Source: Pseudomonadota bacterium (GTDB lineage: Bacteria; Desulfobacterota; Desulfobulbia; Desulfobulbales; JAGXFP01). From it: 64,000 nucleotides of DNA. Below, in pieces: positions 1 through 64,000 of this stretch. The stretch is from NCBI GenBank assembly GCA_018823285.1, contig JAHJIQ010000007.1, forward strand, positions 4,536 through 68,535, written 5' to 3'. Numbering within the stretch: the stretch's first letter is position 1; each line of letters begins with the position of its first letter. The notes under the pieces were generated by a model that was not told the origin of the DNA, did not search any database, and worked only from the letters and a program-made list of their open reading frames with translations. A program made the position numbers and the translations under genes.

Positions 1-2
1 AG

Positions 3-1625
3 AAACTCCAGCTCAATGCGATCAGACTCCAGCTGCCCATCGGGCTCGAAGCGGATTTGAAGGGTGTGGTTGATCTGGTGACCATGAAGGCTGTTTATTT
101 CGAAGGCGATAACGGGGAGATCATCCGCGAGGCGGAGATTCCGGCAGAACTCATGGCGGATGCCGAAGCAGCTCGGGAAGAACTCCTTGATGCCGCTTCC
201 ATGCACTCCGACGAGCTGATGGAAGCGGTGCTCGAAGGAACACCAACCCCGGCAATGATTCGAGACGCAATAAGGCGCGGGACTCTCGCCTTGGACATTA
301 CACCGGTGTTTGTCGGTTCCGCCTATAAGAACAAAGGGGTTCAGGCACTCCTTGACGGGGTGAACAGTTATCTGCCGAACCCGATGGATGTTGAAAATAT
401 CGCGCTTGATCTGAGCAACGGGGAAGCCGAAGTCAAGGTAACCAACCGCCCCGAAGATCCGTTGGTAGCCCTTGCTTTCAAACTCGAAGACGGCCGTTAC
501 GGCCAGCTCACCTATGTCAGAACCTATCAGGGTGTCCTGAAAAAAGGGGATGCCATCGTCAACAGCAGGACGGGCAAGAAGGTCAAGGTCGGGCGGCTGG
601 TCAGGATGCATGCCGACGAGATGGAAGAGATCGACAAGTCCGGCTCAGGAGACATCGTGGCCCTGTTCGGTGTTGATTGTGCATCGGGAGATACCTTTAC
701 TTCAGGGGATCTGAATTACTCGATGAGTTCCATGCATATTCCGGCGCCGGTTATCTCCCTGGCAATTGTGCCGTCGGATAACAAGGCCCAGAACAACATG
801 TCGAAGGCGCTGAACCGCTTCACCAAGGAGGATCCGACCTTCAAGACCTATGTTGATGAAGAAACCAATGAAACCATAATTTCCGGGATGGGAGAACTGC
901 ATCTCGAAGTCTATATCGAAAGGATGAAGAGGGAGTATGGTGCAGTGGTCGCTGTCGGCGCTCCTCAGGTCGCTTACCGCGAAACCATTACCAAAAGAGC
1001 GGAGTTTAACTACAGCCATAAGAAACAGACGGGTGGTTCCGGGCAGTTTGGTCGGGTGGCAGGATACATGGAGCCCACCACGGATGGACAGGAATACGAA
1101 TTTGTCGACAGTATTGTGGGTGGGTCGATTCCCAGGGAATTTATTCCTTCCTGTGATAAGGGTTTCCAGAAGAGTCTGGCCAAGGGTTCCCTGGCGGAAG
1201 CTCCGGTCACCGGGGTGAGAGTGGTCATTAATGACGGTTCCTCGCACGCGGTGGATTCGTCGGATATCGCTTTTCAGCTTGCGGCCATCGGCGCGTTCAA
1301 GGAAGGATATCAGAAGGCAGGCCCGGTATTGATGGAGCCGATCATGAAAGTCTCTGTTGAAGGGCCCACCGAGTTCCAGGGCGGGATCATGGGCAGTATC
1401 AACCAGCGTCGGGGTATGATCATCGGCACAACCGAGGAAGGTAATTATACAGTTGTTGAGGCGGAAGTGCCTCTTTCCGAGATGTTCGGCTATTCGACCA
1501 TATTAAGGTCGCTGACTCAGGGCAAGGCTGAATTTACCATGGAGTTTTCAGTGTATCGCCAGGTGCCGAAGAATGTTGCTGAAGGGATTATTCAGGAACG
1601 GATGAAGCAGAAGAAGAGCAATTAA
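3..1625 (+). CDS. fusA: Elongation factor G, 5'-truncated at the window edge (C-terminal ~540 aa)
   Basis: Frame 3 is open from nt 3 ([26 protein letters not shown]...). The translation has EF-G domain II-V hallmarks ([37 protein letters not shown]). It is not followed by tuf, so it may be an EF-G paralog. Confidence 0.9.
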
Positions 1626-1840
1626 CCTGTTGCCCGGAATGATGGTTATCAGGTAGAATCCGCTTGTCTTTGCCGCAAACTGCAGCGCAAGTCGTTATGG
1701 TCTCTGCGGGAGGATGTTTTGGTTCTTTGAGCCACTGTTAAATCTATTAATTTGATAAGCACTGTCAGTCGGTCCCGCGGATTTTCAAGAAGTTTCACTT
1801 TCGCTGTTTGCGATACTGACAATTGTTTTCATAGGAGATA

Positions 1841-2557
1841 ATGAGCATGCAGAAACAGGATCTTGTCGATAAAAACCCATTGAAAATCTTAGCTCAAACT
1901 AAAGAGGGCAAGCCTGTAAGCAAACGGATGGGTCTGGTCACAGCCCGTGCCGGACTTGGCAAGACTGCTATTCTGGTCCAGATCGCCCTTGACAGTATCC
2001 TGCGTGACAATCAGGTTCTGCATGTCAGCATTGGTCAGAGACTTGAGAAAACAAAAGCCTGGTACGATGACATCATCAAAGACATTACCGAGGGTGTTAA
2101 GCTTGCCAACACTGCTGAACTGATGGCGGATGTTCTTAAGAACAGGCTGATCATGACTTTCAAGGAGTCCGAATTTACCAGGCCCAAGCTGGAAGAAAGA
2201 TTGAACGATCTGGTCTATCAGAATATTTTCCGCCCTTCGTGCCTGGTTATTGACGGCTATGATTTCGGCGATTCATCAAGGGAGGCTCTTGCTGATTTCA
2301 GGGAGCTGATGGAGGCAATGGATCTGCAGATCTGGTTTTCCGCCGTCAGTCATCGTGATGATGATCGGGTGAGTGAAGCGGGGGTTCCTGCACCATGCCA
2401 TACGCTTGATGATTTGTTTGATACGGTTGTTGTGATCAAGCCGGAAACCGCCAAGCCGAATCTCTCCCTGAATATTGTCAAGGATGAAACCGGCTGCGTG
2501 GAAAAAGGTAAGGTGCTGGATCTTGATCCCGCCACCTATCTGGTGAAAAGTACCTGA
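1841..2557 (+). CDS. P-loop NTPase of the RecA/KaiC-like superfamily, function unknown
   Basis: Walker A-like ARAGLGKTA and Walker B-like CLVIDGYDF. RBS aggaga lies upstream of the ATG. I do not recognise a closer family. Confidence 0.55.
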   Translation: MSMQKQDLVDKNPLKILAQTKEGKPVSKRMGLVTARAGLGKTAILVQIALDSILRDNQVLHVSIGQRLEKTKAWYDDIIKDITEGVKLANTAELMADVLKNRLIMTFKESEFTRPKLEERLNDLVYQNIFRPSCLVIDGYDFGDSSREALADFRELMEAMDLQIWFSAVSHRDDDRVSEAGVPAPCHTLDDLFDTVVVIKPETAKPNLSLNIVKDETGCVEKGKVLDLDPATYLVKST

Positions 2558-2634
2558 TAAGATGTTTCTTTCTGAAAATACCAACTGAGAACAGTGGTGG
2601 GAGGCTTGCGGGCTTTTCCACCATTTTTTTTGCC

Positions 2635-3396
2635 ATGAAATTTCGACCATGCATAGACATTCATGAGGGAAGGGTTAAGCAGATCATCGGCTCATCCCTG
2701 TCAGATTTTGATCACGCCGCCCTGCTGACCAATTTTGCCTCTGAGCATCCGCCTGCGTATTACGCAGAGATGTACCGCCGCGACAACCTCACCGGAGGGC
2801 ATGTAATCATGCTTGGCCCCGGGAATGACGGCGCTGCTGCCGAGGCGCTTGAGGCATGGCCTGGCGGCATGCAGCTGGGGGGGGGCGTCAATGCCGGGAA
2901 TGCCATGAAATGGCTCGACCGGGGGGCTTCTGCGGTGATCGTGACATCCTATGTTTTCCATGACGGGGCGGTCAATGAAGAGAGGTTGCGAAAGCTTGTC
3001 GGGACCGTGGGGGCGGAGCGGCTGGTGATCGATCTCAGCTGCAGGAAGAAAGACGGGCGATATTATGTGGTCACTGATCGGTGGCAGAAATTTACCGAGG
3101 TTGAGATTAACCGGGAGGCCATCGCGTATTTTTCCGGATTCTGCAGTGAGCTGCTGATCCATGCAGCCGATGTGGAGGGGAAATGCGAAGGGGTTGCCGT
3201 TGATCTGATTGCCCTGCTTGCTGACCTGGTTACTATTCCGACCACCTACGCCGGCGGGGTAAAAGACCTTGCCGATCTTAAACTTGTAAAGGAGGTTGGC
3301 AAAGGGCGGCTCGATGTGACTGTGGGCAGCGCTCTTGATATTTTTGGCGGTTCCGGGATCAGTTACCGGGAAGCCGTGGATTTCTGCAGTCGGTAG
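2635..3396 (+). CDS. hisA: ProFAR isomerase of histidine biosynthesis (HisA, eukaryotic His6-like type)
   Basis: The N-terminus MKFRPCIDIHEGRVKQIIG is characteristic of His6/HisA-type (beta/alpha)8 isomerases. 253 aa. Confidence 0.75.
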   Translation: MKFRPCIDIHEGRVKQIIGSSLSDFDHAALLTNFASEHPPAYYAEMYRRDNLTGGHVIMLGPGNDGAAAEALEAWPGGMQLGGGVNAGNAMKWLDRGASAVIVTSYVFHDGAVNEERLRKLVGTVGAERLVIDLSCRKKDGRYYVVTDRWQKFTEVEINREAIAYFSGFCSELLIHAADVEGKCEGVAVDLIALLADLVTIPTTYAGGVKDLADLKLVKEVGKGRLDVTVGSALDIFGGSGISYREAVDFCSR

Positions 3397-3540
3397 TAGG
3401 AGTCTTTCGCTCAGGGGTGATGATTCTTTACTCGGCATCATGTGAAAAACGGGTGTGTCGGTAAAGGTCCGGACGTCTTGCATTTTGAATCCCGAATCTA
3501 TAGAATTATTCTGCACCCTGGAATTTACATAAGGTTTTGC

Positions 3541-3735
3541 ATGGAAAATAGTGAAAAGAAGTTGCCACGTACAGAAAACGGAAATGAGCTGGCCGACCTG
3601 AAAATCAAGATTTCTCCTGAACTGTACCGGGCGTTTCAACGGTGCACCTGGGTCATAGTGAACGAAACCGGCAGGGGGCAACTTGAGATTATGGATGAAA
3701 TGGTCAGGGATTTTCTGGTAAAACATGGCTGTTAG
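3541..3735 (+). CDS. Small hypothetical protein (64 aa)
   Basis: Internal ATG of the tracked ORF 3442..3735 (MENSEKKLPRTENG...), directly upstream of the HDOD gene. No recognisable family. Confidence 0.35.
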   Translation: MENSEKKLPRTENGNELADLKIKISPELYRAFQRCTWVIVNETGRGQLEIMDEMVRDFLVKHGC

Positions 3736-3780
3736 GAATTCAGATAACGGATCGCTGCACCCGCCCAAGGGATTAAGATT

Positions 3781-4674
3781 ATGACAGAATCACTGCCGAC
3801 CAATGATGTGAGGTTCAGGCAGATTCAGGACTATATCGACCGGATGCCGAGTCTTTCGACAACCGTTACGAAAGTGCTGGAAGTGTGCAATCGTCCCAAT
3901 ACTTCTCCCAATGATCTTAACCGAGTGATTTCCCTCGACCCGGTTCTCACCGGTCAGGTCCTCAAGCTGATCAATTCGGCTTATTATTCATTGCCCAACC
4001 AGATCACGTCACTCACCAGGGCCATCATTATGCTCGGCCTGAATACCGTTAAAAACCTGGCTTTGAGTACCGCTGTTCTCGGGGCTTTCAAGTCGGATGC
4101 CTTTCAGGCCCTGTCCATGGACGGATTCTGGGCCCACTCCATCTGCGTTGGAGTGACCGTAAAAACCCTGGCCGCGAAACTTGAAATTCCAGTGGCCATG
4201 CGGGAGGAGTATTTTGTAGCCGGTCTGCTTCACGATCTTGGTAAAATCCCGCTGAACAACTGCTTTTCAGAGGAGTACAGCCGGATATTGAACCTGGCGG
4301 TCCTTGAGCAGGGGCCGTTGAAGCGTGCCGAGGAGATGATGCTTGGCTTTGATCATGGTCAGGTTGGCGGAATGATCGCCGGCAAATGGCAACTCAATGA
4401 AGCAATTACCGATGTGCTGAGCGACCATCACACTCCGGAAAATATCACCGGGGAGAGAAGTCAGATGGTGATGATGACCAGTCTGGCCAATGTCTATGCC
4501 AACATCAATCAGTTCGGTACCGCAGGGGATCAGTATCAGGATGAATCCCAGCTTTCCTGGCTGTTGGAATCACTGGGTCTTAAATGGAGTGACCTGCAGG
4601 CGATGGAGGGGACGGTCAGGGCTGAAATTGAAAAAGCACAGATTTTTCTCCAAATCTCAGAGGAGGCGTGGTGA
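3781..4674 (+). CDS. HDOD domain signalling protein
   Basis: LPSLSTTVTKVLEVCNRPNTSPNDLNRVISLDPVLTGQVLKLINSAYYSL and the later HDLGK motif are typical of HDOD domains. Confidence 0.8.
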   Translation: MTESLPTNDVRFRQIQDYIDRMPSLSTTVTKVLEVCNRPNTSPNDLNRVISLDPVLTGQVLKLINSAYYSLPNQITSLTRAIIMLGLNTVKNLALSTAVLGAFKSDAFQALSMDGFWAHSICVGVTVKTLAAKLEIPVAMREEYFVAGLLHDLGKIPLNNCFSEEYSRILNLAVLEQGPLKRAEEMMLGFDHGQVGGMIAGKWQLNEAITDVLSDHHTPENITGERSQMVMMTSLANVYANINQFGTAGDQYQDESQLSWLLESLGLKWSDLQAMEGTVRAEIEKAQIFLQISEEAW

Positions 4675-5588
4675 TGCAGGTTAAATTCTGGGGAGTGCGG
4701 GGGTCTATTCCCTGCCCCGGGCCCGATACCGTGAAGTATGGGGGAAACACACCATGTATAGAGCTGCGAATAAGGGAGAGCGGAAGGCTTATTATTATTG
4801 ATGCCGGATCAGGGATCCGGGAACTCGGCAATTATATGATGGCCCATGACCTGCCAAAAGGACCGATCCGGGCCGAACTTTTTCTGACTCACACCCATTG
4901 GGACCACATCATGGGATATCCGTTTTTCACCCCGATCTATATTCCGGGCACCGAGATCAGGGTCTGCGGGCCGGTGAACCATGAGGAGGACAGCCTGGAG
5001 GGAATAGTCGGCGGTCAGATGTCATACCGTTATTTCCCGGTCCGACATCTGGAGCTGGCGGCAAAGATTAAATACACCAGCCTGAAGGAAGGGAAATTCG
5101 ATCTGGGAGAAGGGATGGTTCTTACCACCAAATATCTGAACCATCCTGTGTTATGTCTGGGCTACCGTTTTCAATACAAGGGAAAGGTGTTCTGTACCGC
5201 ATACGACACCGAACCGTTTCAGAACCTTTTCACCACAGATATCAATGATCCCTCGTATGACAAAGACATGGCGCAGGAAGGAAAGGCTGTGGCCGATGAG
5301 CAGAACAAGGCCATTGAAGATTTCTTCAAGGGCGTCGATGTGCTTGTTCACGACGCGCAATACACCAAACGGGAGTATAAGGAATCCAGAGTGGGCTGGG
5401 GGCACAGCTCGATTGAGCATACGGTTGCTGCGGCAAACCGGGCCGGGGTCAAGAATCTGGTGCTTTTTCATCACGAGCCTGGCCGTTCCGACAAAGAGAT
5501 CGACAGGATCGCAGAAGAACTCCATGCCGGCAAGAAATGGTCAACGAATCTGATCTTTGCCCGGGAAGGGATGGTGATCGATGTGTAG
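4674..5588 (+). CDS. MBL-fold metallo-hydrolase
   Basis: THTHWDH metal-binding motif. AGGAGG lies 7 nt upstream of ATG 4674, which overlaps the HDOD stop codon (TGATG). The GTG at 4668 is an alternative start. Confidence 0.8.
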   Translation: MQVKFWGVRGSIPCPGPDTVKYGGNTPCIELRIRESGRLIIIDAGSGIRELGNYMMAHDLPKGPIRAELFLTHTHWDHIMGYPFFTPIYIPGTEIRVCGPVNHEEDSLEGIVGGQMSYRYFPVRHLELAAKIKYTSLKEGKFDLGEGMVLTTKYLNHPVLCLGYRFQYKGKVFCTAYDTEPFQNLFTTDINDPSYDKDMAQEGKAVADEQNKAIEDFFKGVDVLVHDAQYTKREYKESRVGWGHSSIEHTVAAANRAGVKNLVLFHHEPGRSDKEIDRIAEELHAGKKWSTNLIFAREGMVIDV

Positions 5589-5719
5589 TTTAAAGTATCC
5601 CCGCCGGCTCTGATTTATTGCGGTGATCCCTTCCCCTTGATTTTTCCCCGCCATCCTTTTCCCCGGTAACACCGGTTTTTTTCTATACTTCCTTTCCCAT
5701 AGTTTCTATACCTATTCCC

Positions 5720-7897
5720 ATGAATGCGGATAATGCAAAAGGCGATGAAGCGGCACTTGAGGGGATCCTGGAGAGAATCACCTTTCACAGTGAAGAAACC
5801 GGCTTTACCGTTGCCAGGTTGAGAGAGGATGGTGGAGCGGGTGATCTGAAGACGATCGTCGGCACTTTCTCTTCTCTTGCCGTTGGTTCGTCACTCTCAC
5901 TCATTGGAAAATGGGAGAAAGATTCACGTCATGGCGAACAGTTCAAAGTCGAAAAATGCACGATAGTACGCCCCAGTACATTGAAGGGTATTGAAAAGTA
6001 TCTCGGTTCGGGGTTGTTCAAAGGAATCGGCCCTGCTTATGCGGGGAGGATCGTCAAGCGTTTCGGCATAGCGACTCTTGAGGTTCTTGACAAAGAGCCG
6101 GGGAGACTGCGTGAGGTTCAGGGGCTGGGGCGCAAGAAAGTGGCGGGGATCAAAAAAATCTGGCAGGAACAGCGAAATGTCCATGAGATCATGGTCTTTC
6201 TCCAGAGCCATGAAATATCTGCAGCCTACGCGGTCAAGATCTATAAGGTTTATGGTGATGCTTCTTTAGCCGTCGTTCGGGAAAACCCGTATCGTTTGTC
6301 GGAAGATATCTGGGGCATCGGGTTTCTGACCGCGGATCGGATTGCCAGGTCGGTGGGAATGGCAATGGACGACCCCAGGCGTGCCAGAGCAGGCGTTCTT
6401 TACACTCTCAACGAGGCTACGGGGGAGGGACATTGTTTTTTGCCGGAACATGAGTTGCTGGAAAGAAGCAGTCTCCTTCTGGCGATGCCTGTCGAACTGA
6501 TAATCCCTCATCTGCCGCAGTTGGTCGCCGAGGAAAAGCTGGTCTTGGCGGACAAAAGGGTCTACCCGGCCAATCTTTATGCGGCCGAGACGGGCAGCGC
6601 AGCAAATCTGCTCAGAATTGGCGCCGGCACGCCGGTCTGGTGTGGTATTGATTGCGAAGCTGAAATTGTAAAAGTGCAGAAAGAGATCAGTATCGCTCTT
6701 GCCCTGGGCCAATCCGAGGCTTTGCAGGCGGTTCTGGAAAACCGTCTTACCGTCATAACCGGTGGCCCGGGGACTGGGAAAAGCACCATTTTAAAGGCAC
6801 TGGTAATCATTCTGGAAAACAAAGGGTTCAATGTCAGCCTTGCCGCCCCCACCGGCAGAGCTGCCAAGAGACTTGGTGAGGCAACGGGCAGAGAAGCCAG
6901 AACGATTCATCGCCTCCTTGAATTTGATCCTTCCATAAACGGATTTAAGAGAAACAGAGACAATTGTCTTGATGCCGACCTGGTGATTGTTGACGAAGTG
7001 TCGATGCTTGACATCATCCTGGCCAATGCCCTGTTGAGGTCGATTTCCGCAACCGGTGCGCTGGTGTTGGTCGGTGATGCCGACCAGTTGCCCTCGGTCG
7101 GGCCAGGGAATTTCCTGAAAGATATCATTGAATTCGGCCGGATCAAGGTGTCCCTGCTTACCCGGATATTCAGGCAGGATGAAGGAAGTCTGATCAGCAT
7201 TAATGGGGCCCGGGTTAACCGTGGAGAGCCTCTTGAGCTGTTGCCTGACTTCAAGGGGGAGAAAGATTTTTATTATATTTCCCGGGAAAATCCCGATGAG
7301 ATAGTAAGAGAGATAACCTCTCTCTGCGGCGGCAGACTGACCGTGAAATATGGCTTTGATCCGCTGAAGGATATTCAGGTCCTTTCGCCCATGCGGAAAG
7401 GACTTGTTGGAATTGACAACCTGAACAGCAGTCTGCAGGAGGTTTTGAATCCAGGCAAACAGGAGGTACAAAAAGGGCATGTAAAGTTCAGGGTTGGTGA
7501 TAAAGTCATGCAGTTGCGTAACAATTATGATAAGGATGTATTTAATGGTGACCTTGGTTTCATCGAAACGATTGACGAGGATGAGCAACTGCTGATCCTT
7601 GATATAGAAGGAAGGAAGGTCAGGTATGAGATGTCGGAGCTTTCCGAGCTCCAGTTGGCTTATGCCATAACCGTTCACAAGTCTCAGGGTTCTGAGTTTC
7701 CGTGCATCATCCTGCCTGTCCACACTTCCCACTATCCTCTTTTGCAGAGGAACCTGGTCTATACCGGAATAACCCGTGGCCGGCAGCTGGTGGTGATTGT
7801 GGGAAGTCGCAAGGCACTTGGCATTGCCATCCGCAATGATCAAGTGATGCAGAGAAACAGCGGGCTGAAGGAGAGACTGGCTGATGGTTGTCTATGA
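5720..7897 (+). CDS. recD2: RecD2-type SF1B ATP-dependent DNA helicase (RecD/TraA family)
   Basis: 725 aa. Walker A GGPGTGKST, DEVSMLD, VGDADQLPSVGPG and a C-terminal AITVHKSQGSEF motif, with an N-terminal HhH-like region. Confidence 0.85.
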   Translation: MNADNAKGDEAALEGILERITFHSEETGFTVARLREDGGAGDLKTIVGTFSSLAVGSSLSLIGKWEKDSRHGEQFKVEKCTIVRPSTLKGIEKYLGSGLFKGIGPAYAGRIVKRFGIATLEVLDKEPGRLREVQGLGRKKVAGIKKIWQEQRNVHEIMVFLQSHEISAAYAVKIYKVYGDASLAVVRENPYRLSEDIWGIGFLTADRIARSVGMAMDDPRRARAGVLYTLNEATGEGHCFLPEHELLERSSLLLAMPVELIIPHLPQLVAEEKLVLADKRVYPANLYAAETGSAANLLRIGAGTPVWCGIDCEAEIVKVQKEISIALALGQSEALQAVLENRLTVITGGPGTGKSTILKALVIILENKGFNVSLAAPTGRAAKRLGEATGREARTIHRLLEFDPSINGFKRNRDNCLDADLVIVDEVSMLDIILANALLRSISATGALVLVGDADQLPSVGPGNFLKDIIEFGRIKVSLLTRIFRQDEGSLISINGARVNRGEPLELLPDFKGEKDFYYISRENPDEIVREITSLCGGRLTVKYGFDPLKDIQVLSPMRKGLVGIDNLNSSLQEVLNPGKQEVQKGHVKFRVGDKVMQLRNNYDKDVFNGDLGFIETIDEDEQLLILDIEGRKVRYEMSELSELQLAYAITVHKSQGSEFPCIILPVHTSHYPLLQRNLVYTGITRGRQLVVIVGSRKALGIAIRNDQVMQRNSGLKERLADGCL

Positions 7898-8312
7898 GAT
7901 CAAAAGACCGACTCCGGTAGTGACCCCTCCCACCCCCAAAGTGGCCGGTCGTGATGTTGACCCCGTATTTGATATTGAAATGGCATCCCACGTCAAGCGC
8001 TTTGAAAGGGTCTATGAGTCTTCACGGGGGAAGCAGAAAAAGCAGGAAGATGAATATTCTCAGGGCGACAGGCCGCAGGACACGGTCCGGGAAATGGTCG
8101 ACCGGGTGAATCGCAACCTGGAAAAACACGGAATTCTCGTTCATCTGGTTCTTTCCAGAGACGAAAACGGGTTTTCCGTCGATGTCTATGACTGTACCAG
8201 CAACGAAGTGTGCGAGGTCATCCGTGACATGGTAATCGACCTGAATGACCTCCCCGCCCTGATCAGAAAGCTTCAACAGGAAACAGGTTTTATCGTCGAT
8301 ACAGTTTCCTGA
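7884..8312 (+). CDS. Hypothetical protein with a weak FlaG-like C-terminus
   Basis: Overlaps the recD2 stop by 14 nt. The C-terminal segment LVHLVLSRDENGFSVDVYDCTSNEVCEVIRDM resembles the FlaG fold pattern only loosely. Confidence 0.35.
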   Translation: MVVYEIKRPTPVVTPPTPKVAGRDVDPVFDIEMASHVKRFERVYESSRGKQKKQEDEYSQGDRPQDTVREMVDRVNRNLEKHGILVHLVLSRDENGFSVDVYDCTSNEVCEVIRDMVIDLNDLPALIRKLQQETGFIVDTVS

Positions 8313-8486
8313 ACGTCACGCCATTTATTTCATATAGGAATTCTTCCTGAATAATCTGCGATTTCTCCTGCCTTTTTCTTGTTGAAAAAAGAAAACAAAC
8401 ATGATAGGAATTCTGCTCGGCGAATGAATCGTCATTCATAATTTCTGGCCTTGTTTCTGGGTCTGTTGTTTTACCGGAATTTTTTT

Positions 8487-9023
8487 ATGCAGCTTTTGCA
8501 GTTGTTCAGGGAGAAGGAGGGGGGGATTGTAAAAAAATGGGTCGACCATATTTTTTCCGAGTTCCCTTCTGAGTCACTTAGATTTCTTAACAATAAATCT
8601 GATCGATTTGCCAACCCGCTGGGGCATAATTTTACTGCAGGGCTGGCAGAACTTTTCAGAGCCCTGGGGTCGGATGTGGATGTAGATATCACACCCGCCC
8701 TTGAGCAGTTGATGAAACTAAGGGCGGTTCAGAAAGAACACACCCCTTCCGAGTCGTTAAGCTTTATTTTTGAAGTAAAAAGAATCTTCAGGAGCGAATG
8801 CCGCAAGGAGTGGTCCGCTGAGCTTGAACAGCAATGGCCTGATTTTGAAGCCAGGGTGGACAAGCTGGCTCTTCAGGGTTTTGATCTGTACATGGCCAGT
8901 CGTGAAAGGTTGTTCAATGTCCGCATGCATGAACTGCGAAGCGGACGCGGTGAAATAGTTGATCGGGCGAGATGTCCATCCGCGATGTTGCGGGAAGAGA
9001 TGAAGTTGAAGGAAAAAAGTTAA
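8487..9023 (+). CDS. RsbRD N-terminal-like domain protein upstream of the dsr operon
   Basis: MQLLQLFREKEGGIVKKWVDHIFSEFPSES...FANPLGHNF resembles the RsbRD_N family, recalled from memory. ATG 8487 is preferred over the tracked TTG 8451. Confidence 0.5.
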   Translation: MQLLQLFREKEGGIVKKWVDHIFSEFPSESLRFLNNKSDRFANPLGHNFTAGLAELFRALGSDVDVDITPALEQLMKLRAVQKEHTPSESLSFIFEVKRIFRSECRKEWSAELEQQWPDFEARVDKLALQGFDLYMASRERLFNVRMHELRSGRGEIVDRARCPSAMLREEMKLKEKS

Positions 9024-9073
9024 TGACAGCTAAACCATTAATCACAGTTCAACTAGATGCGAGGTAACAGTAA

Positions 9074-10132
9074 ATGAAAGTCCTGAAAGCTTTAGGTATT
9101 GTCCTGGTGCTGATGGCGTTGGCCTATGTGGGCGTTATGTTGCCCGGCGGGCGAACGCTGTTCGGGGTCGTCTTCCCGTACCTGGCCCTGGCCATATTCA
9201 TCATCTTCTTCATCGCCAAGGTGGTGGGCTGGGCTAAGTCTCCTGTACCATTCAGGATCCCGACCACCAGTGGCCAGGCGAACTCTCTGCCGTGGATCAA
9301 ACAGAACAAGCTGGATTGCCCTTCAACCACTGCAGGGGTGATCGGCAGGATGGTGCTGGAGATCTTCGCTTTCCGGTCACTGTTTAAAAACACCCGGGCG
9401 GAGATTCACGAAGGACCGAAACTTGCCTACGGGAGCAGTAAGTTCCTCTGGCTGTTCGGGATCATGTTTCATTATTCGTTCCTGTTGATCGTTCTTCGCC
9501 ACCTGCGCCTCTTCACCGACCCGATTCCCGCTTTTGTTCACGCGCTGGAATTTGGCGACGGTTTTCTGCAGGTGGGGGCGCCCACCCTGTACATTACCGA
9601 TCTGGTATTCATCGGGGCGCTGACCTTTCTTTTCCTGCGTAGACTTGTTCTTCCCGCTATCCGCTACATATCCCTGCCGGCAGATTATTTTCCGCTTTTC
9701 CTGATTCTCGGCATCGGTATCACCGGGGTGTTGATGCGGTACTTTGTCCGGGTTGATGTCGTCAGCATCAAGATGCTGACTCATGGTCTGGCAACTTTTC
9801 AGCCGGTTATATCTGAAAATGTCAGCGGCCTATTCTTTGTCCATCTTTTTCTGGTCGCGTCCCTTCTTGCCTATTTCCCATTCAGCAAGTTGATGCATCT
9901 GGGCGGGGTGTTTTTAAGTCCGACCAGGAATCTTGCCAACAACAGCCGTATGGTGAGACATATCAATCCCTGGAATGATCCCTCCATCAAACCCCATTCT
10001 TATGCCAGTTATGAAGATGAGTTCCGGGAGTTTATGGTAGATGCGGGTCTGCCTGTCGATAAAGAGTTGCCGCCAGCGCCAGCTGAGGAAGTGGCTCCAG
10101 CGGAAGGTGGAGCGTCGGCGGAATCTGAATGA
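9074..10132 (+). CDS. dsrM: DsrM, NarI-like di-heme b membrane subunit of the DsrMKJOP complex
   Basis: Polytopic membrane protein of 352 aa at the first position of an M-K-J-O-P gene order. Confidence 0.85.
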   Translation: MKVLKALGIVLVLMALAYVGVMLPGGRTLFGVVFPYLALAIFIIFFIAKVVGWAKSPVPFRIPTTSGQANSLPWIKQNKLDCPSTTAGVIGRMVLEIFAFRSLFKNTRAEIHEGPKLAYGSSKFLWLFGIMFHYSFLLIVLRHLRLFTDPIPAFVHALEFGDGFLQVGAPTLYITDLVFIGALTFLFLRRLVLPAIRYISLPADYFPLFLILGIGITGVLMRYFVRVDVVSIKMLTHGLATFQPVISENVSGLFFVHLFLVASLLAYFPFSKLMHLGGVFLSPTRNLANNSRMVRHINPWNDPSIKPHSYASYEDEFREFMVDAGLPVDKELPPAPAEEVAPAEGGASAESE

Positions 10133-10164
10133 GCATGAAAATCAGCTGATAAGGAACTACGAAA

Positions 10165-11823
10165 ATGGCAGATACTAAAGTTGCACAAATGAGTGAGAGC
10201 GTTGCGAAAGACCCGTCGCTGATGACGGGCGCCGTCCCGAAGAAGGACTGGATGGATACGCCGGCAGTGTTCAAGCCGGGGAACTACTGTTACCCGGGCA
10301 AGGAAAGCATGGCAGCGTATCATGGCAAAAATCTTCCCGGGAAATTCGGTCCGGCTCGCGTCTGGGATGTTGAGAGTGATGACTGGAAGCTGGTGGATAA
10401 CTGGCAGCAGATCCTCCTCGAGGGGATGAAGGAGCGGCTGGAAAAGTTCCGTTCTTTCAAAATCTTCATGGACTGCTGTGTGCGTTGTGGTGCCTGTGCC
10501 GACAAATGTCACTTTTTTCTTGGCACCGGAGACCCCAAAAACATGCCGGTACTGCGGGCCGAACTATTGCGGTCGGTCTACCGGAATGATTTTACCACCG
10601 CCGGAAAAATCCTTGGCAGCCTCGCCGGCGGCAGGGAGATGACCTTTGAGGTTCTTAAAGAGTGGTTCATGTATTTCTACCAGTGTACTGAATGCCGGCG
10701 TTGTTCAGTATTCTGCCCCTATGGGATTGATACAGCCGAAATTACCATGATGGGACGTGAGCTTCTCCATCTGGTCGGAGTCAATACCAACTGGATCCTT
10801 GAGCCTGCGGCAAATTCCAACCGGACAGGGAACCATCTCGGTCTCCAGCCGCACACCTTTAAAGAGAATGCTGAATTCCTTCTTGATGATATCGAGGAAG
10901 TGACCGGCATAAGACTGAACAGCCTTACATTCAACCGGAAGGGAGCTGAAATCCTTTTTGTAATTCCTTCGGCCGATGTATTTGCAGATCCCGGCATCTT
11001 CACCTTCATGGGCTATCTGCTTCTTTTCGATCATATCGGTCTGGATTATACGATCAGTACCTATTCTTCCGAGGGTGGCAACTTCGGGCTCTTCACCAAC
11101 AACGAGCTGATGAAGAAACTGAACGGCAAGATGTATGCCGAGGCCAAAAGACTTGGGGTTAAATGGATCCTGGGCGGTGAATGTGGTCATATGTGGAGAG
11201 TTATCCATCAGTATATGGATACCATGAACGGCCCTGCCGATTTTCTTGAGGTCCCGAAATCACCGATCACCGGCACCGTGTTTGAAAACGCCGCTTCCAC
11301 CAAGATGGTTCATATCAGTGAATTTACTGCCGATCTTATCAAGCACGACAAGTTGAAGCTCGATAAGTCCCGGAACGATCACCGGATAGTCACTTTCCAT
11401 GATTCCTGTAATCCTGCCCGGGCCATGGGTTTGCTCGATGAACCACGTTACATACTTGAGAATGTTTGCAATAATTTCCACGATATGCCTGAAAACACAA
11501 TCCGGGAACAGACTTTCTGCTGCGGTAGCGGCACCGGTCTGAACACCGGTGAGATCATGGATCTGAGGATGCGGGCTGGTCTGCCGCGCGCCAACGCGGT
11601 AAAGTACGTTGAAGAAAAGTACGGTGTCAATATGCTTGCTTGTGTTTGTGCAATTGACCGTGCCACTCTTCTGGCCCTGATGCAATATTGGAATCCGAAC
11701 GTTGAGGTGTGCGGTGTTTCCGAATTGGTCGGAAATGCTCTCATCATGGACGGGGAAAAAGAGAGAGATTCCGGACTCCGGTTCGAGCCTCTCGCAGCAA
11801 ATGAGGGTGAAACAGATGTATGA
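10165..11823 (+). CDS. dsrK: DsrK, HdrD-like catalytic iron-sulfur subunit with a CCG domain
   Basis: Two ferredoxin-type Cys clusters (CVRCGACADKC, CTECRRCSVFCP) and a CCG motif (FCCGSGTG). Confidence 0.9.
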   Translation: MADTKVAQMSESVAKDPSLMTGAVPKKDWMDTPAVFKPGNYCYPGKESMAAYHGKNLPGKFGPARVWDVESDDWKLVDNWQQILLEGMKERLEKFRSFKIFMDCCVRCGACADKCHFFLGTGDPKNMPVLRAELLRSVYRNDFTTAGKILGSLAGGREMTFEVLKEWFMYFYQCTECRRCSVFCPYGIDTAEITMMGRELLHLVGVNTNWILEPAANSNRTGNHLGLQPHTFKENAEFLLDDIEEVTGIRLNSLTFNRKGAEILFVIPSADVFADPGIFTFMGYLLLFDHIGLDYTISTYSSEGGNFGLFTNNELMKKLNGKMYAEAKRLGVKWILGGECGHMWRVIHQYMDTMNGPADFLEVPKSPITGTVFENAASTKMVHISEFTADLIKHDKLKLDKSRNDHRIVTFHDSCNPARAMGLLDEPRYILENVCNNFHDMPENTIREQTFCCGSGTGLNTGEIMDLRMRAGLPRANAVKYVEEKYGVNMLACVCAIDRATLLALMQYWNPNVEVCGVSELVGNALIMDGEKERDSGLRFEPLAANEGETDV

Positions 11824-12196
11824 TAAAGGAAAGATCATAACCGGTCTGATCGTCTTTGTGGGCCTGATCACATTCCCGATCTGGTACGGTTTCGGCAGTG
11901 CCGGCCATCTGCCGAACCCGGAGAAGCCGAAGAACGCCAAGGAATGTGTAGAAGCAGTGGATTATATGCGTACGTCTCATATGCAGCTCTTGAATGAGTG
12001 GCGGGATGATATTGTCAGAAGTGGCGGGACCCGTGCTGGGATTACCCATGACGGGACTGAATATATTCGGAGTCTGCAGAAGGGTTGCATGAAGTGTCAC
12101 ACCAACAAAGCAAAATTCTGTGACGAGTGCCATACCTATACAGCTGTAAAACCTTACTGCTGGGACTGCCACATCCAGCCTAAGGAGGCGAACTGA
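11816..12196 (+). CDS. dsrJ: DsrJ, periplasmic triheme cytochrome c
   Basis: Three CxxCH motifs (CMKCH, CDECH, CWDCH) and an N-terminal TM/signal anchor. ATG 11816 overlaps the dsrK stop (ATGTATGA). The tracked ORF start 11702 lies inside dsrK. Confidence 0.85.
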   Translation: MYDKGKIITGLIVFVGLITFPIWYGFGSAGHLPNPEKPKNAKECVEAVDYMRTSHMQLLNEWRDDIVRSGGTRAGITHDGTEYIRSLQKGCMKCHTNKAKFCDECHTYTAVKPYCWDCHIQPKEAN

Positions 12197-13023
12197 TGGA
12201 TAACAGCAGAAGAAAATTTCTTAAACTGGCCGGAGTTTCAGCAATAGCCGGCATTGCAGCACCTGCAGCATTCAATTCCTTGTTGAAAGGCGAGGCATTT
12301 GCTTCAGGCGGCGGTAGCGGCCACGGGGAAGATAAAGCGCCAACCGGTAAGCGATATGGATTTGTAGTGGATGTTCAGAAATTCGCCGCCGATAAAGATC
12401 TTGCCCAGCGCTGTATCAATGCGTGCCATACCACCCATAATGTCCCGGACTTCGGGAAGGACAACAAGAAGGATGAGATCAAATGGATCTGGACGGAGAC
12501 CTTTGGTCATGCATTTCCCGATCACAGTCAATATAAAAAGAATACGCAGCTTGTCGATCTGCCGATTATGACTTTCTGTAACCATTGCGACAATCCTCCT
12601 TGTGTAAGGGCTTGTCCGACCAAGGCGACTTTCAAGAATGCTGACGGAATGGTGTTGATGGATTTTCATCGTTGCATCGGGTGCCGGTTCTGTATGGCGG
12701 CCTGTCCCTATGGGGCGAGGAGCTTCAACTGGCGGAATCCCGCAGTTAAGAATGAAGACGGATCATACAAGTATATTCGTCGCCCGAATCTTGATTTTCC
12801 CACCAGAATGCGGGGTGTGGTCGAGAAATGCAATATGTGCGCCGAGAGACTGGCCGAAGGCAAACAGCCTGCCTGTGTCGATGCCTGCCGGCCAACTGAC
12901 GGCATTATTTTTGGCGACTTGAATGACCCGAATTCTGAGGTGTCAAAGGTTTTGAGGGAGAAATTTACCATTCAGCGGAAACCGGCGCTTGGGACCAAGC
13001 CGTCGATTTTCTATATAATATGA
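12196..13023 (+). CDS. dsrO: DsrO, Tat-exported 4Fe-4S ferredoxin-like subunit
   Basis: Twin-arginine signal RRKFLKLAG and multiple CxxCxxC clusters. The start overlaps the dsrJ stop (TGATG). Confidence 0.9.
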   Translation: MDNSRRKFLKLAGVSAIAGIAAPAAFNSLLKGEAFASGGGSGHGEDKAPTGKRYGFVVDVQKFAADKDLAQRCINACHTTHNVPDFGKDNKKDEIKWIWTETFGHAFPDHSQYKKNTQLVDLPIMTFCNHCDNPPCVRACPTKATFKNADGMVLMDFHRCIGCRFCMAACPYGARSFNWRNPAVKNEDGSYKYIRRPNLDFPTRMRGVVEKCNMCAERLAEGKQPACVDACRPTDGIIFGDLNDPNSEVSKVLREKFTIQRKPALGTKPSIFYII

Positions 13024-13034
13024 GGTGAAAAGTC

Positions 13035-14204
13035 ATGATTGAAAAAGCACTATCTGGAAACAGATTATACTGGACATGGCTGGCTATTCTCCTCGCCATA
13101 ATGGGTGTGGGGGGCTTGTGCTACGTTCAGCAGTTCAACTACGGTCTCGGGATAACCGGTATGAGCCGGGATGTCTCATGGGGACTGTATATTTCCCAGT
13201 TCACCTTCCTGGTTGGAGTTGCCGCCGGAGGAGTTATGCTGGTGCTGCCTTACTACCTGCATAATTACAAGGTGTTCGGGAGGATTACGATCCTGGGTGA
13301 ATTCATGGCCGTGGCAGCGGTTTCCATGTGCCTGATGTTTATTCTTGCCGATCTCGGTCAGCCGATGCGGGCATTGAACGTTCTTCTGCATCCGACTCCA
13401 AACTCTATTCTTTTTTGGGACATGATCGTTCTGAACGTCTATTTGTTCCTGAATATTGTTGGTGGCTGGGTGATTCTGAATGCTGAGAAAAAAGAGGTTC
13501 CCCCGCCGAAATGGGTCAAGGCGCTCATCTATATTTCAATTCCCTGGGCGATCAGTATCCATACGGTTACGGCGTTTCTCTACTGCGGTCTTCCAGGACG
13601 TCATTACTGGTTGACTGCCATTCTGGCTCCACGCTTCCTGGCCTCAGCTTTTGCGGCCGGTCCTGCCCTGCTGGTTATCTGTGCGTTGATACTTCGACGC
13701 TATACTGCATTTGATGCTGGTAAAGAGGCAATCAACAAGTTGGTGACGATCATCACTTATGCCGCGATCCTGAACTTCTTCTTTGTCGGACTTGAACTCT
13801 TTGTCGGATATTACAGTAATATTCCGGGACATATGCATACTTTGGATTATCTCTTTTTTGGCCATGAAGATGGTGGAGTTCTTTATGATAATCTGGTTGG
13901 GCCGATGCGGTTCTCAATGTTCATCGGCATGGCAGCAACCATTGCCCTGTTGTTCCCGAAAATGCGTGACAGTTACTGCAAAATCGGCTGGCTCTGCGGC
14001 GCTATCTTCCTTTCTCTATGGATTGATAAAGGGCTTGGCCTGGTTCTTGGCGGGTTTGTGCCTTCCCCGCTTGACTATTATGTCGAGTACTACCCAACGG
14101 CTATTGAGCTAGGCATCACCGCCGCAGTGTGGGCAACAGGCGCCTTTATCCTGACCGTACTTTACAAGGTGGCCATTTCGGTTAAGCTGACCAAAGAAGC
14201 ATAA
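13035..14204 (+). CDS. dsrP: DsrP, NrfD/PsrC-like quinone-interacting membrane subunit
   Basis: 389-aa polytopic membrane protein at the last position of the dsrMKJOP order. Confidence 0.85.
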   Translation: MIEKALSGNRLYWTWLAILLAIMGVGGLCYVQQFNYGLGITGMSRDVSWGLYISQFTFLVGVAAGGVMLVLPYYLHNYKVFGRITILGEFMAVAAVSMCLMFILADLGQPMRALNVLLHPTPNSILFWDMIVLNVYLFLNIVGGWVILNAEKKEVPPPKWVKALIYISIPWAISIHTVTAFLYCGLPGRHYWLTAILAPRFLASAFAAGPALLVICALILRRYTAFDAGKEAINKLVTIITYAAILNFFFVGLELFVGYYSNIPGHMHTLDYLFFGHEDGGVLYDNLVGPMRFSMFIGMAATIALLFPKMRDSYCKIGWLCGAIFLSLWIDKGLGLVLGGFVPSPLDYYVEYYPTAIELGITAAVWATGAFILTVLYKVAISVKLTKEA

Positions 14205-14240
14205 AGTAGATTTTGACCTGAAGGTCATTTTGTCGATTAA

Positions 14241-14272
14241 AGCAAGCCTCCCATCGGGAGGCTTGCTTTTTT
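14241..14272 (+). terminator. Rho-independent terminator after dsrP
   Basis: agcaagcctccc-atcg-ggaggcttgct stem-loop followed by a T-run. Confidence 0.8.
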
Positions 14273-14329
14273 AGTTTCCAGGAATTAAGAATAGGTTCTT
14301 TTCCTTCAAGATGAGCAGATATAGGGCAG

Positions 14330-16672
14330 ATGAAAAAATACAGCAATATTCTTTCCAGGATCGGCAATACTCCATTAGTCCCTATTCAGAGGCTGAATCC
14401 ATACAAGAATGTGTTAATTCTTGCGAAGCTTGAGTCATTTAATCCGGGAGGTTCGGTTAAGGAGCGTATTGCTCTCAACATGATCGAGACCGCTGAGAAG
14501 AGCGGCGAACTGACGCCGGACAAGATTGTCCTTGAAGCAACCAGCGGCAATACAGGCATCGGTCTGGCGATGGTCTGTGCTGTCAAGGGCTATAAATGTC
14601 AGCTGGTCATGCCGGAATCAGCAAGTATTGAACGGCGCAAGATCATGACCGCCTATGGAGCGGAAATTCTTCTCACTCCAGCCAAAAGAGCAACGGATGG
14701 AGCGATTGAACAGGCTTACGCCATGGCCCGGGAACACCCTGACCGTTATTTTTTGACTGACCAGTTCAATAACGATGCCAACTGGCAGACCCATTACCAG
14801 CATACCGGCCCGGAAATCTGGGAGCAGACCGATGGCAAGGTTACGGATGTTGTTGCAACTCTTGGAACCACAGGCACCGTGATGGGGATCTGCCGTTATA
14901 TGGCGGAACATCACCCTGAGGTGAAAGTGACCGCCATGGAACCGTTTCTGGGTCATAAGCTTCAGGGTCTGAAGAATATGAAGGAGTCATATAAGCCCGG
15001 GATATTCAAGCGAAATGAACCCTTTCAGGTGATCAATATCCCTGATGAAGAGGCTTTTAGTAAGGCCAGACAGTTGGCGGCCAGGGAGGGTTTGTTTGTC
15101 GGGATGAGTTCCGGAGCGGCCATGTGTGCCGCTCTGACCAGAGCTGCCCAGATTGAGAAGGGCCTCATAGTTGTTATTTTCCCGGATGGCGGCGAGAAAT
15201 ATCTTTCCACCCCGCTGTTTAGTGCAGAACAGGTCAAGGAGGAGGTGGAGGTTGTATCCCGGCTCAAGTTTTACAATACCCTGTCGAAGCGCAAAGAGCT
15301 CTTCAGACCTGTAAATCCCAAAACGGTAACTTTCTACACCTGTGGGCCGACCGCGCATGAGCCGGCCAATCTGGGCCATTGTCGACGCTTTATTCATTCC
15401 GATCTTGTGAGTCGCACATTGAAGTACCGTGGCTATGAGGTGAAGTTCTTCATGAATTTCACAGACCTCGACGACAACACCATCAGAGGTGCCGAGGAGA
15501 ACGGTCAGTCTGTTGCCGATTTCACTGCTGGATATATCAGCCAATTCAAGCAGGATATTGCAGCTTTAGGGGTACTCCCTGCTACCGAATATCCCAAGGC
15601 TTCGGAACATGTCAACCGGATGATCGATATGTCCCGTGACCTCGTGAAAAAAGGTTTTGCTTACGAAAAACATGGCTCCATCTATTTTGATATTTCCAAA
15701 TTTTCCGGGTACGGGAGGCTTTCCGGTATCGATCTCAGCAAGATCCAGCATGGGAAAACCGTTGATCTGGATGATTATGAGAAGGACAGCCCGGTTGATT
15801 TTACCCTGCTTAAAAGATCAGCCCTTACTGAGCTGAAGAGCGGAATATATTTTGAAACCGAATGGGGAAAGATGAGACCTGGCTGGCATATTGAGTGTGC
15901 GGCGATGTCTTGTCATTTCCTTGGTGATACTATTGATATTCATTCCAGCAGTCGGGATCTGATGTTTCCGCATCATGAGAACGAGATCGCCATTGCCGAG
16001 GCACTCAGCGGCAAACCGCTGGCCAATTTCTGGCTGCACAGTGAGCTTGTGCTGGTAGAAGGAAAGAAGTTGAGCCGGGGGGCAGGGAATCTCATTACCC
16101 TGAAAGATCTTGTTGCTAAAGGATATTCAGCCCGCCAGGTCCGGTATTATCTGTTACGAACGCATTATCGTAAACCCATCAATTTTTCTTACCGGAAATT
16201 TGATGCAGCCTTGGCAAGTTTGAAGAGGCTCGACGAATTCTGCATCAAGATTCTGTGCCTTCCACCTGACTTGCCCCATCCTGAAGTGGCCGCTTATCTG
16301 ACAGAGCTTGAGGAAAGGTTTTTTGCAGGACTCGATGATGATCTGAACGTCTCAAAGGCTTTTGGAGCCTTGTTTGACTTCGCCAAGAGGGTCAACCCTA
16401 TTCTGGAAGCAGGGCGGCTTGATCGGGACCAGAAGGCGTATATCCTTGATGCGTTAAGGCGGATCAATTCGGTGCTCAATATTCTGAAACTTGAGGAATG
16501 TCCTTTGGCCCCGGAAATTGACAAGCTCATAAAAGAAAGGGAAGATGCCCGCCGGAACGGTGACTGGGTCAAAGCTGACGGGGTTCGCGATCAGCTTGCC
16601 AGTCAGGGTATTGAGGTGATTGATACTGCGAAAGGGACGACGGTCTGGAAAGAGAAGAAAGGTGGCAAATAG
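14330..16672 (+). CDS. Fusion protein: N-terminal PLP-dependent cysteine synthase (CysK/CysM-like) plus C-terminal full-length cysteinyl-tRNA synthetase-like module
   Basis: Residues 1-~300: NTPLVPI...SFNPGGSVKERIA...SGNTGIGLA (cysteine synthase). Residues ~310-780 align to CysRS (YTCGPT..., GWHIECAAMS, FPHHENEIA, C-terminal DGVRDQLASQGIEVIDT). One uninterrupted 780-codon ORF. Confidence 0.85.
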   Translation: MKKYSNILSRIGNTPLVPIQRLNPYKNVLILAKLESFNPGGSVKERIALNMIETAEKSGELTPDKIVLEATSGNTGIGLAMVCAVKGYKCQLVMPESASIERRKIMTAYGAEILLTPAKRATDGAIEQAYAMAREHPDRYFLTDQFNNDANWQTHYQHTGPEIWEQTDGKVTDVVATLGTTGTVMGICRYMAEHHPEVKVTAMEPFLGHKLQGLKNMKESYKPGIFKRNEPFQVINIPDEEAFSKARQLAAREGLFVGMSSGAAMCAALTRAAQIEKGLIVVIFPDGGEKYLSTPLFSAEQVKEEVEVVSRLKFYNTLSKRKELFRPVNPKTVTFYTCGPTAHEPANLGHCRRFIHSDLVSRTLKYRGYEVKFFMNFTDLDDNTIRGAEENGQSVADFTAGYISQFKQDIAALGVLPATEYPKASEHVNRMIDMSRDLVKKGFAYEKHGSIYFDISKFSGYGRLSGIDLSKIQHGKTVDLDDYEKDSPVDFTLLKRSALTELKSGIYFETEWGKMRPGWHIECAAMSCHFLGDTIDIHSSSRDLMFPHHENEIAIAEALSGKPLANFWLHSELVLVEGKKLSRGAGNLITLKDLVAKGYSARQVRYYLLRTHYRKPINFSYRKFDAALASLKRLDEFCIKILCLPPDLPHPEVAAYLTELEERFFAGLDDDLNVSKAFGALFDFAKRVNPILEAGRLDRDQKAYILDALRRINSVLNILKLEECPLAPEIDKLIKEREDARRNGDWVKADGVRDQLASQGIEVIDTAKGTTVWKEKKGGK

Positions 16673-16872
16673 GACAGGCGGCAGACATTTTTTGGATTGG
16701 GATGGCAACTGATTTGTTTACGGTGTTAGTTAGCAGGCTGCTTTTCGTCTTAACCGTTTTCAGGACTCTGAGTTGAATGAAGCATAATGGCGTAAGTTCA
16801 AACAATAAGAGTTGCAAAGTCGGGAGTGAAGTGCTAAAAAAAGCAACTTCTGAATGAAGGTTTATCCAGGAC

Positions 16873-16949
16873 GCGCCCGTAGCTCAGCCGGATAGAGCAC
16901 CGGCCTTCTAAGCCGTAGGTCACAGGTTCGAATCCTGTCGGGCGTACCA
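16873..16949 (+). tRNA. tRNA-Arg (anticodon TCT), CCA encoded
   Basis: Cloverleaf readable by eye: acceptor GCGCCCG/CGGGCGT, D-arm TAGCTCAGCCGGATAGAGCA, anticodon loop CTTCTAA, T-arm GGTTCGAATCC, 3' ACCA. Confidence 0.9.
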
Positions 16950-17271
16950 ATTGAATTTTCTCTTCCCATCTAATATGGAAGGACCGAGAAGAATACACAC
17001 TGTCCTTCGGCCTCCTTGTCTACTGACAACCCTGTCGTGCTTACCAAATATGATTTTACCCGGTGACTGAATTTATCCAGGACAAAGGTAGGGTCTTTCT
17101 TTGTCCCTCAGCACGCCGTGTTTGTTGGCGAGGGCTTATTACTCTTTATAGAAGAGCGCTCTGCCCGTGCAATGCTATTGAGGAATGTTGCGAATTCCAT
17201 AAAAGGGAGTGCTAAAGCTGTTCACATGACATCCAGTAGAAAAAGATACGGATGTAAGTGGAATAGTAACG

Positions 17272-17298
17272 AAAAACGCCCCGGGGATTCCGGGGCGT
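17272..17298 (-). terminator. Rho-independent terminator after the cytochrome-bd-like operon
   Basis: On the minus strand: acgccccgg...ccggggcgt stem followed by UUUUU (plus-strand aaaaacgccccggggattccggggcgt). Confidence 0.7.
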
Positions 17299-17304
17299 CT
17301 TGTT

Positions 17305-18588
17305 TCATCTCTCCAGATCACTGAAGATAAAATGGGTGAGGGCTTCTGCTTCCTTCGCGGTAGCGATAAAGGGGGGCATGTATGCTCTTTTATTTCCCAT
17401 ACTCTCATAAATAAAGGTCATGCCTTTGGGTTTCATGCCTTGGGTCAATGAGGTGATGTTGTTGAACGGACCACCGACGGAATGGCAAGAGAGACAGAGA
17501 AGATCAAAGACCTGTCTGCCTGTTTTGCTCATGTTTTCGTCTTTAATCTCCCGGGTATCGACCCATTTTGCTGTATGCAGAATTCCAGCATCTTTTACTG
17601 CATCGATCTCAGTTTTCAGAATCGTGTTTGAGTACATGAAGTTATGAATAATATACGGTCTGCGCCCGCTTTCGCGGATGAATTCAAATGAGCCAAGATA
17701 AAAGAGGCCGAGTACCAGCATGACTGCTGCCAGACCCCGGTTGATGTTGGCAGGCATCTTAATTGCCATACCGAGGCCGCCAAGAATAATCAGAGGTGAA
17801 CAGACAATGAAAATCTTGATTACAGGTTGGATGTCGGGCATGTTTTTAAAAATCAATTCGTGCATGTCCGGGGGCAGGGCGCTTTTGTACCACCATGCGG
17901 AAGTGAGAAAGAGAACAAAGGGGGCCAGAAGCCACTTGGCGCAATAACGGACAAGGGTTGTTCTCAGAGCATCATCTTTTGACCATGAAGCGGTAAGGAA
18001 GCCGAACAGGCCTGCCAACATGATGGCGAGAAAGAATCTGAAAAAGAGGGACGGCCAAAACGTGGGATGAAAAAAACCGTGCCAGAAATTACCAGTGATT
18101 AGCCATTCGCCCGGGGTAAGCATGAAACCTACAATGCCGTTGATCACAAACAGCGATAAGAACGCTGCGGCAAAATATATCCAGCCGATGGTCAGATGGG
18201 TCCTGTTGCTGATTCGGTTGAATGTTTTGTAATAGATAAACAAGGAAATGATCTCGACCAGGAAAAAGACCCACTCGGTGGCCCACGCAAAAACAAAGAG
18301 ATGGATCAGTTTAGAAGTTGCGGCCGGATTTAGAACCGAGATTGTGAACCAGATACCTACTCCGGTCAAAGCCCCGAGCACCATGGTGAGTAGAACAAAA
18401 AGTCGGGTGTGTTTATAAACATACCCTAGGATACTTGGACTGTTTTCACGCAAGCCCTTATGTTCCGTAAGCACCAGAAAAAGTCCGCCGCCGATCGCGA
18501 AATGGGAAATATAGACATGAAGAGTCGCAATCAGGGCAATAAGAAGACCGCCACCGGCAAAGTCTAGTTGCCATACTGGATAGTTCAT
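17305..18588 (-). CDS. Cytochrome bd (CydA)-superfamily-like membrane protein with a fused C-terminal monoheme cytochrome c domain
   Basis: N-terminal TM helices align by eye to CydA (LHVYISHFAIGGGLFLVLTE vs CydA MYHFLFVPLTLG...; ATEWVFFLVE vs AIEGLMAFFLES). The C-terminal ~90 aa carry CLSCH plus a distal Met (YMPPF). Confidence 0.55.
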   Translation of the reverse strand: MNYPVWQLDFAGGGLLIALIATLHVYISHFAIGGGLFLVLTEHKGLRENSPSILGYVYKHTRLFVLLTMVLGALTGVGIWFTISVLNPAATSKLIHLFVFAWATEWVFFLVEIISLFIYYKTFNRISNRTHLTIGWIYFAAAFLSLFVINGIVGFMLTPGEWLITGNFWHGFFHPTFWPSLFFRFFLAIMLAGLFGFLTASWSKDDALRTTLVRYCAKWLLAPFVLFLTSAWWYKSALPPDMHELIFKNMPDIQPVIKIFIVCSPLIILGGLGMAIKMPANINRGLAAVMLVLGLFYLGSFEFIRESGRRPYIIHNFMYSNTILKTEIDAVKDAGILHTAKWVDTREIKDENMSKTGRQVFDLLCLSCHSVGGPFNNITSLTQGMKPKGMTFIYESMGNKRAYMPPFIATAKEAEALTHFIFSDLER

Positions 18589-19655
18589 GACTTACCCTCC
18601 ATTTCACTGCAGACTTTTTTCATCATCCACCATATCAGCCAAATTGCAAAGAGTAGGGCGGTAGAAAAGATGATGAACGGACCGTACACCGGATTGACTG
18701 GTAGCTCGGAGATGTTAATGTAATCCTGCAGATAGCTGTTGCGAGCGATTTCACGGGCAACAGTCATCATCATGATGGTTGCGAGTGTCCACAGTGTAGC
18801 TTTATAAATTCGATAAGATTGAGCATAAATCACTGACAGGGCACAGAATGCAACGGAAGCGATTATCATTATGAAAAAAGCTTTGCCGGCCGGATCAGGC
18901 GTAATAATAATATTGTTTTGCAGGGCGCTCAGGAACCAGAAGCCCACGCCAAAATTGATGATGGTGCTGTAGGTGAACCAGTTGCAGCCGTATGTAATTC
19001 GCTTTTTGCGAGTTTCTTGGGTCAACCCCTGATCACGGTCTGAAAAAACTGCCAGGGATAAACCTCCAACGGCGATCGCAGACAAGATAAAATGAAGATA
19101 TCTGGGAAGCAGGGCTGAGTCGGAAAGATTCAACATCCAACCGCCACGGCAGGAAAAATATCCGAGCCAGCTTGCAGGATCCTGCATGATGCTGATGTTG
19201 TTTGTGAAGAAAAAAGAGATCAGCAGAAACATGGCGATCGGCAGGCCGAGCAACAAGGTCTGGTGACCGCATCTCTCAAACTGGAAATTGTATAAGTATA
19301 CCAGATAGTAACTGATGATAAGAAGGACCACGATAGTCAACCAGAAAGCGGCCATGAGGACTGTGCTGGTATAAAAAAATTGGCCGTATAATGTCTGGAG
19401 GAATAAGAGGGGGGCAACACCGAAATTTATCGTAAATGCCAGCGAGTAGGGGAGGGTCCGGACCAGATCTCTGCTGAGAGAATTTTGTTCTGTGTCAACG
19501 CCGGCCGGTGGCCCGGCAAGTGCAATGAAACCGGAGCCCAGCATAATGTTCATTGCCAGAAAATGAAGAAAAGTGGTTGCTATGAGAAAGATCTGCAGCC
19601 AGACCCAGGAAACCGGAATTGCTTCCGGAGGCGGCATCAGGGAAATAGGATCCAT
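18585..19655 (-). CDS. Polytopic membrane protein, partner of the bd-like cytochrome (related TM1 His motif)
   Basis: 356 aa, about 10 TM helices. FLHFLAMNIMLGSGFIAL resembles TM1 of the downstream gene. 4-nt ATGA overlap with that gene. Confidence 0.5.
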   Translation of the reverse strand: MDPISLMPPPEAIPVSWVWLQIFLIATTFLHFLAMNIMLGSGFIALAGPPAGVDTEQNSLSRDLVRTLPYSLAFTINFGVAPLLFLQTLYGQFFYTSTVLMAAFWLTIVVLLIISYYLVYLYNFQFERCGHQTLLLGLPIAMFLLISFFFTNNISIMQDPASWLGYFSCRGGWMLNLSDSALLPRYLHFILSAIAVGGLSLAVFSDRDQGLTQETRKKRITYGCNWFTYSTIINFGVGFWFLSALQNNIIITPDPAGKAFFIMIIASVAFCALSVIYAQSYRIYKATLWTLATIMMMTVAREIARNSYLQDYINISELPVNPVYGPFIIFSTALLFAIWLIWWMMKKVCSEMEGKS

Positions 19656-19878
19656 TGCTCGCTCCTCAAATTATGATTTGAAATTCATGAAATATACTAC
19701 TGTGATATTAATTCTATTGGAAGGGTAAAGCAAAATCAAATTGCGGTTGTATCTGAGTAGAAACCAAGCCTGTTACTCCCTGTGACTGGCGGGGAGGGTA
19801 GAAAATGTCACGACCCTAGCTGTGTTCATTTTCATTATGAAAAAATTGTGCTGAGCGTGTTGTGAAAGGAGACAACTT

Positions 19879-20367
19879 TTAATCTGCCTGATTCATAGGG
19901 CGAGGTGGAACAACCAGGCCATGAGAGCTGCCCAGCCTTCTGACCATGTCGAGGAATGAGTTGGGCATTGGCAGACTGCGATCTGTCAGGAGAAGGCCAC
20001 GGTCTTCAGCCGTGCGGAGAACTGAGTCGTCCGCATCTTCTCCCCGTTCGATACGGTTACAGATGGTTTGCATGCGCAGAGCATCTGTTAGAGGGATCAG
20101 GACTCTTTCGCCAGTTTCAGTCAGAGCCGCAATTTCCTGATCAATCAATGCTTTGTTTTCGCGGGTGAACGAGGCAAAAGGTTCCTCGGTGTTTGCCTGG
20201 GCAAACAGTGCATTCAAAACGGCTCCGGCCAGCATATTTCCGAAACGACTGTCGCTCTCTTTATGATGTTCCTGAATCTGTCCCTGGATCGTTCTAAAAA
20301 GAATCATTCGAATAATTTCGATGCCCTCTCGAAGTATCGGGATCAGCTTGCTGTCAAACTCCTTCAT
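19879..20367 (-). CDS. Hypothetical cytoplasmic protein
   Basis: ORF with an internal ATG (MKEFDSKLIP...) and no signal peptide. Last gene downstream of the repeat-protein locus. Confidence 0.4.
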   Translation of the reverse strand: MKEFDSKLIPILREGIEIIRMILFRTIQGQIQEHHKESDSRFGNMLAGAVLNALFAQANTEEPFASFTRENKALIDQEIAALTETGERVLIPLTDALRMQTICNRIERGEDADDSVLRTAEDRGLLLTDRSLPMPNSFLDMVRRLGSSHGLVVPPRPMNQAD

Positions 20368-20491
20368 TGTTGATCCTTGCTGTGATTCTGATAAGAGAAG
20401 AGCCGTCATTCTTTCCAGTATTGAAGAAAGAATGACGGCTCATGTTGTTTTCAGGGATGGAGAAACTCCAACCCTGGATTGCGATCAGAGT

Positions 20492-20854
20492 CTATTTGCC
20501 GCTGGTCTGGATCTTGTCACCCTTAGACTCATCAATAATAATGACATCCCCATGGATGGTGCTTCCCGCACCCATGACAACACTATTCATGTTGTTGTCT
20601 CCGCTCCCGGAAGAGGAACTGGAACTGGAGGAAGAAGCACCCCTCTGGGCGCTATGCTGGGCAACTGCAGCCTGTGATTTGGAATTCATGATGATGAATT
20701 TGATGTTCTTGTCGCCCTTTCCCATGTCATCATAACTGGCGATACCGTCGTCAGTGGATTTTGATATGCCGTCATCTAGATCATCGGCCATGGCAACACC
20801 AAAGCATGAAAAGAGGAGCAGTGATAATAGTAAAAACAATTTGATATTTTTCAT
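20492..20854 (-). CDS. Small secreted protein with a poly-Ser tract and one degenerate copy of the locus repeat
   Basis: Signal peptide MKNIKLFLLLSLLLFSCFGVAMA/DD, an S9 run, then NNMNSVVMGAGSTIHGDVIII, which resembles the NxA(V/I)GxGxxAxxGSV core of the neighbouring repeat proteins. Confidence 0.6.
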   Translation of the reverse strand: MKNIKLFLLLSLLLFSCFGVAMADDLDDGISKSTDDGIASYDDMGKGDKNIKFIIMNSKSQAAVAQHSAQRGASSSSSSSSSGSGDNNMNSVVMGAGSTIHGDVIIIDESKGDKIQTSGK

Positions 20855-20945
20855 CTTACATCCCTCAAATCAATTGACCTTTAACATCAAAACCAAATCA
20901 ACAGGCTGTTATTAGCTGATCAAAATAATAACAGAGGTTTATCCA

Positions 20946-21881
20946 TTATTCAACAGTAACTGATCCCATGCTGGCTTCGGAACCAGCACCAATGGCAACG
21001 TTAGCAGACTTGTCAACATTGGCTTTGTTGGAAATTGTGCCTTTGATGTCCGCATTCTTGATGGTGACAGAACCCATATTTGCGGTAGCGCCCTTACCAA
21101 TGGCAACGTTTGCTGACTTGCTGACGTTAGACTGGTTGGAAACAGTGCCTTTCACATTAGCTCTGTCCAAAGTCACGGAACCCATATTGGCAGTAGCGCC
21201 TTGACCGATGGCAACGTTAGCAGACTTGTCAACATTAGCCTTGTTGGAAACAGTCCCTTTAATGTTGCTGTTTTTCATGGTAACAGAACCCATATTTGCG
21301 GTAGCGCCCTTGCCGATGGCAACGTTTGCGGACTTGCTGACGTTAGAGCGGTTGGAAACGGTGCCCTGCACACTGCCCCTTTCCATGGTAACTGAGCCCA
21401 TGTTGGCGGTAGCGCCCTGGCCGATAGCAACGTTGGCGGATTTGTCGACGTTGGCCCGGTTTGAAATGGTGCCCTTTACATTACCACCCTTCACAGTTAC
21501 AGAACCCATATTGGCGGTAGCGCCCTTGCCAATGGCAACGTTTGCGGACTTGCTGACATTGGACTGGTTGGAAACAGTGCCTTTGATATTAGCCCTGTCA
21601 AGAGACACGGAACCCATGTTGGCGGTAGCGCCCTGACCGATGGCAACGTTTGCAGACTTGTCAACATTGGACTTGTTGGAAACGGTGCCTTGAATGTTGG
21701 AGCCTTTAACGCCTACCGAACCCATCCTGGCGGTGGCACCCTTACCGATGGCAACGTTTGCGGACTTGCTGACATTGGACTGGTTGGAAACAGTACCTTT
21801 AATGTCGGATTTTGCCATTGAGGCAGTTGAAAAACCCATGACCAGACTTAATGCTGTTACTGCGATGACTGCTTTCTTCAT
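20946..21881 (-). CDS. Secreted tandem-repeat protein, 8 x 36-aa repeats (curlin-like core NVAIGxGATANMGSV)
   Basis: Signal peptide ...STASMA/KSD, then eight head-to-tail 36-aa units (GTVSNxSNVxKSANVAIGxGATANMGSVxxxxxxxK) that alternate between two subtypes. Strong RBS aaggagggg. Confidence 0.8.
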   Translation of the reverse strand: MKKAVIAVTALSLVMGFSTASMAKSDIKGTVSNQSNVSKSANVAIGKGATARMGSVGVKGSNIQGTVSNKSNVDKSANVAIGQGATANMGSVSLDRANIKGTVSNQSNVSKSANVAIGKGATANMGSVTVKGGNVKGTISNRANVDKSANVAIGQGATANMGSVTMERGSVQGTVSNRSNVSKSANVAIGKGATANMGSVTMKNSNIKGTVSNKANVDKSANVAIGQGATANMGSVTLDRANVKGTVSNQSNVSKSANVAIGKGATANMGSVTIKNADIKGTISNKANVDKSANVAIGAGSEASMGSVTVE

Positions 21882-21929
21882 TTTAACCCCTCCTTAAGTG
21901 GTTGTTTAGAAGTGTGGACACCCGCGCTT

Positions 21930-24900
21930 CTACTTCATGATAACTGAGTTTTTGTTGGACTTGCTGCCACCGGTGGCGACATTGATATTCTGTCCGAAAC
22001 TGAAGGGAGAATCAGTGTCGTTCACCGTAATACCTCTACCTGATGAAACCGATACATTGCCATTCACAGTGCCACTTTTTATAATTACGGCGCCGGAATT
22101 GGCTTCAGAACCGGATCCGACAGCGGCATTTACTGCCACCATACCGCCGTGGACATTGGTTGAAACATTGCCCCGGACGGTGCTGTTTTCGATTTTGGTG
22201 GTGCCCATGTTGGCCTCGGAATTGCTGCCGACTGCGACATTAATGGCCCCTCCACGAACCTTATTGGTGATATTGCCGCCGACATTGCTGTTTCTGATGA
22301 TTGTCGCGGCCTGGTTGGCTTCAGCTCTGCTGCCGACGGCGACGTTCAGTGCTCCACCCCCAACTGTATTCTTGATGTTCCCGCGGACCGTGCTGTTTTC
22401 GATGTTGGTGGCCGCCTGATTGGCTATCGCACGATTCCCGACGGCAACGTTCAGTGCTGCACCACCCACAGTGTTGGTGATGTTGCCCTTAACATCGCTG
22501 TTTTCGATGTTGGTAGCTGCCTGATTGGCAACTGTACGGTTTCCCACTGCTACGTTCAAAGCCGCGCCGGCAACCTGATTGTTTACATTTCCGGAAACAT
22601 TGCTGTTTTTTATCTTCAAGGCTGCCTGATTGGCCTCTGATCTGTTGCCCACCGCAACATTCAGGGCGGCTCCGCCGACTGTGTTCTTAGCAGTGCCTTT
22701 GAAGCTGCTGTTTTCCATCTTGACCGCAGCCTGGTTGGCCTCTACCCTGTTGCCCACTGCGACGTTTAGAGCAGCACCGGCAACTGTGTTTACTGCATTT
22801 CCGCTGAAACTGCTGTTTTCCATTTTGACGGCGGCCTGGTTGGCTTCGGCCCTGTTGCCCACAGCAACGTTCAGAGCAGCTCCGGCAACGGTGTTTACCG
22901 CATTGCCTTTGAAGCTGCTGTTCTCCATTTTGACCGCAGCCTGATTAGCCTCAGCCCTGTTGCCTACTGCAACGTTCAGGCCAGCCCCAGCCACGGTGTT
23001 CACTGCGTTGCCGCTGAAATTGCTGTTCTCCATTTTAACGGCGGCCTGGTTGGCCTCTACCCTGTTCCCCACAGCAACGTTCAAGGCGGCGCCGCCAACG
23101 GTATTCACGGCATTGCCCTTGAAGCTGCTGTTTTCCATCTTGACTGCAGCCTGGTTGGCCTCAGCCCTGTTGCCGACAGCGACGTTCAATCCTGCCCCGG
23201 CCACGGTGTTCACCGCATTGCCTTTGAAATCACTGTTTTTCATGTTCACAGCGGCTTGGTTTGCTTCGGCCCGGTTACCAACAGCAACGTTCAGGGCAGC
23301 ACCGCCGACGGTGTTGACGGCATTGCCTTTGAAACTGCTGTTCTCCATCTTGACGGCAGCCTGATTGGCCTCTACCCTGTTCCCCACCGCAACATTCAGG
23401 CCAGCCCCAGCCACGGTGTTCACCGCGTTACCATTGAAGCTGCTGTTTTCCATTTTGACCGCGGCCTGGTTTGCTTCGGCTCTATTGCCGACTGCAACGT
23501 TTAAAGCCGCTCCGCCAACGGTATTGACTGCAGCGCCTTTGAACTCGCTGTTTTTCATGTTCACAGCGGCCTGGTTGGCTTCTGCCCGATTGCCGACAGC
23601 AACGTTAAGAGCGCCGCCGACGACCGTATTAACGGCTGCGCCTTTCATTGTACTGTTTTCCATCTTCAGTGCGGCCTGATTTGCTTCAGCCCGATTCCCT
23701 ACGGCAACGTTAACTGCCCCAAGGGCTCCGATAGAGTTCACAGCGGCACCTTCAAGGCTGCTGTTCTCCATTTTCACTGAGGCCTGGTTGGCTTCAACCC
23801 GGTTGCCGACTGCAACGTTGACCAGGTTCTGACCGATAGCGGTATTGACAATTGCGCCTTTGACCTTGGAGTTCTCCAAGCTGGTTGCGACCTGTCTTGC
23901 TTCAGCCCTGTTGCCGACGCCTACATTGACGAGATTCTGGCCGACGGCACTGTTGACAATCGCGCCGGTAACCGATGAATTATTAAGGTTGGTTGCGGCC
24001 TGGCTTGCGGTGACTCTGTTACCGACGCCTACATTAACCAGATTTTGCCCGACTGCGGTGTTGATGGCTGCACCGGTCATCTGGCTGCCGCTCATTTTAA
24101 TGGAGGCCTGATTGGCTTCGACCCTGTTGCCGACCCCGACGTTAACCATGTTTTGCCCAACAGCGGTATTAATGGCGGCACCGGTGAGCTTTGATTTTTC
24201 CAGGGTTGTTGCTGCCTGGGTGGCATCGACCCTGTTGCCGACTCCGACATTGACCATATTCTGACCGACGGCAGTATTCAAAACGGCGCCGGTCACCTGA
24301 CTGCCGTTCATTTTGATTGACGCCTGGTTGGCTTCGACCCTGTTTCCAACTCCGACATTGATCATGTTTTTACCGACAGCCGTATTTATGGCGGCGCCAG
24401 TCAATTTGCTGTTATCCATTACCACTGAAGACTGGCTCGCTTTGACTCTGTTGCCGACCGCGACGTTAATTGACTGGTCAACCACGGAAGTATTCAGGAT
24501 TGCGCCGGTCGACGTGCTGTTCTCCATGCGGATCGAAGACTGGTTCGCATCAACCTGATTTCCTACAGCGACATTGATGGCATTTTTGCCCATGGCCGTA
24601 TTGATTGCAGCCCCGGTAATATTGCTGTTCTTGGTATTTATTGATGCCTGATTGGCAGAAACTTTGTTGCCAACGGCGACGTTAATGTTCTTGTCAACCA
24701 TGTTGGTGTTGATCGCTGCGCCGGTGAGTTTGCCACCAAGTTTTATTGATCCCTGGGTTGCCTCAGCTTTGTTGCCAACAGCAACGTTGACGTTCTGCTT
24801 TCCTTTATTGGCGTTAATAACCGCGCCGGACATATCAAGATTCTTAAGTGCAACTGAACTCTGATGGGCTGTACTGTCTTTGCCCACCGCTACGTTTACA

Positions 24901-25025
24901 TCTTTGGAAATCTGGTCCGGGATGTTCAGCACCGCGCCCTTTACATTGGACTCGGCTGCAACCGGAGAGACGGCGGTGATGAAAAAACAGGGAGCAAGAA
25001 TCGTCAGCAATAGTACTTTTTTCAT
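21930..25025 (-). CDS. Giant secreted tandem-repeat protein, ~27-28 x 35-36-aa repeats (core NVAVGNRAEANQ)
   Basis: Start at MKKVLLLTILAPCFFITAVSPVAA/ESN (RBS gggagg). The rest of the protein is repeats such as GNAVNTVAGAGLNVAVGNRAEANQAAVKMENSSFK. No Cys or Trp in the mature part and aromatics are scarce. Confidence 0.8.
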   Translation of the reverse strand: MKKVLLLTILAPCFFITAVSPVAAESNVKGAVLNIPDQISKDVNVAVGKDSTAHQSSVALKNLDMSGAVINANKGKQNVNVAVGNKAEATQGSIKLGGKLTGAAINTNMVDKNINVAVGNKVSANQASINTKNSNITGAAINTAMGKNAINVAVGNQVDANQSSIRMENSTSTGAILNTSVVDQSINVAVGNRVKASQSSVVMDNSKLTGAAINTAVGKNMINVGVGNRVEANQASIKMNGSQVTGAVLNTAVGQNMVNVGVGNRVDATQAATTLEKSKLTGAAINTAVGQNMVNVGVGNRVEANQASIKMSGSQMTGAAINTAVGQNLVNVGVGNRVTASQAATNLNNSSVTGAIVNSAVGQNLVNVGVGNRAEARQVATSLENSKVKGAIVNTAIGQNLVNVAVGNRVEANQASVKMENSSLEGAAVNSIGALGAVNVAVGNRAEANQAALKMENSTMKGAAVNTVVGGALNVAVGNRAEANQAAVNMKNSEFKGAAVNTVGGAALNVAVGNRAEANQAAVKMENSSFNGNAVNTVAGAGLNVAVGNRVEANQAAVKMENSSFKGNAVNTVGGAALNVAVGNRAEANQAAVNMKNSDFKGNAVNTVAGAGLNVAVGNRAEANQAAVKMENSSFKGNAVNTVGGAALNVAVGNRVEANQAAVKMENSNFSGNAVNTVAGAGLNVAVGNRAEANQAAVKMENSSFKGNAVNTVAGAALNVAVGNRAEANQAAVKMENSSFSGNAVNTVAGAALNVAVGNRVEANQAAVKMENSSFKGTAKNTVGGAALNVAVGNRSEANQAALKIKNSNVSGNVNNQVAGAALNVAVGNRTVANQAATNIENSDVKGNITNTVGGAALNVAVGNRAIANQAATNIENSTVRGNIKNTVGGGALNVAVGSRAEANQAATIIRNSNVGGNITNKVRGGAINVAVGSNSEANMGTTKIENSTVRGNVSTNVHGGMVAVNAAVGSGSEANSGAVIIKSGTVNGNVSVSSGRGITVNDTDSPFSFGQNINVATGGSKSNKNSVIMK

Positions 25026-25323
25026 AGCGGCCCTCCCGGAACGCCTGAAGGCTGTTCCAGAATTGAGATTGTTCATTTATTACTGGTCAGCAAGTGATCG
25101 TATATAATTTCCAAGAGTCAGTGTTACATGCAAAGGTGAATATAATATTCAAAAGAAAGGCTCGTTCTGTTTCTGCCTTGGATACTTGAATAGACATTTG
25201 GAAGCCTTAATAACATAATATGCATTATACAAATGCTCCGCTCAACTGACAGTGAACTTTTGCCAATTTTTCTGTGAACAAATCACTCTTTGTAAATATG
25301 GGTTTTCTGTAAACCATTTGCGG

Positions 25324-25722
25324 TTAATCCCAGGTGAAATCGGCGCTGATTTTTGCAGCGCCGGAGACGTTGGAAACATTCAGAACAGTGTCAAACGACA
25401 CGGACTCTCCGTTCATAATCGGCTGATGCCCCTTTATGGGCATTTCTGTTGAGTGGAGCACGGCACCGGATATTGACAGAATGTGCAGAACAAGGTGCCC
25501 CCGCAGAACAATTCGGGAGATGTTTTTAATGCTTCCTTTCACAATTACTACTTTATTGGCAGGGTGATACTCTGCTTCCATGGAATCAAGAGTGACATAG
25601 GCATATTCCTGATCGGTCGAAGTAAGTGTTTTTCCGATGGCCGAGTTGTCGCTAACAGAGAACAACGTAAGTGCTGTAAGTAGCACAAATACCAGTATGG
25701 TGTTAGAAAGTCTTTTGGTCAT
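25324..25722 (-). CDS. Small secreted/anchored accessory protein (predicted beta-rich)
   Basis: N-terminal hydrophobic signal (MTKRLSNTILVFVLLTALTLFSV). The remainder has alternating beta-strand-like patterns. Lies between the secretion genes and the repeat genes. Confidence 0.5.
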   Translation of the reverse strand: MTKRLSNTILVFVLLTALTLFSVSDNSAIGKTLTSTDQEYAYVTLDSMEAEYHPANKVVIVKGSIKNISRIVLRGHLVLHILSISGAVLHSTEMPIKGHQPIMNGESVSFDTVLNVSNVSGAAKISADFTWD

Positions 25723-25836
25723 AGCCAACGCCTTTTTCAAACACATCATTTTCAGCCCCGGTCTCTTCTCCCTGCCAAAATTATGAGGCCCGGGGTTGAT
25801 TTGGATAAAGCCGCACCATTGTGCGTAATGATATAA

Positions 25837-26133
25837 TCACTTCACTGAACTGAACGGTTTTTTTAATTCGTTTTTAACTATTTTGCTCTCAAGTACAGAC
25901 CCATATTCACGGCTGTATACGGTCCGTGTTTCGCCGGTAACTGTGTCGATAACAAAGGCACCTATAACCCCACCTTTGTCGCCTATGGAAGTTGCCCATG
26001 ACGAAAGCTGATAACGCCCGTTATCGAGAGCAAGAGTTGGGGTTCCTTCAACTTCAATTACCTGGTATGCCCCGGTTAGCAGAAGAAACATCAGGGTGAC
26101 ACCAACGCCGAACAAAAAATATTTGATTTTCAT
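25837..26133 (-). CDS. Small membrane-anchored accessory protein
   Basis: MKIKYFLFGVGVTLMFLLLTGAY... single N-terminal TM, 98 aa, same operon. Confidence 0.5.
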   Translation of the reverse strand: MKIKYFLFGVGVTLMFLLLTGAYQVIEVEGTPTLALDNGRYQLSSWATSIGDKGGVIGAFVIDTVTGETRTVYSREYGSVLESKIVKNELKKPFSSVK

Positions 26134-26170
26134 GATCATCTCCAATTGTCGCAACAGGCTTTTATCGTGA

Positions 26171-26905
26171 TCATTTGGTCTGGGCTCTAGAGAAATCGTC
26201 AGATTGAGCGCCCTGGCCTTCTACCTCTATAAATTCATCCGGATCCAGGATCTTCTGGCCGATAATTTCAGAGACCTCTTTGGTGTCGATTGTGAGTTTC
26301 ACAAAGGCATCGCCAGCGGCGTCCCAGCCGTAGTCTTTCAGCCTGGCAAGGTAGATGGTTGCGAGTACTTTTGATTTAACCACATCTGATTTGAGCATGT
26401 AATTTTCAACGGTCGTCTCACTTTCCAGGGTGAAGCCGACTATCCGTTTTGCAAGTTGTTTGTAAGCATCAATTTCTGCGGCACGCAATGCGCCAAGAGG
26501 GGCAACCATTGCAGGGGTGGAGGTTGCAAAACCGACCCGGGTAAAAGACTTGCCGTTAAAATTCATCGGCATGCCGTCGATGTTCTCAAACTCGTTAAGA
26601 GTGATCGTGGCGGTGGCTTTGGCAATGTCTTTTTCGGCGTCGTAGACCACTTCATCGATTTTGACGCCCCGGATCTCAGCTTTGGTCTTTGATTCGGTCC
26701 GGCCTTCAAAGCTCGTTGCCATCATGTTTTCCACCGACTCGGTGGATCTGATTTTGAGTCCGTAAATTGCCTCTACGATTGCTCGCTCAGCTATAATCTT
26801 AGCGGCTCTGGTGGTCATGATTTTTTTGTTGCCGGCCAGTGCCGTTAATGGTGAGCATAATAGGGCTATTGCGATCAGGATTGTTGAAATTCTAAGGATG
26901 CGCAT
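26171..26905 (-). CDS. LPP20-like periplasmic/lipoprotein-family protein (two LPP20-type repeats)
   Basis: Signal peptide, then two copies of A-R-A-A-x-I-x-A...L-x-x-x-I-x-G-x-x-I/L-x-S-x-T-x-V-E-N (TTRAAKIIAERAIVEAIYGLKIRSTESVENMM; GALRAAEIDAYKQLAKRIVGFTLESETTVENYM). RBS gggagga. Confidence 0.5.
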   Translation of the reverse strand: MRILRISTILIAIALLCSPLTALAGNKKIMTTRAAKIIAERAIVEAIYGLKIRSTESVENMMATSFEGRTESKTKAEIRGVKIDEVVYDAEKDIAKATATITLNEFENIDGMPMNFNGKSFTRVGFATSTPAMVAPLGALRAAEIDAYKQLAKRIVGFTLESETTVENYMLKSDVVKSKVLATIYLARLKDYGWDAAGDAFVKLTIDTKEVSEIIGQKILDPDEFIEVEGQGAQSDDFSRAQTK

Positions 26906-26989
26906 GTTTGTTCCTCCCTGCATGTATATCATTCAGTTTCTGAAAATTGTTAATTGTTATTATGATAACACCCGTTAAACAGGCAGATT

Positions 26990-28345
26990 TTACCATTCAT
27001 CGTCTTTCAGTTTACGACCAAAACCGAACCCGGCTCTCTTTGGTGCAGCCGCCGGAGCGGGAGCGGCTTCGGGTTGAGCGGCTGGAGCGGCCTGGGCCTG
27101 GGCAATTTCCTGGTCGGCATATACCGCAGTTTCAACGTTCTGGGCAACCGGAGCAGCAGCAACCTGTGGGGTGGAGGCAGCATTCGCTTCTGCGGCCATC
27201 GCCGCCTCGTACAGGATATTGTTCAACGCTTTGCGGCGTGCACGGGCTTCATCACGGAAAGGCATGGTGGTATAAATTGCAATAAACTGGTCCTTGGATA
27301 TTTTCTTGCTGCCGATCTGGTAGGCGGGATCAAATTTTGCCAATGCGGCTTCGGTCTGAGAGTCAAGCTGACCGGTCATTTGAAGATCGTAGCCGTGAAT
27401 GTAAAGCCATTGCTGCACTGCTGCGGTTTTGGCGGCATCATCCATCGAGTAGTATATTTCTTCCAATGATTCCAGCACGATCGGGTCTGGATTTGCATCG
27501 TCTCCAAGCAATCTCCAGTATGGAAGATTGAGATATTTACCGATCATTTGTACCATACTGACCTGAACGAGCAGACGAACCGCTTCATGGCGCCCCTGTA
27601 CTTTTTTGACGGAACCCTTCAGTCCGAAAGTCGGGCCGAAAAGAGTAAGGCCGATCTCTTTTTCCTTCATGGCTTTGTGGACTTCCATACTGTTGGTGGT
27701 GGTCATTTTCGGGATGCCGGTCAACGTGTTGGGATCTATCATATTAAAATCAATGGTGATACGCGCCTTGCCGGTTTTTCCGGTGTTGCCGAAGTTTGCC
27801 CCAACTTGTTCTGATGGCAGGGAGGTTTTGATTCCCTTGATATTGGCAGTTGCAGCGGCATCCATTCCTTCTCCTCTGGTTTCAAGTCCCCTGTCGAATT
27901 CGGTGATGCCACCGGTTAATACCACATCGGGTTTGATTTTGTTCTCAAAGGAAGAGTATCCGGTGACCATCTGGTTCTGAATAAAGGCCGGGTCGTAGGG
28001 GACATAGCCAACACCGCCACCTATCGAGTTCAGGGTGCTTTTCATGATCTCGGTAATATTCCTCTGGATTTCGCCACCGGTTGTAGCGGCGGTGCCTGTA
28101 TTGTCGGCAATGTCGGTGGACATTATATTGACAAGGCCGGTATCATAGACACCGGTCATGATTCCCAGTTCCGAGAGGGCTTTATTGTATGAAGTAATTT
28201 TGACTTCCGGAGCTGATTCTTCAAGCTCAACATCCACGTCGCGCGGGTCCATCCCTCCGCATGAAACGACCAACGGCAGAAATGCAGCCAGCAATGTACT
28301 CCACAGGATCTTTCTGAATAATGCGCCTGAAGTATTAACGCTCAT
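26990..28345 (-). CDS. CsgG/HfaB-family-like outer-membrane lipoprotein with a C-terminal peptidoglycan-binding-like domain and an Ala/Pro/Gln-rich tail
   Basis: Lipobox LVVSC. Segments alignable by eye to E. coli CsgG (DVVLTGGITEFD vs NIMVEGSIIGYE; ARITIDFNMIDPNTLTGI vs IAVNLRVVNVSTGEIL). QQWLYIHGYDLQMTGQLDSQTEAALAKF resembles PG_binding_1. Confidence 0.6.
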   Translation of the reverse strand: MSVNTSGALFRKILWSTLLAAFLPLVVSCGGMDPRDVDVELEESAPEVKITSYNKALSELGIMTGVYDTGLVNIMSTDIADNTGTAATTGGEIQRNITEIMKSTLNSIGGGVGYVPYDPAFIQNQMVTGYSSFENKIKPDVVLTGGITEFDRGLETRGEGMDAAATANIKGIKTSLPSEQVGANFGNTGKTGKARITIDFNMIDPNTLTGIPKMTTTNSMEVHKAMKEKEIGLTLFGPTFGLKGSVKKVQGRHEAVRLLVQVSMVQMIGKYLNLPYWRLLGDDANPDPIVLESLEEIYYSMDDAAKTAAVQQWLYIHGYDLQMTGQLDSQTEAALAKFDPAYQIGSKKISKDQFIAIYTTMPFRDEARARRKALNNILYEAAMAAEANAASTPQVAAAPVAQNVETAVYADQEIAQAQAAPAAQPEAAPAPAAAPKRAGFGFGRKLKDDEW

Positions 28346-28901
28346 GATCTTCCTCTCCATTTCTAACTTAATTAGGATATTAATATATTAAATAAGTGGA
28401 ACCCATATCAAAGAAGGTCGGGTTTGGAACCTCGACATGTAGAGTTTTCCACTCCTAGATTACATAGAGCTGAGTATTAAAGTCAACAAATAAAGTTCCA
28501 GCAAAAACCGGCTTTCGGGACGTGGTGTACAATCATGGAAAAGATCGTGTTGTCAGGGTCTTGGCTCGATTTGTGCTGTCGGCTCGATGTCATGAATCCA
28601 TTATATATCTCAGTGTTACAAATAAACCGTGAAGTTTGTTGCCTGATTTTTGTGATTTAATAACACCTAAAGATTTTTTACAGGTAACAACAGTTTGGCA
28701 AAAGGTGCAATAGGTTGTCAGAAATATATTCCGCCTGTTTTCGCTAATTTTCAAGTTGAACGAGCAGTTGGCCGGGGGATGATATGTGCTGTGCAGAGGT
28801 GTAATTTGCTAGGAGAGAGTTATAATTCGATTGAAAAAGTGGCATCTTGCTGTAATCTGTTAAATGCTGCCAAATGAACAATAAAATGGAAGGTGGATGC
28901 A

Positions 28902-29558
28902 ATGGATGAAATTTTTGCTGAAAATGAGCTATTCTCCGGTCTTGAGAAAAAAGATCGGGACATCATCATGGCGGTGGCTGCTAAAAAGAGTTTCCCGAAG
29001 AATACGGTGATACTCAGTCAGGGAGATGACACGCACTCGTTGTATATAGTCACGAGTGGCAAGGTTAAAGTTAATATTGTCGATGAGAACGGCAAAGAGA
29101 TAATTTTGTCAATTCTTGGCCCGGGCGATTATTTCGGTGAGATGACCGCTATAGAGGAAGGCGCTTCAAGGAGCGCTTCGGTCGTTACCCGGGAAAAGTG
29201 TGAGGTGCTGGTTCTTGCCAAAAAGGATTTCCGGAGGATTATTTCGGACAATCCGGACATTGTGTTCGGGCTGTTAAGAGGAGCCAATGAAAGGATCCGG
29301 AAAGCCAACCGGAAAATTGAAAGCCTTGCCCTTATGGATGTATATGGCCGGGTGGCAAGGCTTTTCATGCAGCTTGCGGTTCCTGATGGTGACAAGCTGG
29401 TTATTCAGGAGAAGCTTACGCATCAGGATATTGCCAACATGGTCGGATCATCAAGGGAAATGGTCAGCAGGGTCATGAAAGAACTGACCATTGGAAATTA
29501 TATTGGCGTCACACAAAAAATCATTGAGATCAATGGCAAGCTGCCATATTCGTGGTAG
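28902..29558 (+). CDS. Crp/Fnr-family transcription regulator (cNMP-binding domain plus HTH)
   Basis: GDYFGEMTAIE...RSASVV cNMP-binding signature and a C-terminal HTH (THQDIANMVGSSREMVSRVMKEL). Divergent from the CsgG-like operon across a ~540-bp AT-rich spacer. Confidence 0.85.
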   Translation: MDEIFAENELFSGLEKKDRDIIMAVAAKKSFPKNTVILSQGDDTHSLYIVTSGKVKVNIVDENGKEIILSILGPGDYFGEMTAIEEGASRSASVVTREKCEVLVLAKKDFRRIISDNPDIVFGLLRGANERIRKANRKIESLALMDVYGRVARLFMQLAVPDGDKLVIQEKLTHQDIANMVGSSREMVSRVMKELTIGNYIGVTQKIIEINGKLPYSW

Positions 29559-30243
29559 GTGCGAGTCTGTTTTCTCCTGCGGTTGAAATATTGACGAGAA
29601 TAACGAATCCGGCTTTCTCAGAGAACCCTTTTCTCGGTTTTTCGGGATATGGTTTATTCTCTGGATTCTGGTAAAGGGTTGAGACGGATTCAATGGCTTG
29701 AAACCCGCATTCGGCGAGCATGGTCTTGAGCTTTTCGACGGTGCTGAACCGCGCGGATCTGTAAAAAGGATTGCCCGTCGCCTCCTTTTCTGCAAGATTT
29801 TTCCCCCATTCGCTTTCTGCCGGAACCATGCCCACAATCAGGACCCCGCTCTTTCCCAGAACCCGGGAACACTCCCTGAATACCAATACCGGATCCTCCA
29901 GAAAGCATTCGGTGAACAGAATGTATACTGCCGAGAAGGCGTTGTCGATAAATGGCAACGATTCTCCGACAGCCCGGCAGGTAGAAAGTCCCCTTTCTTT
30001 TGCTAAGACAAGTGGGGAAAATGCCGGGTCGATGCCAAACTGGATCCCCAGGGATTGAGCAAAACGGCCGGGGCCGATGCCGATTTCCAGGGCGGGGGAG
30101 GCAATATTGCGCCTGATGTTTTGCAATGCGACCAATTCACTTGCGAAAAGAGGGTTGTTTTCAAACCAGGCATCATATTCTTTCGCCCGCTGGTCATACA
30201 CTTCTGCTGAGGCATATCGGTTGTCGGTCTGATTACTCATCAT
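29530..30243 (-). CDS. Class I SAM-dependent methyltransferase
   Basis: Motif I LEIGIGPGRF. 237 aa. The 3' end overlaps the crp-like gene convergently by 29 bp. Confidence 0.7.
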   Translation of the reverse strand: MMSNQTDNRYASAEVYDQRAKEYDAWFENNPLFASELVALQNIRRNIASPALEIGIGPGRFAQSLGIQFGIDPAFSPLVLAKERGLSTCRAVGESLPFIDNAFSAVYILFTECFLEDPVLVFRECSRVLGKSGVLIVGMVPAESEWGKNLAEKEATGNPFYRSARFSTVEKLKTMLAECGFQAIESVSTLYQNPENKPYPEKPRKGFSEKAGFVILVNISTAGENRLAPTTNMAACH

Positions 30244-30388
30244 CTCCTCTGCTGATCGGAAAATCTATTCTATATTGATACCCGGGGGAAGAGCTTCCGC
30301 CAAAGGAAATTATCAGGTATCTTCATTTGAATAGAGTGGCAGGTGATCAGAAGAGCAAAATGGATTTGTTGTTTACAGGAGGGAAGCT

Positions 30389-31936
30389 TTGGCCGATTCA
30401 GTTCATTCAAGATTCAGACAGTCTCTTCGAGATCCTGAAGAATTCACGATTACCATGGAGCTTGTCCCGAGCAGGGGTGTCCGCAGTGCAGCCCAGGAGA
30501 AAGCCATCAGGTTTGCCCGAGATGCCTTTGCTGACGGCAGGATGCAGGCGGTCAGCATTACCGAGAATGCCGGGGGGCATCCCGCCTTGTCTCCGGAAGT
30601 TCTGGGTGTTGAGATCATGGAAACCGGTCTTGATGTGATCATCCACTTCTCCTGTAAAGACAAAAACCGCAATCAGATGGAAAGTCTCCTCCTTGCCTGG
30701 GATCGCGAAGGGTTGCAAAATCTTCTGGTCATTGCCGGGGATTATCCGCAAAAGGGATATCGTGGCCACCCCAAACCTGTTTTTGATCTCGATACAATCC
30801 ACGCTCTTGATCTCATTGGCCATTTGAACTCGGATCATAACGAGGCTGGGCCCTGGTGTCCTGATCTGAGTGGTGTTGAAAGCACTTCTTTTTTCAAAGG
30901 GGTGGCGGTTTCTCCTTTCAAGTATTCAGAAGCCGAGCAGATCGGGCAGTATTTCAAGCTGCACAGGAAGGTTTCAGCCGGGGCGGACTTTGCCATTACC
31001 CAGCTTGGCTTTGATGCTCGCAAATTCCACGAACTTATCCAATACCGGCAGGAAGAGTCCTTGGACCTGCCCATGCTCGGTAATGTCTTTATCCCGACCC
31101 CTTTTGTGGCAAAGTTGATGAATCGGGGAAAGGTGCCCGGGGTTGTTCTCACCGATGAATTTTATGAAATGCTGCGGCAGGAATTCTCAAGTTTCGACAA
31201 AGGGAGAAAGGCATCCTTGGAAAGGGGTGCGCGGCTTTTGTGTGTTCTGAAGGGTCTGGGTTATGATGGGGTGCATATCGGTGGCCCCGGGCTGGAATTC
31301 AGCGAGGTTGACCAGCTGCTGACCGATGCCGAACAGTGGGCTGATGACTGGCCCGGGTTTTTGCCGGAATTTTCCGCCTGCCCAAATTATGGAGTCAGAA
31401 AACCTTTTTATTATTTTGAGAAAAATCAGGCCAGCGGCCTGAACAGCCCTGAGCATTCATCAAGACGGAAGTATCAATGGTCATTGCCCTATACATTTGC
31501 CGATCTTGTCCATGATGCGGTTTTTTCGGAGAGTGGGATTTTATATGATGTAGCTAAAAAAACCTGTGAAACACTGGTCGCGGAAGATGGCTCCGGATCA
31601 TTTCACCGTCTTGAATATCTTGCGAAGCTCATTCTGGTCGGCTGTAAGGATTGTGGTGATTGTACGCTGGACGATCTTGCCTATGTGTGTCCACAATCCG
31701 GATGTGCAAAATATCTGCTGAATGGTCCTTGTGGGGGAAGCAGCAACGGCTGGTGTGAGGTCTTCCCTGGCAGGAAAAGATGTTTCTATGTGCAGGTGTA
31801 TGAGCGGCTGGCAAATAATCGGAAAAGTGAATGTCTGAAAAAAGGTTTTATTCCTCCCCGGGACTGGTCATTGTGCAACACTTCCGCATGGGCAAATTTC
31901 TTTGCCGGCAGAGACCACCACAAACAGCGTAAGTAG
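30389..31936 (+). CDS. Methylenetetrahydrofolate reductase (MetF-like) fused to a C-terminal MetV-like Cys-rich domain
   Basis: N-terminal MTHFR-like TIM barrel (ELVPSRG...VSITENAGG...HFSCKDKNRN...VIAGDYP). The C-terminus has CKDCGDC...CPQSGCAKYLLNGPCGGS, typical of the MTHFR C-terminal/MetV domain. TTG start with RBS aggaggg. Confidence 0.7.
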   Translation: MADSVHSRFRQSLRDPEEFTITMELVPSRGVRSAAQEKAIRFARDAFADGRMQAVSITENAGGHPALSPEVLGVEIMETGLDVIIHFSCKDKNRNQMESLLLAWDREGLQNLLVIAGDYPQKGYRGHPKPVFDLDTIHALDLIGHLNSDHNEAGPWCPDLSGVESTSFFKGVAVSPFKYSEAEQIGQYFKLHRKVSAGADFAITQLGFDARKFHELIQYRQEESLDLPMLGNVFIPTPFVAKLMNRGKVPGVVLTDEFYEMLRQEFSSFDKGRKASLERGARLLCVLKGLGYDGVHIGGPGLEFSEVDQLLTDAEQWADDWPGFLPEFSACPNYGVRKPFYYFEKNQASGLNSPEHSSRRKYQWSLPYTFADLVHDAVFSESGILYDVAKKTCETLVAEDGSGSFHRLEYLAKLILVGCKDCGDCTLDDLAYVCPQSGCAKYLLNGPCGGSSNGWCEVFPGRKRCFYVQVYERLANNRKSECLKKGFIPPRDWSLCNTSAWANFFAGRDHHKQRK

Positions 31937-32112
31937 CTATCTTTCCTGTAAAAAAAAAGTGTTCCCGAAGCATAAAAAAAAGGGTATCATGTCCACTTTT
32001 TTCAATCCGGCCGTTGCTGGCGGCAGGAACACTATTGTGCGGTTAAGTTTTTGAAAATATTAGGTATTTTCGATGCTTCTTGACAGCCTTAAGATTCCCA
32101 GAGGTGAATAGC

Positions 32113-33534
32113 ATGGTAATGCAACCTGTTCCGGACAGACCTCGTGATGAATGTGGGGTGTGCGGGATATTCGGCCATCCGGATTCAGCAAAACTCACTT
32201 ATTTCGGGCTTTATGCCCTGCAGCACCGTGGGCAGGAGAGCGCAGGCATTGTTACCTCCGATGGTGCGATGATCCATCAGCATCGGGGGATGGGGCTGGT
32301 GCCGGAAGTATTCAGTGAAGAGATCCTGCAATCCCTTGTCGGACATATCTCCATCGGCCATGTGCGATATTCGACCACCGGCGAATCAACAATTGTCAAC
32401 GCCCAGCCTTTTACGGCAACCCATCTTGGTTGCACCCTTTCAGTGGCCCATAACGGGAATCTGGTCAACATAAGAAGTTTAAGGGAAGAGCTCGAAAAAG
32501 ACGGGTCAATTTTTCAGTCGACCATGGACAGTGAGGTCGTTATTCATCTTCTGGCCAAGTCTTCACATCTCGGTTTTGAAAATGCGATTGGCGAGACCGT
32601 AAAAATAATCAAAGGCGCCTACTCAATGGTTCTCATGACCGAGAATAAACTGGTGGCGGTGAGAGACCCGAACGGGTTTCGCCCCCTGTGTCTCGGCAAG
32701 TTGAACAATGGTTCGTATATTGTAGCATCGGAAACATGCGCCCTTGACCTGGTCGAAGCGACATATGTTCGGGATATTGAACCCGGCGAGATACTGATCA
32801 TCGACGATACGGGTCTGAATTCCTTGCATATGGAGAAGGCGGAGAGGGAAAGTTGCTGTATTTTCGAGCATGTCTATTTTGCCCGCCCGGACAGCGATAT
32901 CTTTGGCGCCAATGTTTATCAATGCAGAAAAAAAATGGGTGAGTTGCTCGCCGTTGAATCTCCCGTTGACGCCGACTTTGTCATGCCATTTCCTGATTCC
33001 GGCAACTATGCAGCGATAGGTTATTCCCAGGCTTCAGGGATACCGCTTGAGATGGGAGTGATCAGAAATCACTATGTCGGCAGAACATTTATCCAGCCAA
33101 CCCAGTCGATGCGAGATTTCTCGGTGCGGGTAAAATTAAATCCCATCCGTTCATTCCTGGAGGGGAAAAGGGTCATCATTATCGAGGATTCAATTATTCG
33201 CGGGACTACCGGGCGAAGCAGGGTCAAATCGCTGCGTGCAGTTGGGGTGAAAGAGGTTCATATGAGAATCAGTTGCCCGCCCACCCGCAACCCCTGCTAT
33301 TACGGGATAGACTTCCCTTCCGGCGGAGAATTGATCGCTAACGAAAAAACCGTGGATGAGATCAGAGACTATCTTGATCTTGATTCTCTGGCCTATTTGA
33401 GTGTTGAGGGGCTTGTCAAAGCCACCGGCGACAGGGCGGACAAATTCTGTCTGGCCTGTTTCACCGGCGATTATCCGGTTGAACCGGACAAGGATTTCCA
33501 CAAACTCGCTTTAGGCTGTAGCTGTTGCAAATAA
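32113..33534 (+). CDS. purF: Amidophosphoribosyltransferase
   Basis: Ntn-amidotransferase start (DECGVCGIFG), a PRPP-binding loop (VIIIEDSIIRGTT) and a C-terminal Fe-S Cys set. ATG 32113 is preferred over the tracked TTG 32080. Confidence 0.9.
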   Translation: MVMQPVPDRPRDECGVCGIFGHPDSAKLTYFGLYALQHRGQESAGIVTSDGAMIHQHRGMGLVPEVFSEEILQSLVGHISIGHVRYSTTGESTIVNAQPFTATHLGCTLSVAHNGNLVNIRSLREELEKDGSIFQSTMDSEVVIHLLAKSSHLGFENAIGETVKIIKGAYSMVLMTENKLVAVRDPNGFRPLCLGKLNNGSYIVASETCALDLVEATYVRDIEPGEILIIDDTGLNSLHMEKAERESCCIFEHVYFARPDSDIFGANVYQCRKKMGELLAVESPVDADFVMPFPDSGNYAAIGYSQASGIPLEMGVIRNHYVGRTFIQPTQSMRDFSVRVKLNPIRSFLEGKRVIIIEDSIIRGTTGRSRVKSLRAVGVKEVHMRISCPPTRNPCYYGIDFPSGGELIANEKTVDEIRDYLDLDSLAYLSVEGLVKATGDRADKFCLACFTGDYPVEPDKDFHKLALGCSCCK

Positions 33535-33554
33535 ATGAGAGCAGGGTTGCCGGG

Positions 33555-34523
33555 ATGTATATTGATCAGGCCAGAGAAGTAATCAGGATAGAAGCAGAGG
33601 GGGTCACCTCTCTACTGGATCAGTTGGGACCCGGATTCAACAAGGCGGTCGATATGATCATGGCTTGCACCGGCCGGGTCATTATAACCGGGATCGGCAA
33701 ATCCGGGCTTATCGGGCAGAAGATCGCCGCCACCCTGAACAGTACCGGGACTGCTTCCGGATTTCTCCATCCGGTTGAAGCAATGCACGGGGATCTTGGT
33801 CTTGTTGATGAGCGAGATGTTGTCCTGGCTATTTCCTATAGCGGTGAAACAAGCGAATTGAATATCCTGCTGCCCAGTCTGAAAAAAAGAGGGGTCGGCA
33901 TTATCGCCATGACCGGGAATCCGGAGTCAAGTCTGGCCGGGTTTGGAGATGCGGTCTTGAGGGTCGCGGTTCCGCGCGAGGCCTGTCCTCTGGGGTTGGC
34001 TCCTACGGCGAGCACAACAGCTGCCCTGGTGATGGGAGATGCGCTTTCCGTTGTTCTGCTGAATTGCAAAAAGTTTAAAGCCAGTGATTTCAGGCGGAAT
34101 CATCCAGGCGGAAGCCTTGGCGAACGTCTGAAGATTAAAGTTGCCGAGGTTATGATGACCGGGGACCGGATTCCCCAGATATCTGTTGCTTCACCGCTTG
34201 TTGAAGCGATCAGGGTCCTGAATGACCGGAATCTCGGTGCGGTGCTGATCATGAGCGGCGAAGATATGGTTGGGATTATTACCGATGGCGATATCCGAAG
34301 AATAGTTTCCCAGGGGAAAAACCTCGCTGGCATGGAGATAGCGGAGGCGATGAGTCCAAACCCCAAAACAATTGAGGAGAGTCTTCTTGCCGCTGATGCC
34401 CTGAGTATCATGCAGCGCCACGAAATCACAATTCTGCCGGTCAAAAGGCGCGATGGTCGTTTGGTAGGCGTTCTTCACCTGCAGGACCTTCTGGGGAAGG
34501 GGGAGTTTCGTTTTCTAGTTTGA
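33555..34523 (+). CDS. kdsD: KpsF/GutQ-family sugar-phosphate isomerase (arabinose-5-phosphate isomerase type; SIS domain plus 2 CBS domains)
   Basis: SIS motif GIGKSGLIGQKIAATL and a tandem CBS region at the C-terminus. Confidence 0.8.
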   Translation: MYIDQAREVIRIEAEGVTSLLDQLGPGFNKAVDMIMACTGRVIITGIGKSGLIGQKIAATLNSTGTASGFLHPVEAMHGDLGLVDERDVVLAISYSGETSELNILLPSLKKRGVGIIAMTGNPESSLAGFGDAVLRVAVPREACPLGLAPTASTTAALVMGDALSVVLLNCKKFKASDFRRNHPGGSLGERLKIKVAEVMMTGDRIPQISVASPLVEAIRVLNDRNLGAVLIMSGEDMVGIITDGDIRRIVSQGKNLAGMEIAEAMSPNPKTIEESLLAADALSIMQRHEITILPVKRRDGRLVGVLHLQDLLGKGEFRFLV

Positions 34524-34535
34524 CCGGAGGGTTGC

Positions 34536-34556
34536 CCCGCAAACGGTGCGGGTTTT
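34536..34556 (+). terminator. Rho-independent terminator after the kdsD-like gene
   Basis: cccgca-aacgg-tgcggg stem-loop followed by TTTT. Confidence 0.6.
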
Positions 34557-34564
34557 CAGAGCTG

Positions 34565-34593
34565 TTGACAAAAAAAAGGCTATTGGGTAGCAT
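34565..34593 (+). promoter_or_regulatory. Sigma-70-type promoter candidate for the hdrC-like/mvhD/metV genes
   Basis: TTGACA (34565-34570), a 17-nt spacer, then TAGCAT (34588-34593). A perfect 9-bp inverted repeat GAACCGCGC-N8-GCGCGGTTC (34597-34622) follows immediately. Confidence 0.45.
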
Positions 34594-34695
34594 ACTGAAC
34601 CGCGCTTCATTTTGCGCGGTTCCCCTGAAGAGAATCGGTTTTTTAGTATAGAAATTACTGCAATATCATATATTTATCAGAACCAGAGGTTTTTT

Positions 34696-35262
34696 ATGGG
34701 CATAAGCAGCAAAGAAATCAACGCATCGTTCAGTGCGGAAGTTATCGGGTTGCCGGGAGGGGAACACCTTAACAGCTGTTTTTCATGCGGTGCCTGCAGT
34801 GGTATCTGTCCTGTAAGTCAGGCTATCCCGGAGTTTGATCCACGGAAAATCATTCACATGATTCGGATGGGGTTGAAAGACAGGTTGATGAAGTCCGACC
34901 TGATCTGGCACTGTTCAAAATGCCGTAGTTGTGTCTTTGTCTGCCCCCAGGATGTCAGATTTTCCGATATCATGTCAGCGATCAGGGAAATGGCTTTGGA
35001 CAAGGGGTTTGTCACCGAGCAGGATTTGCGTGATAAAGGAAAAGTTGCCTGGGTTGAGAGGGATGGTTGCGTCGCTTGCCTGACCTGTGTTCGGGTCTGC
35101 CCCTGGCAGGTTCCGGTGATTGATGATAACGGGGTTGCCGCAATTGATCCGAGGAAGTGCCGGGGTTGTGGGATCTGTCCGGCCGAGTGTCCGGCCCAGA
35201 CGATTAAAATGAATGAATCCGAGGACGAGCGACTGATCGTTGCCTGCGGAACCGGAAAATAA
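34696..35262 (+). CDS. HdrC-like iron-sulfur protein with an additional 2x[4Fe-4S] ferredoxin domain
   Basis: CFSCGACSGICP...CSKCRSCVFVCP (HdrC-like), then CVACLTCVRVCP and CRGCGICPAECP. ATG 34696 is internal to the tracked ORF. Confidence 0.7.
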   Translation: MGISSKEINASFSAEVIGLPGGEHLNSCFSCGACSGICPVSQAIPEFDPRKIIHMIRMGLKDRLMKSDLIWHCSKCRSCVFVCPQDVRFSDIMSAIREMALDKGFVTEQDLRDKGKVAWVERDGCVACLTCVRVCPWQVPVIDDNGVAAIDPRKCRGCGICPAECPAQTIKMNESEDERLIVACGTGK

Positions 35263-35274
35263 CGGAGAGCGCGC

Positions 35275-35868
35275 ATGAGTTTTACTCCAAATATACAGGT
35301 GTTTTGTTGTCACTATACCTCGCAGCAGGCCATTGCCGAGGGTGATGATGGATTGCGGAAAAGTGGCTTTCCGGAAGGCGCTGTTATCAATCGGCTTTCA
35401 TGCTCCGGCAAATTACAGGTCAGCACCATCCTCAAGGCCTTTGAAAAAGGTGCCGATGGGGTCTGTGTCGTCGGTTGCCCGGTCGATAAATGCCATAACC
35501 TGATGGGCAGCCAGAGAGCCGCTCACCGTGTTTCTGCCGTTAAAAAGGCCCTGGAGGAATTAGGAGCTGGAGGAGACAGAATCGAAATGTCTCATCTTGA
35601 AAGAGGCTTTCATCCGGAGTTCATCGAGACGGCAAAAATAATGATGGAACGGGTTCTCGAAATGGGCCCCAGTCCTTTCAGAGACGCGATGAAACCTGTG
35701 GCTGACAAGGCGGAAAAGAAAGCGGGTAAAGAGACGGCAAAAAAGGTGGTCGAAAAACCAGCTGCCGCTAAAAAATCGGTCAGTGCAAAATCAGCTGCGG
35801 CAAAACCTGCCGGAAAAGCGGCCAAGGCACCGGTTAAAAAGGCTGCCAGGAAGGGAGGTAAGAAGTAA
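35275..35868 (+). CDS. mvhD: MvhD-like (methyl-viologen-reducing hydrogenase delta subunit family) protein with a Lys/Ala-rich C-terminal tail
   Basis: FCCHYTS...SCSGKL...GADGVCVVGCPVDKCH is the MvhD/FlpD signature. The last ~60 aa are a KxxAAK-type low-complexity basic tail. Confidence 0.75.
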   Translation: MSFTPNIQVFCCHYTSQQAIAEGDDGLRKSGFPEGAVINRLSCSGKLQVSTILKAFEKGADGVCVVGCPVDKCHNLMGSQRAAHRVSAVKKALEELGAGGDRIEMSHLERGFHPEFIETAKIMMERVLEMGPSPFRDAMKPVADKAEKKAGKETAKKVVEKPAAAKKSVSAKSAAAKPAGKAAKAPVKKAARKGGKK

Positions 35869-36536
35869 TGATTATAGCCGAGCGTAAGCCCGTTAATGAA
35901 ATAGTTGAAATGATCGGTGATGCCAGGCGTGTTCTGGTCCTTGGTTGTCGCGGATGCGTGTCCGTCTGTTCAGCCGGCGGGGAGCGGGAAGTAGAGATCC
36001 TGGCTTCACTGTTGCGACTGGGACGCCAGAAAGAAGGAGGAACCCTGGAAACTGTTGAGGCCACAATGGTTCGGCAATGCGACAAGGAATATGTCGATGC
36101 CATTGATCAGTGGGACGGCAAGTACGATGCGATCGTATCCATGGCCTGCGGGGTCGGGGTGAACTTCATCGCCAACTTAAGACCGATGGCTATCGTGTAT
36201 CCGGCAGTTAATACCAGTTGTTTCGGCGGTTCGGCGGAGCAGGGAGTGTGGACTGAGCAGTGCGCAGGCTGCGGTAACTGTATCCTCCACCTGACCGGCG
36301 GACTTTGCCCGGTTGCTCGATGTGCCAAGAGTCTGATGAATGGTCCATGTGGCGGTTCCCAGGACGGCAAGTGTGAAATCAATAAGGATGTCCCCTGTAT
36401 CTGGCAGTCAATCCACGATCGCCTTGAGAGAACGGGAAAGAAAAAAGATATGGACCGTATTGCCCCGATCAGGGACTGGGCTTCAGCAGGTCATGGCGGG
36501 CCACGGAGAATTGTCAGAGACGACCTGACGGTTTGA
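35868..36536 (+). CDS. metV: MetV-like protein (stand-alone methylene-THF reductase C-terminal-domain protein)
   Basis: 222 aa. CAGCGNC...CPVARCAKSLMNGPCGGS motif. Start overlaps the mvhD stop (TAATG). Confidence 0.7.
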   Translation: MIIAERKPVNEIVEMIGDARRVLVLGCRGCVSVCSAGGEREVEILASLLRLGRQKEGGTLETVEATMVRQCDKEYVDAIDQWDGKYDAIVSMACGVGVNFIANLRPMAIVYPAVNTSCFGGSAEQGVWTEQCAGCGNCILHLTGGLCPVARCAKSLMNGPCGGSQDGKCEINKDVPCIWQSIHDRLERTGKKKDMDRIAPIRDWASAGHGGPRRIVRDDLTV

Positions 36537-36560
36537 ACTCAGGAGTCAATGAGCGGTTGA

Positions 36561-36598
36561 AAGGGGTGATGGTCGGAGAAACCATCACCCCTTTTTTT
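36561..36598 (+). terminator. Rho-independent terminator after metV
   Basis: 13-bp stem aaggggtgatggt / accatcacccctt with a 7-nt loop, followed by a T7 run. Confidence 0.85.
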
Positions 36599-36631
36599 AT
36601 GATCAAACCATTTGGCTGATGGCGACATATC

Positions 36632-37030
36632 ATGTTCAGTGAGATGATACACCTTCTGGGTCAGAACAGGGTGCCGGACCAGGAGGATCTCAAACGCAGG
36701 CTTGCTGTGGCGCTGGTTAAAAAAGCAGGAGTGCTCCAGCAGCCGAAAGCATGCTGGTCCGCGGACCCGAAAATAAATCCGAGTGCTGTACATATGCTCT
36801 GGGCTTCGGTTATCATTGAAGACATTGATGCACTGGCAACAGTGGTCGGGATGATCGGGGTTGAATTGTCGTCCGGGTCTAAGAAAATAAATCTGAACGA
36901 ATTTTTGACGGAGAAACTTTCCATTCTTGGTGCCCTTCCTCCCAATCCTGAAAAATCAGGATGGCTGAAAGTAAAAATCATCTCGGCATCAGAAATATTG
37001 AAATTACCAATTGAGCCGCATGTCCCTTAG
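36632..37030 (+). CDS. Hypothetical protein (weakly supported ORF)
   Basis: 132-aa ORF in an otherwise empty ~500-bp gap. No recognisable motif, and an equally long antisense ORF exists. Confidence 0.25.
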   Translation: MFSEMIHLLGQNRVPDQEDLKRRLAVALVKKAGVLQQPKACWSADPKINPSAVHMLWASVIIEDIDALATVVGMIGVELSSGSKKINLNEFLTEKLSILGALPPNPEKSGWLKVKIISASEILKLPIEPHVP

Positions 37031-37094
37031 CTCGAAAATGGAGTTTATACCCTGAGGGTTGTTGCTGCGACAAACTGTTGCAACTGGGAGTTTG

Positions 37095-39554
37095 ATGAAG
37101 AAACATATCCTGAGTGTTGTGTTGTTTGTCGTGGCAGTGACAATCTTGTCCGGCTGTGCTGTTTTCGAGAAAGGGCCGGTGGTTCCTCCTCCCTCTCCAG
37201 CAGAGTTGGCAGAGTTGCAGGAGTTTGGTGAGACGCTGGACTATCAGCGAGATATCCAGACCATCTTTGACCGCCGCTGTGTCGGCTGCCATTCCTGCTA
37301 CAACTCCCCGTGCCAGCTCAAGATGACCTCCTATGAGGGGGTCTGCCGGGGAGCGACCAAGACCAGGGTCTATAATGGAACACGTCTTGAAGCCGTCGCC
37401 CCGACCAGGCTCTTTATTGACGAGACTACCACTGAAGGATGGCGAAAGCGTGATTTCGTCGATGTGACCGGTCACGAAAAGGGGCTTGGCCCTGATTCAT
37501 TCATGTATCAGCTGCTTGATCTTAAGCAGGGAAATCCTGAGGTCAAAGGAGAGTACGATTCCGAGGCCAAGGATCTGGTCTGCTCACAGTCTGATCGCGA
37601 ACTGAAAAAATTCATGCGGAAAAATCCCCACGCCGGGATGCCGTTTGGTTTCCCCGAGATCAGCAAGGATGAGCGGCGAACCCTGAAAGCCTGGCTGGCT
37701 GCAGGCGCCAAAGGGCCGAGTCCGGAAGCGGACAGGATTCTGAAGATCCCTGCCAATGGCGAGATGGGTGAAGCGGTCATCAACAGATGGGAGGATTTTC
37801 TTAATGACGATTCTCCCAAAACGGTGGTGACTGCCCGCTATATCTATGAGCATCTTTTTCTTGCCCATATCGGATTTGAAGAGATTCCAGGTGATTTTTT
37901 CCGTCTGGTGCGCTCGCGCACTCCCGCCCCGCAGCCGGTGGATGAGATCGATACCGAGAAACCGTATGACGATCCCGGCGGGACGTTCTTTTATCGCTTT
38001 CTCAAAGAGCATAGCACCATCGTCTTCAAGACCCACATCATCTATCGATTAAGCGACGCGCGAATGGCCCGTTATCGGGAGCTTTTTCTGGAACCGGACT
38101 GGCCGGGAGAAACCATTATCGATCCGGGCTACGATCCTGATGGGTCGGCCAATCCCTTCTGGACCTTCAGGCAGATTCCACCCCGCTCCCGTTACCGGTT
38201 TCTCCTTGATGACAGCCGGTATTTCATCATGACCTTCATTCGCGGCCCGGTCTGTAAAGGGCAGATTGCCCTGAATGTTATCAATGACCATTTCTGGGTG
38301 ATGTTCCTCGATCCGGAGGTTGATCTTGCGGTCAATGATTCTGAGTATCTGGAGCGGAACATTGCCAATCTGCGGATGCCCATTGAAGACCGTGGCAGAT
38401 CGATCCTGGGAGCATATCTTCCCTATGCGGAGGCACAGAAAAGATACGTGATCAACAGGGCGATTGCCTATCAGGAAGCTTATCCGGAGGGGCAGGTGCT
38501 TGGAAATATCTGGGACGGAGATCGTGCAGAGTCAGACCCGTTTCTGACCATTTACCGGCATTTTGACAGCGCCACGGTGATTGCAGGGCCGGTGGGTGGG
38601 TACCCCAGAAGCGGCTGGGTGATAGACTTCCCTTTGTTTGAGAGGCTCTATTATAATCTGGTGGCCGGGTTTAATGTCTTCGGCAATGTCAAAGAGCAGG
38701 CTGGGATCAGAATGTATATGGATCTGCAGCGACGGGAGGGAGAAATGCTGTTTCTTGATTTCCTGCCGGCTGAAGCTCGCGATCCGGTATTGCGGCTCTG
38801 GTATCCGACCATGCTTTCCTACTGGTTTGCCTCCGACGAGGTTGAGATGTTGGAGAATGGGATCGAGACCGGAGTCTATTACCCGGAAATCCGGGGAAAT
38901 CCGGTGGATTACAAGGATGATTTTTTTGACCAGGTCATAAGCAATCGACTGCACCCGGATATTGGCTATGGTTATGACGGGATCAATTTCCATGACGATG
39001 ATCTTGACCGAACACCGGCAGAAAAAATCTCCTCCGAGAAAGATCTTGATCTGGAGTTTCGAAAACTGTCCCACCGAAGCGGCGGTTTTGCCAAAGGAAT
39101 TCCGGCAAAAGGGGATGTCGTCTTTATTCGTTTTACACGGGAAGGGCAGGAGGACCTGGTGTATACCATGATCCTCAACCGCTATCATGAGGATGTCGAG
39201 TTCATCAAGGGAGAAAATTGGCGCCTGAACAAAGACAAGGATACGGTCCATTTCCGTAAAGGGTTTCTTGGTGCCTATCCCAATACTTTTCTGCAGGTGG
39301 AATTAACTGAAGCTCCGCAATTTTTCAGAATGCTCGACAGCATCGCCGAGAAGCCCGATTCATACTATAGATTCTTTCAAAAGTTCGGGGTGAACCGTTC
39401 TGACCTGAAGTTCTGGGAGATATCCGACTTTTTCAATGAACGGTTCAAAAAGGACGAGCCGGAAACAGCCGGAATTTTCGATCTGAACAGATACACCAAC
39501 GAAGTGAAGCCGCCAGGATTCTGGGGCCGCCTGTTGTTTCATCTCAGAGACTGA
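37095..39554 (+). CDS. cti: Fatty-acid cis/trans isomerase (Cti)-like periplasmic heme-c lipoprotein
   Basis: Lipobox ILSGC. A single N-terminal heme motif in the context IFDRRCVGCHSCYNSPCQLKMTSYEG, as I recall it for the Cti family. Size ~820 aa. Confidence 0.65.
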   Translation: MKKHILSVVLFVVAVTILSGCAVFEKGPVVPPPSPAELAELQEFGETLDYQRDIQTIFDRRCVGCHSCYNSPCQLKMTSYEGVCRGATKTRVYNGTRLEAVAPTRLFIDETTTEGWRKRDFVDVTGHEKGLGPDSFMYQLLDLKQGNPEVKGEYDSEAKDLVCSQSDRELKKFMRKNPHAGMPFGFPEISKDERRTLKAWLAAGAKGPSPEADRILKIPANGEMGEAVINRWEDFLNDDSPKTVVTARYIYEHLFLAHIGFEEIPGDFFRLVRSRTPAPQPVDEIDTEKPYDDPGGTFFYRFLKEHSTIVFKTHIIYRLSDARMARYRELFLEPDWPGETIIDPGYDPDGSANPFWTFRQIPPRSRYRFLLDDSRYFIMTFIRGPVCKGQIALNVINDHFWVMFLDPEVDLAVNDSEYLERNIANLRMPIEDRGRSILGAYLPYAEAQKRYVINRAIAYQEAYPEGQVLGNIWDGDRAESDPFLTIYRHFDSATVIAGPVGGYPRSGWVIDFPLFERLYYNLVAGFNVFGNVKEQAGIRMYMDLQRREGEMLFLDFLPAEARDPVLRLWYPTMLSYWFASDEVEMLENGIETGVYYPEIRGNPVDYKDDFFDQVISNRLHPDIGYGYDGINFHDDDLDRTPAEKISSEKDLDLEFRKLSHRSGGFAKGIPAKGDVVFIRFTREGQEDLVYTMILNRYHEDVEFIKGENWRLNKDKDTVHFRKGFLGAYPNTFLQVELTEAPQFFRMLDSIAEKPDSYYRFFQKFGVNRSDLKFWEISDFFNERFKKDEPETAGIFDLNRYTNEVKPPGFWGRLLFHLRD

Positions 39555-39871
39555 GATTCCGACGTATTCCTGTATTGTCTGCCGGGTCCCTGATAAGCCC
39601 CCTGGTTTTACGTTTTCCAGTGATATTGGAGGTTATAGGCCGCTGCGGTTGTCTGAAATGAAGTCATCTTGACTTTACTTCAATGTTTGTGGGAACATGG
39701 GTTTCAATGATGTGGTCCATAAATGGGATAACGGACAGTGGGTTGCTGAAAAAGTGAAACCGGGTTCCAGCTGCAGTGCCGCTTCCGTTGCCTGTCCCGA
39801 TAAGCTTAAGTTGAGCAGCTTGTCTGCTCATACGAAACTTATACCCGCAGGGTGTGAAAGGAGGGTTGGAT

Positions 39872-40081
39872 ATGAAACGTTATTTTATCGATTGCCGTGA
39901 TAATCCTGGCGAGGAGATTTGTACCGGGGCATTTTTTGCCAACAGCAAAGAAGAGCTTCTGGAGCTCGTGGTTCATCACCGGGTCAGAGTTCACAAGAAA
40001 AGAGATTCGCAGGACCTGCGGGCAAGCATCGTCAGGGATATCAAACAGGCTCCACCATTATTGAGGATGCACAGGTTGTAA
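39872..40081 (+). CDS. DUF1059-like small protein
   Basis: MKRYFIDCRD...EELLELVVHHRVRVHK matches the DUF1059 pattern. RBS gaaaggaggg. Confidence 0.55.
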   Translation: MKRYFIDCRDNPGEEICTGAFFANSKEELLELVVHHRVRVHKKRDSQDLRASIVRDIKQAPPLLRMHRL

Positions 40082-40125
40082 CCGTTTCCAGGCGCTGCCG
40101 TTTGAATGTCGAAGATTTCTCGCAC

Positions 40126-40848
40126 CTACCGGAAGACGTTGGGGCCAGGTGAAGGTGACCTTGTAGCGGGTTGCAGTCCAGCGGGATTCAGATGTCTGGC
40201 GGCTTTCGGGATAAAAAAAGATGCTGCAAAAAGAAATACTGCCAACAGATTCTGCCAGGAGAGCAATGTTTCCCATCGGCCGCTGAGCCACACCTCGGTT
40301 AATGCCACGAAAAAGAAAGTCAGGATGATGCCGCTCCCGATCTTGCCGAAGAACGTCCCCCAGAAAAATTGACTGAAGGTCACTCCGGTCAGTCCCATAC
40401 TGAAGTTGAGCGGGGTGAAAGGAAAGAAAATGAGGCGGAGATAGAGGGTGGTTGTAAAGCCGTTCTCGGTAATTTTGCCGTCGTACATTTTTAATCGATC
40501 ATCTGCCACTGAGGCTGCAAAATCTCTCCCCAGATAACGACCAATCCAGAAACTCATTGAGGCGCCGAGCATTGCGCCGGCAAAGTTGCAGATGATTCCT
40601 CCTGACAAGCCGAACAGCATCGCGCCCATGGCGGTAAAAAAACTCGCGGGCAGGAACATGGAGATGCCGAAGCCATAGATAAGAATAAAAATTATTGGCG
40701 AGGCAAAGCTGTTGGCGGCAACAAAATTCCGCAGCGCCTGCGGCTCGATATACTGCCCGACAGGGGTAAGCCGAAAAATGAGTAGGGAAGAGAGCAGAAA
40801 GAGAATCAGAAGTATTGCCTTGATCAGCGGGTAATTTTTATTTCGCAT
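40126..40848 (-). CDS. TVP38/TMEM64 (DedA-related, VTT domain) membrane protein
   Basis: 240 aa, polytopic, with the GRYLGRDF motif typical of the family. Starts 12 nt after the methyltransferase stop. Confidence 0.75.
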   Translation of the reverse strand: MRNKNYPLIKAILLILFLLSSLLIFRLTPVGQYIEPQALRNFVAANSFASPIIFILIYGFGISMFLPASFFTAMGAMLFGLSGGIICNFAGAMLGASMSFWIGRYLGRDFAASVADDRLKMYDGKITENGFTTTLYLRLIFFPFTPLNFSMGLTGVTFSQFFWGTFFGKIGSGIILTFFFVALTEVWLSGRWETLLSWQNLLAVFLFAASFFIPKAARHLNPAGLQPATRSPSPGPNVFR

Positions 40849-40860
40849 GATTTTGCCGAT

Positions 40861-41757
40861 CTATTGTTCCCTGTAACCTTTGAACAGAGCCCCGCCGGTA
40901 TACTCGGAAGTGGAAAAACCTGTTTCACCAAGAAACTCTGCATTCTGGAAACCTGCCTCCTGCATCATCTTGAGCTGGTCCCCGACCGGGACCGTGCCGC
41001 CGATTCATTGTGACCAGGCTTCAGGGCTTGCCGCCAGCGAGTCAGGCAACTCTTTTTTGAGAATAATATCGGCGAACTGCAGCCTTCCCCCCGGTTTAAG
41101 AACCCGCCGGATTTCCGTAAAGAGTTGTTTTTTCCGGGGAGAAAGATTGATGACCCCATTGGAGATGGCAACGTCAAAGGTCTGGTCAGGATATGGGATA
41201 TTATCTGTATCGACATGATGGAGTTCAAAGTTTCTGATGTTCGCGAGTTCCATATTTTTTCGGGCCCGATTGACCATCTCTTCAGTGAGATCAATACCAC
41301 AGACCCTGCCTTTTTCGCCAACCAGCCTGCCGGCAACAATCATATCAAACCCGCCGCCACAGCCGATATCGAGAACCTGACTGCCGGGTGGAATCGCATC
41401 AATTGAAAACGGGTTTCCCACGCTGCAGAAAGACGCAAGTAATTCCGCGGGGGAATTCTCCACAATGATTTGGTCATAGTTCAGTGCCAGCGCCCCATTT
41501 TTACCGGTGGGGTATTGGAATTTTCCTTCAGCAGAGACAGCCACGGCCGCATACTTGCTTCGGATGGCATCTCTGATGGTGTTGAAATTATCCGAGGCTG
41601 ATATTTCACACGAGCTCGGGAAGTGTTGTTTCTTCAAACGACTGAAGAAACTCAGAAGGGTTGTGAGGAAGCCCGGGCTTTCTTGCCGACGACCGCCGGC
41701 ATTTCCCTTCGAGGGTCAACAACGGGGATTTGAAATTGTATTCTCATTATCAGTCAT
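40861..41757 (-). CDS. ArsM-like SAM-dependent methyltransferase SELENOPROTEIN (in-frame UGA at 41005-41007, plus a probable second UGA at 41716-41718)
   Basis: The tracked ORF (41005..41637) stops at a TGA, but the frame continues for 47 more codons (IGGTVPVGDQLKMMQEAGFQNAEFLGETGF...) to TAG 40861. The UGA falls at WSQ-U-IGG, where ArsM-type enzymes have W..C(I/V)(A/G)G. Upstream, the only strong RBS (AAGGAGG, 7 nt) serves ATG 41757. That ATG is in frame through ...NPRC-UGA-PSKG... into the tracked ORF. Motif I is VLDIGCGGGFD. Confidence 0.75.
40977..40993 (-). promoter_or_regulatory. SECIS-like hairpin for the C-terminal UGA of the methyltransferase
   Basis: GGUCCC-GGUCG-GGGACC begins 12 nt 3' of the UGA. 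The GGUC-type apical loop matches classical bacterial SECIS elements. Confidence 0.6.
41684..41701 (-). promoter_or_regulatory. SECIS-like hairpin for the N-terminal UGA of the methyltransferase
   Basis: UGCCGGC-GGUC-GUCGGCA (7-bp stem including one G.U pair, GGUC tetraloop) begins 15 nt 3' of the UGA. Confidence 0.5.
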
Positions 41758-41774
41758 ATCTATCCTCCTTCAGC

Positions 41775-42065
41775 TCATTTTACAAACAGAGAGTATGCGA
41801 TCATGCCCAGACTGAAGACCGTTACGCCATGTAGAAGCGGCATGCTCCAGGGGCTGGCGTGTTCCCGAGCTTTGTAGGCCCGGTAATAGGCAAAACCAAG
41901 CAAGACAACAGTGGCAACGAGAAAGAGCCAGCGGTATCTGGCAAACCACATGGACAGGGTAAAACTTCCCAGGCCGAAACTGGCCAGGAGCAGAGGGAGT
42001 TGTCAGCAGAAGGCGTAGGCGAGTGCAGAGGTGACTGCGCCTCCGCCGACGAGTTTATTGTCCAT
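41775..42065 (-). CDS. MerT-like small membrane transporter SELENOPROTEIN (Cys-Sec pair in TM1; UGA at 42003-42005)
   Basis: Absent from the ORF track. ATG 42065 with RBS aggaga gives MDNKLVGGGAVTSALAYAFC-U-QLPLLLASFGLGSF...(96 codons) ending at TGA 41775. This resembles MerT TM1 (...ILASACCLGPLVLIALG...), with the second Cys of the CC pair replaced by UGA. Confidence 0.65.
41969..41988 (-). promoter_or_regulatory. SECIS-like hairpin for the MerT-like gene
   Basis: CCUGGCC-AGUUUC-GGCCUGG begins 15 nt 3' of the UGA (one U.U mismatch). Confidence 0.45.
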
Positions 42066-42085
42066 TTTTATCTCCTTTCCAGTGC

Positions 42086-42550
42086 TTATTTCAGAATTTC
42101 TTCAATACCGGTTACAAGTTCGGAATAATGAATGCTATGTGAGATTTTCTTTTCGATCCGTCCATCCCTTGAAATAAAATAAGTCTCCGGAATCCCTTTG
42201 GCGCCGAGGGTTTCGGCGATTCCATCTTCCGGGCCGACCGGATAGGTCAAGTGAAACTCTTTCGCGAATTTCCGGATATCCTTGTCTTTGCTCAGTGTAA
42301 AAGCGCCGAGAAAAAGAACGCCCCTGTCCTTGTAAACCTGGTATGCCCGCTGTAACTCAGGGGCTTCGGCTTTACATTTTTTTCACCAGTGCGAGCCGAT
42401 GTTTATCACCAGGGGCGTTCCTTTGAGGTCGCTCAGGATGTACGTGGTTCCTTCCAGATCGGTGAATGAAAAGTTCAATGCAGTGCTTGCATATAAAGGG
42501 CTGCCGACCAGAAGGGTCACAAGTAAATAAAATGGGACAATGTGTTTCAC
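42086..42550 (-). CDS. TlpA/ResA-like periplasmic thiol:disulfide oxidoreductase SELENOPROTEIN (W-U-K-K-C active site; UGA at 42383-42385)
   Basis: Absent from the ORF track. GTG 42550 overlaps the stop of the upstream kinase (GTGA). The protein has a signal peptide (KHIVPFYLLVTLLVGSPLYA), then FSFTDLEGTTYILSDLKGTPLVINIGSHW-U-KKCKAEAPELQRAY...GIPETYFISRDGRI. This is a full redoxin fold with Sec at the first position of the CxxC motif. 154 codons to TAA 42086. Confidence 0.8.
42345..42364 (-). promoter_or_regulatory. SECIS-like hairpin for the TlpA-like gene
   Basis: GCCCCUG-AGUUA-CAG(C)GGGC begins 19 nt 3' of the UGA (7 bp with one bulged C). Confidence 0.5.
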
Positions 42551-43602
42551 GATGAAGTGCCTCCTGCGGGTTGATTATGTATTGCCGGACCAATGGGAAG
42601 AGAGATCGTGAAAGTCGAACCTTGTCCGGGTTGACTGTCAACACTGACCGATCCATTATGCTCCCTGGCGGTACGTTCCACGATAGGCAGGCCAAGACCG
42701 GGGCCGTTTGTTTTTGTTGTGTAAAAAGGTTTGAAGATGTTTTTCTGTTCTTCCTGGGAGATACCGGGGCCATGATCCGTAACTGAAATTCTTACCGTTT
42801 TCCCGTCGGTGGACGTGCCCACAAGAATTTCTGTATTTGCCGCAGAGGATTCCACGCTGTTCTCAAGGAGCTTGGTCAGCGCTTCACGCATTCTTGCGGT
42901 GTCGCAAGGGGTCAGTGGCAGGTGTTCCGCCAGCCTGAGCAGCACCGGTTTTTTCAGGTTGTCCACGGAATTTGAAAATTCATCAACCGCTGTACGGGTC
43001 ACGCTGTTGATGTCGCATGGTTCGAGTGCCAGCGGGGCCGGATTGGAAAAACTTAAGAATATCGAGGTCAGGGTGTTCAGCTTCTTGACCTCTTCTTCAA
43101 TAACGTTCAGGAATTCGGTGACGAGCTCCCCGTGGAAATTTTTTTTCAGATACGAGGCGGCGATGCCGATTGAATGCAGGGGGTTCCTTGTTTCATGGGC
43201 CACGGCGGCGATCATGTTGCCGAGTTCAGCGGTGCGAGCGTCTTTTGCCTGCTGCCGATCGTTTTTTTCCTGTTCCGAGAGATTGAATTTCAGGTCCTTG
43301 ACCATCTGGTTGAAGACCTCGACAAATTCACTGATTTCGTCCCCGCACGACTCCTTGTAGACCACACATTTGCGGCAATCTCCCAGCTTCTGGGCGAATT
43401 CCCCCTGAACAGCTCCGTGGCAGCTGGTTCCGGCGATGGACCAGCATCGGAGTCTGCCGTAAGCCGGGCAATCTTTTTTTTCACAGCCGAGTCGTTCCCA
43501 GCATTTGACGATCTGCGGATTTTCCTCTTCCACATCATAATTGCCGGACTGCAGGGCGATCATCTTTTCCTTCAAGGACTGGAGTTTTTTGATCTTGCTC
43601 AT
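42547..43602 (-). CDS. Soluble sensor histidine kinase with an N-terminal Cys-rich two-CW-type domain
   Basis: N-terminus KCWERLGCEKKDCPAYGRLRCWSIAGTSCHG...CRKCVVYKESC (two CW dipeptides, 9 Cys), a coiled coil, then HisKA (AAVAHETRNPL) and HATPase_c (GPGLGLPIV). No TM segment. Confidence 0.8.
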   Translation of the reverse strand: MSKIKKLQSLKEKMIALQSGNYDVEEENPQIVKCWERLGCEKKDCPAYGRLRCWSIAGTSCHGAVQGEFAQKLGDCRKCVVYKESCGDEISEFVEVFNQMVKDLKFNLSEQEKNDRQQAKDARTAELGNMIAAVAHETRNPLHSIGIAASYLKKNFHGELVTEFLNVIEEEVKKLNTLTSIFLSFSNPAPLALEPCDINSVTRTAVDEFSNSVDNLKKPVLLRLAEHLPLTPCDTARMREALTKLLENSVESSAANTEILVGTSTDGKTVRISVTDHGPGISQEEQKNIFKPFYTTKTNGPGLGLPIVERTAREHNGSVSVDSQPGQGSTFTISLPIGPAIHNQPAGGTSS

Positions 43603-43633
43603 AATGACAAATCCATGCTGAAGTGCATCTGAT

Positions 43634-44968
43634 TCAGGGTTGAAGCAGGCCGAGATTTTTCATCTTGGTGCGTAGCTGCTTTCTGGAAATGCCCAGGATG
43701 ACGGCCGCGCTGGACTGGTTCCATGCCGCCTTGTCGAGGGCTTTTCTGATGATCTTTTTTTCCATTTCCGGCAGGTTCAGCTCGTTTAGTTCAAGGCACT
43801 CTTCCTCGCCGGTGGCCCTGATCTTACAGGGCAGGCACTCGATATTGATTGAATCGTGAGGGCAGAGGATGACTGCCCGCTCCATAACGTTTTCCAGTTC
43901 CCGGACGTTGCCTTGCCAGTCATATTGTTTAAGGATATCAAATACTTCCCGGTCTATCCCGTGTATTTTTTTCTTGTTCTTGCGGCAGAAGTGGTCGAGG
44001 TAATAATTGGCCAGCAGCGAGATGTCGTCCTTTCTTTCCCGCAGGGGGGGCACATTGATGGTGATTACATTCAAACGGTAATAAAGATCGGTGCGGAAAT
44101 CGCCGGAGTCGACATCTTTTTCAATGTCCCGGTTGGTGGCGGAGATGACCCTGACATCGACCATGATACTTTCTTTGCCACCCACCCGGCGGATCTCTCT
44201 TTCCTGGAGAAAGCGGAGCAGTTTTTTTTCAAGCGCGTAATCAAGATCGCCGATTTCGTCCAGGAAAACTGTGCCGCCATGGGCCATTTCGATCAGGCCG
44301 ATCTTGCGTTCTCCGGCCCCGGAAAAAGCCCCTTTCTCGTAGCCGAACAACTCGCTTTCCATCAGCTCGGAGGGGATGGTCGTGCAATCGATGGGGATAA
44401 ACGGCTTGTCGGCGCGAAGAGATGAATAGTGGACAGCCCTGGCCACCAGTTCCTTGCCGGTTCCCGATTCTCCGAGAATCAGAATGTTGGCATCGGTCTT
44501 GGCAACCCTCCGGACCAGGGAGAAGACCTCCTGCATCGGTTTGGTTTTGCCGATGATATTCAGGAACTGATGCCTGCCGGGTGTTTCGTCATCCTCGTCG
44601 CGTTCACGCGGGAAAAGCACATCATTGACCACGCTTTCCATGACGTTCAGCTTTACCGGCTTGGTAAGATAGGTGTATGCACCCTTGCGCATGGCGTTCA
44701 CGGCAAGTTCAATGGTGCCGAACGCGGTGAGCAGAATGAAGGGCGTCTCCGGGGTCATGGTCTTGACCTTTTCCAGGAGCTCTTCGCCGTTCATTCCCGC
44801 CATCTTGTAGTCGGAGATAACAAGGTCGTAGTGAGTGCTTTTGCACAGCTCAAGTGCCTCTTCACCGGAGCGGGCGGTTTCCACAACCTTGTCTTTGCCC
44901 GAGAGCGCGGCGGACAGAACCTTCAGGGAATTGATCTCGTCGTCCACCAGCAGAATTTTATATGACAT
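43634..44968 (-). CDS. NtrC-family sigma-54-dependent response regulator (REC, AAA+, Fis-type HTH)
   Basis: REC domain (LLVDDE...D in DLVISDYKMAGMNG), AAA+ Walker A GESGTGKE, sigma-54 contact loop GAFSGA, and a C-terminal HTH (AAVILGISRKQLRTKMK). Confidence 0.9.
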   Translation of the reverse strand: MSYKILLVDDEINSLKVLSAALSGKDKVVETARSGEEALELCKSTHYDLVISDYKMAGMNGEELLEKVKTMTPETPFILLTAFGTIELAVNAMRKGAYTYLTKPVKLNVMESVVNDVLFPRERDEDDETPGRHQFLNIIGKTKPMQEVFSLVRRVAKTDANILILGESGTGKELVARAVHYSSLRADKPFIPIDCTTIPSELMESELFGYEKGAFSGAGERKIGLIEMAHGGTVFLDEIGDLDYALEKKLLRFLQEREIRRVGGKESIMVDVRVISATNRDIEKDVDSGDFRTDLYYRLNVITINVPPLRERKDDISLLANYYLDHFCRKNKKKIHGIDREVFDILKQYDWQGNVRELENVMERAVILCPHDSINIECLPCKIRATGEEECLELNELNLPEMEKKIIRKALDKAAWNQSSAAVILGISRKQLRTKMKNLGLLQP

Positions 44969-44974
44969 CAGCGG

Positions 44975-46720
44975 TTATCCTCCTTGCAGGATGAGCGTGA
45001 ATTTGCTGCCTTGCCCTTCGGTGCTTTCCAGGACAAGATCGCCCCGGTGCTCCCTGGCGATCTTTTTGGAAATGGCCAGGCCCAGGCCGGTGCCCCTGGT
45101 CTTGGTGGTATAAAAAGGATTGAAGACATGTCTGATTTTGTCCGGGGCGATGCCCGATCCGTCATCTTCTACAACAAGATGGACTTTTCCCTGGACGGCA
45201 AGTGTCGAAATAGAGACCTTGCCATCCCGGTCGATGGCGTCAAAGGCATTGATCAGCAGATTGATCAGCACCTGCTTGATCTGGTTCTGGTCACAATGAA
45301 CGGGTGGAAGCGAGGAGTCGATATCGGAAACGAGAGTGATGCCATGGCTTCTGGCCTCTTCACCCAGCAGGGAAAGGGTGGTGCGGACAATCTCGCCCAG
45401 GTCGTTCGGGGCCAGCTCCTGGACCATGGGTTTGGCAAAACCGAGCAATGTCCCGGTCAGCTTGTTGATGCGTGAAACCTCATCGCTAATGACCCCGGTG
45501 AACTCTTCGATAAGGCTGCCGCTGTAGTTTTTCCGGATATAACCTGCCGCCCCGCCGATGGCGTTTAGCGGGTTTTTGATCTCATGGGCGAGGGTTGCCG
45601 CGAGCTCCCCGGTTGCGGCGAGCCGGCACAATCTTTCCTGCTCGTCGACGGCGTGGCCGAGTTTCATGACCATTTCATTGAAGGCGTTCGACAACTCGCC
45701 AATTTCATCGGTCCCGGAAACCGGGATGTTTCTGTTGAAACCTTCGTCGACCAGCCGGTCGACGGAATTTTTGAGAAGGAGGATCGGTCGGACAAGTCTG
45801 ATGATCAGCCCCAGGCCGAAAACAAGGGTGGCCGCAAAAGAGATCAGCATCAGGATGAAAACCAGCAGCCTCCGGCCTTCAAGGTCGAGGGGGCTTATGT
45901 TCTCGTAAAAAATTACCGTGCCGAAGAGAATCAGGGGGACGGCGGTCAGGAGACTGAAGGCGGTCAGGGCCCGGAAGAGAATGCTTGAGCCGAGAGTGGT
46001 GAAGGTCGTCCGGTTGATGCTGAAGAGGAGAATCATAAAGCCTACCGGCCGGAACAGATGCCCGTGCAGCCAGACGGCAGAGCCTATGGGGGCCGGGAAG
46101 AAAAGGAAGGTTGCAGAAATGCAGAGCAGGAGAAAACCGATTGCCGACCAGAGAATTTCTATTTTGCGGGTCCGGTAAAATGCGGCAAAGAGCAGCATGC
46201 AGACCAGCCCGCTTAAATAGGCGACACTGATCCAGACCAGCGGTCGGAACTGGCCGAAGATCGGGAATTTCTCGTAAATATCGGGAACCAGAAAGCCAAG
46301 CAGGGGCAGATAACAGAGCAGAAGGATCTTTTTCCGACCGGGATTTTCAGAAGAGATGGCCACGATAAAGGTCAGGAGGCCGAAACAATATCCCAGCAGG
46401 GTCTGGTACAGGAGGTTCAGGTTCAGGTGGTTCAGGTGGATAACCGCATGGAAGAAGCTGCTGATCCCTAAAATCAGGAAGGAGGCGGAGAAAAGCATCG
46501 CCCGGCTCTTGTGAACATGATCAAGGCCGGGGGTTCGGTGATGCATCAGGATAAATCTGGTGGCGATGATCAGACAGATTGAAGCGATAAGAAATTCCTC
46601 GCCCGTGTGATAATCGAGCAGGAATCCTTTATCGGTATAGTAGGAGGGCCAGTTCATCAAGAATTTGCTTTTCTCCTGATATTTTTTGCATGGACGGGAA
46701 ACCAAAAATGCACAATCCAT
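44975..46720 (-). CDS. Membrane sensor histidine kinase (multi-TM sensor, HAMP, HisKA, HATPase_c)
   Basis: About 8 TM helices, then HAMP-like, ATLAHEIKNPL (H-box) and GTGLGLAISKKIA (G2 box). An alternative start at 46657 (MNWPSYY) is possible. Confidence 0.85.
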   Translation of the reverse strand: MDCAFLVSRPCKKYQEKSKFLMNWPSYYTDKGFLLDYHTGEEFLIASICLIIATRFILMHHRTPGLDHVHKSRAMLFSASFLILGISSFFHAVIHLNHLNLNLLYQTLLGYCFGLLTFIVAISSENPGRKKILLLCYLPLLGFLVPDIYEKFPIFGQFRPLVWISVAYLSGLVCMLLFAAFYRTRKIEILWSAIGFLLLCISATFLFFPAPIGSAVWLHGHLFRPVGFMILLFSINRTTFTTLGSSILFRALTAFSLLTAVPLILFGTVIFYENISPLDLEGRRLLVFILMLISFAATLVFGLGLIIRLVRPILLLKNSVDRLVDEGFNRNIPVSGTDEIGELSNAFNEMVMKLGHAVDEQERLCRLAATGELAATLAHEIKNPLNAIGGAAGYIRKNYSGSLIEEFTGVISDEVSRINKLTGTLLGFAKPMVQELAPNDLGEIVRTTLSLLGEEARSHGITLVSDIDSSLPPVHCDQNQIKQVLINLLINAFDAIDRDGKVSISTLAVQGKVHLVVEDDGSGIAPDKIRHVFNPFYTTKTRGTGLGLAISKKIAREHRGDLVLESTEGQGSKFTLILQGG

Positions 46721-46981
46721 ACCACAATGTATGGAACAGTATTACAGCCCGGTTGTCAATTTTCAGATCGGTTGATGCTTCTTCTCCGAGCCATGACGTG
46801 TGGCATGTTGATGCCAGCATTCAGCGCTCAGGACACTGTTTCTGCCGACCTCGTCTGGGCCTTTTCGCACATCCAGGATTGTCTTGCTGTGCCGAATGGC
46901 ACAATACCGCCCTGGCAGAGATGTGGTGAGAGGCATGTTCTCTCCGCATGTGGAGCCGGTTGCGGGTCAGAAGATTCCTCT

Positions 46982-46997
46982 TGGCATTATCTTTGCA
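46982..46997 (+). promoter_or_regulatory. Sigma-54 (-24/-12) promoter upstream of the tusA-like/dsrE-like genes
   Basis: TGGCAT-TATCT-TTGCA has the exact GG-N10-GC spacing of the TGGCAC-N5-TTGCW consensus. It lies 84 nt upstream of ATG 47081. Confidence 0.7.
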
Positions 46998-47080
46998 AAA
47001 TTCACAGATCGGCAGGGGGGTTGATTTTAAACGAGCCTGTGAATAGATGCCGGGCGTTCGGCTTTCTGGAGAAACAGCGG

Positions 47081-47317
47081 ATGGGTGAGGCGAAAAAAAT
47101 TGACAGGGTGCTCGATCTCTCCGGAATGCTTGGTCCCAATCCGAGCCTGATCACCAGAAAGAGGCTTGGTGACCTGGTCCGGGGTGAAACTCTGGAGGTG
47201 ATATGCAGTGAGCGTTCCGTCCGGAAGGCGATTCTGGCTCTCTGCCGAAACAGTCTTTATGAAGTTATTGAGACCAGGGAGGAAAACGGGCTCTCAAGTT
47301 TTATAATCAGGAAATAA
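47081..47317 (+). CDS. TusA/SirA-fold protein lacking the conserved CP cysteine
   Basis: 78 aa. RVLDLSGMLGPNPSLITRKRL...GETLEVI...SSFIIRK matches the TusA pattern LDxxGLxCPxP, but Cys is replaced by Gly (codon GGT, not TGA). Confidence 0.65.
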   Translation: MGEAKKIDRVLDLSGMLGPNPSLITRKRLGDLVRGETLEVICSERSVRKAILALCRNSLYEVIETREENGLSSFIIRK

Positions 47318-47376
47318 TATGTGCCATCCTCCTTCATCAGGCCGGCCTGGTTTGGCGGCAGCAGGAAGGCCCTCGA

Positions 47377-47415
47377 CATGCCCGGCGGAAAGTCTTGGCC
47401 GCCGGGCATGTTTTC
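47377..47415 (+). terminator. Strong hairpin with a T-tract between the tusA-like and dsrE-like genes (terminator/attenuator candidate)
   Basis: Perfect 12-bp stem CATGCCCGGCGG / CCGCCGGGCATG, 10-nt loop, followed by TTTTCCC. Confidence 0.55.
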
Positions 47416-47466
47416 CCGGTTGGTGAAAACGGCTGCATGTATGGCGGATGGATTATGGAGGCGGTG

Positions 47467-47739
47467 ATGACCAAAAAAATTGCGGTGCTGGTCAGAGACA
47501 GGCAGGGTGAAGCCCTGAGAATGGCGGTCGGGATCATCCTGATGGATGACGAGATTGATGTCTATGTGCTTGACCGGAAGATTGATGAATCGGGAAACAA
47601 TGGGCTCTATCTGGAGACCATCAAAGACATGGAGATGAATGCGTATTCCAATGTGAAGGACAACGTGGGGCTTGCGTATCTTACCGATGAGGAGATCGGG
47701 ATCAGGCTCCCGGAGTATGACCACGTACTTGCCTATTGA
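47467..47739 (+). CDS. DsrE/DsrF/DsrH-fold-like small protein (no Cys)
   Basis: MTKKIAVLVRDRQGEALRMAVGIILMDDEIDVYVLD is a Rossmann-like beta-alpha start typical of the DsrE/F/H family. RBS ggagg. Confidence 0.45.
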   Translation: MTKKIAVLVRDRQGEALRMAVGIILMDDEIDVYVLDRKIDESGNNGLYLETIKDMEMNAYSNVKDNVGLAYLTDEEIGIRLPEYDHVLAY

Positions 47740-47796
47740 TTACAAACGGGGTGCCGGTTACGCGACTGGCCGATCATGAAAAAAGGAGACAGGGGT

Positions 47797-47964
47797 ATGA
47801 CCATTTTGTACCTGCTGAAGGGAAAACCGGATCCTACCTTGCAGAAAATTCTGACTGCACAGAAAAAACTCCACAAGATCGAAACCATAGATCTTGAGCA
47901 AAACAGGGAGTATGGCAGGATCGTCGCGGCAATTGCCGCCGCCGATCGGGTCGTTTCTTGGTAG
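47797..47964 (+). CDS. Small protein (55 aa), possibly DsrH/TusB-like
   Basis: MTILYLLKGKPD... with RBS aaggaga, between two DsrE-family-like genes. Confidence 0.35.
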   Translation: MTILYLLKGKPDPTLQKILTAQKKLHKIETIDLEQNREYGRIVAAIAAADRVVSW

Positions 47965-47999
47965 CCTGCAGCTGAGAATAATTATTTAGGGAGCAGGGT

Positions 48000-48302
48000 A
48001 TGAAACTCGGTATACTGGTGAATACGGACAAGTGCTTTCAGGCTCTTTCGGGAATCACCCGGGCCGCGAGCGACAAGGGGCACGAAGTGACCATCTTTGC
48101 CATGGACGAAGGGACAAGGCTTCTGGAAGATCCGGAATGCCTCTCTCTCTCGGGACTGGCCAGGGTGTCGATGAGCTACTGCGATCACAGCGCCATCGAG
48201 CTGGGTGTCAATAAAGAGGGGGTTCCCGAAGCGATTGAACGCAGCAGTCAGTACAATAACGCCGCAATGAACCATAATGCGGACAAGGTGATTGTTCTGT
48301 GA
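48000..48302 (+). CDS. DsrE/TusD-family-like sulfur-relay protein
   Basis: MKLGILVNTDK...VTIFAMDEGTRLL...VSMSYCDHSAIELG...NADKVIVL matches the family pattern, including the conserved Cys region. Confidence 0.55.
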   Translation: MKLGILVNTDKCFQALSGITRAASDKGHEVTIFAMDEGTRLLEDPECLSLSGLARVSMSYCDHSAIELGVNKEGVPEAIERSSQYNNAAMNHNADKVIVL

Positions 48303-48326
48303 TCCTGATGGGGGGATTTTCCTGGC

Positions 48327-49988
48327 GTGGGCAAGCTCAAGGTACTTGAAAGCGTCCTGCTTCTCTCAGTTGTCACGCTGCTCGTTTTTCCGATTCTTTA
48401 TATCTGTCGTTTTCTGGATACCAACACCCTGGTCAGCTGGCGCTGGGTCTTTGCCACGGTCCCGGCGTCCTGGGTCATGGTGTGGCTCCTGGCAGCCGTT
48501 GTGTGTTCCGTTCTTGTTTCATGGTGGGTTCCTCTGGAGAGGTACCCCGGTCCATTTCTGTTTTTCCTCGCCATTCCGGTGATCCTGCCCTTGTGGTCCG
48601 AACCCGAACTGTTGCTCGATTCCGGGCGCTATTTTCTCCAGGCCAGGCACCTGGCCGAGTATGGATTCTTATATTTTGTCCGGGAATGGGGCAGGGAGAT
48701 TCCCACCTGGACAGATCTTCCTTTGATCCCGATGCTGTACGGCTTGATTTTTAAAATGAGTGGTGAGTCAAGAATTGCCATCCAGTGCTTCACCACCCTT
48801 CTTTTCGCTCTGACCACGGTGCTTACGGCAAAAATCGGTGAAGAGCTTTGGGACCGGGAGACCGGTTTTTATGCGGGGATGATGCTTTTCGGCATGCCTT
48901 ATCTCATGACCCAGGTGGTGTTGATGCTGGTGGATGTTCCGGCAATGTTTTTCCTGGTCCTGGCCCTGCACCTCTTTCTGCTGGCGATTTCCAGGGGTGG
49001 CGGCTGGATGGCGATGTCGGTTTCGGCGATTGTTTTTGCGATGCTCGCCAAATATTCGCTGTGGCCGATGCTCTTGGTGCTGCCCCTTTCGGCCCTGTTC
49101 TGCAAGGGTCCGGATCGGCGAACAAGTATCTGCCGGGCCGGGGTGGTCCTGTTTGCCGCTGCGAGCGTAGCGGCCTTAATGATTGTCTTGAAATTCTCTC
49201 TTTTCTCCGGGCAGCTGGAGATTTTGCTGCAATATCAGAAGCCGGCCCTGAAGCTCTGGCGGGAGGGGTATTTCTCCACGTTCTTTTTCCAGATCAGTCC
49301 ATTGGTATCCATTCTTGCCCTCTGGGCGCTGTACCGGGCCTGGCGGACCGGCAACCGGCAGGTGCTGATCGCAACATTTTTTGCGGTCATGGTTTTCGGC
49401 CTGCAGATGAAGCGGATCCGCTACATTATCCCCCTGTTGCCTCTGCTGGCCCTCCTGGCTTCCTTTGGTTTGCAGGCGATCAGGGAGAAAATGGTCCGCC
49501 GCTTTGCCGCCCTTGTCATTGTCTCCTATTCGCTGGTGATTGCCTATACCGGTTACCTGCCGTTTTTTAAAACCACAAGCATGATGAACATTATGGAGGC
49601 AGGCCGTTTTCTCGATACACTGCCGGGAGATACCGTTGAGCTGCTGGCATTGCCCCAGAGGACCTCGGGTGGCAATACTGTTCTTGCCATTCCTCAGCTC
49701 GATCTCTTCACCGCTAAAAAGATCGTCAGTCGACAGGACTGGATGGGTGGAGAGGAAGGGTTGTGGTCTTCTTTTGCGCCGCTGCTCTTCTCGTGGCAGA
49801 TTGCCAGGCCTCCTTTCTACCGGCCCGAAGTCGGGGGCGCACCTCTTCCGCTGGTGGTCATCGCAGACACCACTCTGCCTGAAAACGTCGCGGCCGCTGC
49901 CGGTATCGGAGCAAAGATTTTGAAAAAAAAATTCGTAAGCGCGCCCGGTGTTTTCAGATTTCAGACCAATGTTTTTGTCTATGATTGA
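48327..49988 (+). CDS. GT39/ArnT-like (PMT_2) membrane glycosyltransferase
   Basis: 553 aa, at least 10 TM helices. The N-terminal loop with DSGRYF...EYGF is typical of the dolichyl/undecaprenyl-phosphate-sugar glycosyltransferase C fold. GTG start. Confidence 0.6.
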   Translation: MGKLKVLESVLLLSVVTLLVFPILYICRFLDTNTLVSWRWVFATVPASWVMVWLLAAVVCSVLVSWWVPLERYPGPFLFFLAIPVILPLWSEPELLLDSGRYFLQARHLAEYGFLYFVREWGREIPTWTDLPLIPMLYGLIFKMSGESRIAIQCFTTLLFALTTVLTAKIGEELWDRETGFYAGMMLFGMPYLMTQVVLMLVDVPAMFFLVLALHLFLLAISRGGGWMAMSVSAIVFAMLAKYSLWPMLLVLPLSALFCKGPDRRTSICRAGVVLFAAASVAALMIVLKFSLFSGQLEILLQYQKPALKLWREGYFSTFFFQISPLVSILALWALYRAWRTGNRQVLIATFFAVMVFGLQMKRIRYIIPLLPLLALLASFGLQAIREKMVRRFAALVIVSYSLVIAYTGYLPFFKTTSMMNIMEAGRFLDTLPGDTVELLALPQRTSGGNTVLAIPQLDLFTAKKIVSRQDWMGGEEGLWSSFAPLLFSWQIARPPFYRPEVGGAPLPLVVIADTTLPENVAAAAGIGAKILKKKFVSAPGVFRFQTNVFVYD

Positions 49989-50192
49989 TTTCGGGAATGA
50001 TCCCTTCTTTCAGCTGTTCTAATGCGGCCATTCAGCCGGATCGGCTGGCCCATTCGGGACAGCCGTCTGTTTCTGAAATACTCCCTGCAAAAAGCAGCCG
50101 GGGTTCTTCTGCCGGCACCGTTCCCTCTATCTTCCGATAAAAAGGGCTGATTCGTCGCCTGGGCGGGTGATCTCTCCGGAGAAAAAGTCCCG

Positions 50193-50208
50193 TGGCATGA
50201 ACATTGCT
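50193..50208 (+). promoter_or_regulatory. Sigma-54 (-24/-12) promoter upstream of the yeeE/yedE-like gene
   Basis: TGGCAT-GAACA-TTGCT with exact consensus spacing, 90 nt upstream of ATG 50298. Confidence 0.7.
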
Positions 50209-50297
50209 CAAGATCCATGATGCGAGGGCGGATGCCCGCTATTGGAATCAGCAAAATGAAAACCGGTGTTGATCCGCACATATCTTAGGAGGAAGGA

Positions 50298-51731
50298 ATG
50301 GAAATTATTATCCCAAGAAGGAACGTTGTCTGGGCCTACGTTATTGTCGGCTTCTTCAGCCTGATAAGCGTGGTGACCTTCGCAATCCACGAATATTACA
50401 TCTACCTCTCGGCCTACCTCTGGTTCGGATTTATCTACGGCATGTGCCTGCAGTACGGCAGGTTCTGCTTTGCCTCGGCCTTCAGGGACCTTTTTGCGGT
50501 GGGCGTTCCGCGAATGGTCGTCGGAATCATGATCGCGACCCTTCTCTTTGCCATCACCTCGGCCTTTGTTTCGGCCACCGGCTGGAGCACCTTCCATGCG
50601 GCCCCGGTCAGTTTTCACGCCACCATTGCCGGCCTGATTTTCGGGGTCGGGATGGTCTTCGCCGGCGGTTGCGCTTCCGGGTCGCTGTACAAGACCGGGG
50701 AGGGCAACGGGGTCTCGCTGCTGGTGATCCTCTCGATCAGTGTTACCCAGTCTCTCTTTGTCGACTGGGGCGGGATCCTCAACAGACTGGTCCCCCAGGC
50801 CTGGCATGAATCGGCCCTTAAAAAGGGGCTCCCCGATTCGATCAATGTCGGTGATGGGTTTATCGACCAGTATCTCGCCGGGTATGTCTGGGACCAGCCG
50901 GTCATGACCTATGCCCAGAGCCTCGGCATGAAAGACGACACCCTTTCCGGAGCGCTGCTGGGCAATGCCCTGGCCGGAGTTTTCGTTCCCGCCCTGATCA
51001 TCCTCTTGATCGTCTATTTTTTCTGGGTCAAGAAAAACTATGTCCGGAAGCTGCAGAAGGAGAAAGGCGGGAATATTACTCTCAAAGATCATCTGCACGG
51101 CTTCTGGGGCATGATCATGGCCTCCAAAAGGACCTCGATTGCAGGGCTGCTGCTGGGGATCGCCTGCGGTCTGCAGATGTTTGTCATCGAAGGCATGCGG
51201 ATGAAATTCGGGGTCAAAAATGCCGGCACCCTGCTGGTGAGGCTTGGCCATGACTACGGGATTTCGGCCAAAGGGACCGTGTTTGACCCCGGCTACTGGT
51301 ATGTGACCACCCAGGAAGCACAGTGGGTCGGGTGGATGCTGCAGAAGCTCGGGATGGAGAATATGGACAATATCTATTTTGGCTGGGTGAACGGCATTCC
51401 GAGCCCGGCCATCAACCCCGCCGACTGGATGTCGGTTGCCCTGATCGGCGGTGCTGCGGTCATGGCGCTCCTGCACGGAGAATTCAAGTTCAAGGCTCCG
51501 ACTTTAGAGCTTGCGGTCTGGGCCATTATCGGCGGCGCCCTGATGGGGATCGGTTCCAGGCTGGCCCTGGGGTGTAATGTCGGGGCGTTTTTTGTCCGGA
51601 CCGCCATGGGCGATATGTCCGGCTGGCTGTTCGGCCTCGGCATGATCGGCGGGGCCTATATCGGGGTCAAGTTTTTTAACTGGTACACGGAGCGGAAGAT
51701 GGCCGGCGAGATGGCCGGTTTCGATTTATAG
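50298..51731 (+). CDS. YeeE/YedE-family membrane transporter (thiosulfate/sulfur- or selenium-compound uptake family)
   Basis: Two halves with conserved Cys loops (FAGGCASGSLYK, LALGCNVGAFF). 477 aa. RBS aggagg. Confidence 0.8.
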   Translation: MEIIIPRRNVVWAYVIVGFFSLISVVTFAIHEYYIYLSAYLWFGFIYGMCLQYGRFCFASAFRDLFAVGVPRMVVGIMIATLLFAITSAFVSATGWSTFHAAPVSFHATIAGLIFGVGMVFAGGCASGSLYKTGEGNGVSLLVILSISVTQSLFVDWGGILNRLVPQAWHESALKKGLPDSINVGDGFIDQYLAGYVWDQPVMTYAQSLGMKDDTLSGALLGNALAGVFVPALIILLIVYFFWVKKNYVRKLQKEKGGNITLKDHLHGFWGMIMASKRTSIAGLLLGIACGLQMFVIEGMRMKFGVKNAGTLLVRLGHDYGISAKGTVFDPGYWYVTTQEAQWVGWMLQKLGMENMDNIYFGWVNGIPSPAINPADWMSVALIGGAAVMALLHGEFKFKAPTLELAVWAIIGGALMGIGSRLALGCNVGAFFVRTAMGDMSGWLFGLGMIGGAYIGVKFFNWYTERKMAGEMAGFDL

Positions 51732-51854
51732 CTTAAGTTGAACTGCTCGTTTGCTCATACCGATACGTGAGCTTGCGAGACATCGAGACTTCTATCCGAA
51801 GGGTGAATAACAATTTAGCATTTTGAAGAATAAGCTGAAAACGGAGGTACAACC

Positions 51855-52106
51855 ATGGCTATGACATTTGCAAAAAAAGAAGAAGGCGTCTACACCCTCG
51901 ATGTGACCGGGTATGTCTGCCCGCATCCCCAGATCTATACCAAGAAGGCCCTTGAAAAGATCCGGAGCGGCGAAATGCTGGAAGTGATTTTCGATAACCC
52001 CTCTTCATCAGAATCGGTTTCCGCCATGTGTGATAACAACGGCAACGATATCGTCGAGAAAAATTCGGATGGCGGCCGGTATGTATTCAAAATTGTCAAA
52101 GGCTGA
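51855..52106 (+). CDS. TusA/YeeD/YedF-type sulfurtransferase with an intact Cys-Pro motif
   Basis: LDVTGYVCPHPQIYTKKALEKIRSGEMLEVIFDN... is a canonical TusA-fold signature, directly downstream of the YeeE-like gene. Confidence 0.8.
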   Translation: MAMTFAKKEEGVYTLDVTGYVCPHPQIYTKKALEKIRSGEMLEVIFDNPSSSESVSAMCDNNGNDIVEKNSDGGRYVFKIVKG

Positions 52107-52155
52107 GAGCGCTGTTTTGTAGCTGCAGTAGAGAAAAAAAAGAGGAGGAGCACAC

Positions 52156-52341
52156 ATGAAACAGCATCTTATGATCATCATCGCCATAGTGGTCGGTTTC
52201 AGCACTTTTATGCTGGGCTACAGCCTGCCGCCGTTTCTGGAGGTTGGCTTTGGAGATGGTGCCGGTATCGAGGGCGGGGTTGCTCCCGATTCGGAACTGC
52301 TGAAGCAGTATGAAAATCTTTACAAGAGCGAAGAGGAATAA
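52156..52341 (+). CDS. Small single-TM protein, paralog A
   Basis: RBS aggagg. N-terminal TM (IIIAIVVGFSTFMLGY), Gly-rich linker, C-terminus LLKQYENLYKSEEE. Confidence 0.5.
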   Translation: MKQHLMIIIAIVVGFSTFMLGYSLPPFLEVGFGDGAGIEGGVAPDSELLKQYENLYKSEEE

Positions 52342-52352
52342 GGAGGAGCGGG

Positions 52353-52556
52353 ATGAAATCGGGCCAGTTTTTTTTGATCGTGACGATTATCGCCGGAGCC
52401 TGCTTTTTCGGAGGCTACAAGCTTTCTGCCAACACCGGAACCGAACCGGGCTATTTTGGCGCGGTTGAGGCTGCCGGATACGGTGGCGGTGGTGACAAGA
52501 TCGAAGGCGTTACTGATGAGATGAGCAAATATTACAAGTCACTGCAGGAAGAATAG
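52353..52556 (+). CDS. Small single-TM protein, paralog B
   Basis: RBS aaggagg. N-terminal TM (FFLIVTIIAGACFFGGY), Gly-rich linker, C-terminus MSKYYKSLQEE. Same architecture as the preceding gene. Confidence 0.5.
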   Translation: MKSGQFFLIVTIIAGACFFGGYKLSANTGTEPGYFGAVEAAGYGGGGDKIEGVTDEMSKYYKSLQEE

Positions 52557-52584
52557 ACCTTCCCCAATCAAATGGAGATACCCC

Positions 52585-53049
52585 GTGAAAAACATTTTAC
52601 TTGCGGTGGATGACACCAGGAGTTCCATCAGAACATGTGAAATATTGATCGATGTTCTGGGTGGTTGCCTGCCGGAGCATGTTGTCCTGCTATATGTAGA
52701 GAAAATTGAAGGCGGCTCAATAATGGATGATCTCCTGCTCAGCGATTCAGAGGTCAACACCTTGAGGAAATCTCTGCAGGGCACCGAGCACCAGGAAATG
52801 ATGGACAAAAAAGCCCGTAAAATTCTCGAGTATTACGCAAAGATGCTGGCCGGAAAAGGTATTTCGGCTGTGAAGAAAATTGTCCGGGCAGGACATCCGG
52901 CTGAGGAGATCATGGCGGCAGCCGAGGAGGAAAAGGTCGGCATGATTGTCATGGGCTCCCGCAGTCAGCGGCTGCACACGCTGTTCATGGGCAGCGTCAG
53001 CCGGGAAGTGGCAAACAATGCGAAAATCCCGGTTCTGTTGTTGCGATGA
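52585..53049 (+). CDS. Universal stress protein (UspA family)
   Basis: MKNILLAVDD...GMIVMGSRSQ...GSVSREVANNAKIPVLLL, with the typical USP ATP-binding G-x2-G-x9-GS motif. Confidence 0.85.
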   Translation: MKNILLAVDDTRSSIRTCEILIDVLGGCLPEHVVLLYVEKIEGGSIMDDLLLSDSEVNTLRKSLQGTEHQEMMDKKARKILEYYAKMLAGKGISAVKKIVRAGHPAEEIMAAAEEEKVGMIVMGSRSQRLHTLFMGSVSREVANNAKIPVLLLR

Positions 53050-54578
53050 GCATGCAGAGCGCGGCTTCCCGACAGCTCAGAGGGCCGCTGGGATCCTTGT
53101 CGGCAGGGATGGGCGTGGGCGGGGTTGAGGAAAACAAACTGCCATACGAACACTGCCGGCACCATGGTGCTGATAGCGGCAGTGTTATTCTGGGCGGTGG
53201 TCTGGCTGGACTTGCAGCAGGTCATAGATTAACGGATGCAGGGCACCCGGTTACGGTTATTGAAAAAGGTGGTGCGGTCGGCGGTCTGGCCAGGACCATC
53301 CGGCATGGCGGGTTCAGGTTTGATTTGGGTGGGCACCGTTTTCTCGCCGATAACAAACAGACCATGACCCTTGTTTCGGGGTTGCTTGGTAAAGAGCTGT
53401 TAACGGTGCCGCGGAGCAGCCGGATTTTTATGAACGGCAAATATGTCGATTATCCCTTGAATCCGGTCAATGCTCTTCTCGGTCTGGGGATTTCCACGAC
53501 CACCTCGATTATCTTTGATTACGCCGGAGAAAAAATTCGCCGGCTTATCTCGGCAGGGCCACCCTTGATTTCTCTGGAGGATTGGGTGGTGGCACATTTC
53601 GGCCGGATAATGTTTGAACTCTATTTCAAAGATTACAGTGAAAAGGTCTGGGGGCTTAACTGCAGCCGGATCAGTATGGAATGGGTTGCCAGGCGCATCG
53701 ACGGTCTGTCGCTGTGGAAGGCTGTCAGGCATGCGCTCTTCAGGCTGAAGAGCAACGGATACAAGACACTGACCGATCATTTTGTTTACCCACGGCTCGG
53801 CATCGGGGTGCTTTCGGACCGGTTGCAGGAGCGTATCGTTTGCAGCAATCAGGTAAGGGTCGGCTCCGAAGTCCGTGAAGTATATCGTACAGACCGGGAG
53901 ATCACCGGAATAGAGGTGCAGGATAGCGGGGGCATGTCACTGGTTCGCGGCAGCAATTATCTTTCCAGTATCCCGTTAACCGTGCTCGTCCGGAAGATGC
54001 GCCCCAAACCGCCGCCTGAAGTGCTGGCGGCGGTGGACCGGATCAGTTTCCGCTCCCTGGTTGTTGTCGCAGTCATGCTGCGCAGGAAGAGGGTGACGGA
54101 TCTGACCTGGCTCTATTTTCCCGGCAAGGAGATCCCGTTCGGCAGAATCCACGAACCGACCAACTGGAGTGCGGCAATGGCCCCGGCGGGGCAGACCCAT
54201 CTGGTGATTGAGTATTTCTGTGATCAGGGCGATCATGTCTGGAATGCATCGGATGAAAAGCTGGTTACTGAAACATCAGAGCAGTTGCAGCGACTGGGGT
54301 TCATCAACTCCCGGGAAGTGATTGACAGTCGTGTCCTGAAGGTTCCCCACGCCTACCCGGTGTTCAGCGTTGATTATCAGAAGCACCTGCGGGTGGTGAC
54401 CGACTGGCTGGAACGCTTTGAAAACCTGCACCTCATCGGCCGGAGCGGCCGGTACAGCTACCTGAACATGGACCATGCGATGGAAAGCGGCATCAAAGCG
54501 GCCGGGAAAGTCCTGCAACGCTCCGGAGCGCATTTGAGTATGCCGGAACGAATAGCCGCCTGTCCGTGTCGCGTATAA
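53046..54578 (+). CDS. FAD-dependent oxidoreductase (amine-oxidase/phytoene-desaturase-like fold)
   Basis: Dinucleotide-binding VILGGGLAGLAAG...VTVIEKGGAVGG. The true start may lie downstream of 53046. Confidence 0.7.
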   Translation: MSMQSAASRQLRGPLGSLSAGMGVGGVEENKLPYEHCRHHGADSGSVILGGGLAGLAAGHRLTDAGHPVTVIEKGGAVGGLARTIRHGGFRFDLGGHRFLADNKQTMTLVSGLLGKELLTVPRSSRIFMNGKYVDYPLNPVNALLGLGISTTTSIIFDYAGEKIRRLISAGPPLISLEDWVVAHFGRIMFELYFKDYSEKVWGLNCSRISMEWVARRIDGLSLWKAVRHALFRLKSNGYKTLTDHFVYPRLGIGVLSDRLQERIVCSNQVRVGSEVREVYRTDREITGIEVQDSGGMSLVRGSNYLSSIPLTVLVRKMRPKPPPEVLAAVDRISFRSLVVVAVMLRRKRVTDLTWLYFPGKEIPFGRIHEPTNWSAAMAPAGQTHLVIEYFCDQGDHVWNASDEKLVTETSEQLQRLGFINSREVIDSRVLKVPHAYPVFSVDYQKHLRVVTDWLERFENLHLIGRSGRYSYLNMDHAMESGIKAAGKVLQRSGAHLSMPERIAACPCRV

Positions 54579-54590
54579 TCGGGTGAGTCA

Positions 54591-56105
54591 ATGAAATGCT
54601 TGCTGATCATTCCTGCCTGGCAACCGGAAGAAATTTTTCCGACCAGAACCGCCGCATCCCAGATCAATTACTGGCAGCCTCTGGGGACGCTCTATGTTGC
54701 TTCTGCTTTGCAGCAGGCAGGCCATGAGGTGGCGTTTCTGAACGGGGCCTTTCTGACCCGTGCGGAAATCCTCAATGCGGTTGGTCTGGCTAGGCCGGAG
54801 TTTGTCGGACTCTACTCTACCGCTTTCGGCTGGCCGAAAGCGATGCTGGCAGCGCAGGAGATCAGGGAGATTCTGCCCGAGGTGTTTATCGCAGTGGGCG
54901 GACCGTATCCGGTTGCGGTCCGGGAAAAATGTCTGGAGGATTGCCCGGATGTCGATGCGGTGGTCACCGGTGAAGGTGAAGTGACGGTGGTCGAAATGGT
55001 CAACCGTTTTGCGGCGGGCAGGGATCTGGCCGAGGTCGCCGGTCTCGTCTGGCGGCTGAATGATTCAATAATCTGCAACGCTCCCCGGCCGCTCTGCACC
55101 AATCTTGACACTCTGGCTTTTCCCGCCCGGGAACTGCTTGGTGAAGCGGGCAGATATATTCCGCCACCCGCAACTTACAAGCGTAAACCGGTGGCGGTGG
55201 TCATGACTTCCAGGGGCTGTGATCACCATTGTATCTACTGCTTCCAGATGGACAGAAGGCGGAAGAGCGGGATCAGATATCGCAGTATCGACAACGTGAT
55301 GGCGGAGATCGAGCTGTGTCTCTCCCAGGGCTATCGGGAGATCAAGTTCATCGATGAAACCCTGGCCGGCGATTACGACCGGGCGATGCAACTGACCACC
55401 GAGATTCATAAACGGGGGCTTGATTTCAGCTGGTTTGCCTCGGCAAGGGTCGATCAGGTTGATAAACCCCTGCTCCGGGCCTTTAAAAAGGCGGGCTGCT
55501 GGGCGATCCTGCTGGGGGCGGAGAGCGGGGTCCAGAAGAACCTTGATACGATCAGAAAGGGGATCACCCTGGAGCAGATCCGCGGGGCGGTTGCGGCGGC
55601 CAGGGAGGCCGGGCTCAAGGTCTTTACCCCGTTTCTGTTCGGTCTGCCCGGCGAGACATTCGCCGAAGGGCTCAGGACCATCAAGTTCGCCTGTGATCTC
55701 AATCCCGATGTGGCGAATTTCCATTGCCTGACACCATTTCCGGGCACCGAACTCCACGACCGTCTTGAGAAATACGGAACGGTTTCCGGGAACCTCGGCG
55801 ATTATACCTATCAGGGCGCTGCGTTTACCCCGTTTACTATGGGCAGAGGCGATATCACCAGATTGCGGCGGATCGCCTTCAAATCTTTCTATTCCCGGCC
55901 GCGCTTTCTCCTCCGCCGTTTTATCGGGATCAGAAGCGTGAACGACCTGCGGGCCGCTTTCACCGGAATCCGGAGTCTGTTCTGGATCTGGCTCTCTGAG
56001 GGAGTGTTTCAGCGAAGAGGGGTTGCCGGGGAAAAGAAACCGTCATCGGCAACTATCACAACCGGAGATATTCCTTCAGCAGGGCGGGGTATTGTCCAGG
56101 GTTGA
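54591..56105 (+). CDS. B12-binding-domain radical SAM enzyme
   Basis: N-terminal cobalamin-binding-like domain, then a radical SAM CxxxCxxC motif (SRGCDHHCIYCF). Confidence 0.8.
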   Translation: MKCLLIIPAWQPEEIFPTRTAASQINYWQPLGTLYVASALQQAGHEVAFLNGAFLTRAEILNAVGLARPEFVGLYSTAFGWPKAMLAAQEIREILPEVFIAVGGPYPVAVREKCLEDCPDVDAVVTGEGEVTVVEMVNRFAAGRDLAEVAGLVWRLNDSIICNAPRPLCTNLDTLAFPARELLGEAGRYIPPPATYKRKPVAVVMTSRGCDHHCIYCFQMDRRRKSGIRYRSIDNVMAEIELCLSQGYREIKFIDETLAGDYDRAMQLTTEIHKRGLDFSWFASARVDQVDKPLLRAFKKAGCWAILLGAESGVQKNLDTIRKGITLEQIRGAVAAAREAGLKVFTPFLFGLPGETFAEGLRTIKFACDLNPDVANFHCLTPFPGTELHDRLEKYGTVSGNLGDYTYQGAAFTPFTMGRGDITRLRRIAFKSFYSRPRFLLRRFIGIRSVNDLRAAFTGIRSLFWIWLSEGVFQRRGVAGEKKPSSATITTGDIPSAGRGIVQG

Positions 56106-57132
56106 AGAGGATGTTCATCATCATGTTGCATTCGTGGGTGCAGCAGCAACCCCGTTGCCGGATGGCGGCAAGGGTGTCAGTGCTTCTCCGGTCTTCGAGA
56201 ATCCTCATGAGATCATAGCCGTCGTCTCTGACATTGCCGAGTTTATCGGCAAATGATTCACACGGGTACACGTCGCCTGTTTCCGTTACAACCAGACTTA
56301 ATTTTCCGGCAAGGCAGGGGAGCTGCGCTTTATTCTCGGTCGCGGTTTTATGGATCAGCCTGCGCTGGATAATGTCCTGGGCCGCCTTCAAGCGACCGCC
56401 CCTGAAGCGGTATCCACCATCCTGCGAATTTTTCATGTTGGTTGCGAGAAGTTCCACGGCGTTTTTGTACTTGTCCGGATCGACTGTTTTCAGAGAGCTT
56501 TCCGCCACCTCGCCTCTGATCAGGGAAATAGTGTGGACCCTGATCTGCTTAAGGTTCTGAACCAGCCGGATCGTTTCCTCTATCCGGTCCTGGTTTGTCG
56601 CGCAGAACACCGTGTTGATCCCCAGCTCGAAATGGGCATATTGACTTAAAAGCGGTGCGAGAGACTCATAACAGGACAGCACCTTTTTATAGGCCCCCGC
56701 GACACCACGTAACGCATCATGGATTTCTTCCGGCCCGTCCAGCGAGAGTTTGACCGTGACCACACTGTCCGGGCATCTCTTGAGGATAGCTTCCGTGTCG
56801 TGGTAGATCTTTTCCGGCAACAGACCGTTGGTCGGCAGCAGGATAATCGCGGGTTTGTTCCGGCGGTAGAAAAGTTCCGTTATTGCAACAAGCTCGTCGC
56901 GCAGAAATATTTCACCGCCTGAAAATGCGAGCCAGAGCAGAGTGCCGAGGGACGAAGAGATCTGCTCGATTTCCGGCAGGGAAAGCTCTCTGCCGGAGCT
57001 GATGTGGTCCCGTGAGAGATAAAAGCAGAAAGGGCAACGGGCGTTGCAGCGGCGGGTCAGAAAAAGAGTGAGATGGACTGGTTTTCTCTTCAGGAAAATA
57101 GAATCGATATGTCTGAAAGGGGAATAGGGCAT
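56056..57132 (-). CDS. Radical SAM protein with a SPASM/twitch-like Cys-rich C-terminus
   Basis: TRRCNARCPFCF (CxxxCxxC) and a C-terminal CLAGK...CESF...GCCCTHEC. The 3' end overlaps the convergent B12-rSAM gene by 50 bp. Confidence 0.75.
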   Translation of the reverse strand: MPYSPFRHIDSIFLKRKPVHLTLFLTRRCNARCPFCFYLSRDHISSGRELSLPEIEQISSSLGTLLWLAFSGGEIFLRDELVAITELFYRRNKPAIILLPTNGLLPEKIYHDTEAILKRCPDSVVTVKLSLDGPEEIHDALRGVAGAYKKVLSCYESLAPLLSQYAHFELGINTVFCATNQDRIEETIRLVQNLKQIRVHTISLIRGEVAESSLKTVDPDKYKNAVELLATNMKNSQDGGYRFRGGRLKAAQDIIQRRLIHKTATENKAQLPCLAGKLSLVVTETGDVYPCESFADKLGNVRDDGYDLMRILEDRRSTDTLAAIRQRGCCCTHECNMMMNILFNPGQYPALLKEYLRL

Positions 57133-57138
57133 GTTCGT

Positions 57139-58161
57139 TCACGAAGAGGTCTGCCCGCGGAAGGCGATGCCGGTGAGGGCGCCCGCCCCCACGGCCAGCG
57201 GATAGAGGAGGGTGAAATAAGATGCGGCACCAAGGGCCAGCTTCATTCCGCCGGTGGCATGAAAAAGTTCAAGCATTCCCTGGCAGACCAGCAGGTTGAT
57301 AAAGAGCGGGACCAGAAGGGCTGCCGGGGGAATTGCGTCGGGCATGAGCAACCAGCCGACGGCGAGAAGGGCGAAGACGTGGAAGAGAATGACGGAGATC
57401 TTCAGTTCGAATGAAGCGGTGCCGGAATCGGTCAGCAGATCTTTGTGCAGGAGTGAATATCTGGTCCAGAACTTGGCCTTCCGGTAACCGTTGGCCATGG
57501 AGCTCGCCAGGGAAAACCCGAAGAAATGGCGGACCAGAATTTCCGGACGCATCCGTAATCGGCAGCCCTGTTGTTTGAGTCGGTGGCTGAATTCCACATC
57601 TTCGAGAATGGGCAGGAAATCCTCTCGAAACCCGCCTGAGTTCCGGAACGTCGAGGCGTCAAGGGCCATGGCGTGGGTTGCGATATAATCCGGATTTTCT
57701 GGATTCTTCAGTTCGGAATAATGGATGAACACCGACTGGAACAGGCTGAAGAAACCGGGGTCATGCGGTCTGCAGGTATAAGTGCCGCCGATGATGGTGT
57801 GAGGTTCCGCAAGGAGAACCGCCTGCTCCGCCAGGGTCAGGGTTTCGGGCAGGACCAGGCAGTCGCTATCGGTGAAGAAGAGGGTCCGACCGCGGCTGTT
57901 CCGGGCGCCCAGGTTTCTGGCCGCCGCGGCACCGCCATGCGCGTCCATTCTGATCAGACGGCAGGGGTATTCCTTGATTATGGCGACGGAGTTGTCGGAG
58001 GAGCAGTCATCGACCACGATGATCTCATAAGAGTCATGGTGTGAAGCGAGGAGGGCCTCCAGGCAGAGAGCGATGGTCTCGGCGCCATTGTGGTTGGGAA
58101 CAATCACTGAGACCCGGCATTCCCCGGCGATTTCTTTTTTTATGTGAACTGGATCCGTCAT
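57139..58161 (-). CDS. GT2-family glycosyltransferase with C-terminal TM helices
   Basis: VSVIVPNHNGAETI...IIVVDDCSSDNS...FTDSDC (DxD region). Hydrophobic C-terminal third. Confidence 0.8.
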   Translation of the reverse strand: MTDPVHIKKEIAGECRVSVIVPNHNGAETIALCLEALLASHHDSYEIIVVDDCSSDNSVAIIKEYPCRLIRMDAHGGAAAARNLGARNSRGRTLFFTDSDCLVLPETLTLAEQAVLLAEPHTIIGGTYTCRPHDPGFFSLFQSVFIHYSELKNPENPDYIATHAMALDASTFRNSGGFREDFLPILEDVEFSHRLKQQGCRLRMRPEILVRHFFGFSLASSMANGYRKAKFWTRYSLLHKDLLTDSGTASFELKISVILFHVFALLAVGWLLMPDAIPPAALLVPLFINLLVCQGMLELFHATGGMKLALGAASYFTLLYPLAVGAGALTGIAFRGQTSS

Positions 58162-58295
58162 TTTTCTAGCGGTGCCCTGCTCTCCGTTCTATCGTTCTGG
58201 CCGGTTCCGGCCATCTCTTTTTCTCATGTTGTCCGATTTGGGACAATCCTTCTCACTAAAATGCCTGTAAGGCTGTAATTCCACGAAATCAAGAG

Positions 58296-58311
58296 TGGTA
58301 TGCATATTGCT
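58296..58311 (+). promoter_or_regulatory. Sigma-54 (-24/-12) promoter upstream of the rhodanese gene
   Basis: TGGTAT-GCATA-TTGCT with exact GG-N10-GC spacing, 95 nt upstream of ATG 58406. Confidence 0.6.
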
Positions 58312-58405
58312 ACATTCAAGTTGCGTACCTGAAATCCCGGAAGATCTGGAAATGATGAAAAACAGATCCATATCATCTTTAGGGCAACCCAATGGAGGAA
58401 AGTTT

Positions 58406-59443
58406 ATGAAATTGAAATTGAAAGTGTTGTTAACAGTCACGGCGTTTGTGATTACTTGTGCTGGAACCGCTATGGCAGCCCAGTGGGCCAACCCGGAACT
58501 TCTGGTTGATGCTGCGACTGTAAAGGAAAATATCGACAAGCCGGACTGGGTGGTGGTCGATACCCGCGAGCTTAAAGATTATGTACAGGGCCACATCCCC
58601 GGGGCGATCAGTCTCGGCAAGCCCGGCAAAAGCGCTTTTCGTGATCCGACGGCCAGGGTGTTTCAGGATGTCGGCAAGTATGAAAGCATGCTGGGTAAAG
58701 CGGGTATCGGCAACGATACCCATGTGGTTTTCTATCATGGTGATCTGAAGACCCTGAATGACGCCACGGTTGGTTTCTGGGTCATGGAATATCTCGGCCA
58801 TGATAAAGTCCATGTGCTTGATGGCGGTCTCGAGGCATGGCGGAAGGCGGGGAACAGGCTTGACAAGGAGCCGACCATCAAAGCGGCCACAACCTTCAAG
58901 GCCAATGTCGTTCCAAGCCGCTACGCATCAACCGCTGAAATAGTCGCAATTGCCAATGGCCAGACCAAGGGGGTCCAGCTGATCGATTCACGGACGGAAA
59001 AGGAGTATGACGGCAGTGATATGCGCGCGTTGAACGGCGGCCATATCCCGGGTGCGGTGAGTATTTCCCATCTGACCACCCTGGTCAAGGTGAAAGACAC
59101 AAAGACCGGCAAGATGAAAGAGACCGATGTCTACACCGCTGACTCAACGGGAAAACTCTTTGACTCTTTCGACAAAAACAAGCGAACCATCGCCTATTGT
59201 CAGACCGGAACCCGTTCCACCCTCACCTATCTGCAGCTCCGGCTGATGGGATTCAAAGAACCCGCCAATTGGGACGACTCGTGGCGGGTGTACGGTTCCG
59301 ACTTGCATGCTGCGAACCTTATCGAGGCACCTAATGGCGTCCAGTGGTACAATTTCGACAAGGTCAACAAATCCATAAAGGATCTGGAGAAAAAGGTAGA
59401 GGCATTGGAGGCACAGGTAAAGAAATTGTCGGGAGGAAAATAA
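58406..59443 (+). CDS. Exported tandem-rhodanese sulfurtransferase with a C-terminal coiled-coil
   Basis: Signal peptide MKLKLKVLLTVTAFVITCAGTAMA/AQ, two rhodanese domains, an active-site loop CQTGTRST, and a C-terminus KSIKDLEKKVEALEAQVKKL. RBS ggagga. The tracked start 58295 is upstream of the RBS. Confidence 0.8.
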   Translation: MKLKLKVLLTVTAFVITCAGTAMAAQWANPELLVDAATVKENIDKPDWVVVDTRELKDYVQGHIPGAISLGKPGKSAFRDPTARVFQDVGKYESMLGKAGIGNDTHVVFYHGDLKTLNDATVGFWVMEYLGHDKVHVLDGGLEAWRKAGNRLDKEPTIKAATTFKANVVPSRYASTAEIVAIANGQTKGVQLIDSRTEKEYDGSDMRALNGGHIPGAVSISHLTTLVKVKDTKTGKMKETDVYTADSTGKLFDSFDKNKRTIAYCQTGTRSTLTYLQLRLMGFKEPANWDDSWRVYGSDLHAANLIEAPNGVQWYNFDKVNKSIKDLEKKVEALEAQVKKLSGGK

Positions 59444-59787
59444 GGCAGTAAATCAATAAGGGTGAATTTGATTATGGTATCCCTGCTTTTTTTGCTTTTC
59501 CCTAACAGTTATTTTGCAAAAATTAAATTGTTTACTAGCCACACTCTGTGGTAGACGTATTCTGGTAATCATTGATTCTTGAGCATCAATGACTGCATGG
59601 GAACGTGTTAGCGGCACACTGGTATTCTTGCCTGGGCTATTTGAGCCGGAAAGAATTTGAAAGAATTTGAAAGAATATGGCTATGAAAAAGCAGCTGAGG
59701 AGGAGAAGGTTAATTTTTACCGGATTGCGTTGAATGAGTGGGCAATTGTATGCAGTTAACAACTAACATAAAAAGTGGAGAAATACC

Positions 59788-61539
59788 ATGGCGCAAAAAG
59801 ATGCAAATGTTGTTGTTGACAGCGGCCAAAGCCGCTGGTCGGACCTCTGGACCAAAGAAGATTATCTGGCTATCTGGCTCGGCTTTATAGTTGTTGCGGT
59901 GTGTCTGGTTGCGTATCTGGGATATTATCCGAAAGCAGATTACACCCAGAAGATCGATGCCGCAAAACAGATAAAAACCACTGAAGCGAGCCGGGCCCCA
60001 TTCAAAACCATTGCCTGGCACAAAGCTGCCGGCGATGCAAAAAAACTTAAAGCCTCCAAAGACATGGCCTTTGGCAAATTCATATCCCACTGGACGAAAC
60101 ACCCCGGTTCATGGAAAACGAATCCGCTTGATGCCTTTATCATGACGGAAGCGCAAGCCAATGCCAAGAATGAAAAGGCGATGCCCGCCTATGAAGAGGC
60201 AAAGGCAAAAGCTGCAGCAAAATTGAGCGAGGCCAAGTCGGCCGAAGACGCTGCCGCCGGCGCCTCCTTTAAGGATCCGGCCCTCAATGATGCCGCCAAG
60301 GCCAAAATTGCCGACTGGCAGGCGGCAGAGAAAAAATCCTCATCTGCAAAAGCAAAGACAGCCAATAAACCTTACAACTACATCCCAACCCTGATCGGTC
60401 TGTGCGTTTTCATGATCATTTTCTTTGGTATCGGAGTGGCGATGATGGGTGAGAGTGTTCCCGGTTTTGGTACAGGATTCGTTGTCGTTTTCCTGGTTGC
60501 GGTATTGGCCTACATGCTTGGGGGGCAGTCCATTTCCAAGCAATATGGTTTTGGGGCGGAAGCATGGGCTGTTTTGCTTGGTATGGTGATTGCCAACACG
60601 ATGGGCACACCCAAGTGGGCGCTGCCTGCCTGTAAAGTGGAGTTTTTTATTAAAACCGGACTCGTGCTGCTTGGTGCGGAAGTCCTCTTCAGCAAGATCA
60701 TGTCCATAGGCATTCCCGGAATTTTTGTTGCCTGGGTGGTTACCCCGATTGTTTTGATAGGTACTTTTATTTTCGGGCAGACGGTTGTCAAGATGCCTTC
60801 AAAAACGCTCAACATTGTTATTTCCGCCGACATGTCGGTCTGTGGTACATCGGCTGCGATTGCGGCAGCCGCAGCCTGCAGGGCGAAAAAAGAGGAGCTG
60901 ACCCTGTCCATCGGCCTGTCCCTGGTCTTCACCGCAATCATGATGATTGCCATGCCGGCATTCATCAAGGCAGTCGGGATGCCGGAAATTCTGGGCGGGG
61001 CCTGGATGGGCGGGACGATTGACGCCACCGGGGCGGTTGCCGCCGCCGGGGCCTTCCTTGGTGAAAAAGCCCTGTATGTGGCAGCAACCATCAAAATGAT
61101 CCAGAACGTCATGATTGGCGTCAGCGCCTTCTTTATCGCTCTCTACTGGTGCATGAAGGTGGAAGCGGACGAATGTAATCGGCCGACTGTAGGCGTTGGT
61201 GAGATCTGGCACCGTTTCCCTAAGTTCGTGATTGGCTTTCTTGCCGCATCTATCCTGTTTTCGCTTCTTGACAGTAATCTGGGGAAAGATATGAGCGGCG
61301 CTCTCATCGACCAGGGAGTTGTCCGCGGTGGAACCCGTCTTCTGCGCAGTTGGTTCTTCGCCCTGTCCTTCGCTGCTATCGGCCTTTCCACCAACTTTCG
61401 GGAACTTTCAAAATATTTTAAGGGAGGCAAGCCGCTGATCCTTTACGTTTGTGGTCAGAGTTTCAATCTGGTCCTTACTCTTACGATGGCCTATATCATG
61501 TTTTATCTGGTATTTCCCGAAATCACCGCCAACATTTAA
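59788..61539 (+). CDS. YeiH/UPF0324-family membrane transporter (putative sulfate-exporter family) with a ~190-aa N-terminal extension
   Basis: Core region with ISADMSVCGTSAAIAAAAA, typical of the family. The N-terminal extension has one TM and an Ala/Lys/Glu-rich segment. Confidence 0.65.
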   Translation: MAQKDANVVVDSGQSRWSDLWTKEDYLAIWLGFIVVAVCLVAYLGYYPKADYTQKIDAAKQIKTTEASRAPFKTIAWHKAAGDAKKLKASKDMAFGKFISHWTKHPGSWKTNPLDAFIMTEAQANAKNEKAMPAYEEAKAKAAAKLSEAKSAEDAAAGASFKDPALNDAAKAKIADWQAAEKKSSSAKAKTANKPYNYIPTLIGLCVFMIIFFGIGVAMMGESVPGFGTGFVVVFLVAVLAYMLGGQSISKQYGFGAEAWAVLLGMVIANTMGTPKWALPACKVEFFIKTGLVLLGAEVLFSKIMSIGIPGIFVAWVVTPIVLIGTFIFGQTVVKMPSKTLNIVISADMSVCGTSAAIAAAAACRAKKEELTLSIGLSLVFTAIMMIAMPAFIKAVGMPEILGGAWMGGTIDATGAVAAAGAFLGEKALYVAATIKMIQNVMIGVSAFFIALYWCMKVEADECNRPTVGVGEIWHRFPKFVIGFLAASILFSLLDSNLGKDMSGALIDQGVVRGGTRLLRSWFFALSFAAIGLSTNFRELSKYFKGGKPLILYVCGQSFNLVLTLTMAYIMFYLVFPEITANI

Positions 61540-61558
61540 CGGTACCCGTTAAACTACT

Positions 61559-61584
61559 GAACCGGGGGGTATTCCTCCCGGTTC
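61559..61584 (+). terminator. Hairpin after the yeiH-like gene (no U-tract)
   Basis: 10-bp stem GAACCGGGGG / CCTCCCGGTTC-type with a 6-nt loop, 20 nt after the stop. The lack of a T-run lowers confidence. Confidence 0.3.
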
Positions 61585-61595
61585 AGTTCCGGAAT

Positions 61596-61934
61596 ATGAA
61601 GCCCACAGACCACAAAAGCATGCTGCAAAGATTGCGTCTATTCTGCCTTGTTCTTGGCGCTGCACTGGTGTTTGTATATGTGTTTTTACCGTATCTGACC
61701 AACTCAGTCGGCATCCTTAAGCGGATGTCCGTTTATCTCGATGAGAATGGAATCGATCCCACCCGTTACTATTACACCGATGTTGAACAGGTTGAAGAGG
61801 CCGAACAGTACCTGCAGTCTGTCCTTGAGGTGACCAGCCGGGAGGCGGGTCTCCTCCGGCTGAGGCTGACAGGTTTTCCCGGCTCACCACTCAACCGCCT
61901 GAGGGGCAAAAGTGATTCGGGCGGCAGCAAATGA
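61596..61934 (+). CDS. Hypothetical small membrane protein
   Basis: MKPTDHKSMLQRLRLFCLVLGAALVFVYVFLPYL... with one TM. Internal ATG of the tracked ORF 61449..61934. Confidence 0.4.
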   Translation: MKPTDHKSMLQRLRLFCLVLGAALVFVYVFLPYLTNSVGILKRMSVYLDENGIDPTRYYYTDVEQVEEAEQYLQSVLEVTSREAGLLRLRLTGFPGSPLNRLRGKSDSGGSK

Positions 61935-61978
61935 AAGCCTCCGCTCTTTCTTGATGACCCAGTTCCGCTCACTTCGGC

Positions 61979-62614
61979 ATGATAGAGACAGAGCAGCCAT
62001 CTCCGGTGGTGACGTTTATTCGAAACTCCATGGAAAATAAAAAGAATCTACTTTTCAACTACGAGCAATCCCTGGCTCGCCAGCTCGCTGGTCGGATAAT
62101 CGACAAACCCGCTCCTGATATCTGGATGATATTCATCCCGATTCTTTTCGTTTTCCACATATGGAAGGTCAGACAATATTCTCATGCGGTCAATGCTTTT
62201 GTAGAGAACCATCTCACCTCAAGGCGTCGCGCCCTTGAAATCGCGTTTGAAGCCCTGCAAAACGGCAATCCGCCGACGATTGATCTCCTGGTGGAAAAAG
62301 CAGGCGATATCCCATCCAGTGCCAAACCCCTGTACCGTAAGTGGTTGTCGCTTCTTGTCGATCACTACACCGGCCTTCTGGTTGCGTCCGGAGAGAGTCA
62401 TCAAGAGTTGAAGAGAGACTGTTATCGCGATAAGGACAGTTATCTGCAGTTCTGCCATGCACTCAATGAGAGTGAAAAAGCTTTTAATGCTGCGTTATTG
62501 CCCGTCATCGAGGGCGATCAACAGGATATTCACTGCATTCTCGACAGGATTAATGAGAACATTGCCGCCCTTCGGTTCCGGGAAGTTGAGGAGATTTTCG
62601 GTTCAGCCGATTGA
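61979..62614 (+). CDS. Hypothetical protein with one central TM segment
   Basis: 211-aa ORF (PDIWMIFIPILFVFHIW). No recognised family. Confidence 0.4.
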   Translation: MIETEQPSPVVTFIRNSMENKKNLLFNYEQSLARQLAGRIIDKPAPDIWMIFIPILFVFHIWKVRQYSHAVNAFVENHLTSRRRALEIAFEALQNGNPPTIDLLVEKAGDIPSSAKPLYRKWLSLLVDHYTGLLVASGESHQELKRDCYRDKDSYLQFCHALNESEKAFNAALLPVIEGDQQDIHCILDRINENIAALRFREVEEIFGSAD

Positions 62615-62735
62615 ACAGGGGGCGTGGTGGCGGAGAAAGCCGGCGCCAGCGAAAAACATTCAGGAGCCATACATTGTGCCGTTGCCCGAGATTTTTTTAT
62701 TTTCATAAACTCCGGCAGGGGCAGGTGGCGGCGGG

Positions 62736-64000
62736 TCAGACCTCGGCAATTTCGTGGAGCTGTGAATTCACGAGGATGGTGGTCGGCATTTTATGGAGCA
62801 GTTTCTGGTAGAAGCCGTGCCATTTTTTTTCGTCTTCCTCTTCAGGGAGTTCAAAGCCGAGGAAGATGCAATCGGCGTCGGCGGAGTATTCCCGGAAAGG
62901 AATTTCAAAAGGATTATCGCAGACGATAACCTGAGGGTAAGCCTTGACCCTGGAAAGGTTGATGATCTCGGCCAGCGCTTCAGAGGCGGGGATTCTGCCT
63001 TCTTCCTTTTCAACTACCCGGAGTATTCGGATTTCGGTGTCTTCCCATTCCCAGCTTTCGGTAATCAGGTGGGCGGCAAGAAGCATCATCCCGCCGTTTT
63101 TCTTTCCCCGCCACCAGACATCTATTCTTTTTCTTCGTTGTGGAAGCGGCAACCCTTTGACTGAAAAAAGAAAGATGTTCATTTCCAGGGCGGCAGCCAT
63201 CCTGAGCTGGCGGAGATATCCTAATAAATTGCCATATTCCGAAGACCAGCCGAATATCGCCACATTGGGATGGATAGGTCCGGTTTCCGTGGCCTGAAGG
63301 AGCATGGAGACGCCTTCTTCCACAGTGTTTGCCGTCACCACCGACGGAAAGGCCTCGATATCTTTCTCCTGGCAGAATTTTTCCAGCTGCTTCAGGACAC
63401 CCGGTCTTCTGGGAGCAAGTTTGGTAAAATCCCCCTCAAGGATGTCCGCCAGATAGACGAGCCCGCGTTTCGCTGCGATCCAGGTCGCATATTTCACCAA
63501 GGGCTCGCGCACGGTTGGATTCCCCGAAAAAACCAGCATGGTCGGCCGCCAGTTTTTGCTGTCTTCCGGCATCCGGCTTAATCGCAGGAGGTTCTTGCGA
63601 ATAGCATTATAGACAAAACCTCTTCTGGCATCGCCAAAGGCGGCAATGAGTTTTCTGGTCCTGATGTACCAGAAAAAAATTACGATAATGAGGATCGCAC
63701 CCACGGCTGCAACCCAGTTAATGAGAAGGGAAACGGCAACACAGGCAAGGGAGCCGAGCAAGGCGGTTACCCAGTGATAGAATTGAAATCGCGGCCGGAA
63801 TGAAGGGTTGTCGCCGAAATCCTCAATAAAGGCCGACAGGTTGATCATTCCGTAGGTGTATAAAAAAAACATGGTGATGATTGCGGCAATTGCATTTAAG
63901 GCGGCGCCTCCGGAGTCATTCCCGGCCCAGAAAAGAACCAGTAAGGTGATGACGTAGGTTAAGAGAAGCGCGCGTCTTGGTTCATCACCCTTCTTTGTTC
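62736..64000 (-). CDS. APC-superfamily cation:chloride cotransporter (SLC12)-like permease, 5'-truncated by the window edge
   Basis: The frame stays open upstream of the tracked Met to nt 64000 (TKKGDEPRRALLLTYVITLLVLFWAGNDSGGAALNAIAAIIT-MFFLYTYGM...). TM region followed by a large cytoplasmic C-terminal domain. Confidence 0.6.
   Translation of the reverse strand, partial: TKKGDEPRRALLLTYVITLLVLFWAGNDSGGAALNAIAAIITMFFLYTYGMINLSAFIEDFGDNPSFRPRFQFYHWVTALLGSLACVAVSLLINWVAAVGAILIIVIFFWYIRTRKLIAAFGDARRGFVYNAIRKNLLRLSRMPEDSKNWRPTMLVFSGNPTVREPLVKYATWIAAKRGLVYLADILEGDFTKLAPRRPGVLKQLEKFCQEKDIEAFPSVVTANTVEEGVSMLLQATETGPIHPNVAIFGWSSEYGNLLGYLRQLRMAAALEMNIFLFSVKGLPLPQRRKRIDVWWRGKKNGGMMLLAAHLITESWEWEDTEIRILRVVEKEEGRIPASEALAEIINLSRVKAYPQVIVCDNPFEIPFREYSADADCIFLGFELPEEEDEKKWHGFYQKLLHKMPTTILVNSQLHEIAEV

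What the first reader, a model, noticed from the sequence alone, without database searches (positions are those of the whole stretch)
14330..16672. Single-polypeptide fusion of cysteine synthase and a CysRS module with non-canonical HIGH and KMSKS motifs
A 780-codon ORF joins a complete CysK/CysM-type PLP enzyme to a complete CysRS-like enzyme. The zinc and Cys-binding residues are present (CG...WHIEC...HHENE). The class I signatures deviate, however: HIGH reads NLGH (ANLGHCR vs CHIGHGR) and KMSKS reads KLSRG. The fusion would channel newly made cysteine, or a persulfide or selenocysteine made by the same PLP chemistry, directly into an adenylating/ligating module. The altered motifs raise the possibility of a paralog with a non-canonical function. 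The gene sits between dsrMKJOP and a tRNA gene.
Basis: partly seen in the sequence, partly recalled or inferred. Interest (0 to 1): 0.55.

Follow-up and report, generated by a model that had tools for sequence, protein, structure and literature searches.

The report
Cysteine synthase fused to remodelled CysRS
The gene really does fuse an intact cysteine-making enzyme to a cysteinyl-tRNA synthetase, but across a large family in sulfur-cycling bacteria the synthetase half has lost constraint on its ATP-binding motifs while keeping its cysteine/zinc pocket and tRNA-recognition domain, so it is probably a repurposed tRNA/cysteine-binding module and not an ordinary housekeeping enzyme.

Summary
ORF 14330-16672 (+) encodes 780 aa: a complete CysM-type PLP enzyme, a roughly 13-residue linker, and a complete CysRS-like module with NLGH for HIGH and KLSRG for KMSKS. 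The fusion is not rare: there are hundreds of protein clusters across Desulfobulbales (including the isolates Desulfofustis limnaeus and Desulfotalea psychrophila), Desulfobacterales, Desulfosudaceae and Thermodesulfatator, plus split versions in which a PALP gene sits 3-5 nt upstream. All of these form one divergent CysRS clade. In that clade 76 of 97 canonical-conserved positions are kept, including every Zn/Cys-pocket and anticodon-domain residue. The losses concentrate in ATP-site elements (HIGH H37/G39, the GGG-D turn, KMSKS K269/S270, KIIK K73). In the Desulfobacter branch the KMSKS lysines and W205 are gone, the protein fails NCBI's cysS model and is named "cysteine synthase", yet the module stays under selection. 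The CysM half is invariant throughout. The dsrMKJOP adjacency is incidental: a terminator lies between them and the synteny holds only in close relatives. The best reading is a CysM coupled to a repurposed Cys/tRNA-Cys-binding pseudo-synthetase. The alternative, an atypical but active housekeeping CysRS, is not excluded for this branch. Whether a second canonical cysS sits in the same genome could not be tested directly.

The parts
14330..16672 (+). Whole fusion ORF, 780 aa (CysM-type PLP enzyme + CysRS-like module)
   Evidence: 100% identical NCBI protein P0001
14330..15223 (+). CysM/CysK-type O-acetylserine sulfhydrylase domain (residues 1-298); PLP-Lys motif SVKER at nt 14453-14467, TSGNTG at 14540-14557, GTTGT at 14864-14878, SSG at 15107-15115
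   Evidence: Pfam PALP 4e-69; TIGR01136 360.8 bits vs cutoff 344.15; best PDB matches Salmonella/E. coli CysM, E 1e-78, covering CysM residues 4-296 of 303; motifs kept in ~100% of 352 family members
15224..15262 (+). Short linker (residues 299-311), low-confidence tether
   Evidence: AlphaFold pLDDT <50 for residues 292-309, pTM 0.58; least conserved segment
15263..16207 (+). CysRS-like Rossmann catalytic domain with CP insertion (residues 312-626)
   Evidence: Pfam tRNA-synt_1e 6.5e-94; aligns to E. coli CysRS residues 2-314
15368..15388 (+). HIGH-equivalent NLGH followed by clade-specific CRR (residues 347-353)
   Evidence: H37 kept in 17% and G39 in 32% of 153 fused sequences; C41 96% and R43 99% are newly fixed
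15341..15352 (+). CGPT: Zn ligand Cys338 (= E. coli C28) and Gly339
   Evidence: invariant in all fused sequences
15884..15898 (+). WHIEC: Trp519 (= W205), His520, Zn ligand Cys523 (= C209)
   Evidence: zero entropy in the window's subclade; W205->Leu in the Desulfobacter-type branch
15941..15985 (+). HSSSRD...HHENE: remodelled 'HGGGxD' nucleotide-binding turn, then Zn ligands His548 (= H234) and Glu552 (= E238)
   Evidence: G226 is 100% Gly in canonical CysRS but Ser in 137/153 fused; D229 kept in only 69%; H234, H235 and E238 kept
16067..16081 (+). KMSKS-equivalent loop KLSRG (residues 580-584)
   Evidence: K269-equivalent entropy 2.86 bits vs 0.00 in canonical, rank 11/430; S270 -> Glu/Asp; K266 and M267 still conserved in this subclade
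16208..16654 (+). Stem/DALR helical domain (residues 627-725) and C-terminal anticodon-binding domain (726-775)
   Evidence: Pfam DALR_2 and CysS_C; equivalents of R423, R427, D436, R439 and D451 kept in at least 99% of 153 fused sequences and 120/120 Desulfobacter-type
14239..14269 (+). Terminator-like hairpin (14-bp stem, 8 GC pairs, T-run) between the dsrP stop and the fusion start: a separate transcription unit
9074..14204 (+). dsrMKJOP operon upstream (context only, not part of the system)
   Evidence: Pfam NarI-like, Fer4_8, Fer4_11 and NrfD; synteny only in L001, L006, L036, L087-L089
16873..16949 (+). tRNA-Arg(TCT) downstream (context only)

Best explanation
The gene encodes an active CysM-type cysteine synthase tethered to a CysRS-derived module that belongs to a distinct, old paralog clade. 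Shown: this clade is always coupled to a CysM-type gene, either fused or as a gene 3-5 nt downstream. It strictly retains the Zn-thiolate cysteine pocket and the tRNA-Cys anticodon-binding domain. It has relaxed or lost the residues that canonical CysRS uses to bind ATP and stabilise adenylate formation. Inferred: the module no longer serves as the cell's main ATP-dependent CysRS. Instead it acts as a cysteine- and tRNA-Cys-binding unit that couples cysteine synthesis by the CysM half to the state of the cysteine/tRNA-Cys pool. That is the same logic as HisZ (a HisRS paralog regulating HisG) or the HisRS-like domain of GCN2, which senses uncharged tRNA. A separate canonical cysS elsewhere in the genome would do the housekeeping charging. 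In the window's own branch (Desulfurivibrionaceae-like) erosion is only partial (K266, R269, G39 and H40 remain), so residual charging activity is possible.
For: (1) Monophyletic divergent clade containing fused and split forms, sister to canonical HIGN-type CysRS (NJ tree; representatives). (2) Recurrent coupling to CysM: fused in more than 350 clusters; split with the PALP gene 3 nt upstream (L002-L004) or 5 nt upstream (L086, L091). (3) Site-specific pattern: 76 of 97 canonical-conserved positions kept, including all Zn/Cys and anticodon-domain positions. The 16 lost positions include H37, G39, K73, G226, K269, S270 and G272, with G227 and D229 partly lost. (4) Within the window's own subclade, four of the five highest-entropy canonical-invariant sites are ATP-site residues (K269 2.86 bits, G39 1.89, H37 1.36, D229 1.10), while pocket and anticodon sites have zero entropy. 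(5) The Desulfobacter/Desulfobacula branch has K266->Ser (120/120), W205->Leu (119/120) and HIGH reading NIGQ or DITH. It fails TIGR00435 (294 vs cutoff 340) and NCBI mostly names it 'cysteine synthase'. Yet it keeps all four Zn ligands and five anticodon-domain residues in 120/120 and 70% mean identity in the catalytic region, which indicates repurposing and not decay. Such proteins cannot be the only CysRS of those genomes, which include 4.8-6.0 Mb contigs. (6) Graded TIGR00435 scores: canonical 485-595; this clade 294-451; window 412. The CysM half stays at 356-389 in all. (7) A Desulfobulbaceae isolate, Desulfolithobacter dissulfuricans, expresses a 487-aa 'cysteine--tRNA ligase' (GF1_07220; PMC9751629 supplement), whereas all 120 best hits to a Desulfobulbales CysRS-module profile are fused or truncated. 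So canonical-size CysRS exists in this order. (8) Stand-alone cysteine synthases also exist in relatives, so the CysM half is itself an extra copy.
Against: (1) Co-occurrence of a canonical cysS with the fusion in one genome was never observed directly, because the genome scan and homology searches were capped. (2) The window protein passes NCBI's cysS equivalog cutoff, and the fusion is the protein annotated 'cysteine--tRNA ligase' in the isolates D. limnaeus and D. psychrophila. (3) In the Desulfobulbales branch K266, M267, H40 and R42 remain highly conserved and a new invariant Arg (R43) follows HIGH. This could be a remodelled but working ATP site, comparable to ArgRS lacking KMSKS or human TyrRS with KMSSS (my own recall, not tested here). 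(4) E. coli CysRS K266A and K269A mutants still supported cell-free translation (PMC5660078), so K269 is not strictly essential for charging. (5) 76 of 97 conserved core positions retained is a lot for a pure sensor. (6) Neighbours are housekeeping genes. (7) The regulatory mechanism is an analogy with no direct evidence.
Confidence: 0.5

Rival explanations
1. True bifunctional enzyme: in Desulfobulbales the fusion is the housekeeping (possibly only) CysRS. It has an unusual but working ATP site (x-L-x-H-C-R-R plus K-M-S-x-E/D), and the CysM half simply supplies cysteine nearby. Only the Desulfobacterales/Thermodesulfatator branches later became pseudo-synthetases.
For: Passes TIGR00435 (412, 403 and 395 bits for the window, D. 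psychrophila and D. limnaeus). Annotated as the cysteine--tRNA ligase in isolates. Intact Zn/Cys pocket, T68 and anticodon domain. K266, M267, H40 and R42 conserved and a new invariant R43. The window itself keeps a basic residue at position 269 (KLSRG). E. coli K269A still supports translation. Basal clade members are nearly canonical (P0121 reads HLGN/KMSRS and scores 451 bits). A Nanoarchaeota PALP-CysRS fusion with fully canonical motifs (P0130, 517 bits) shows the architecture is compatible with real CysRS function. Genomic neighbourhoods are housekeeping.
Against: The K269 equivalent takes A, R, S, P, T, H, L or K among proteins at least 70% identical, and G39 takes S, A, D or E. That is not the pattern of a site under catalytic constraint. 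G226 (100% Gly in canonical) is Ser, and D229 varies D/E/N. Scores are 75-180 bits below canonical. A 487-aa CysRS is expressed in a Desulfobulbaceae isolate. The family-wide conserved core does not include the ATP site.
Confidence: 0.33
2. tRNA-dependent chemistry: the module docks tRNA-Cys (or Cys-tRNA-Cys made by a canonical CysRS) without using ATP, as cyclodipeptide synthases use aminoacyl-tRNAs. The PLP domain then makes or modifies the tRNA-bound or pocket-bound cysteinyl group, in a SepCysS-like or persulfide-forming route.
For: The anticodon-domain residues and Zn pocket are the most strictly conserved features, even where the KMSKS lysines are gone. The module is always coupled to a beta-replacement PLP enzyme. 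A newly fixed Cys next to HIGH (C351, 96%) sits near the active site. A ThiF/MoeB-type E1 gene follows the split pair in two loci.
Against: The CysM carboxylate-binding loop TSGNTG is intact, which argues for free amino-acid substrates. No SepRS-like partner was seen. AlphaFold gives no fixed juxtaposition of the two active sites. The ThiF link is seen in only one split lineage. No fold-type-II PLP enzyme is known to act on aminoacyl-tRNA (my own knowledge).
Confidence: 0.1
3. One reading: the PLP half makes cysteine persulfide or selenocysteine, which the ligase half adenylates and ligates, linked to dissimilatory sulfur metabolism via dsrMKJOP.
For: Host lineages are sulfur-cycling bacteria. 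The gene lies next to dsrMKJOP in the window and close relatives. CARS enzymes are reported to make persulfides via Lys residues of KIIK/KMSK (PMC5660078).
Against: Those very lysines (K73, K76, K269) are absent or unconstrained here. The dsr adjacency is lineage-specific and interrupted by a terminator. ATP-site erosion argues against an adenylating role.
Confidence: 0.05
4. Artefact: a frameshift, misassembly or read-through joining two adjacent genes.
For: Split versions of the pair exist in other lineages.
Against: The same uninterrupted ORF occurs in hundreds of independent assemblies, including the complete genome AP025516.1.
Confidence: 0.01

Closest known systems
Canonical bacterial/archaeal cysteinyl-tRNA synthetase (CysRS; TIGR00435; E. 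coli structure 1LI5/1U0B)
   Same: Full domain order (Rossmann with CP insertion, stem/DALR, C-terminal anticodon-binding domain). About 40-43% identity to the nearest canonical enzymes. Zn ligands C28/C209/H234/E238, W205, T68 and the conserved anticodon-domain residues are all present.
   Different: N-terminal CysM fusion. HIGH reads NLGH, KMSKS reads KLSRG, KIIK reads NTIR and HGGGxD reads HSSSRD. The ATP-site positions are evolutionarily unconstrained in the family. HMM score is 412 vs 485-595 for canonical. New fixed residues are C41, R43, I241 and L184.
CysM (O-acetylserine sulfhydrylase B) / CysK cysteine synthase
   Same: E 1e-78 to Salmonella/E. coli CysM over its whole length. PLP Lys, Asn loop, Gly loop and SSG are intact and invariant family-wide.
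   Different: Carries a 470-residue CysRS-like C-terminal extension. Scores below the strict CysM equivalog cutoff (352 vs 394), so it is a distinct subfamily.
HisZ-HisG (HisRS paralog as regulatory subunit of the first histidine-biosynthesis enzyme) and the HisRS-like domain of GCN2
   Same: A synthetase-derived module that keeps ligand recognition but has degenerate catalytic motifs and is coupled to metabolism of its cognate amino acid. HisZ lacks adenylation activity and mediates feedback inhibition (PMC9437257).
   Different: Class I, not class II. Coupled to the last step of the pathway, not the first. The anticodon-binding domain is retained with invariant contact residues. Covalent fusion is the dominant form. 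Loss of catalysis is not proven for the window's branch.
MshC (CysRS paralog, Cys:GlcN-Ins ligase of mycothiol synthesis)
   Same: CysRS-derived catalytic domain with a Zn/Cys pocket.
   Different: MshC is ATP-dependent, acts without tRNA and is actinobacterial. Here TIGR03447 scores 200 vs cutoff 485, the anticodon domain is present and the ATP motifs are eroded.
CysRS* of some Desulfobacterales (SelC*/SelB*-linked; Mukai et al., NAR 2017)
   Same: An extra CysRS-family gene in Desulfobacterota.
   Different: CysRS* lacks the anticodon-binding domain and sits downstream of selB* (PMC5389517). The present family keeps the anticodon domain, is CysM-linked, and has no selC*-like tRNA nearby.
Other Cys-pathway/CysRS fusions found here: Nanoarchaeota PALP-CysRS (P0130) and Hexapep(CysE-like)-CysRS (P0212)
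   Same: A cysteine-biosynthesis enzyme fused N-terminally to CysRS.
   Different: These keep canonical HIGN/HIGH and KMSKS motifs, score 517 bits (P0130), and fall among ordinary CysRS in the tree. They are likely independent, truly bifunctional fusions.

Membership tests
Cysteine--tRNA ligase (CysRS, NCBIfam TIGR00435 equivalog) | Whole-protein HMM score above the curated cutoff | tested here: met
   411.6 bits vs cutoff 340. Canonical controls score 485-595, and other members of the same clade fall to 294-339, which fails.
Cysteine--tRNA ligase (CysRS, NCBIfam TIGR00435 equivalog) | Class I HIGH signature (H-[ILVM]-G-[HN]) | tested here: not met
   NLGH in the window. Family-wide, position 1 is N/H/T/S/D and position 3 is G/S/A/D/E. 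Both are at least 99% conserved in 163 canonical sequences.
Cysteine--tRNA ligase (CysRS, NCBIfam TIGR00435 equivalog) | Class I KMSKS signature with the second lysine | tested here: not met
   KLSRG in the window. The K269 equivalent is 100% Lys in canonical but only 5% in the fused clade, with entropy 2.86 bits.
Cysteine--tRNA ligase (CysRS, NCBIfam TIGR00435 equivalog) | Zn-thiolate cysteine pocket (C28, C209, H234, E238, W205, T68) | tested here: met
   All present (C338, C523, H548, E552, W519, T378) and invariant in the window's subclade.
Cysteine--tRNA ligase (CysRS, NCBIfam TIGR00435 equivalog) | C-terminal anticodon-binding domain with its conserved residues | tested here: met
   Pfam DALR_2 and CysS_C. 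R423, R427, D436, R439 and D451 equivalents kept in at least 99%.
Cysteine--tRNA ligase (CysRS, NCBIfam TIGR00435 equivalog) | ATP-dependent cysteine activation and charging of tRNA-Cys | not testable with these tools
   Needs ATP-PPi exchange and aminoacylation assays, or complementation.
Cysteine--tRNA ligase (CysRS, NCBIfam TIGR00435 equivalog) | Being the genome's (sole) housekeeping cysS | tested here: inconclusive
   No second CysRS homolog in the 64-kb window or in the ±6-10 kb flanks of 40+ fusion loci. Whole genomes could not be scanned. Indirect evidence: a 487-aa CysRS in D. dissulfuricans, and eroded branch members that cannot be the sole CysRS.
Cysteine synthase CysK/CysM (NCBIfam TIGR01136 subfamily; PLP fold type II) | HMM score above cutoff | tested here: met
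   360.8 vs 344.15. The strict CysM equivalog is not reached (352 vs 394.2).
Cysteine synthase CysK/CysM (NCBIfam TIGR01136 subfamily; PLP fold type II) | Catalytic PLP lysine, Asn (TSGNTG) loop, Gly loop, SSG | tested here: met
   SVKER, TSGNTG, GTTGT and SSG at the expected positions, kept in ~100% of 352 homologs.
Pseudo-synthetase regulatory module (HisZ-like; 'works like', not homologous) | aaRS paralog with degenerate catalytic motifs but retained ligand pocket | tested here: inconclusive
   Clearly met in the Desulfobacter-type branch. Only partly met in the window's branch, where K266, R269, G39 and H40 remain.
Pseudo-synthetase regulatory module (HisZ-like; 'works like', not homologous) | Obligate coupling to a biosynthetic enzyme for the cognate amino acid | tested here: met
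   Fused, or encoded 3-5 nt downstream of a CysM-type gene, in every clade member whose context was examined.
Pseudo-synthetase regulatory module (HisZ-like; 'works like', not homologous) | Coexists with a functional synthetase for the same amino acid; allosteric effect on the partner enzyme | not testable with these tools
   Needs whole-genome gene counts and enzymology.
MshC (TIGR03447) | HMM score above cutoff; no anticodon domain | tested here: not met
   200.3 bits vs cutoff 485.1, and the anticodon domain is present.
CysRS* (SelC*-dedicated, Desulfobacterales) | Lacks the anticodon-binding domain; encoded downstream of selC*/selB* | tested here: not met
   Anticodon domain present. The only tRNA gene in the window is tRNA-Arg. 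Definition taken from PMC5389517.

The most novel reading that the evidence does not exclude
A previously undescribed class I pseudo-synthetase family: a CysRS-derived module that has given up ATP-dependent activation but keeps a Zn-cysteine pocket and tRNA-Cys anticodon recognition. It is hard-wired to a CysM cysteine synthase so that cysteine production is gated by free cysteine and/or the charging state of tRNA-Cys, or it uses Cys-tRNA-Cys as a substrate. This would be a cysteine counterpart of HisZ/GCN2 logic, widespread in Desulfobacterota and currently mis-annotated as either 'cysteine--tRNA ligase' or 'cysteine synthase'.
Probability: 0.4. Interest if true: 0.8.

Novelty: new variant of a known kind. 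Interest (0 to 1): 0.6.

Why it matters
If the synthetase half is a repurposed sensor or docking module, this would be the first class I example, and the first for cysteine, of a synthetase paralog wired to the biosynthesis of its own amino acid. It would also retain a tRNA-recognition domain, which suggests tRNA-charging-state control of an amino-acid synthase in bacteria. It would further mean that hundreds of genomes carry a mis-annotated "cysteine--tRNA ligase", and TIGR00435 is, to my recollection, one of the marker genes used in genome taxonomy. If instead the Desulfobulbales enzyme is the only CysRS, it is a natural class I synthetase working without a conserved HIGH histidine/glycine or KMSKS second lysine, which is informative for how class I enzymes bind ATP. 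Either outcome can be settled with simple genome counts and standard assays.

Tried and rejected
(1) Second cysS in the same genome. The window and all fetched flanks contain none. The single genome-contig scan was truncated at 600 rows and returned only fusions and distant canonical CysRS. The listing of cluster members gave no names for the nearest canonical representatives. PLSDB holds some mislabelled chromosomes but no fusion carrier. A usable Desulfobacterota canonical seed could not be obtained, and because each family fills the 120-row output, a generic canonical query was judged pointless and not run.
(2) Per-genome cysS counts from the literature. The aaRS census paper has no supplement held as text. 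Supplements for D. alkaliphilus and cable bacteria contain no hits. The PGAP name 'cysteine--tRNA ligase' cannot be searched because of the double hyphen. Only the D. dissulfuricans row was recovered.
(3) Prior description of the fusion. Seven of the ten literature searches targeted this and found none. Subscription-only literature was not searchable.
(4) Functional link to dsrMKJOP: rejected.
(5) Conserved sulfur-carrier context: ThiF follows the split pair in one lineage only, no ThiS/CysO-like ORF was recognised, and this was not pursued further.
(6) Fixed inter-domain channel: AlphaFold gives no confident interface. No coordinates were available for contact analysis, and no fold search was run because the domain identities were already clear.
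(7) A regex for the anticodon domain matched nothing through poor design. It was replaced by an alignment-based check.
(8) One look-up (P0455) found no encoding contig on record.


Full report
OBSERVATION. The ORF at 14330-16672 (+) is real and uninterrupted, at 780 aa. Pfam finds PALP (9-286), tRNA-synt_1e (325-626), DALR_2 (663-719) and CysS_C (726-770). NCBIfam gives cysS TIGR00435 at 411.6 bits (cutoff 340) and cysKM TIGR01136 at 360.8 bits (cutoff 344.15). The N-terminal half aligns end to end with Salmonella/E. coli CysM (E 1e-78) and has the PLP lysine (SVKER), TSGNTG, GTTGT and SSG. The C-terminal half aligns end to end with E. coli CysRS (E 1e-93). HIGH reads NLGH, KMSKS reads KLSRG, KIIK reads NTIR and the HGGGxD turn reads HSSSRD, while CGPT, WHIEC and HHENE are intact. 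dsrMKJOP lies upstream and tRNA-Arg(TCT) downstream.

DISTRIBUTION. The architecture is common:
- More than 120 clusters at 90% identity share at least 70% identity with the window protein. The named ones are mostly Desulfurivibrionaceae or Desulfobulbia, including RefSeq WP_423124448.1 of Hydrosulfovibrio ferrireducens.
- A profile of Desulfocapsaceae/Desulfobulbaceae modules finds 120 more, all fused or truncated. These include the isolates Desulfofustis limnaeus (complete genome AP025516.1) and Desulfotalea psychrophila.
- A Desulfobacter-type query finds 120 more, some on 4.8-6.0 Mb contigs.
- A partial scan of species-representative genomes found 34 full-length fusions, also in Desulfosudaceae and Thermodesulfatator.
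Two stand-alone lineages of the same CysRS-like clade have a separate CysM-type gene 3 nt (L002-L004) or 5 nt (L086, L091) upstream. An NJ tree (no support values) puts all of these in one clade, sister to canonical 'HIGN-type' CysRS. A Nanoarchaeota PALP-CysRS fusion with canonical motifs (P0130) and a CysE-like-CysRS fusion (P0212) fall among ordinary CysRS and look like independent fusions.

WHAT CHANGED IN THE SYNTHETASE HALF. I compared 163 canonical CysRS with 153 fused sequences. Of 97 positions at least 85% conserved in canonical enzymes, 76 are kept. [quoted passage not shown] Sixteen are lost: V32, Y33, H37, G39, K73, T115, R168, W184, W194, G201, S210, G226, Q241, K269, S270 and G272. 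G227, D229 and N273 are partly lost. Most of these belong to the nucleotide-binding signature elements.

Within the window's own Desulfobulbales subclade (137 sequences, mean site entropy 0.90 bits), the K269 equivalent is the 11th most variable of 430 sites (2.86 bits, against 0.00 in canonical). G39 has 1.89 bits, H37 1.36 and D229 1.10. The pocket and anticodon positions have zero entropy. Not everything at the site is relaxed, however. K266, M267, H40 and R42 remain conserved there, and C41, R43, I241 and L184 are newly fixed.

In the Desulfobacter/Desulfobacula branch the change is complete and uniform. K266 is Ser in 120/120, W205 is Leu in 119/120, E208 is Gln in 120/120, and HIGH reads NIGQ, HIGQ or DITH. 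Yet all four Zn ligands, T68 and the five anticodon-domain residues are kept in 120/120. The catalytic region retains 70% mean pairwise identity, against 81% for the CysM half. That branch fails the cysS model (294 bits), and NCBI mostly calls it 'cysteine synthase'.

TIGR00435 scores form a gradient. Canonical enzymes score 485-595. Within this clade: P0121 451, the window 412, D. psychrophila 403, D. limnaeus 395, L021 377, L030 345, L029 339, P0129 300 and Desulfobacter 294. The CysM half stays at 356-389 throughout, and its catalytic motifs are present in ~100% of 352 sequences.

CONTEXT. The dsrMKJOP adjacency is found only in relatives of at least 72% identity (L001, L006, L036, L087-L089). 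A 14-bp-stem terminator-like hairpin with a T-run lies between dsrP and the fusion. Elsewhere the neighbours are dciA, glnA/glnD/glnB/amt, tmk and metG/holB. The rest of the window contains no further cysteine-pathway genes and no second CysRS or CysK/M homolog. AlphaFold2 on a 35-sequence family alignment gives two confident modules (mean pLDDT 85) joined by a low-confidence linker (residues 292-309, pLDDT <50). pTM is 0.58, so no fixed inter-domain geometry is predicted.

INTERPRETATION.
Shown: (a) an intact CysM; (b) a CysRS-derived module always coupled to CysM; (c) family-wide conservation of the Zn/Cys pocket and the anticodon domain; (d) family-wide relaxation or loss of ATP-site residues, complete in one large branch that is nevertheless under purifying selection.
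Inferred: the conserved function of the module is binding a thiol ligand (cysteine or a cysteinyl group) and tRNA-Cys, not ATP-dependent activation. The most economical mechanism is regulatory coupling of cysteine synthesis to the cysteine/tRNA-Cys pool. This parallels HisZ, which lacks adenylation activity and mediates feedback inhibition of HisG (PMC9437257). A tRNA-dependent chemical role is a less likely alternative, because the CysM carboxylate loop is intact.

Two points limit the conclusion for the window protein itself. Its branch is only partly eroded (KLSRG keeps Lys and Arg; NLGH keeps Gly and His), and it still passes the cysS model. E. coli CysRS K266A and K269A mutants supported cell-free translation (PMC5660078). 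An atypical but active housekeeping CysRS therefore cannot be excluded.

THE UNRESOLVED TEST. I could not directly show a canonical cysS in a genome that carries the fusion. The indirect evidence is as follows. The Desulfobulbaceae isolate Desulfolithobacter dissulfuricans expresses a 487-aa 'cysteine--tRNA ligase' (GF1_07220), whereas every one of the 120 best matches to a Desulfobulbales CysRS-module profile is fused or truncated. The eroded branch must logically coexist with another route to Cys-tRNA. Relatives also have stand-alone cysteine synthases. I estimate about 0.65 that the window's organism has a separate canonical cysS.

KNOWN RELATIVES AND NOVELTY. The known CysRS paralogs are MshC and the anticodon-domain-less CysRS* of some Desulfobacterales. 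The present family meets the defining features of neither. Ten full-text searches, seven of them aimed at this question, found no description of a CysM-CysRS fusion or of a CysRS pseudo-synthetase, but subscription-only literature was not covered. Databases annotate the family inconsistently as 'cysteine--tRNA ligase' or 'cysteine synthase'. I rate it a new variant of a known kind (an aaRS paralog coupled to amino-acid biosynthesis), of moderate-to-high interest, with a cheap decisive test: count cysS genes in the complete genomes, then run adenylation and aminoacylation assays.

Noticed in passing
L086:4209-7293 and L091:1470-4571 (JGI metagenome contigs): In the stand-alone lineage P0125 the gene order is CysM-type PALP, then CysRS-like (HIGL / KMSRS / FPHNENEN), then a 246-251 aa ThiF/MoeB-type E1 adenylyltransferase, all tightly spaced on one strand. 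No ThiS/CysO-like carrier ORF was recognised. This may hint at a protein-thiocarboxylate sulfur donor, as in the mycobacterial CysM/CysO system.
   Followed up: partly
proteins P0130, P0212, P0134: Other unusual CysRS architectures with canonical motifs: a Nanoarchaeota PALP-CysRS fusion (768 aa), a Hexapep (serine-acetyltransferase-like)-CysRS fusion (711 aa), and an 858-aa protein with an extra partial CysRS/DALR repeat.
   Followed up: partly
PLSDB hits H2-H60: More than 500 Klebsiella pneumoniae plasmids of 220-380 kb carry an annotated cysS (about 48% identical to a HIGH-type representative), next to a transcriptional repressor gene. Piscirickettsia, Paracoccus and other plasmids also carry cysS.
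   Followed up: no
PLSDB records NZ_CP154629.1 and NZ_CP084075.1: Records of 2.63 Mb (Acetoanaerobium noterae) and 2.11 Mb (Fusobacterium vincentii) sit in the plasmid collection and carry cysS with no listed annotation. They look like chromosomes filed as plasmids.
   Followed up: no
L025 and L028: Full-length fusions (50-54% identity) occur in MAGs labelled Anaerolineales and Pirellulaceae. This is either horizontal transfer or binning contamination.
   Followed up: no
representative set: Among the 150 closest CysRS representatives the first signature reads HIGN/HVGN/HLGN (86 sequences) more often than HIGH/HLGH/HVGH/HMGH (45). So Asn at the fourth position is normal for a large canonical group, and only positions 1 and 3 are diagnostic here.
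   Followed up: yes
window 17305-18588 (-) and 18585-19655 (-): A 427-aa membrane protein with only a weak match to cytochrome bd oxidase subunit I (E 1.5e-8) and a C-terminal CLSCH haem-c-type motif, followed by a 356-aa ORF with no Pfam match. This is an unusual bd-like/cytochrome c combination just downstream of the tRNA.
   Followed up: no
window 20946-28360 (-): Four consecutive large ORFs (311, 1048, 253 and 456 aa) have no Pfam match at E<=1e-5.
   Followed up: no
precomputed Pfam column: Many fusion proteins carry a precomputed weak PF00016 (RuBisCO large chain) hit inside the CysRS catalytic region (also seen for P0122, E 2.6e-5, below the gathering score). It is almost certainly spurious.
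   Followed up: partly
window 37059-39554 (+): A strong fatty-acid cis/trans isomerase (CTI) homolog (731 bits), a solvent/stress-adaptation enzyme that I know mainly from Pseudomonas and Vibrio.
   Followed up: no

What the first reader, a model, noticed from the sequence alone, without database searches (positions are those of the whole stretch)
20492..28345. Divergent curli-like (type VIII secretion-like) fibre locus: CsgG-like and LPP20-like lipoproteins plus three secreted tandem-repeat proteins
Seven co-oriented genes (an eighth, hypothetical and cytoplasmic, follows downstream). They encode a CsgG/HfaB-like lipoprotein with an added PG-binding-like domain, an LPP20-like protein, two small signal-anchored proteins, a ~1031-aa protein made of ~27 repeats, a 311-aa protein made of 8 repeats, and a 120-aa protein with one degenerate repeat. 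The repeat core NVAVG-N-x-A-x-A-N-Q reproduces the curlin G-N-x-A-x3-Q signature. However, the repeat unit is 35-36 aa rather than ~22 aa, and the large protein is far longer than known CsgA proteins. The three-protein set (large, medium, and a single-repeat cap/nucleator candidate) together with a dedicated outer-membrane channel looks like an extracellular beta-solenoid/amyloid fibre machine of a type I do not recognise as described. A Crp/Fnr regulator sits divergently across a ~540-bp AT-rich spacer.
Basis: partly seen in the sequence, partly recalled or inferred. Interest (0 to 1): 0.88.

Follow-up and report, generated by a model that had tools for sequence, protein, structure and literature searches.

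The report
CsgG-like channel with novel repeat proteins
This is a real and widely conserved but undescribed gene cluster of anaerobic sediment bacteria that pairs a curli-type (CsgG-fold) outer-membrane lipoprotein with secreted 36-residue-repeat proteins unrelated to any known family, so it probably builds a new kind of cell-surface fibre or rod.

Summary
Seven co-oriented minus-strand genes (20492-28345) encode a lipoprotein, an LPP20/FlgP-like protein, two small exported proteins, and three Sec-signal repeat proteins: 27 x 35-36 aa, 7.5 x 36 aa, and a half repeat.

- **Channel.** The 451-aa lipoprotein misses the Pfam CsgG cut-off (18.8 vs 20.8 bits). Its AlphaFold model nevertheless matches CsgG structures first and over their full length (Foldseek E 3e-7). 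The family also conserves two amphipathic beta-hairpins where CsgG has its membrane hairpins.
- **Repeat proteins.** They model confidently (pLDDT 91.5) as all-beta solenoids with one 36-residue coil per repeat. They match no Pfam family and no solved structure, including CsgA.
- **Curlin signature.** The motif is an 11-residue resemblance (hhalign 2%). It is absent from most relatives.
- **Conservation.** The lipoprotein, the LPP20-like protein, the 105-aa and 120-aa proteins and two classes of repeat protein stay linked across a gene-order rearrangement. This holds in at least 70 of 80 loci from Desulfobacterota, Nitrospirota and Campylobacterota.

No paper describing the system was found. 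My best reading is a type VIII-like export and assembly system for a new beta-solenoid subunit, with confidence about 0.55. Export and polymerisation are inferred, not shown.

The parts
26990..28345 (-). G: 451-aa lipoprotein with a CsgG-fold core (about residues 57-285), two predicted amphipathic beta-hairpins, a PG-binding-like helical domain (about 290-395), and an Ala/Pro-rich tail that ends in the conserved motif GFGRxLSDxEW
   Evidence: Lipobox LVVSC. Pfam CsgG 18.8 bits against a 20.8 cut-off, and PG_binding_1 17.9 bits. In the family, 12/29 members hit CsgG and 21/29 hit PG_binding_1 below threshold. AF2 model: pLDDT 67.7. The first 22 Foldseek PDB hits are all CsgG, best E 2.9e-7. hhalign against E. 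coli CsgG: E 5e-4, probability 31%, 204 columns. Alternating hydrophobic columns at 166-176/184-194 and 236-242/245-253.
26171..26932 (-). L: 244/253-aa periplasmic protein with tandem LPP20/FlgP-like domains; it has a Sec signal and no canonical lipobox
   Evidence: Pfam LPP20 25.8 bits against a 25.9 cut-off. 26 of 27 family members hit LPP20, best E 3.5e-10. The family profile hits FlgP-type lipoproteins in the PDB: 9hmf_C at 3.4e-6 and 8z5n FlgP at 5.9e-4. Present in 74/81 loci.
25837..26154 (-). s105: small protein with an N-terminal hydrophobic anchor or signal and a conserved core, GRYQISSWAT..GAFVxDTVSGETKTVY. It shows a weak resemblance to the C-terminal part of CsgF
   Evidence: Alignment A3. 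Pfam CsgF hits 10/26 members, best E 0.0011, all below cut-off, covering only profile positions 92-129. hhalign against E. coli CsgF gives 1.3% probability. NCBI names it 'curli assembly protein CsgF'. Present in 55/81 loci.
25324..25749 (-). s141: small secreted protein that is only loosely associated with the system (its position and strand vary between genomes)
   Evidence: No Pfam hit. Found in 25/81 loci. It lies on the opposite strand in sister loci L004-L007 and L046.
21930..25076 (-). big: 1031-aa (ORF 1048) secreted repeat protein with 27 units of 35-36 aa. It belongs to the 'big' class, defined by the conserved C-terminus SNKNSV[VI][MFY]K
   Evidence: No meaningful Pfam or NCBIfam hit. 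The class C-terminus is conserved in about 23 loci. Purifying selection acts on the repeats.
20946..21881 (-). mid: 311-aa secreted repeat protein with 7.5 units of 36 aa. It belongs to the 'mid' class, defined by the conserved C-terminus EA[SN]MGSVxV[EK]
   Evidence: AF2: pLDDT 91.5, pTM 0.88, all-beta, with strands of 13+5+4+4 residues per 36-aa unit. No PDB match: best Foldseek E 0.024 and TM at most 0.22. Profile against the PDB: nothing. phmmer against 1.84 billion representatives: 122 hits.
20492..20854 (-). s120: small secreted protein. Its mature N-terminus, DLDDGIS..., is invariant and acidic; a Gly/Ser linker and a repeat-like C-terminal segment NMNSVVxGAGSxVxGDIIIIDxSKGDKTQ follow. 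It is a candidate nucleator, anchor or cap
   Evidence: Alignment A6. Present in 75/81 loci, and immediately upstream of G in the common gene order. hhalign against CsgB 9%, CsgF 0.6%, and the repeat unit 2%, so homology is not shown.
20400..20441 (-). Terminator-like hairpin (17-bp stem) that closes the operon after s120
   Evidence: This is a consensus scan only.
28382..28411 (-). Promoter-like site (TTGATA-18-TATATT) upstream of G. A second one lies at 25224-25252 upstream of big
   Evidence: This is a consensus scan only; 17 sites were found against 10 expected.
28893..29558 (+). Divergent Crp/Fnr-family regulator, a neighbour only in the query's subclade
   Evidence: Pfam cNMP_binding 95.6 bits and HTH_Crp_2 45.9 bits. 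Adjacent in 10/81 loci. No conserved Crp/Fnr-type site in 8 spacers.

Best explanation
The locus encodes a type VIII-like (curli-like in logic) export and assembly system for a new class of beta-solenoid repeat protein.

**Proposed mechanism.**
1. The two repeat proteins (big and mid) and the 120-aa protein cross the inner membrane by Sec.
2. They reach the cell surface through an oligomeric outer-membrane channel. The channel is formed by the CsgG-fold lipoprotein G, which is tied to peptidoglycan by its C-terminal domain.
3. Export is assisted on the periplasmic side by the ring-forming-type LPP20/FlgP-like protein L and by the small protein s105.
4. Outside the cell, the repeat proteins fold into stacks of 36-residue coils and probably join head to tail into rods or fibres. 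Every subunit begins and ends at the same point of the repeat, which fits this.
5. The 120-aa protein carries a single repeat-like segment and an invariant acidic N-terminus. It is the candidate that anchors, nucleates or caps the structure at the channel.

**What is shown and what is inferred.** The gene set, its conservation, the CsgG fold, LPP20 membership and the predicted all-beta repeat fold are shown. Channel formation, export route, polymerisation and the role of s120 are inferred.
For: 1. **G has a CsgG fold.** The first 22 Foldseek hits are all CsgG chains (best 6l7c_A: E 2.9e-7, probability 1.0, 262-285 aligned columns against targets of about 250 residues). FlgT, HpaA, PelC and GNA1162 score lower and cover only about 200 columns. 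Weak but concordant sequence signals come from Pfam CsgG and hhalign.
2. **Hairpins sit where CsgG has them.** The two low-confidence segments of the model (159-194, 231-254) lie in the positions of the CsgG membrane hairpins. Across 29 family members they show alternating hydrophobic and polar columns, with a PxWxPS tip. G is a lipoprotein, with its lipobox Cys conserved in at least 90% of members.
3. **The linkage survives a rearrangement.** Among 81 loci from at least four phyla, s120 is present in 75, L in 74, repeat proteins in 70 and s105 in 55. The order is REP-REP-s120-G-(c5)-L-s105 in most, but G-L-s105-s141-REP-REP-s120 in the query's clade.
4. **The cargo looks secreted, and no other route is encoded nearby.** The repeat proteins have Sec signals, no lipobox and no appended beta-barrel or other known domain. 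They contain almost no aromatic residues, and big is 16% Asn.
5. **The cargo is predicted to be ordered.** The mid protein models at pLDDT 91.5 as a regular all-beta repeat. Its only weak structural neighbours are parallel beta-helices.
6. **Two conserved subunit classes.** There are two paralogous classes with distinct conserved C-termini, and all subunits start and end in the same repeat register. This parallels the major/minor subunit logic of curli.
7. **A weak CsgF signal.** The conserved core of s105 weakly resembles the C-terminal part of CsgF.
Against: - G fails the Pfam CsgG cut-off, and a family profile finds no CsgG in PDB sequences.
- TM-scores to CsgG are modest (0.44-0.55 normalised to the target), and the hairpins are modelled with low confidence.
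- The CsgG constriction-loop residues are not conserved: the loop is shorter and lacks aromatic residues.
- No CsgE, and no CsgF N-terminal plug, is detectable.
- The repeat proteins show no detectable homology to CsgA or CsgB.
- The oligomeric state, export and fibres cannot be tested with these tools.
- AlphaFold is known to give confident solenoids for repetitive sequences, and the alignment had only 12 rows.
- The PG-binding domain and the FlgP-like partner would also fit a purely periplasmic scaffold.
Confidence: 0.55

Rival explanations
1. The system builds a periplasmic or envelope-bound structure and does not secrete anything. G and L would form peptidoglycan-anchored rings under the outer membrane, as PelC, FlgT and FlgP do. 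The repeat proteins would stay in the periplasm or on the inner face of the outer membrane, as an envelope layer or scaffold.
For: - G carries a PG-binding-like domain.
- L belongs to the LPP20/FlgP family, whose solved members form flagellar basal-disk rings.
- The fold shared with PelC, FlgT, HpaA and GNA1162 also appears among the Foldseek hits.
- Many related loci add a DegP-like trypsin-PDZ protease and further CsgG/LpoB-like and FlgT_N-like proteins.
Against: - CsgG is the best and longest structural match, ahead of the ring-only relatives.
- The two amphipathic hairpins are conserved across the family; ring-only relatives lack them (general knowledge of the PelC and LpoB structures).
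- The C-terminus of CsgG is periplasmic (general knowledge of the CsgG structures), so a PG-binding domain is compatible with a channel.
Confidence: 0.2
2. This is a true but extremely diverged curli system. The repeat proteins would be degenerate curlins in which both arcs of the strand-arc-strand unit have grown (7+12+7+9 residues instead of 7+4+7+4-5). G and s105 would be orthologues of CsgG and CsgF. On this reading the locus is a divergent member of a known family, not a new subunit type.
For: - The big protein has one literal N-x-A-x-A-x-Q motif per unit, and a second degenerate one (N-A-V-N-T-V-A) 12 residues later.
- Sleutel et al. 2023 (PMC10192328) describe a 'degenerate' curlin class with much longer repeats caused by arc insertions, and subunits that end in half repeats.
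- Weak CsgG and CsgF signals are present.
- NCBI labels s105 as CsgF.
Against: - No repeat protein hit Curlin_rpt, among 33 family members plus big.
- hhalign against CsgA gives 1-2% over 11-12 residues.
- The N..Q motif is missing from the mid class and from most big-class relatives.
- The repeat length of 36 aa is outside the reported 23 +/- 5.
- The predicted coil has four strands (13+5+4+4), not a two-strand arch.
- No Foldseek hit to the CsgA structures 8enq or 8c50, which are in the library.
- No CsgE, CsgC or CsgH is present.
Confidence: 0.15
3. The neighbourhood is incidental. The repeat proteins would be ordinary adhesins, S-layer proteins or ice-binding-type proteins exported by another route, and G/L would serve an unrelated envelope function.
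For: - Copies of the same 36-aa repeat occur at the C-terminus of FecR-domain proteins that lie outside G loci. The repeat is therefore not strictly tied to G.
- Eight of 33 relatives give weak pentapeptide-repeat hits.
Against: - Co-occurrence is seen in 70 of 81 loci across phyla and is preserved through a rearrangement. Most loci without repeat genes are cut by a contig end where those genes would lie; L003 is the one clear exception.
- No type I, V or IX secretion signal or domain was found.
- The Pfam hits are scattered and inconsistent, as expected from summed repeat matches.
Confidence: 0.05

Closest known systems
Curli / type VIII secretion system (CsgA, CsgB, CsgE, CsgF, CsgG of E. 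coli)
   Same: - A lipoprotein with the CsgG fold and two hairpins in the CsgG positions.
- Sec-dependent, Asn-rich tandem-repeat subunits predicted to stack as a beta-solenoid.
- Two paralogous subunit classes plus small accessory proteins in one conserved cluster.
- One accessory protein with a weak CsgF-like C-terminal motif.
   Different: - The repeat is 36 aa with four strands per coil, not 19-23 aa with two strands.
- There is no Curlin_rpt match and no detectable homology to CsgA or CsgB.
- G is 451 aa with an added PG-binding-like domain and tail. It has a longer first hairpin and a shorter constriction loop without aromatic residues.
- There is no CsgE, CsgC, CsgH or CsgD, and no N22-type targeting segment.
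- Extra partners are not part of curli: the LPP20/FlgP-like L and s120, and in other genomes c5, a DUF2807 protein and a trypsin-PDZ protease.
- The genes form a single operon rather than two divergent ones.
Caulobacter holdfast anchor (HfaA, HfaB, HfaD), in which the CsgG-like lipoprotein HfaB is needed for surface anchor proteins (from general knowledge; papers listed were not read)
   Same: A CsgG-family lipoprotein is genetically linked to non-curlin surface proteins that form stable multimers.
   Different: No homology of the repeat proteins or s120 to Hfa proteins was tested or seen. The taxa and the accessory genes differ. I did not compare G directly with HfaB.
LPP20 / FlgP / FlgT flagellar basal-disk and related periplasmic ring lipoproteins; PelC
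   Same: L is a member of the LPP20/FlgP family. The alpha/beta core of G shares the fold of FlgT, HpaA, PelC and GNA1162.
   Different: There are no flagellar genes in the locus. L lacks a lipobox. G has the additional hairpins and matches CsgG better than it matches the ring-only proteins.
Fap functional amyloid system of Pseudomonas (FapA-F)
   Same: The concept is the same: a dedicated operon encoding major and minor repeat subunits together with an outer-membrane exporter.
   Different: The Fap exporter FapF is a beta-barrel, not a CsgG-type lipoprotein, and Fap subunits have three repeats (PMC12822426). No sequence similarity was seen here.

Membership tests
CsgG (Pfam PF03783; curli secretion channel) | Scores at or above the curated Pfam gathering threshold | tested here: not met
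   18.8 bits against a 20.8 cut-off, covering only profile positions 91-139. 12 of 29 family members hit at E<0.1, best 0.0011. One relative (P0115) carries a precomputed PF03783 hit. A family profile finds no CsgG among PDB sequences.
CsgG (Pfam PF03783; curli secretion channel) | CsgG three-dimensional fold over the full protomer | tested here: met
   The AF2 model's first 22 Foldseek hits are all CsgG chains: E 2.9e-7 to 3e-5, probability 1.0, 213-292 aligned columns, TM 0.44-0.55 normalised to the target. hhalign against E. coli CsgG gives 204 columns, E 5e-4, probability 31%.
CsgG (Pfam PF03783; curli secretion channel) | N-terminal lipoprotein signal with lipobox cysteine | tested here: met
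   LVVSC is read from the sequence. C34 is conserved in at least 90% of 29 relatives.
CsgG (Pfam PF03783; curli secretion channel) | Two amphipathic transmembrane beta-hairpins per protomer | tested here: inconclusive
   Alternating hydrophobic and polar columns at 166-176/184-194 and 236-242/245-253, in the positions aligned to the CsgG hairpins. These segments are modelled with pLDDT below 50, and the first hairpin is about 16 residues longer than in E. coli.
CsgG (Pfam PF03783; curli secretion channel) | Constriction loop with stacked Tyr/Asn/Phe residues | tested here: not met
   The aligned loop is 5 residues shorter. It reads DNTGTsxTTGGEI, invariant in the family, with no aromatic residue.
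CsgG (Pfam PF03783; curli secretion channel) | Nonameric 36-strand outer-membrane pore | not testable with these tools
   No multimer prediction or experiment is available here.
Curlin repeat proteins CsgA/CsgB (Pfam PF07012) | Match to the Curlin_rpt model | tested here: not met
   No hit at E<=1 for big, mid or s120, and none at E<=0.1 among 33 relatives. phmmer of E. coli CsgA and CsgB against the relatives finds nothing.
Curlin repeat proteins CsgA/CsgB (Pfam PF07012) | Repeat of about 23 +/- 5 aa made of two N-x-Psi-x-Psi-x-Q motifs joined by short arcs (PMC10192328) | tested here: not met
   The period is 36/72 aa in nearly all relatives, and 35 aa only in the big protein of the query's clade. 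There is one literal motif per unit in big, and none in mid or in most relatives. hhalign against CsgA gives 2% over 11 residues.
Curlin repeat proteins CsgA/CsgB (Pfam PF07012) | Two-sheet strand-arc-strand beta-solenoid | tested here: inconclusive
   The model is all-beta and periodic, but with four strands per 36-aa unit. No Foldseek hit to CsgA 8enq or 8c50, although both are in the library. Coordinates could not be inspected.
CsgF (Pfam PF10614) | Match above the Pfam cut-off, including the N-terminal segment that plugs the CsgG barrel | tested here: not met
   s105 scores 13.5 bits against a 25.8 cut-off. 10/26 relatives hit, best E 0.0011, always at profile positions 92-129 only. hhalign probability is 1.3%. 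Only about 10 residues lie between the hydrophobic N-terminus and the conserved core.
LPP20 / FlgP (Pfam PF02169) | Match to the LPP20 model | tested here: met
   The window protein scores 25.8 bits against a 25.9 cut-off. 26 of 27 relatives match, best E 3.5e-10. The family profile hits FlgP-type lipoproteins in the PDB.
LPP20 / FlgP (Pfam PF02169) | Lipoprotein anchoring | tested here: not met
   No conserved Cys. The consensus cleavage region is AxA|GNKK (and the sequence).
Peptidoglycan-binding domain PG_binding_1 (Pfam PF01471), in the C-terminal part of G | Match to the model | tested here: inconclusive
   17.9 bits against a 23 cut-off. 21/29 relatives hit at E<0.1, best 9.8e-5. The PDB profile hit 5tv7 (a PG-binding protein) has E 0.12. 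The domain is modelled as helices with pLDDT above 90.

The most novel reading that the evidence does not exclude
This would be a second, evolutionarily separate class of CsgG-dependent surface fibre. Its subunit would be a new beta-solenoid with a 36-residue, four-strand coil that does not descend from curlin. Its channel would be fused to a peptidoglycan anchor. Its small nucleator or anchor protein (s120) would have no counterpart in curli. The system would be widespread in sulfate-, sulfur- and metal-respiring sediment bacteria (Desulfobacterota, Nitrospirota, Campylobacterota).
Probability: 0.4. Interest if true: 0.78.

Novelty: new variant of a known kind. Interest (0 to 1): 0.62.

Why it matters
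CsgG-type channels are known in detail for only one cargo, curlin. They are of practical interest as nanopores and as a chassis for engineered living materials.

If confirmed, this locus would show several things:
- A conserved CsgG-fold channel can be dedicated to an unrelated, wider beta-solenoid subunit, so the type VIII route is more versatile than thought.
- It would supply a new, very regular repeat scaffold: 36 residues, almost no aromatic residues, rich in Asn.
- It would give a candidate for the unknown surface structures of environmentally important anaerobes.

The system is present in at least 192 species-level genomes. It is missed by curli surveys that search with curlin-repeat models (PMC12822426).

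Tried and rejected
- **Curlin homology.** Pfam, NCBIfam, hhalign of the repeat unit and of the family against E. coli CsgA and CsgB, phmmer of all E. coli Csg proteins, and a family profile against the PDB were all negative or noise.
- **Apparent CsgE hits.** Pfam CsgE hits in 2 of 33 repeat proteins were not reproduced with E. coli CsgE. I read them as summed repeat artefacts, like the Hirudin, LBP_C and DNA_ligase_OB hits in the same list.
- **s105 as CsgF.** Only a weak C-terminal motif was found.
- **s120 as CsgB or CsgF.** Not supported.
- **Regulation.** No Rfam family, including riboswitches, was found in the locus. No Crp- or Fnr-type palindrome is conserved in eight Crp-G spacers. Only short palindromes occur in the spacer.
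- **Phase variation.** s141 is inverted in sister genomes, so I looked for flanking inverted repeats. Only chance-level 12-nt matches were found. I read the inversion as an evolutionary difference, not as a switch.
- **FecR-repeat fusion proteins.** The context I checked (L083) has no G-type genes.
- **Cable-bacteria fibre idea.** Rejected. The family occurs in many bacteria that are not cable bacteria, and the repeat proteins are almost devoid of Cys and aromatic residues.
- **Literature.** Six full-text searches found no description of this system.

Full report
**Source and observation**

The window is part of contig JAHJDD010000024.1 of assembly GCA_018812685.1, a metagenome-assembled 'Proteobacteria bacterium'. 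The closest relatives of its proteins come from Desulfobulbales and Desulfurivibrionaceae.

Likely starts are 28345 for G and 25025 for the large repeat protein. For G, a GGAGAGG Shine-Dalgarno sequence lies 6 nt upstream of that ATG. NCBI's gene calls agree with both starts.

Export signals can be read from the sequences:
- G has a lipobox (LVVSC).
- L, big, mid and s120 have Sec-type signal peptides.
- s105 has a hydrophobic N-terminus of about 20 residues.

The big protein has 27 units of 34-37 aa. The mid protein has 7 full units of 36 aa plus a half unit, with a 72-aa super-period.

The repeats are coding and old. Among 14 units of big, amino-acid identity (76.5%) exceeds nucleotide identity (71%), with 1302 synonymous against 749 non-synonymous codon differences.

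A terminator-like hairpin with a 17-bp stem (20441-20400) follows s120 and separates it from the eighth, cytoplasmic ORF. Promoter-like sites lie upstream of G and of big. The divergent Crp/Fnr gene and the spacer of about 547 bp (GC 0.40) are as described.

**The lipoprotein G**

By sequence, the link to CsgG is weak.
- Pfam CsgG scores 18.8 bits against a cut-off of 20.8, covering one stretch only.
- 12 of 29 relatives give sub-threshold hits.
- A family profile finds no CsgG among PDB sequences.
- hhalign against E. coli CsgG gives E 5e-4 and 31% probability over 204 columns.

By structure, the link is clear.
- An AlphaFold model built from 29 sequences has mean pLDDT 67.7. The alpha/beta core and the C-terminal helical domain score 85-95.
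- Its first 22 Foldseek matches in the PDB are all CsgG chains: best E 2.9e-7, probability 1.0, and 262-285 columns against targets of about 250 residues.
- FlgT, HpaA, PelC, GNA1162 and LptE follow with shorter alignments.

The two low-confidence segments of the model (159-194 and 231-254) fall where CsgG has its two membrane hairpins. Across the family they show strictly alternating hydrophobic and polar columns, with a conserved PxWxPS tip on the first hairpin and GPT on the second.

G also differs from CsgG in several ways:
- The first hairpin is longer.
- The constriction loop is shorter and reads DNTGTsxTTGGEI, without aromatic residues.
- A confident helical domain (about 290-395) gives sub-threshold PG_binding_1 hits in 21 of 29 relatives.
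- An Ala/Pro-rich tail ends in an invariant ...GFGRxLSDxEW.

NCBI's name for G, 'DUF4384 domain-containing protein', was not reproduced by Pfam.

**The accessory proteins**

- **L.** It is a member of the LPP20/FlgP family. 26 of 27 relatives match, best E 3.5e-10. The family profile finds FlgP-type lipoproteins of flagellar basal disks in the PDB. L has no lipobox.
- **s105.** It has a strongly conserved core that weakly resembles the C-terminal part of CsgF. Ten of 26 relatives hit, best E 0.0011, always at profile positions 92-129. hhalign gives 1.3% probability, and nothing corresponds to the CsgF N-terminal plug. NCBI nevertheless labels it 'curli assembly protein CsgF'.
- **s141.** It is a real secreted protein family, but its position and strand vary between genomes.

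**The repeat proteins**

No Pfam or NCBIfam family matches big, mid or s120 in a meaningful way. A scan of 33 relatives gives only scattered, mutually inconsistent hits, typical of summed repeat matches. The commonest are pentapeptide repeats, in 8 of 33. There is no Curlin_rpt hit.

hhalign of the repeat unit and of the family against E. coli CsgA aligns only 11-12 residues (VAVGNRAxANQ with VGFGNNATAHQ), at 1-2% probability.

Across 64 relatives the period is 36 or 72 aa almost everywhere. It is 35 aa only in the big protein of the query's clade. The N-x-Psi-x-Psi-x-Q motif that defines curlin strands (PMC10192328) occurs in the big proteins of a few clades and not at all in the mid class. 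The 'curlin signature' is therefore a local, clade-limited resemblance.

AlphaFold models mid at pLDDT 91.5 and pTM 0.88 as a perfectly periodic all-beta protein. Each 36-aa unit has strands of 13, 5, 4 and 4 residues. I read this as one wide coil per repeat. I could not inspect the coordinates.

Foldseek finds no significant PDB neighbour: best E 0.024, TM at most 0.22. The weak hits are parallel beta-helices of many kinds. The CsgA structures 8enq and 8c50 are in the library but are not among the hits.

A full HMMER scan of 1.84 billion representative proteins finds only 122 relatives at E<=1e-3.

**The system is a conserved unit**

A scan of one genome per species found 192 loci that encode a G relative, and 80 of them were fetched. 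Counting the window's own locus, 81 loci were examined:

| Component | Loci with it (of 81) |
|---|---|
| s120 | 75 |
| L | 74 |
| Repeat proteins | 70 |
| s105 | 55 |
| s141 | 25 |
| Crp/Fnr neighbour | 10 |
| Eighth ORF | 7 |

Most loci without repeat genes are cut by a contig end exactly where those genes would lie. L003 is the one clear exception.

The usual order is big-mid-s120-G-(c5)-L-s105. The query's clade has G-L-s105-s141-big-mid-s120. The linkage therefore survives a rearrangement.

The carriers include:
- Desulfobulbales and Desulfobacterales;
- Desulfuromonadales, including the isolate Geomonas sp. Red32;
- Nitrospirota;
- a Sulfurospirillaceae MAG;
- candidate division FCPU426.

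Many loci carry further genes that the window lacks:
- a small secreted protein c5 between G and L;
- a DUF2807/GIN-domain protein (78-93 bits);
- a trypsin-PDZ protease;
- a short CsgG/LpoB-like lipoprotein (29.8 bits, above the CsgG cut-off);
- an FlgT_N-like protein.

The repeat proteins fall into two classes with distinct, conserved C-termini. The big class ends ...SNKNSV[VI][MFY]K. The mid class ends ...EA[SN]MGSVxV[EK].

Both classes start with the second half of a unit right after the signal peptide and end after the first half. Subunits stacked head to tail would therefore continue the repeat without a break. This is an inference.

s120 is the most distinctive marker. Its mature N-terminus, DLDDGIS..., is invariant and acidic. 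A linker follows, then NMNSVVxGAGSxVxGDIIIIDxSKGDKTQ, which lines up with part of a repeat unit and with the big-class C-terminus. The statistical support for that alignment is poor: 2% against the repeat unit and 9% against CsgB.

**Mechanism**

The best-supported reading is a type VIII-like pathway. Its steps are Sec export, passage through an oligomeric G channel anchored to peptidoglycan, periplasmic assistance by L and s105, and folding and stacking of the repeat proteins outside the cell. s120 would act as anchor, nucleator or cap.

- Shown: the gene content, its conservation, the CsgG fold, LPP20 membership and the predicted ordered beta fold.
- Inferred: pore formation, route, polymerisation and roles.

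The main rival keeps everything in the periplasm as a ring-and-layer scaffold. The PG-binding domain and the FlgP-like partner fit that view. The conserved hairpins, and the better and longer match to CsgG than to ring-only relatives, argue against it.

A second rival is that this is simply a very diverged curli system. Sleutel et al. describe degenerate curlins with long arc insertions. However, no test of homology passed here, and the predicted coil topology differs.

**Comparison and novelty**

The locus works like curli in outline, but it fails the membership tests for curlin and for CsgF. It meets only the structural test for CsgG, and it adds partners unknown in curli.

Six full-text searches found no description of it. 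The latest GTDB-wide curli survey requires curlin-repeat hits and would miss it (PMC12822426).

I class it as a new variant of a known kind. If the subunit proves unrelated to curlin, it would be a second class of CsgG-dependent fibre.

**Limits**

- No multimer modelling was possible, and model coordinates could not be accessed.
- The alignment behind the repeat-protein model was shallow (12 rows).
- AlphaFold tends to be over-confident on repeats.
- There is no expression or localisation data.

Noticed in passing
P0129-P0135; L083:8001-8990: Proteins with an N-terminal FecR domain (PF04773) carry 2-3 copies of the same 36-aa repeat at their C-terminus, and end like the mid class (...ANMGTIVID). 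The one context I examined has no G-type genes; the gene sits next to an apolipoprotein N-acyltransferase gene.
   Followed up: partly
window 25837-26133 and 26990-28345: Public annotation is inconsistent. NCBI names s105 'curli assembly protein CsgF' and G 'DUF4384 domain-containing protein'. Neither name is reproduced by current Pfam or NCBIfam models at their cut-offs.
   Followed up: yes
L008, L010, L012, L017, L023, L025, L043 and others, 1-8 kb downstream of G: Related loci carry extra conserved genes that are absent from the window: a small secreted protein between G and L (c5, mature N-terminus AGNKEMVE), a DUF2807/GIN-domain protein, a trypsin-PDZ protease, a short CsgG/LpoB-like lipoprotein (in some cases fused to a longer C-terminal region that I did not scan), and an FlgT_N/LPP20-like protein.
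   Followed up: partly
window 25324-25749; L004-L007, L046: The s141 gene is co-oriented with the operon in the window but lies on the opposite strand at the same position in the closest relatives. No convincing flanking inverted repeats were found.
   Followed up: yes
L015 (JAIWHJ010000475.1, 2396 bp): A G/s120 locus sits on a short, low-coverage contig binned as a 'Promethearchaeota archaeon'. It is 54-56% identical to the bacterial proteins, so it is most likely a binning contaminant rather than an archaeal copy.
   Followed up: no
L026 and L027 (one MAG); P0112 and P0116 (one Desulforhopalus MAG): Some genomes appear to hold two copies of the G locus.
   Followed up: no
window 17305-19655 (minus strand): Two adjacent polytopic membrane proteins lie just downstream of the locus. 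The 427-aa one has a weak cytochrome bd subunit I hit and a C-terminal CxxCH haem-c motif (LCLSCHS). There is no evident link to the repeat locus.
   Followed up: no
window 20968-24864 (plus strand): Many long antisense ORFs (70-160 aa, Leu/Pro/Thr/Ala-rich) overlap the repeat genes. They are by-products of the repeat composition, and the longest-ORF picking used sometimes kept the antisense frame in related loci.
   Followed up: yes
window 16873-16946: A single tRNA gene is the only Rfam match in the whole 64-kb window.
   Followed up: no

Follow-up and report, generated by a model that had tools for sequence, protein, structure and literature searches.

A 311-aa protein made almost entirely of 36-aa repeats is, with modest confidence, the conserved major subunit of a curli-like (type VIII secretion-like) system that uses subunits other than curlin. 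The gene lies in the window, by which we mean the whole 64-kb stretch of DNA that was analysed, and belongs to an operon that also encodes a giant repeat paralog, a small acidic protein termed p120 and a CsgG-like lipoprotein. The system looks like a cousin of curli built from a different, 36-residue repeat. The operon and its flanks carry the following features:

20400..20441 (-): strong intrinsic-terminator-like hairpin, 17-bp stem with 8 GC pairs and a T-rich tail, directly after the p120 gene
20492..20854 (-): p120, small acidic secreted protein of 120 aa with a signal peptide and conserved motifs; may serve as adaptor, nucleator or chaperone
20906..20934 (-): weak AT-rich inverted repeat, CTGTTATTA-N11-TAATAACAG, between the subunit and p120 genes, which are 91 nt apart
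20946..21881 (-): small (core) repeat subunit of 311 aa, signal peptide and eight 36-aa units alternating between types A and B
21930..25076 (-): giant paralog of the 311-aa subunit (by BLASTP), accessory subunit
25224..25252 (-): promoter-like site CTGTCA-17-TATAAT (consensus match only), upstream of the giant gene in a gap of 247 nt
25324..25749 (-): p141, beta-rich protein, secreted, for which Pfam, NCBIfam and the PDB gave no relative
25837..26154 (-): p105, small protein; membrane helix at the N-terminus, conserved motif GRYQLSSWA..GAFVIDTxTGETKTVY
26171..26932 (-): LPP20-like periplasmic protein with two domains (PF02169, E 1.5e-5, 25.8 bits; cut-off 25.9 bits)
about 26990..28360 (-): CsgG-like outer-membrane lipoprotein with lipobox ..VVSC, PG_binding_1 domain at the C-terminus, tail rich in Ala and Pro and conserved GFGRxLxDxEW end
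28382..28411 (-): promoter-like site TTGATA-18-TATATT (consensus match only) just upstream of the CsgG-like gene
28893..29558 (+): Crp/Fnr-type regulator, divergent from the operon

The first-pass annotation of this DNA had described the 311-aa protein as a signal peptide followed by exactly eight 36-aa units of two alternating subtypes forming a 72-aa super-repeat, and both statements were borne out. The open reading frame consists of a 23-aa signal peptide (..ASMA, with K as the next residue) and 8 x 36 aa exactly, the C-terminus being the last residue of unit 8. Tandem Repeats Finder reported periods of 108 and 216 nt across positions 20988-21802, and the identity between units at lags of 1, 2, 3 and 4 (0.75, 0.84, 0.73 and 0.84, respectively) gave a clear period-2 signal; A and B units differ at unit positions 1, 11, 12, 15, 24 and 36. 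The gene has a strong Shine-Dalgarno sequence (AAGGAGG) and the mature protein, of 28 kDa and pI 10.5, is devoid of C, F, H, P, W and Y. The orthologs at two related loci, L007 and L010, have the same length of 311 aa and align with it free of gaps. Scans of all eight operon proteins against Pfam and NCBIfam assigned no family to the 311-aa, giant or 120-aa protein, solved structures searched by sequence with the 311-aa subunit returned no match, and no further copies of the 36-aa repeat were found elsewhere in the 64-kb window. Horizontal acquisition of the cluster was considered and left no sign (GC content 0.50 in the cluster compared to 0.51 in the window).

To describe the repeat, complete small subunits from related loci were classified (n=56) and position-wise conservation was measured over 364 units. 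All 56 consist of a signal peptide and 4-13 units, with no other domain and the C-terminus at a unit end; small subunits are basic (median pI 9.9, about +1.75 charges per unit) and lack Cys, Pro and aromatic residues. Positions S2, V4, G6, V8, N10, S12 and V14 are conserved and the odd positions between them are variable and polar, giving a strict in/out pattern, while N19, G23, A28, M30 and G31 are invariant or nearly so. In 12 strongly alternating proteins, charged positions that distinguish A from B units showed charge inversions or charged/neutral swaps, never same-sign swaps, and all of these differences fall at variable unit positions, as in-register stacking of the units of a beta-solenoid would lead one to expect. 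The number of units is even in 17 of the 19 strongly alternating subunits compared to 13 of the remaining 37, a bias that could also arise trivially because AB pairs duplicate. AlphaFold2 (AF2) modelled the 311-aa subunit as an all-beta solenoid (pLDDT 89.5, pTM 0.86), a class of fold for which the program is known to be over-confident on repeat sequences (PMC11795689). Foldseek found no similar fold for this model among solved structures (best E 0.02, TM <0.2). Combined, the conservation of the 364 units, the charge inversions between units and the all-beta model, read with the known AF2 bias, assign the subunit to the beta-solenoid class, and the charge-inversion pattern predicts one 36-aa unit per solenoid rung. 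Pentapeptide_4 scores of some family members lay below the curated cut-off and had no single matching stretch; the whole-protein CsgE, Pentapeptide_4, YajR_YAM, Hirudin and Staphostatin_B matches of some small subunits, which likewise have no single matching stretch, were rejected as repeat-summation artefacts.

The giant protein is a distinct paralog and the 311-aa protein is not a fragment of it, in agreement with the first reading: the two share 33% identity in 36-aa register (BLASTP E 4e-29). The giant is 1048 aa long from the first ATG, or 1031 aa with the public-record start at 25025, and contains about 27 units of 35-36 aa with the core GNRAEANQ. Unit identity by lag gave no period-2 signal in the giant; its last units revert to ANMG and are followed by a unique tail of ~45 aa. 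A large repeat gene occurs in no more than about 21 of the 80 loci, in each case immediately upstream of the small subunit gene, and practically every locus encodes the small repeat protein. This makes the 311-aa type the conserved core subunit and the giant an accessory, and the earlier designation of the 311-aa protein as the "second" subunit had to be reversed.

The module, consisting of the small repeat protein, p120, the CsgG-like protein, the LPP20-like protein and p105, occurs across several anaerobic phyla, among them Desulfobacterota, Desulfuromonadota, Nitrospirota and, within some Campylobacterota, Sulfurospirillaceae. In the 80 related genomes, the small repeat protein and a p120 homolog are encoded beside a CsgG-like gene almost without exception. 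Where at least 1.3 kb was available upstream of p120, a script placed the repeat gene directly upstream of p120 in 54 of 58 loci; in L054, L078, L083 and L084 the repeat gene is present too and was missed by the script through overlapping stop-to-stop frames. This synteny across phyla, together with a lipoprotein modelled as CsgG in the same operon, upholds the analogy with curli that had been drawn from the window. An impression gained from word-indexed searches, that homologs are generally stand-alone genes out of any CsgG context, was discarded when the genome scan revealed CsgG-like neighbours. Such searches greatly under-report the family (15 matches for the subunit and 2 for the giant); exhaustive phmmer gave 122 representatives (E<=1e-3), short fragments being frequent among them, a low yield probably caused by repeats breaking assemblies and by composition corrections. 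Stand-alone repeat paralogs with no CsgG-like neighbour do exist, and proteins with a FecR domain or an S8 peptidase can carry the 36-aa repeat as a short module. No published description of the module was found; coverage of the literature was incomplete and this absence is no proof.

The CsgG-like protein was analysed by structure and by sequence. Its AF2 model (pLDDT 70) contains two strands of 24-26 residues, and in a Foldseek search of the PDB the top 24 matches were all CsgG (best E 1.7e-7, probability 1.0, TM ~0.5 on the target); FlgT, HpaA and PelC, which are ring lipoproteins with a CsgG-like fold and no channel, were found lower in the same list (E 1e-4 to 1e-3). Comparison with E. 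coli CsgG by hhalign gave E 5.8e-4 over 203 columns, the lipobox Cys included. The lipobox Cys and the CsgG structure matches place the protein with the channels of curli-type (T8SS) systems, with two caveats: the pLDDT of 70, and a Pfam CsgG score below the cut-off (18.8 versus 20.8 bits), 7 of 32 family members reaching E<=0.01. No solved structure was found by sequence for the CsgG-like protein, p141 or p105. The divergence of the CsgG-like protein (additional peptidoglycan-binding domain, marginal sequence match, pLDDT 70) was counted against the curli-like reading, as were the presence of its fold in the ring lipoproteins FlgT, HpaA and PelC, the stand-alone paralogs with no CsgG-like neighbour, the lack of a CsgE homolog, the merely sub-threshold likeness of p105 to CsgF and a subunit with no detectable homology to curlin.

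The LPP20-like protein is 253 aa long (244 aa from a start at 26905) and its gene adjoins the CsgG-like gene in nearly all loci. For p105, CsgF was the only recurring Pfam family, at sub-threshold level (4 of 15 members, best E 0.058; hhalign E 0.088 over 13 columns). The p141 gene adjoins the structural genes in the clade of the window and varies in position elsewhere. The Crp/Fnr-type protein is a possible regulator of the operon, and its gene is arranged in the same way in L006 and L007. Pfam, NCBIfam and PDB comparisons identified no CsgE- or CsgC-like protein in the operon, which also holds no flagellar or polysaccharide-export genes.

A hairpin with a 13-nt loop had been described between the subunit gene and the 120-aa gene. 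The inverted repeat does exist, at 20934-20906 on the minus strand, but its loop is 11 nt long and its fold is weak: it lies outside the minimum-energy fold of the intergenic RNA, a region that folds no better than shuffles (z -0.37), and the best local dG of the spacer is -7.5 kcal/mol (z +0.7). A role as terminator was ruled out by energy, z-score and composition. A strong stem-loop occupies the same spacer in 67 of the 69 related loci, with a median dG of -28 kcal/mol and a median z of -5.8, so that a stem-loop at this place is a conserved feature of the family and the window is the exception; the inverted repeat of the window is probably a decayed copy. The hairpin at 20400..20441 is the likely end of the operon. 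By its match to the consensus, the site at 25224..25252 may be an internal promoter for the structural genes.

That the 120-aa frame is a real gene is indicated by homologs kept in 75 of the 80 related CsgG-like loci. Their conserved motifs are DLDDGISKxTDDxIA, KNIKFII..KSQA and a C-terminal NSVVMGAGSxxHGDxIIID, the last two separated by a variable Gly/Ser/Thr/Lys linker; the family has a median pI of 4.8 and its first 30 mature residues carry a net charge of -5. The acidic region and the run of nine Ser noted earlier are both present in the window protein, but the run is absent from orthologs and is, by this comparison of sequences, a lineage-specific linker. The proposal that p120 carries one degenerate repeat unit did not hold: a single-unit HMM gave no signal above shuffles and only a weak motif resemblance is left. 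With a two-unit HMM, the C-terminal ~22 residues align to the junction of two units, at ~0 bits for the window protein and up to 10.4 bits in the family, 25% of which lies above the 99th percentile of shuffles. Comparison of p120 with the repeat unit by hhalign gave E 0.02 (probability 1%), and signal peptides were the only match between the p120 and repeat families. Against curli components, the values were E 0.017 (probability 2.7%) for CsgB repeats, E 0.11 for CsgF and E 0.3 for CsgE. Homology between p120 and the unit is thus not demonstrable and a CsgB-like nucleator role is therefore hypothetical. Of the proposed nucleator, cap or anchor, the synteny with the subunit and CsgG-like genes stands and homology to the repeat unit does not; the argument is built on synteny, opposite charge and a weak motif. 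Alternatively, p120 could be a periplasmic chaperone or targeting factor, a functional analogue of CsgC/CsgE that maintains the basic subunit in solution and brings it to the channel. The conserved opposite charges of p120 and the subunits, the lack of significant homology of mature p120 to the repeat unit and the failure to identify any other CsgE- or CsgC-like protein in the operon argue for such a role, which we nevertheless consider rather unlikely: the C-terminal motif NMNSVVMGAGSxVKGDII aligns reproducibly at the two-unit junction and its best, still weak, Csg match is to the CsgB repeats, which fits a templating rung.

Under the curli-like reading, the unfolded subunit would cross the outer membrane via the CsgG-like channel and fold outside the cell into a beta-solenoid whose 36-residue units lie in register one above the next, the A/B alternation stacking opposite or compensating charges at surface positions. 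Because such a solenoid has no capping domains, monomers would join head to tail, either as fibres or on top of the giant paralog; in curli, open-ended solenoids lacking caps polymerise (PMC10192328). With an acidic p120 and a basic subunit, p120 would probably act as an adaptor-nucleator (or as a secretion/anti-aggregation chaperone) linking subunit and channel. The stem-loop that normally follows the subunit gene may set a high ratio of subunit to accessory expression, and would have decayed in the genome of the window. We infer secretion across the outer membrane and fibre formation. More tentatively, the module may define a new class of bacterial surface fibre in which a basic, aromatic-free solenoid with a 36-residue rung and no solved counterpart is exported by a divergent, peptidoglycan-tethered CsgG, p120 starts the fibre by combining the roles of CsgF (channel adaptor) and CsgB (template), and salt-bridge ladders between A and B units set the register of head-to-tail polymerisation.

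The same secretion route could instead deliver a monomeric surface beta-solenoid (an adhesin, a coat, or a mineral or polymer binder) tethered by p120 or the giant. In the clade of the window the number of units is fixed at 8, and the terminal units 1 and 8 retain orthology by position and sequences of their own (unit 8 has ASMGS, not ANMGS), which could mean specialised rather than open ends; the strongly basic surface would suit binding to anionic surfaces, and fibres need not follow from a repeat that FecR-domain and S8-peptidase proteins carry as a short module. We regard a monomeric product as unlikely, as no anchoring or capping domain is present in the 56 complete subunits and the layout of major subunit gene, stem-loop and accessory genes, which is that of pilus operons, is typical of abundant polymer subunits; furthermore, with alternation and an even number of units, the register would be maintained where two monomers meet head to tail. 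It is more improbable still that the operon builds a structure of the envelope or periplasm and secretes nothing, with CsgG-fold and LPP20-like rings under the outer membrane as in FlgT/FlgP/FlgO or PelC and the repeats as a peptidoglycan-attached scaffold: the PG_binding_1 domain, the LPP20-family, FlgT, HpaA and PelC matches in fold and family and the marginal sequence match to CsgG are offset by 24 top structural matches to CsgG with E values ~1000-fold better than those of FlgT, HpaA and PelC, by two very long model strands that fit a membrane-spanning hairpin, by the lack of flagellar or polysaccharide-export genes and by a subunit that, devoid of Cys, Pro and aromatics, resembles a substrate threaded unfolded via a narrow pore.

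Two paradigms exist for the dedicated secretion of amyloid fibres by Gram-negative bacteria, curli and Fap. Surveys of genomes that look for such systems depend on curlin or Fap repeat signatures and would therefore miss the 36-aa-repeat module. If the curli-like reading holds, a second family of repeat subunits, unrelated to the first, uses CsgG-type channels and the substrate range of type VIII secretion is wider. The family is widespread in anaerobes of ecological importance (Desulfobacterota, Desulfuromonadota, Nitrospirota and some Campylobacterota), among them sulfate, sulfur and metal reducers, and in biofilms of sediment and groundwater it would then represent a component of the matrix or surface that has escaped study. 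As a scaffold, the subunit would provide a natural solenoid whose rung is large and whose charges alternate by design of the repeat, and the CsgG-like protein would add another divergent pore to those available for nanopore work. Since the module is present in cultured strains (Desulfobacula, for example D. toluolica Tol2 and D. phenolica, and Geomonas, for example Geomonas sp. Red32), these proposals are directly testable.

The closest parallel is curli. In both systems the subunit is Sec-exported, consists nearly entirely of tandem repeats, is rich in Asn, Gly, Ser and Ala and is predicted to form a beta-solenoid; the locus encodes an outer-membrane lipoprotein of CsgG fold, and the gene of a second small secreted partner adjoins that of the major subunit. 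The motif N-V-A-V-G-N-R-A-E-A-N-Q of the giant can also be read alongside Q-x-G-x-G-N-x-A-x3-Q of curlin, a likeness in the reading of the sequences only. The curlin repeat (Pfam PF07012, Curlin_rpt) spans ~19-23 aa with the pattern S-x5-Q-x-G-x-G-N-x-A-x3-Q, whereas the repeat of the window has 36 residues. Curlin_rpt had no match at E<=1 in the 311-aa, 1048-aa and 120-aa proteins or in 32 small subunits from other genomes, and hhalign of the family profile with E. coli CsgA (E 0.21 over 2 columns) detected no homology to curlin. The module further differs from curli by the peptidoglycan-binding domain added to the channel protein, by its LPP20-like protein, by a partner, p120, that is no detectable homolog of the subunit, by a gene order in which the subunit comes first and is followed by the stem-loop, and by having no CsgE and only a sub-threshold likeness to CsgF.

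Other systems are more distant. LPP20/FlgP, FlgO, FlgT, HpaA and PelC have an alpha/beta lipoprotein fold in common with the CsgG-like protein, and its neighbour has an LPP20-family domain, but their matches are weaker than those of CsgG (E 1e-4 to 1e-3 compared to 1e-7) and the operon has no flagellar or Pel genes. The autotransporters TibA, UpaB and Ag43 were the best Foldseek matches of the subunit model and belong to the same all-beta solenoid class; these matches had E>=0.02 and TM <0.2, and the subunit has neither a translocator barrel nor a passenger architecture. Pfam and NCBIfam revealed no translocator barrel or TpsB domain in the operon, the 311-aa protein ending at its last unit, and no Fap (FapA-F) family match in the eight operon proteins. 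Pentapeptide-repeat proteins are likewise all-beta solenoids, and some family members gave sub-threshold Pentapeptide_4 scores. In the Caulobacter holdfast system HfaA/HfaB/HfaD, whose proteins are not known to be arrays of 36-residue repeats, the CsgG-family lipoprotein HfaB is required for the export of small surface proteins that multimerise stably. HfaB thus provides a precedent for non-curli substrates of CsgG-like channels.

The 311-aa repeat protein is encoded within a series of seven minus-strand genes, given here in their order together with the flanking elements:

28893-29558, plus strand: Crp/Fnr-type regulator (cNMP_binding + HTH_Crp_2), divergent from the CsgG-like gene, an arrangement shared by the related locus L007
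26990-28360, minus strand: CsgG-like lipoprotein, 451/456 aa
26171-26932, minus strand: LPP20-domain protein, 244/253 aa
25837-26154, minus strand: p105, small accessory protein
25324-25749, minus strand: p141, small accessory protein
21930-25076, minus strand: giant, the large repeat paralog
20946-21881, minus strand: the 311-aa repeat protein
20492-20854, minus strand: p120, a secreted acidic protein of 120 aa
20441-20400, minus strand: terminator-like hairpin with a 17-bp GC-rich stem, after p120

Promoter-like sites were found before the lipoprotein gene, the first of the series, and in the 247-nt gap preceding the giant. Together with the terminator-like hairpin, the divergent regulator and a strong ribosome-binding site (AAGGAGG) of the 311-aa gene, they fit a single operon, and the Crp/Fnr-type protein may be its regulator. 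Elsewhere in the window, the translation of a plus-strand ORF of 780 aa (14330-16672) reads as cysteine synthase-like in its N-terminal half and cysteinyl-tRNA synthetase-like in its C-terminal half; L007 carries a matching fusion of 785 aa (PALP, tRNA-synt_1e, DALR_2). On the minus strand, the gene at 17305-18588 encodes a membrane protein that resembles cytochrome bd subunit I and has a cytochrome c domain (Cytochrome_CBB3) at its C-terminal end; it comes after the gene for a 356-aa membrane protein without family match.

The 311-aa protein consists of a 23-residue signal peptide (MKKAVIAVTALSLVMGFSTASMA, followed by K) and exactly eight units of 36 residues, the C-terminus being the final residue of unit 8. 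Odd units read ..GTVSN(Q/R)SNVSKSANVAIGKGATANMGSV..K and even units ..GT(V/I)SN(K/R)(S/A)NVDKSANVAIGQGATANMGSV..(D/E). Tandem Repeats Finder reported periods of 108 and 216 nt for the gene, and the mean identity between units at lags 1, 2, 3 and 4 was 0.75, 0.84, 0.73 and 0.84. The A/B alternation of two unit subtypes described in the first-pass annotation is therefore sound as a sequence observation. So is the claim that this protein and the giant are paralogs with distinct core motifs, as the two align in a shared register at 33% identity (E 4e-29). The mature protein (28 kDa, pI 10.5) is devoid of C, F, H, P, W and Y, and its orthologs at the related loci L007 and L010 also have exactly 311 residues and align without gaps (64-67% identity). 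Pfam and NCBIfam gave no family for this protein, the giant or p120. In the final 3-4 units of the giant (21930-22300, minus strand), ..GNRAEANQAA.. gives way to the small-subunit motif ..ANMG(S/T)T.., as it does in L007 and L010. A unique tail of ~45 aa follows (..GITVNDxDSPFSFGQNINV..SNKNSVIMK), kept in L007, L010 and the metagenomic protein P0014. This end of the giant could serve to bind the small subunit or to anchor the protein.

A CsgG-like profile searched against one genome per species matched 80 loci, distributed over Desulfobacterales, Desulfobulbales, Desulfurivibrionaceae, Desulfuromonas, Trichloromonas, Geomonas, Nitrospirota, Sulfurospirillaceae and candidate division FCPU426. 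Neighbours were counted after BLASTP of the window proteins against six-frame ORFs of these loci. A p120 homolog was present in 75 of the 80. Three of the other five end at a contig edge (L018, L020, L062), and the contig of L028 has a length of 5.6 kb; at L012 both flanks are available, with neither p120 nor a repeat gene in them. Where at least 1.3 kb was available upstream of p120, a scripted count placed the end of a repeat gene directly upstream in 54 of 58 loci. The remaining four (L054, L078, L083, L084) were missed owing only to overlapping stop-to-stop ORFs, and BLASTP located their repeat gene. The genes usually run in the order [giant], small repeat protein, p120, CsgG-like, LPP20-like, p105; in the clade of the window (L006, L007/L055, L010, L011, L013-L016, L020) the structural genes lie downstream instead. 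Roughly a quarter of loci have a separate large repeat gene, every time just upstream of the small one. This makes the small repeat type the core subunit and the giant an accessory, which reverses the roles implied when the 311-aa protein was called the second subunit.

Of 1.84 billion representatives searched exhaustively with phmmer, only 122 were relatives at E<=1e-3, many of them fragmentary. Homologs encoded by stand-alone genes form a distinct paralog group with a non-repeat N-terminus of ~100 residues (L001-L005, P0001-P0008), in which 4-5 units follow this region and no CsgG-like gene is adjacent. In other metagenomic proteins (P0009-P0015, P0017), 2-3 units form the C-terminal end of FecR-domain proteins or the N-terminal end of an S8 peptidase; the unit therefore also serves as a terminal module, perhaps docking other proteins onto the same structure. 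The assignment of one 2.4-kb contig with p120-like and CsgG-like genes (L024) to 'Promethearchaeota archaeon' is most likely a binning error.

All 56 complete small subunits comprise a signal peptide and 4-13 units of 36 residues (5, 7 and 8 being the commonest counts), lack any other domain and terminate at a unit end; the family median pI is 9.9. Across 364 units, the conserved inward-type positions S2, V4, G6, V8, N10, S12 and V14 alternate with variable polar positions and are followed by a conserved (A/S)-A-N-(V/I)-A-I-G corner; A28, N29, M30, G31, S32 and V33 are also conserved, and G6, N10, N19 and G23 are invariant. Period-2 alternation, defined as lag-2 minus lag-1 identity of at least 0.10, was observed in 19 of the 56 small subunits and in no giant. 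The alternating positions vary by lineage; the type of change is constant. In 12 strongly alternating proteins, A/B differences with a charged residue either inverted the charge or exchanged a charged for a neutral residue, never one residue for another of the same sign, and all fell at variable positions (3, 5, 7, 11, 13, 15, 16, 24, 27, 36). Examples are K11/D11, K15/E15, E16/K16 and K24/E24 in L007, E24/K24 and K27/E27 in L019 and L029, and K36 versus D/E36, K24/Q24, S15/D15 and Q11/K11 in the window protein. If units stack in register, most simply one unit per rung, equivalent positions of successive units would be neighbours and such swaps would be the expected outcome of selection for compensated charge ladders. 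The charge pattern is AF2-independent evidence for a stacked beta structure. This is relevant, as AF2 is prone to predict solenoids for repeats with too much confidence, uncompensated stacked charges being one tell-tale (PMC11795689).

An even number of units was found in 17 of the 19 strongly alternating subunits versus 13 of the 37 others. This fits register-preserving head-to-tail stacking and would follow equally from duplication of AB pairs. In the clade of the window, internal units of the same subtype are closer within a genome than between genomes, and units 1 and 8, at the two ends, remain orthologous by position, which suggests some concerted evolution in the middle of the protein and specialised ends.

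The lipoprotein gave a sub-threshold Pfam match to CsgG (E 0.0011) in addition to a peptidoglycan-binding domain, and CsgG was matched at E<=0.01 in 7 of 32 homologs. In an AF2 model built on 32 homologs (pLDDT 70), two strands of 24-26 residues were present. The first 24 Foldseek matches of the model in the PDB were all CsgG (best 6l7c_A, E 1.7e-7, probability 1.0, TM ~0.5 on the target); FlgT, HpaA and PelC came below, about thousand-fold weaker. By hhalign, the family profile aligned with E. coli K-12 CsgG over 203 columns (E 5.8e-4), starting at the lipobox cysteine and pairing IADNTGT with IQDETGQ. We take the lipoprotein as a divergent member of the CsgG family, which probably functions as a channel. 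After the core, its C-terminus (26990-27300, minus strand) carries PG_binding_1, a low-complexity tail rich in Ala and Pro, and a terminal GFGRxLxDxEW that is nearly invariant, all three absent from canonical CsgG.

The ORF at 20492-20854 has a signal peptide as well as the acidic N-terminal part and S9 run originally described. The family is well conserved: the signal peptide is followed by (G/D)DLDDGISKxTDDxI and xDxNI(K/N)FIxxNAKSxA, then by a linker rich in Gly, Ser, Thr and Lys, which varies in both length and composition and holds the S9 run of the window's p120, and by the C-terminal motif GDxNMNSVV(M/L)GAGSxVKGDIIIIDxSKGDKTQV. Its members are acidic (median pI 4.8, net -5 in the first 30 mature residues), opposite to the subunits. 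The description of p120 as carrying one degenerate unit was not borne out statistically: a single-unit HMM gave no score above shuffled controls, hhalign against the unit gave E 0.02 (probability 1%), and comparison of the two families matched signal peptides alone. A two-unit HMM consistently placed the C-terminal motif on positions 23-36 and 1-9, a two-unit junction, with up to 10.4 bits; 25% of 77 members exceeded the 99th percentile of shuffles and the window's p120 scored ~0. Among E. coli Csg proteins, p120 best matched CsgB repeats R3-R4 (E 0.017, probability 2.7%), ahead of CsgF (0.11) and CsgE (0.3). The resemblance to the unit, reproducible over ~20-30 residues, is statistically weak and does not demonstrate homology. 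p120 is a conserved acidic partner of the subunit, for which a nucleator role is plausible.

The hairpin reported between the two genes exists as an inverted repeat (CTGTTATTA-N11-TAATAACAG, 20934-20906), with a spacer of N11. Its stem of 9 AT-rich base pairs is weak; it is absent from the minimum-energy fold, and folding of the spacer between the genes does not surpass that of shuffles. The same spacer contains a long stem of 12-18 bp, often perfect, in 67 of 69 other loci (L011-L090; median z -5.8 versus shuffles; median dG, taken over a 50-nt window, -28 kcal/mol), and the closest relatives retain it (L007, -35 kcal/mol; L010, -31 kcal/mol). Stem sequences are unrelated between lineages; a U-tract follows the stem in some loci, and in others a U-tract precedes it and an A-tract follows. 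The stem-loop is conserved as a structure, the window genome being the exception. Pilus and other fibre operons provide a precedent for intercistronic stem-loops that terminate transcription partially or stabilise the 3' end. By analogy, the spacer stem-loop may act in either way, giving the major subunit in excess over accessory proteins.

Combined, these results suggest that the subunit would be exported through the CsgG-like channel, stack as a solenoid and polymerise, with putative roles for p120 and the stem-loop. The curli-style intuition of the first-pass annotation is supported by the CsgG-like lipoprotein and the conserved gene context. Autotransporters, Fap and pentapeptide proteins were rejected on family searches and Foldseek. 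Widely distributed, uncharacterised and open to test in cultured strains, the system is of good interest; a literature search found no paper on the module. Published curli surveys depend on curlin or Fap signatures (PMC10192328; PMC12822426) and would miss it. Unlike in curli, no curlin repeat was found in any subunit tested, the unit has 36 residues versus ~22, no CsgE-like protein was found, and CsgF appears only as a recurring sub-threshold match to p105; by curli's defining sequence tests, the system would not count as a member. The giant unit core N-V-A-V-G-N-R-A-E-A-N-Q, read by eye, resembles the low-complexity curlin motif Q-x-G-x-G-N-x-A-x3-Q. In its likely workings the system is closest to curli: it combines a CsgG-fold lipoprotein with a repeat subunit and a small partner.
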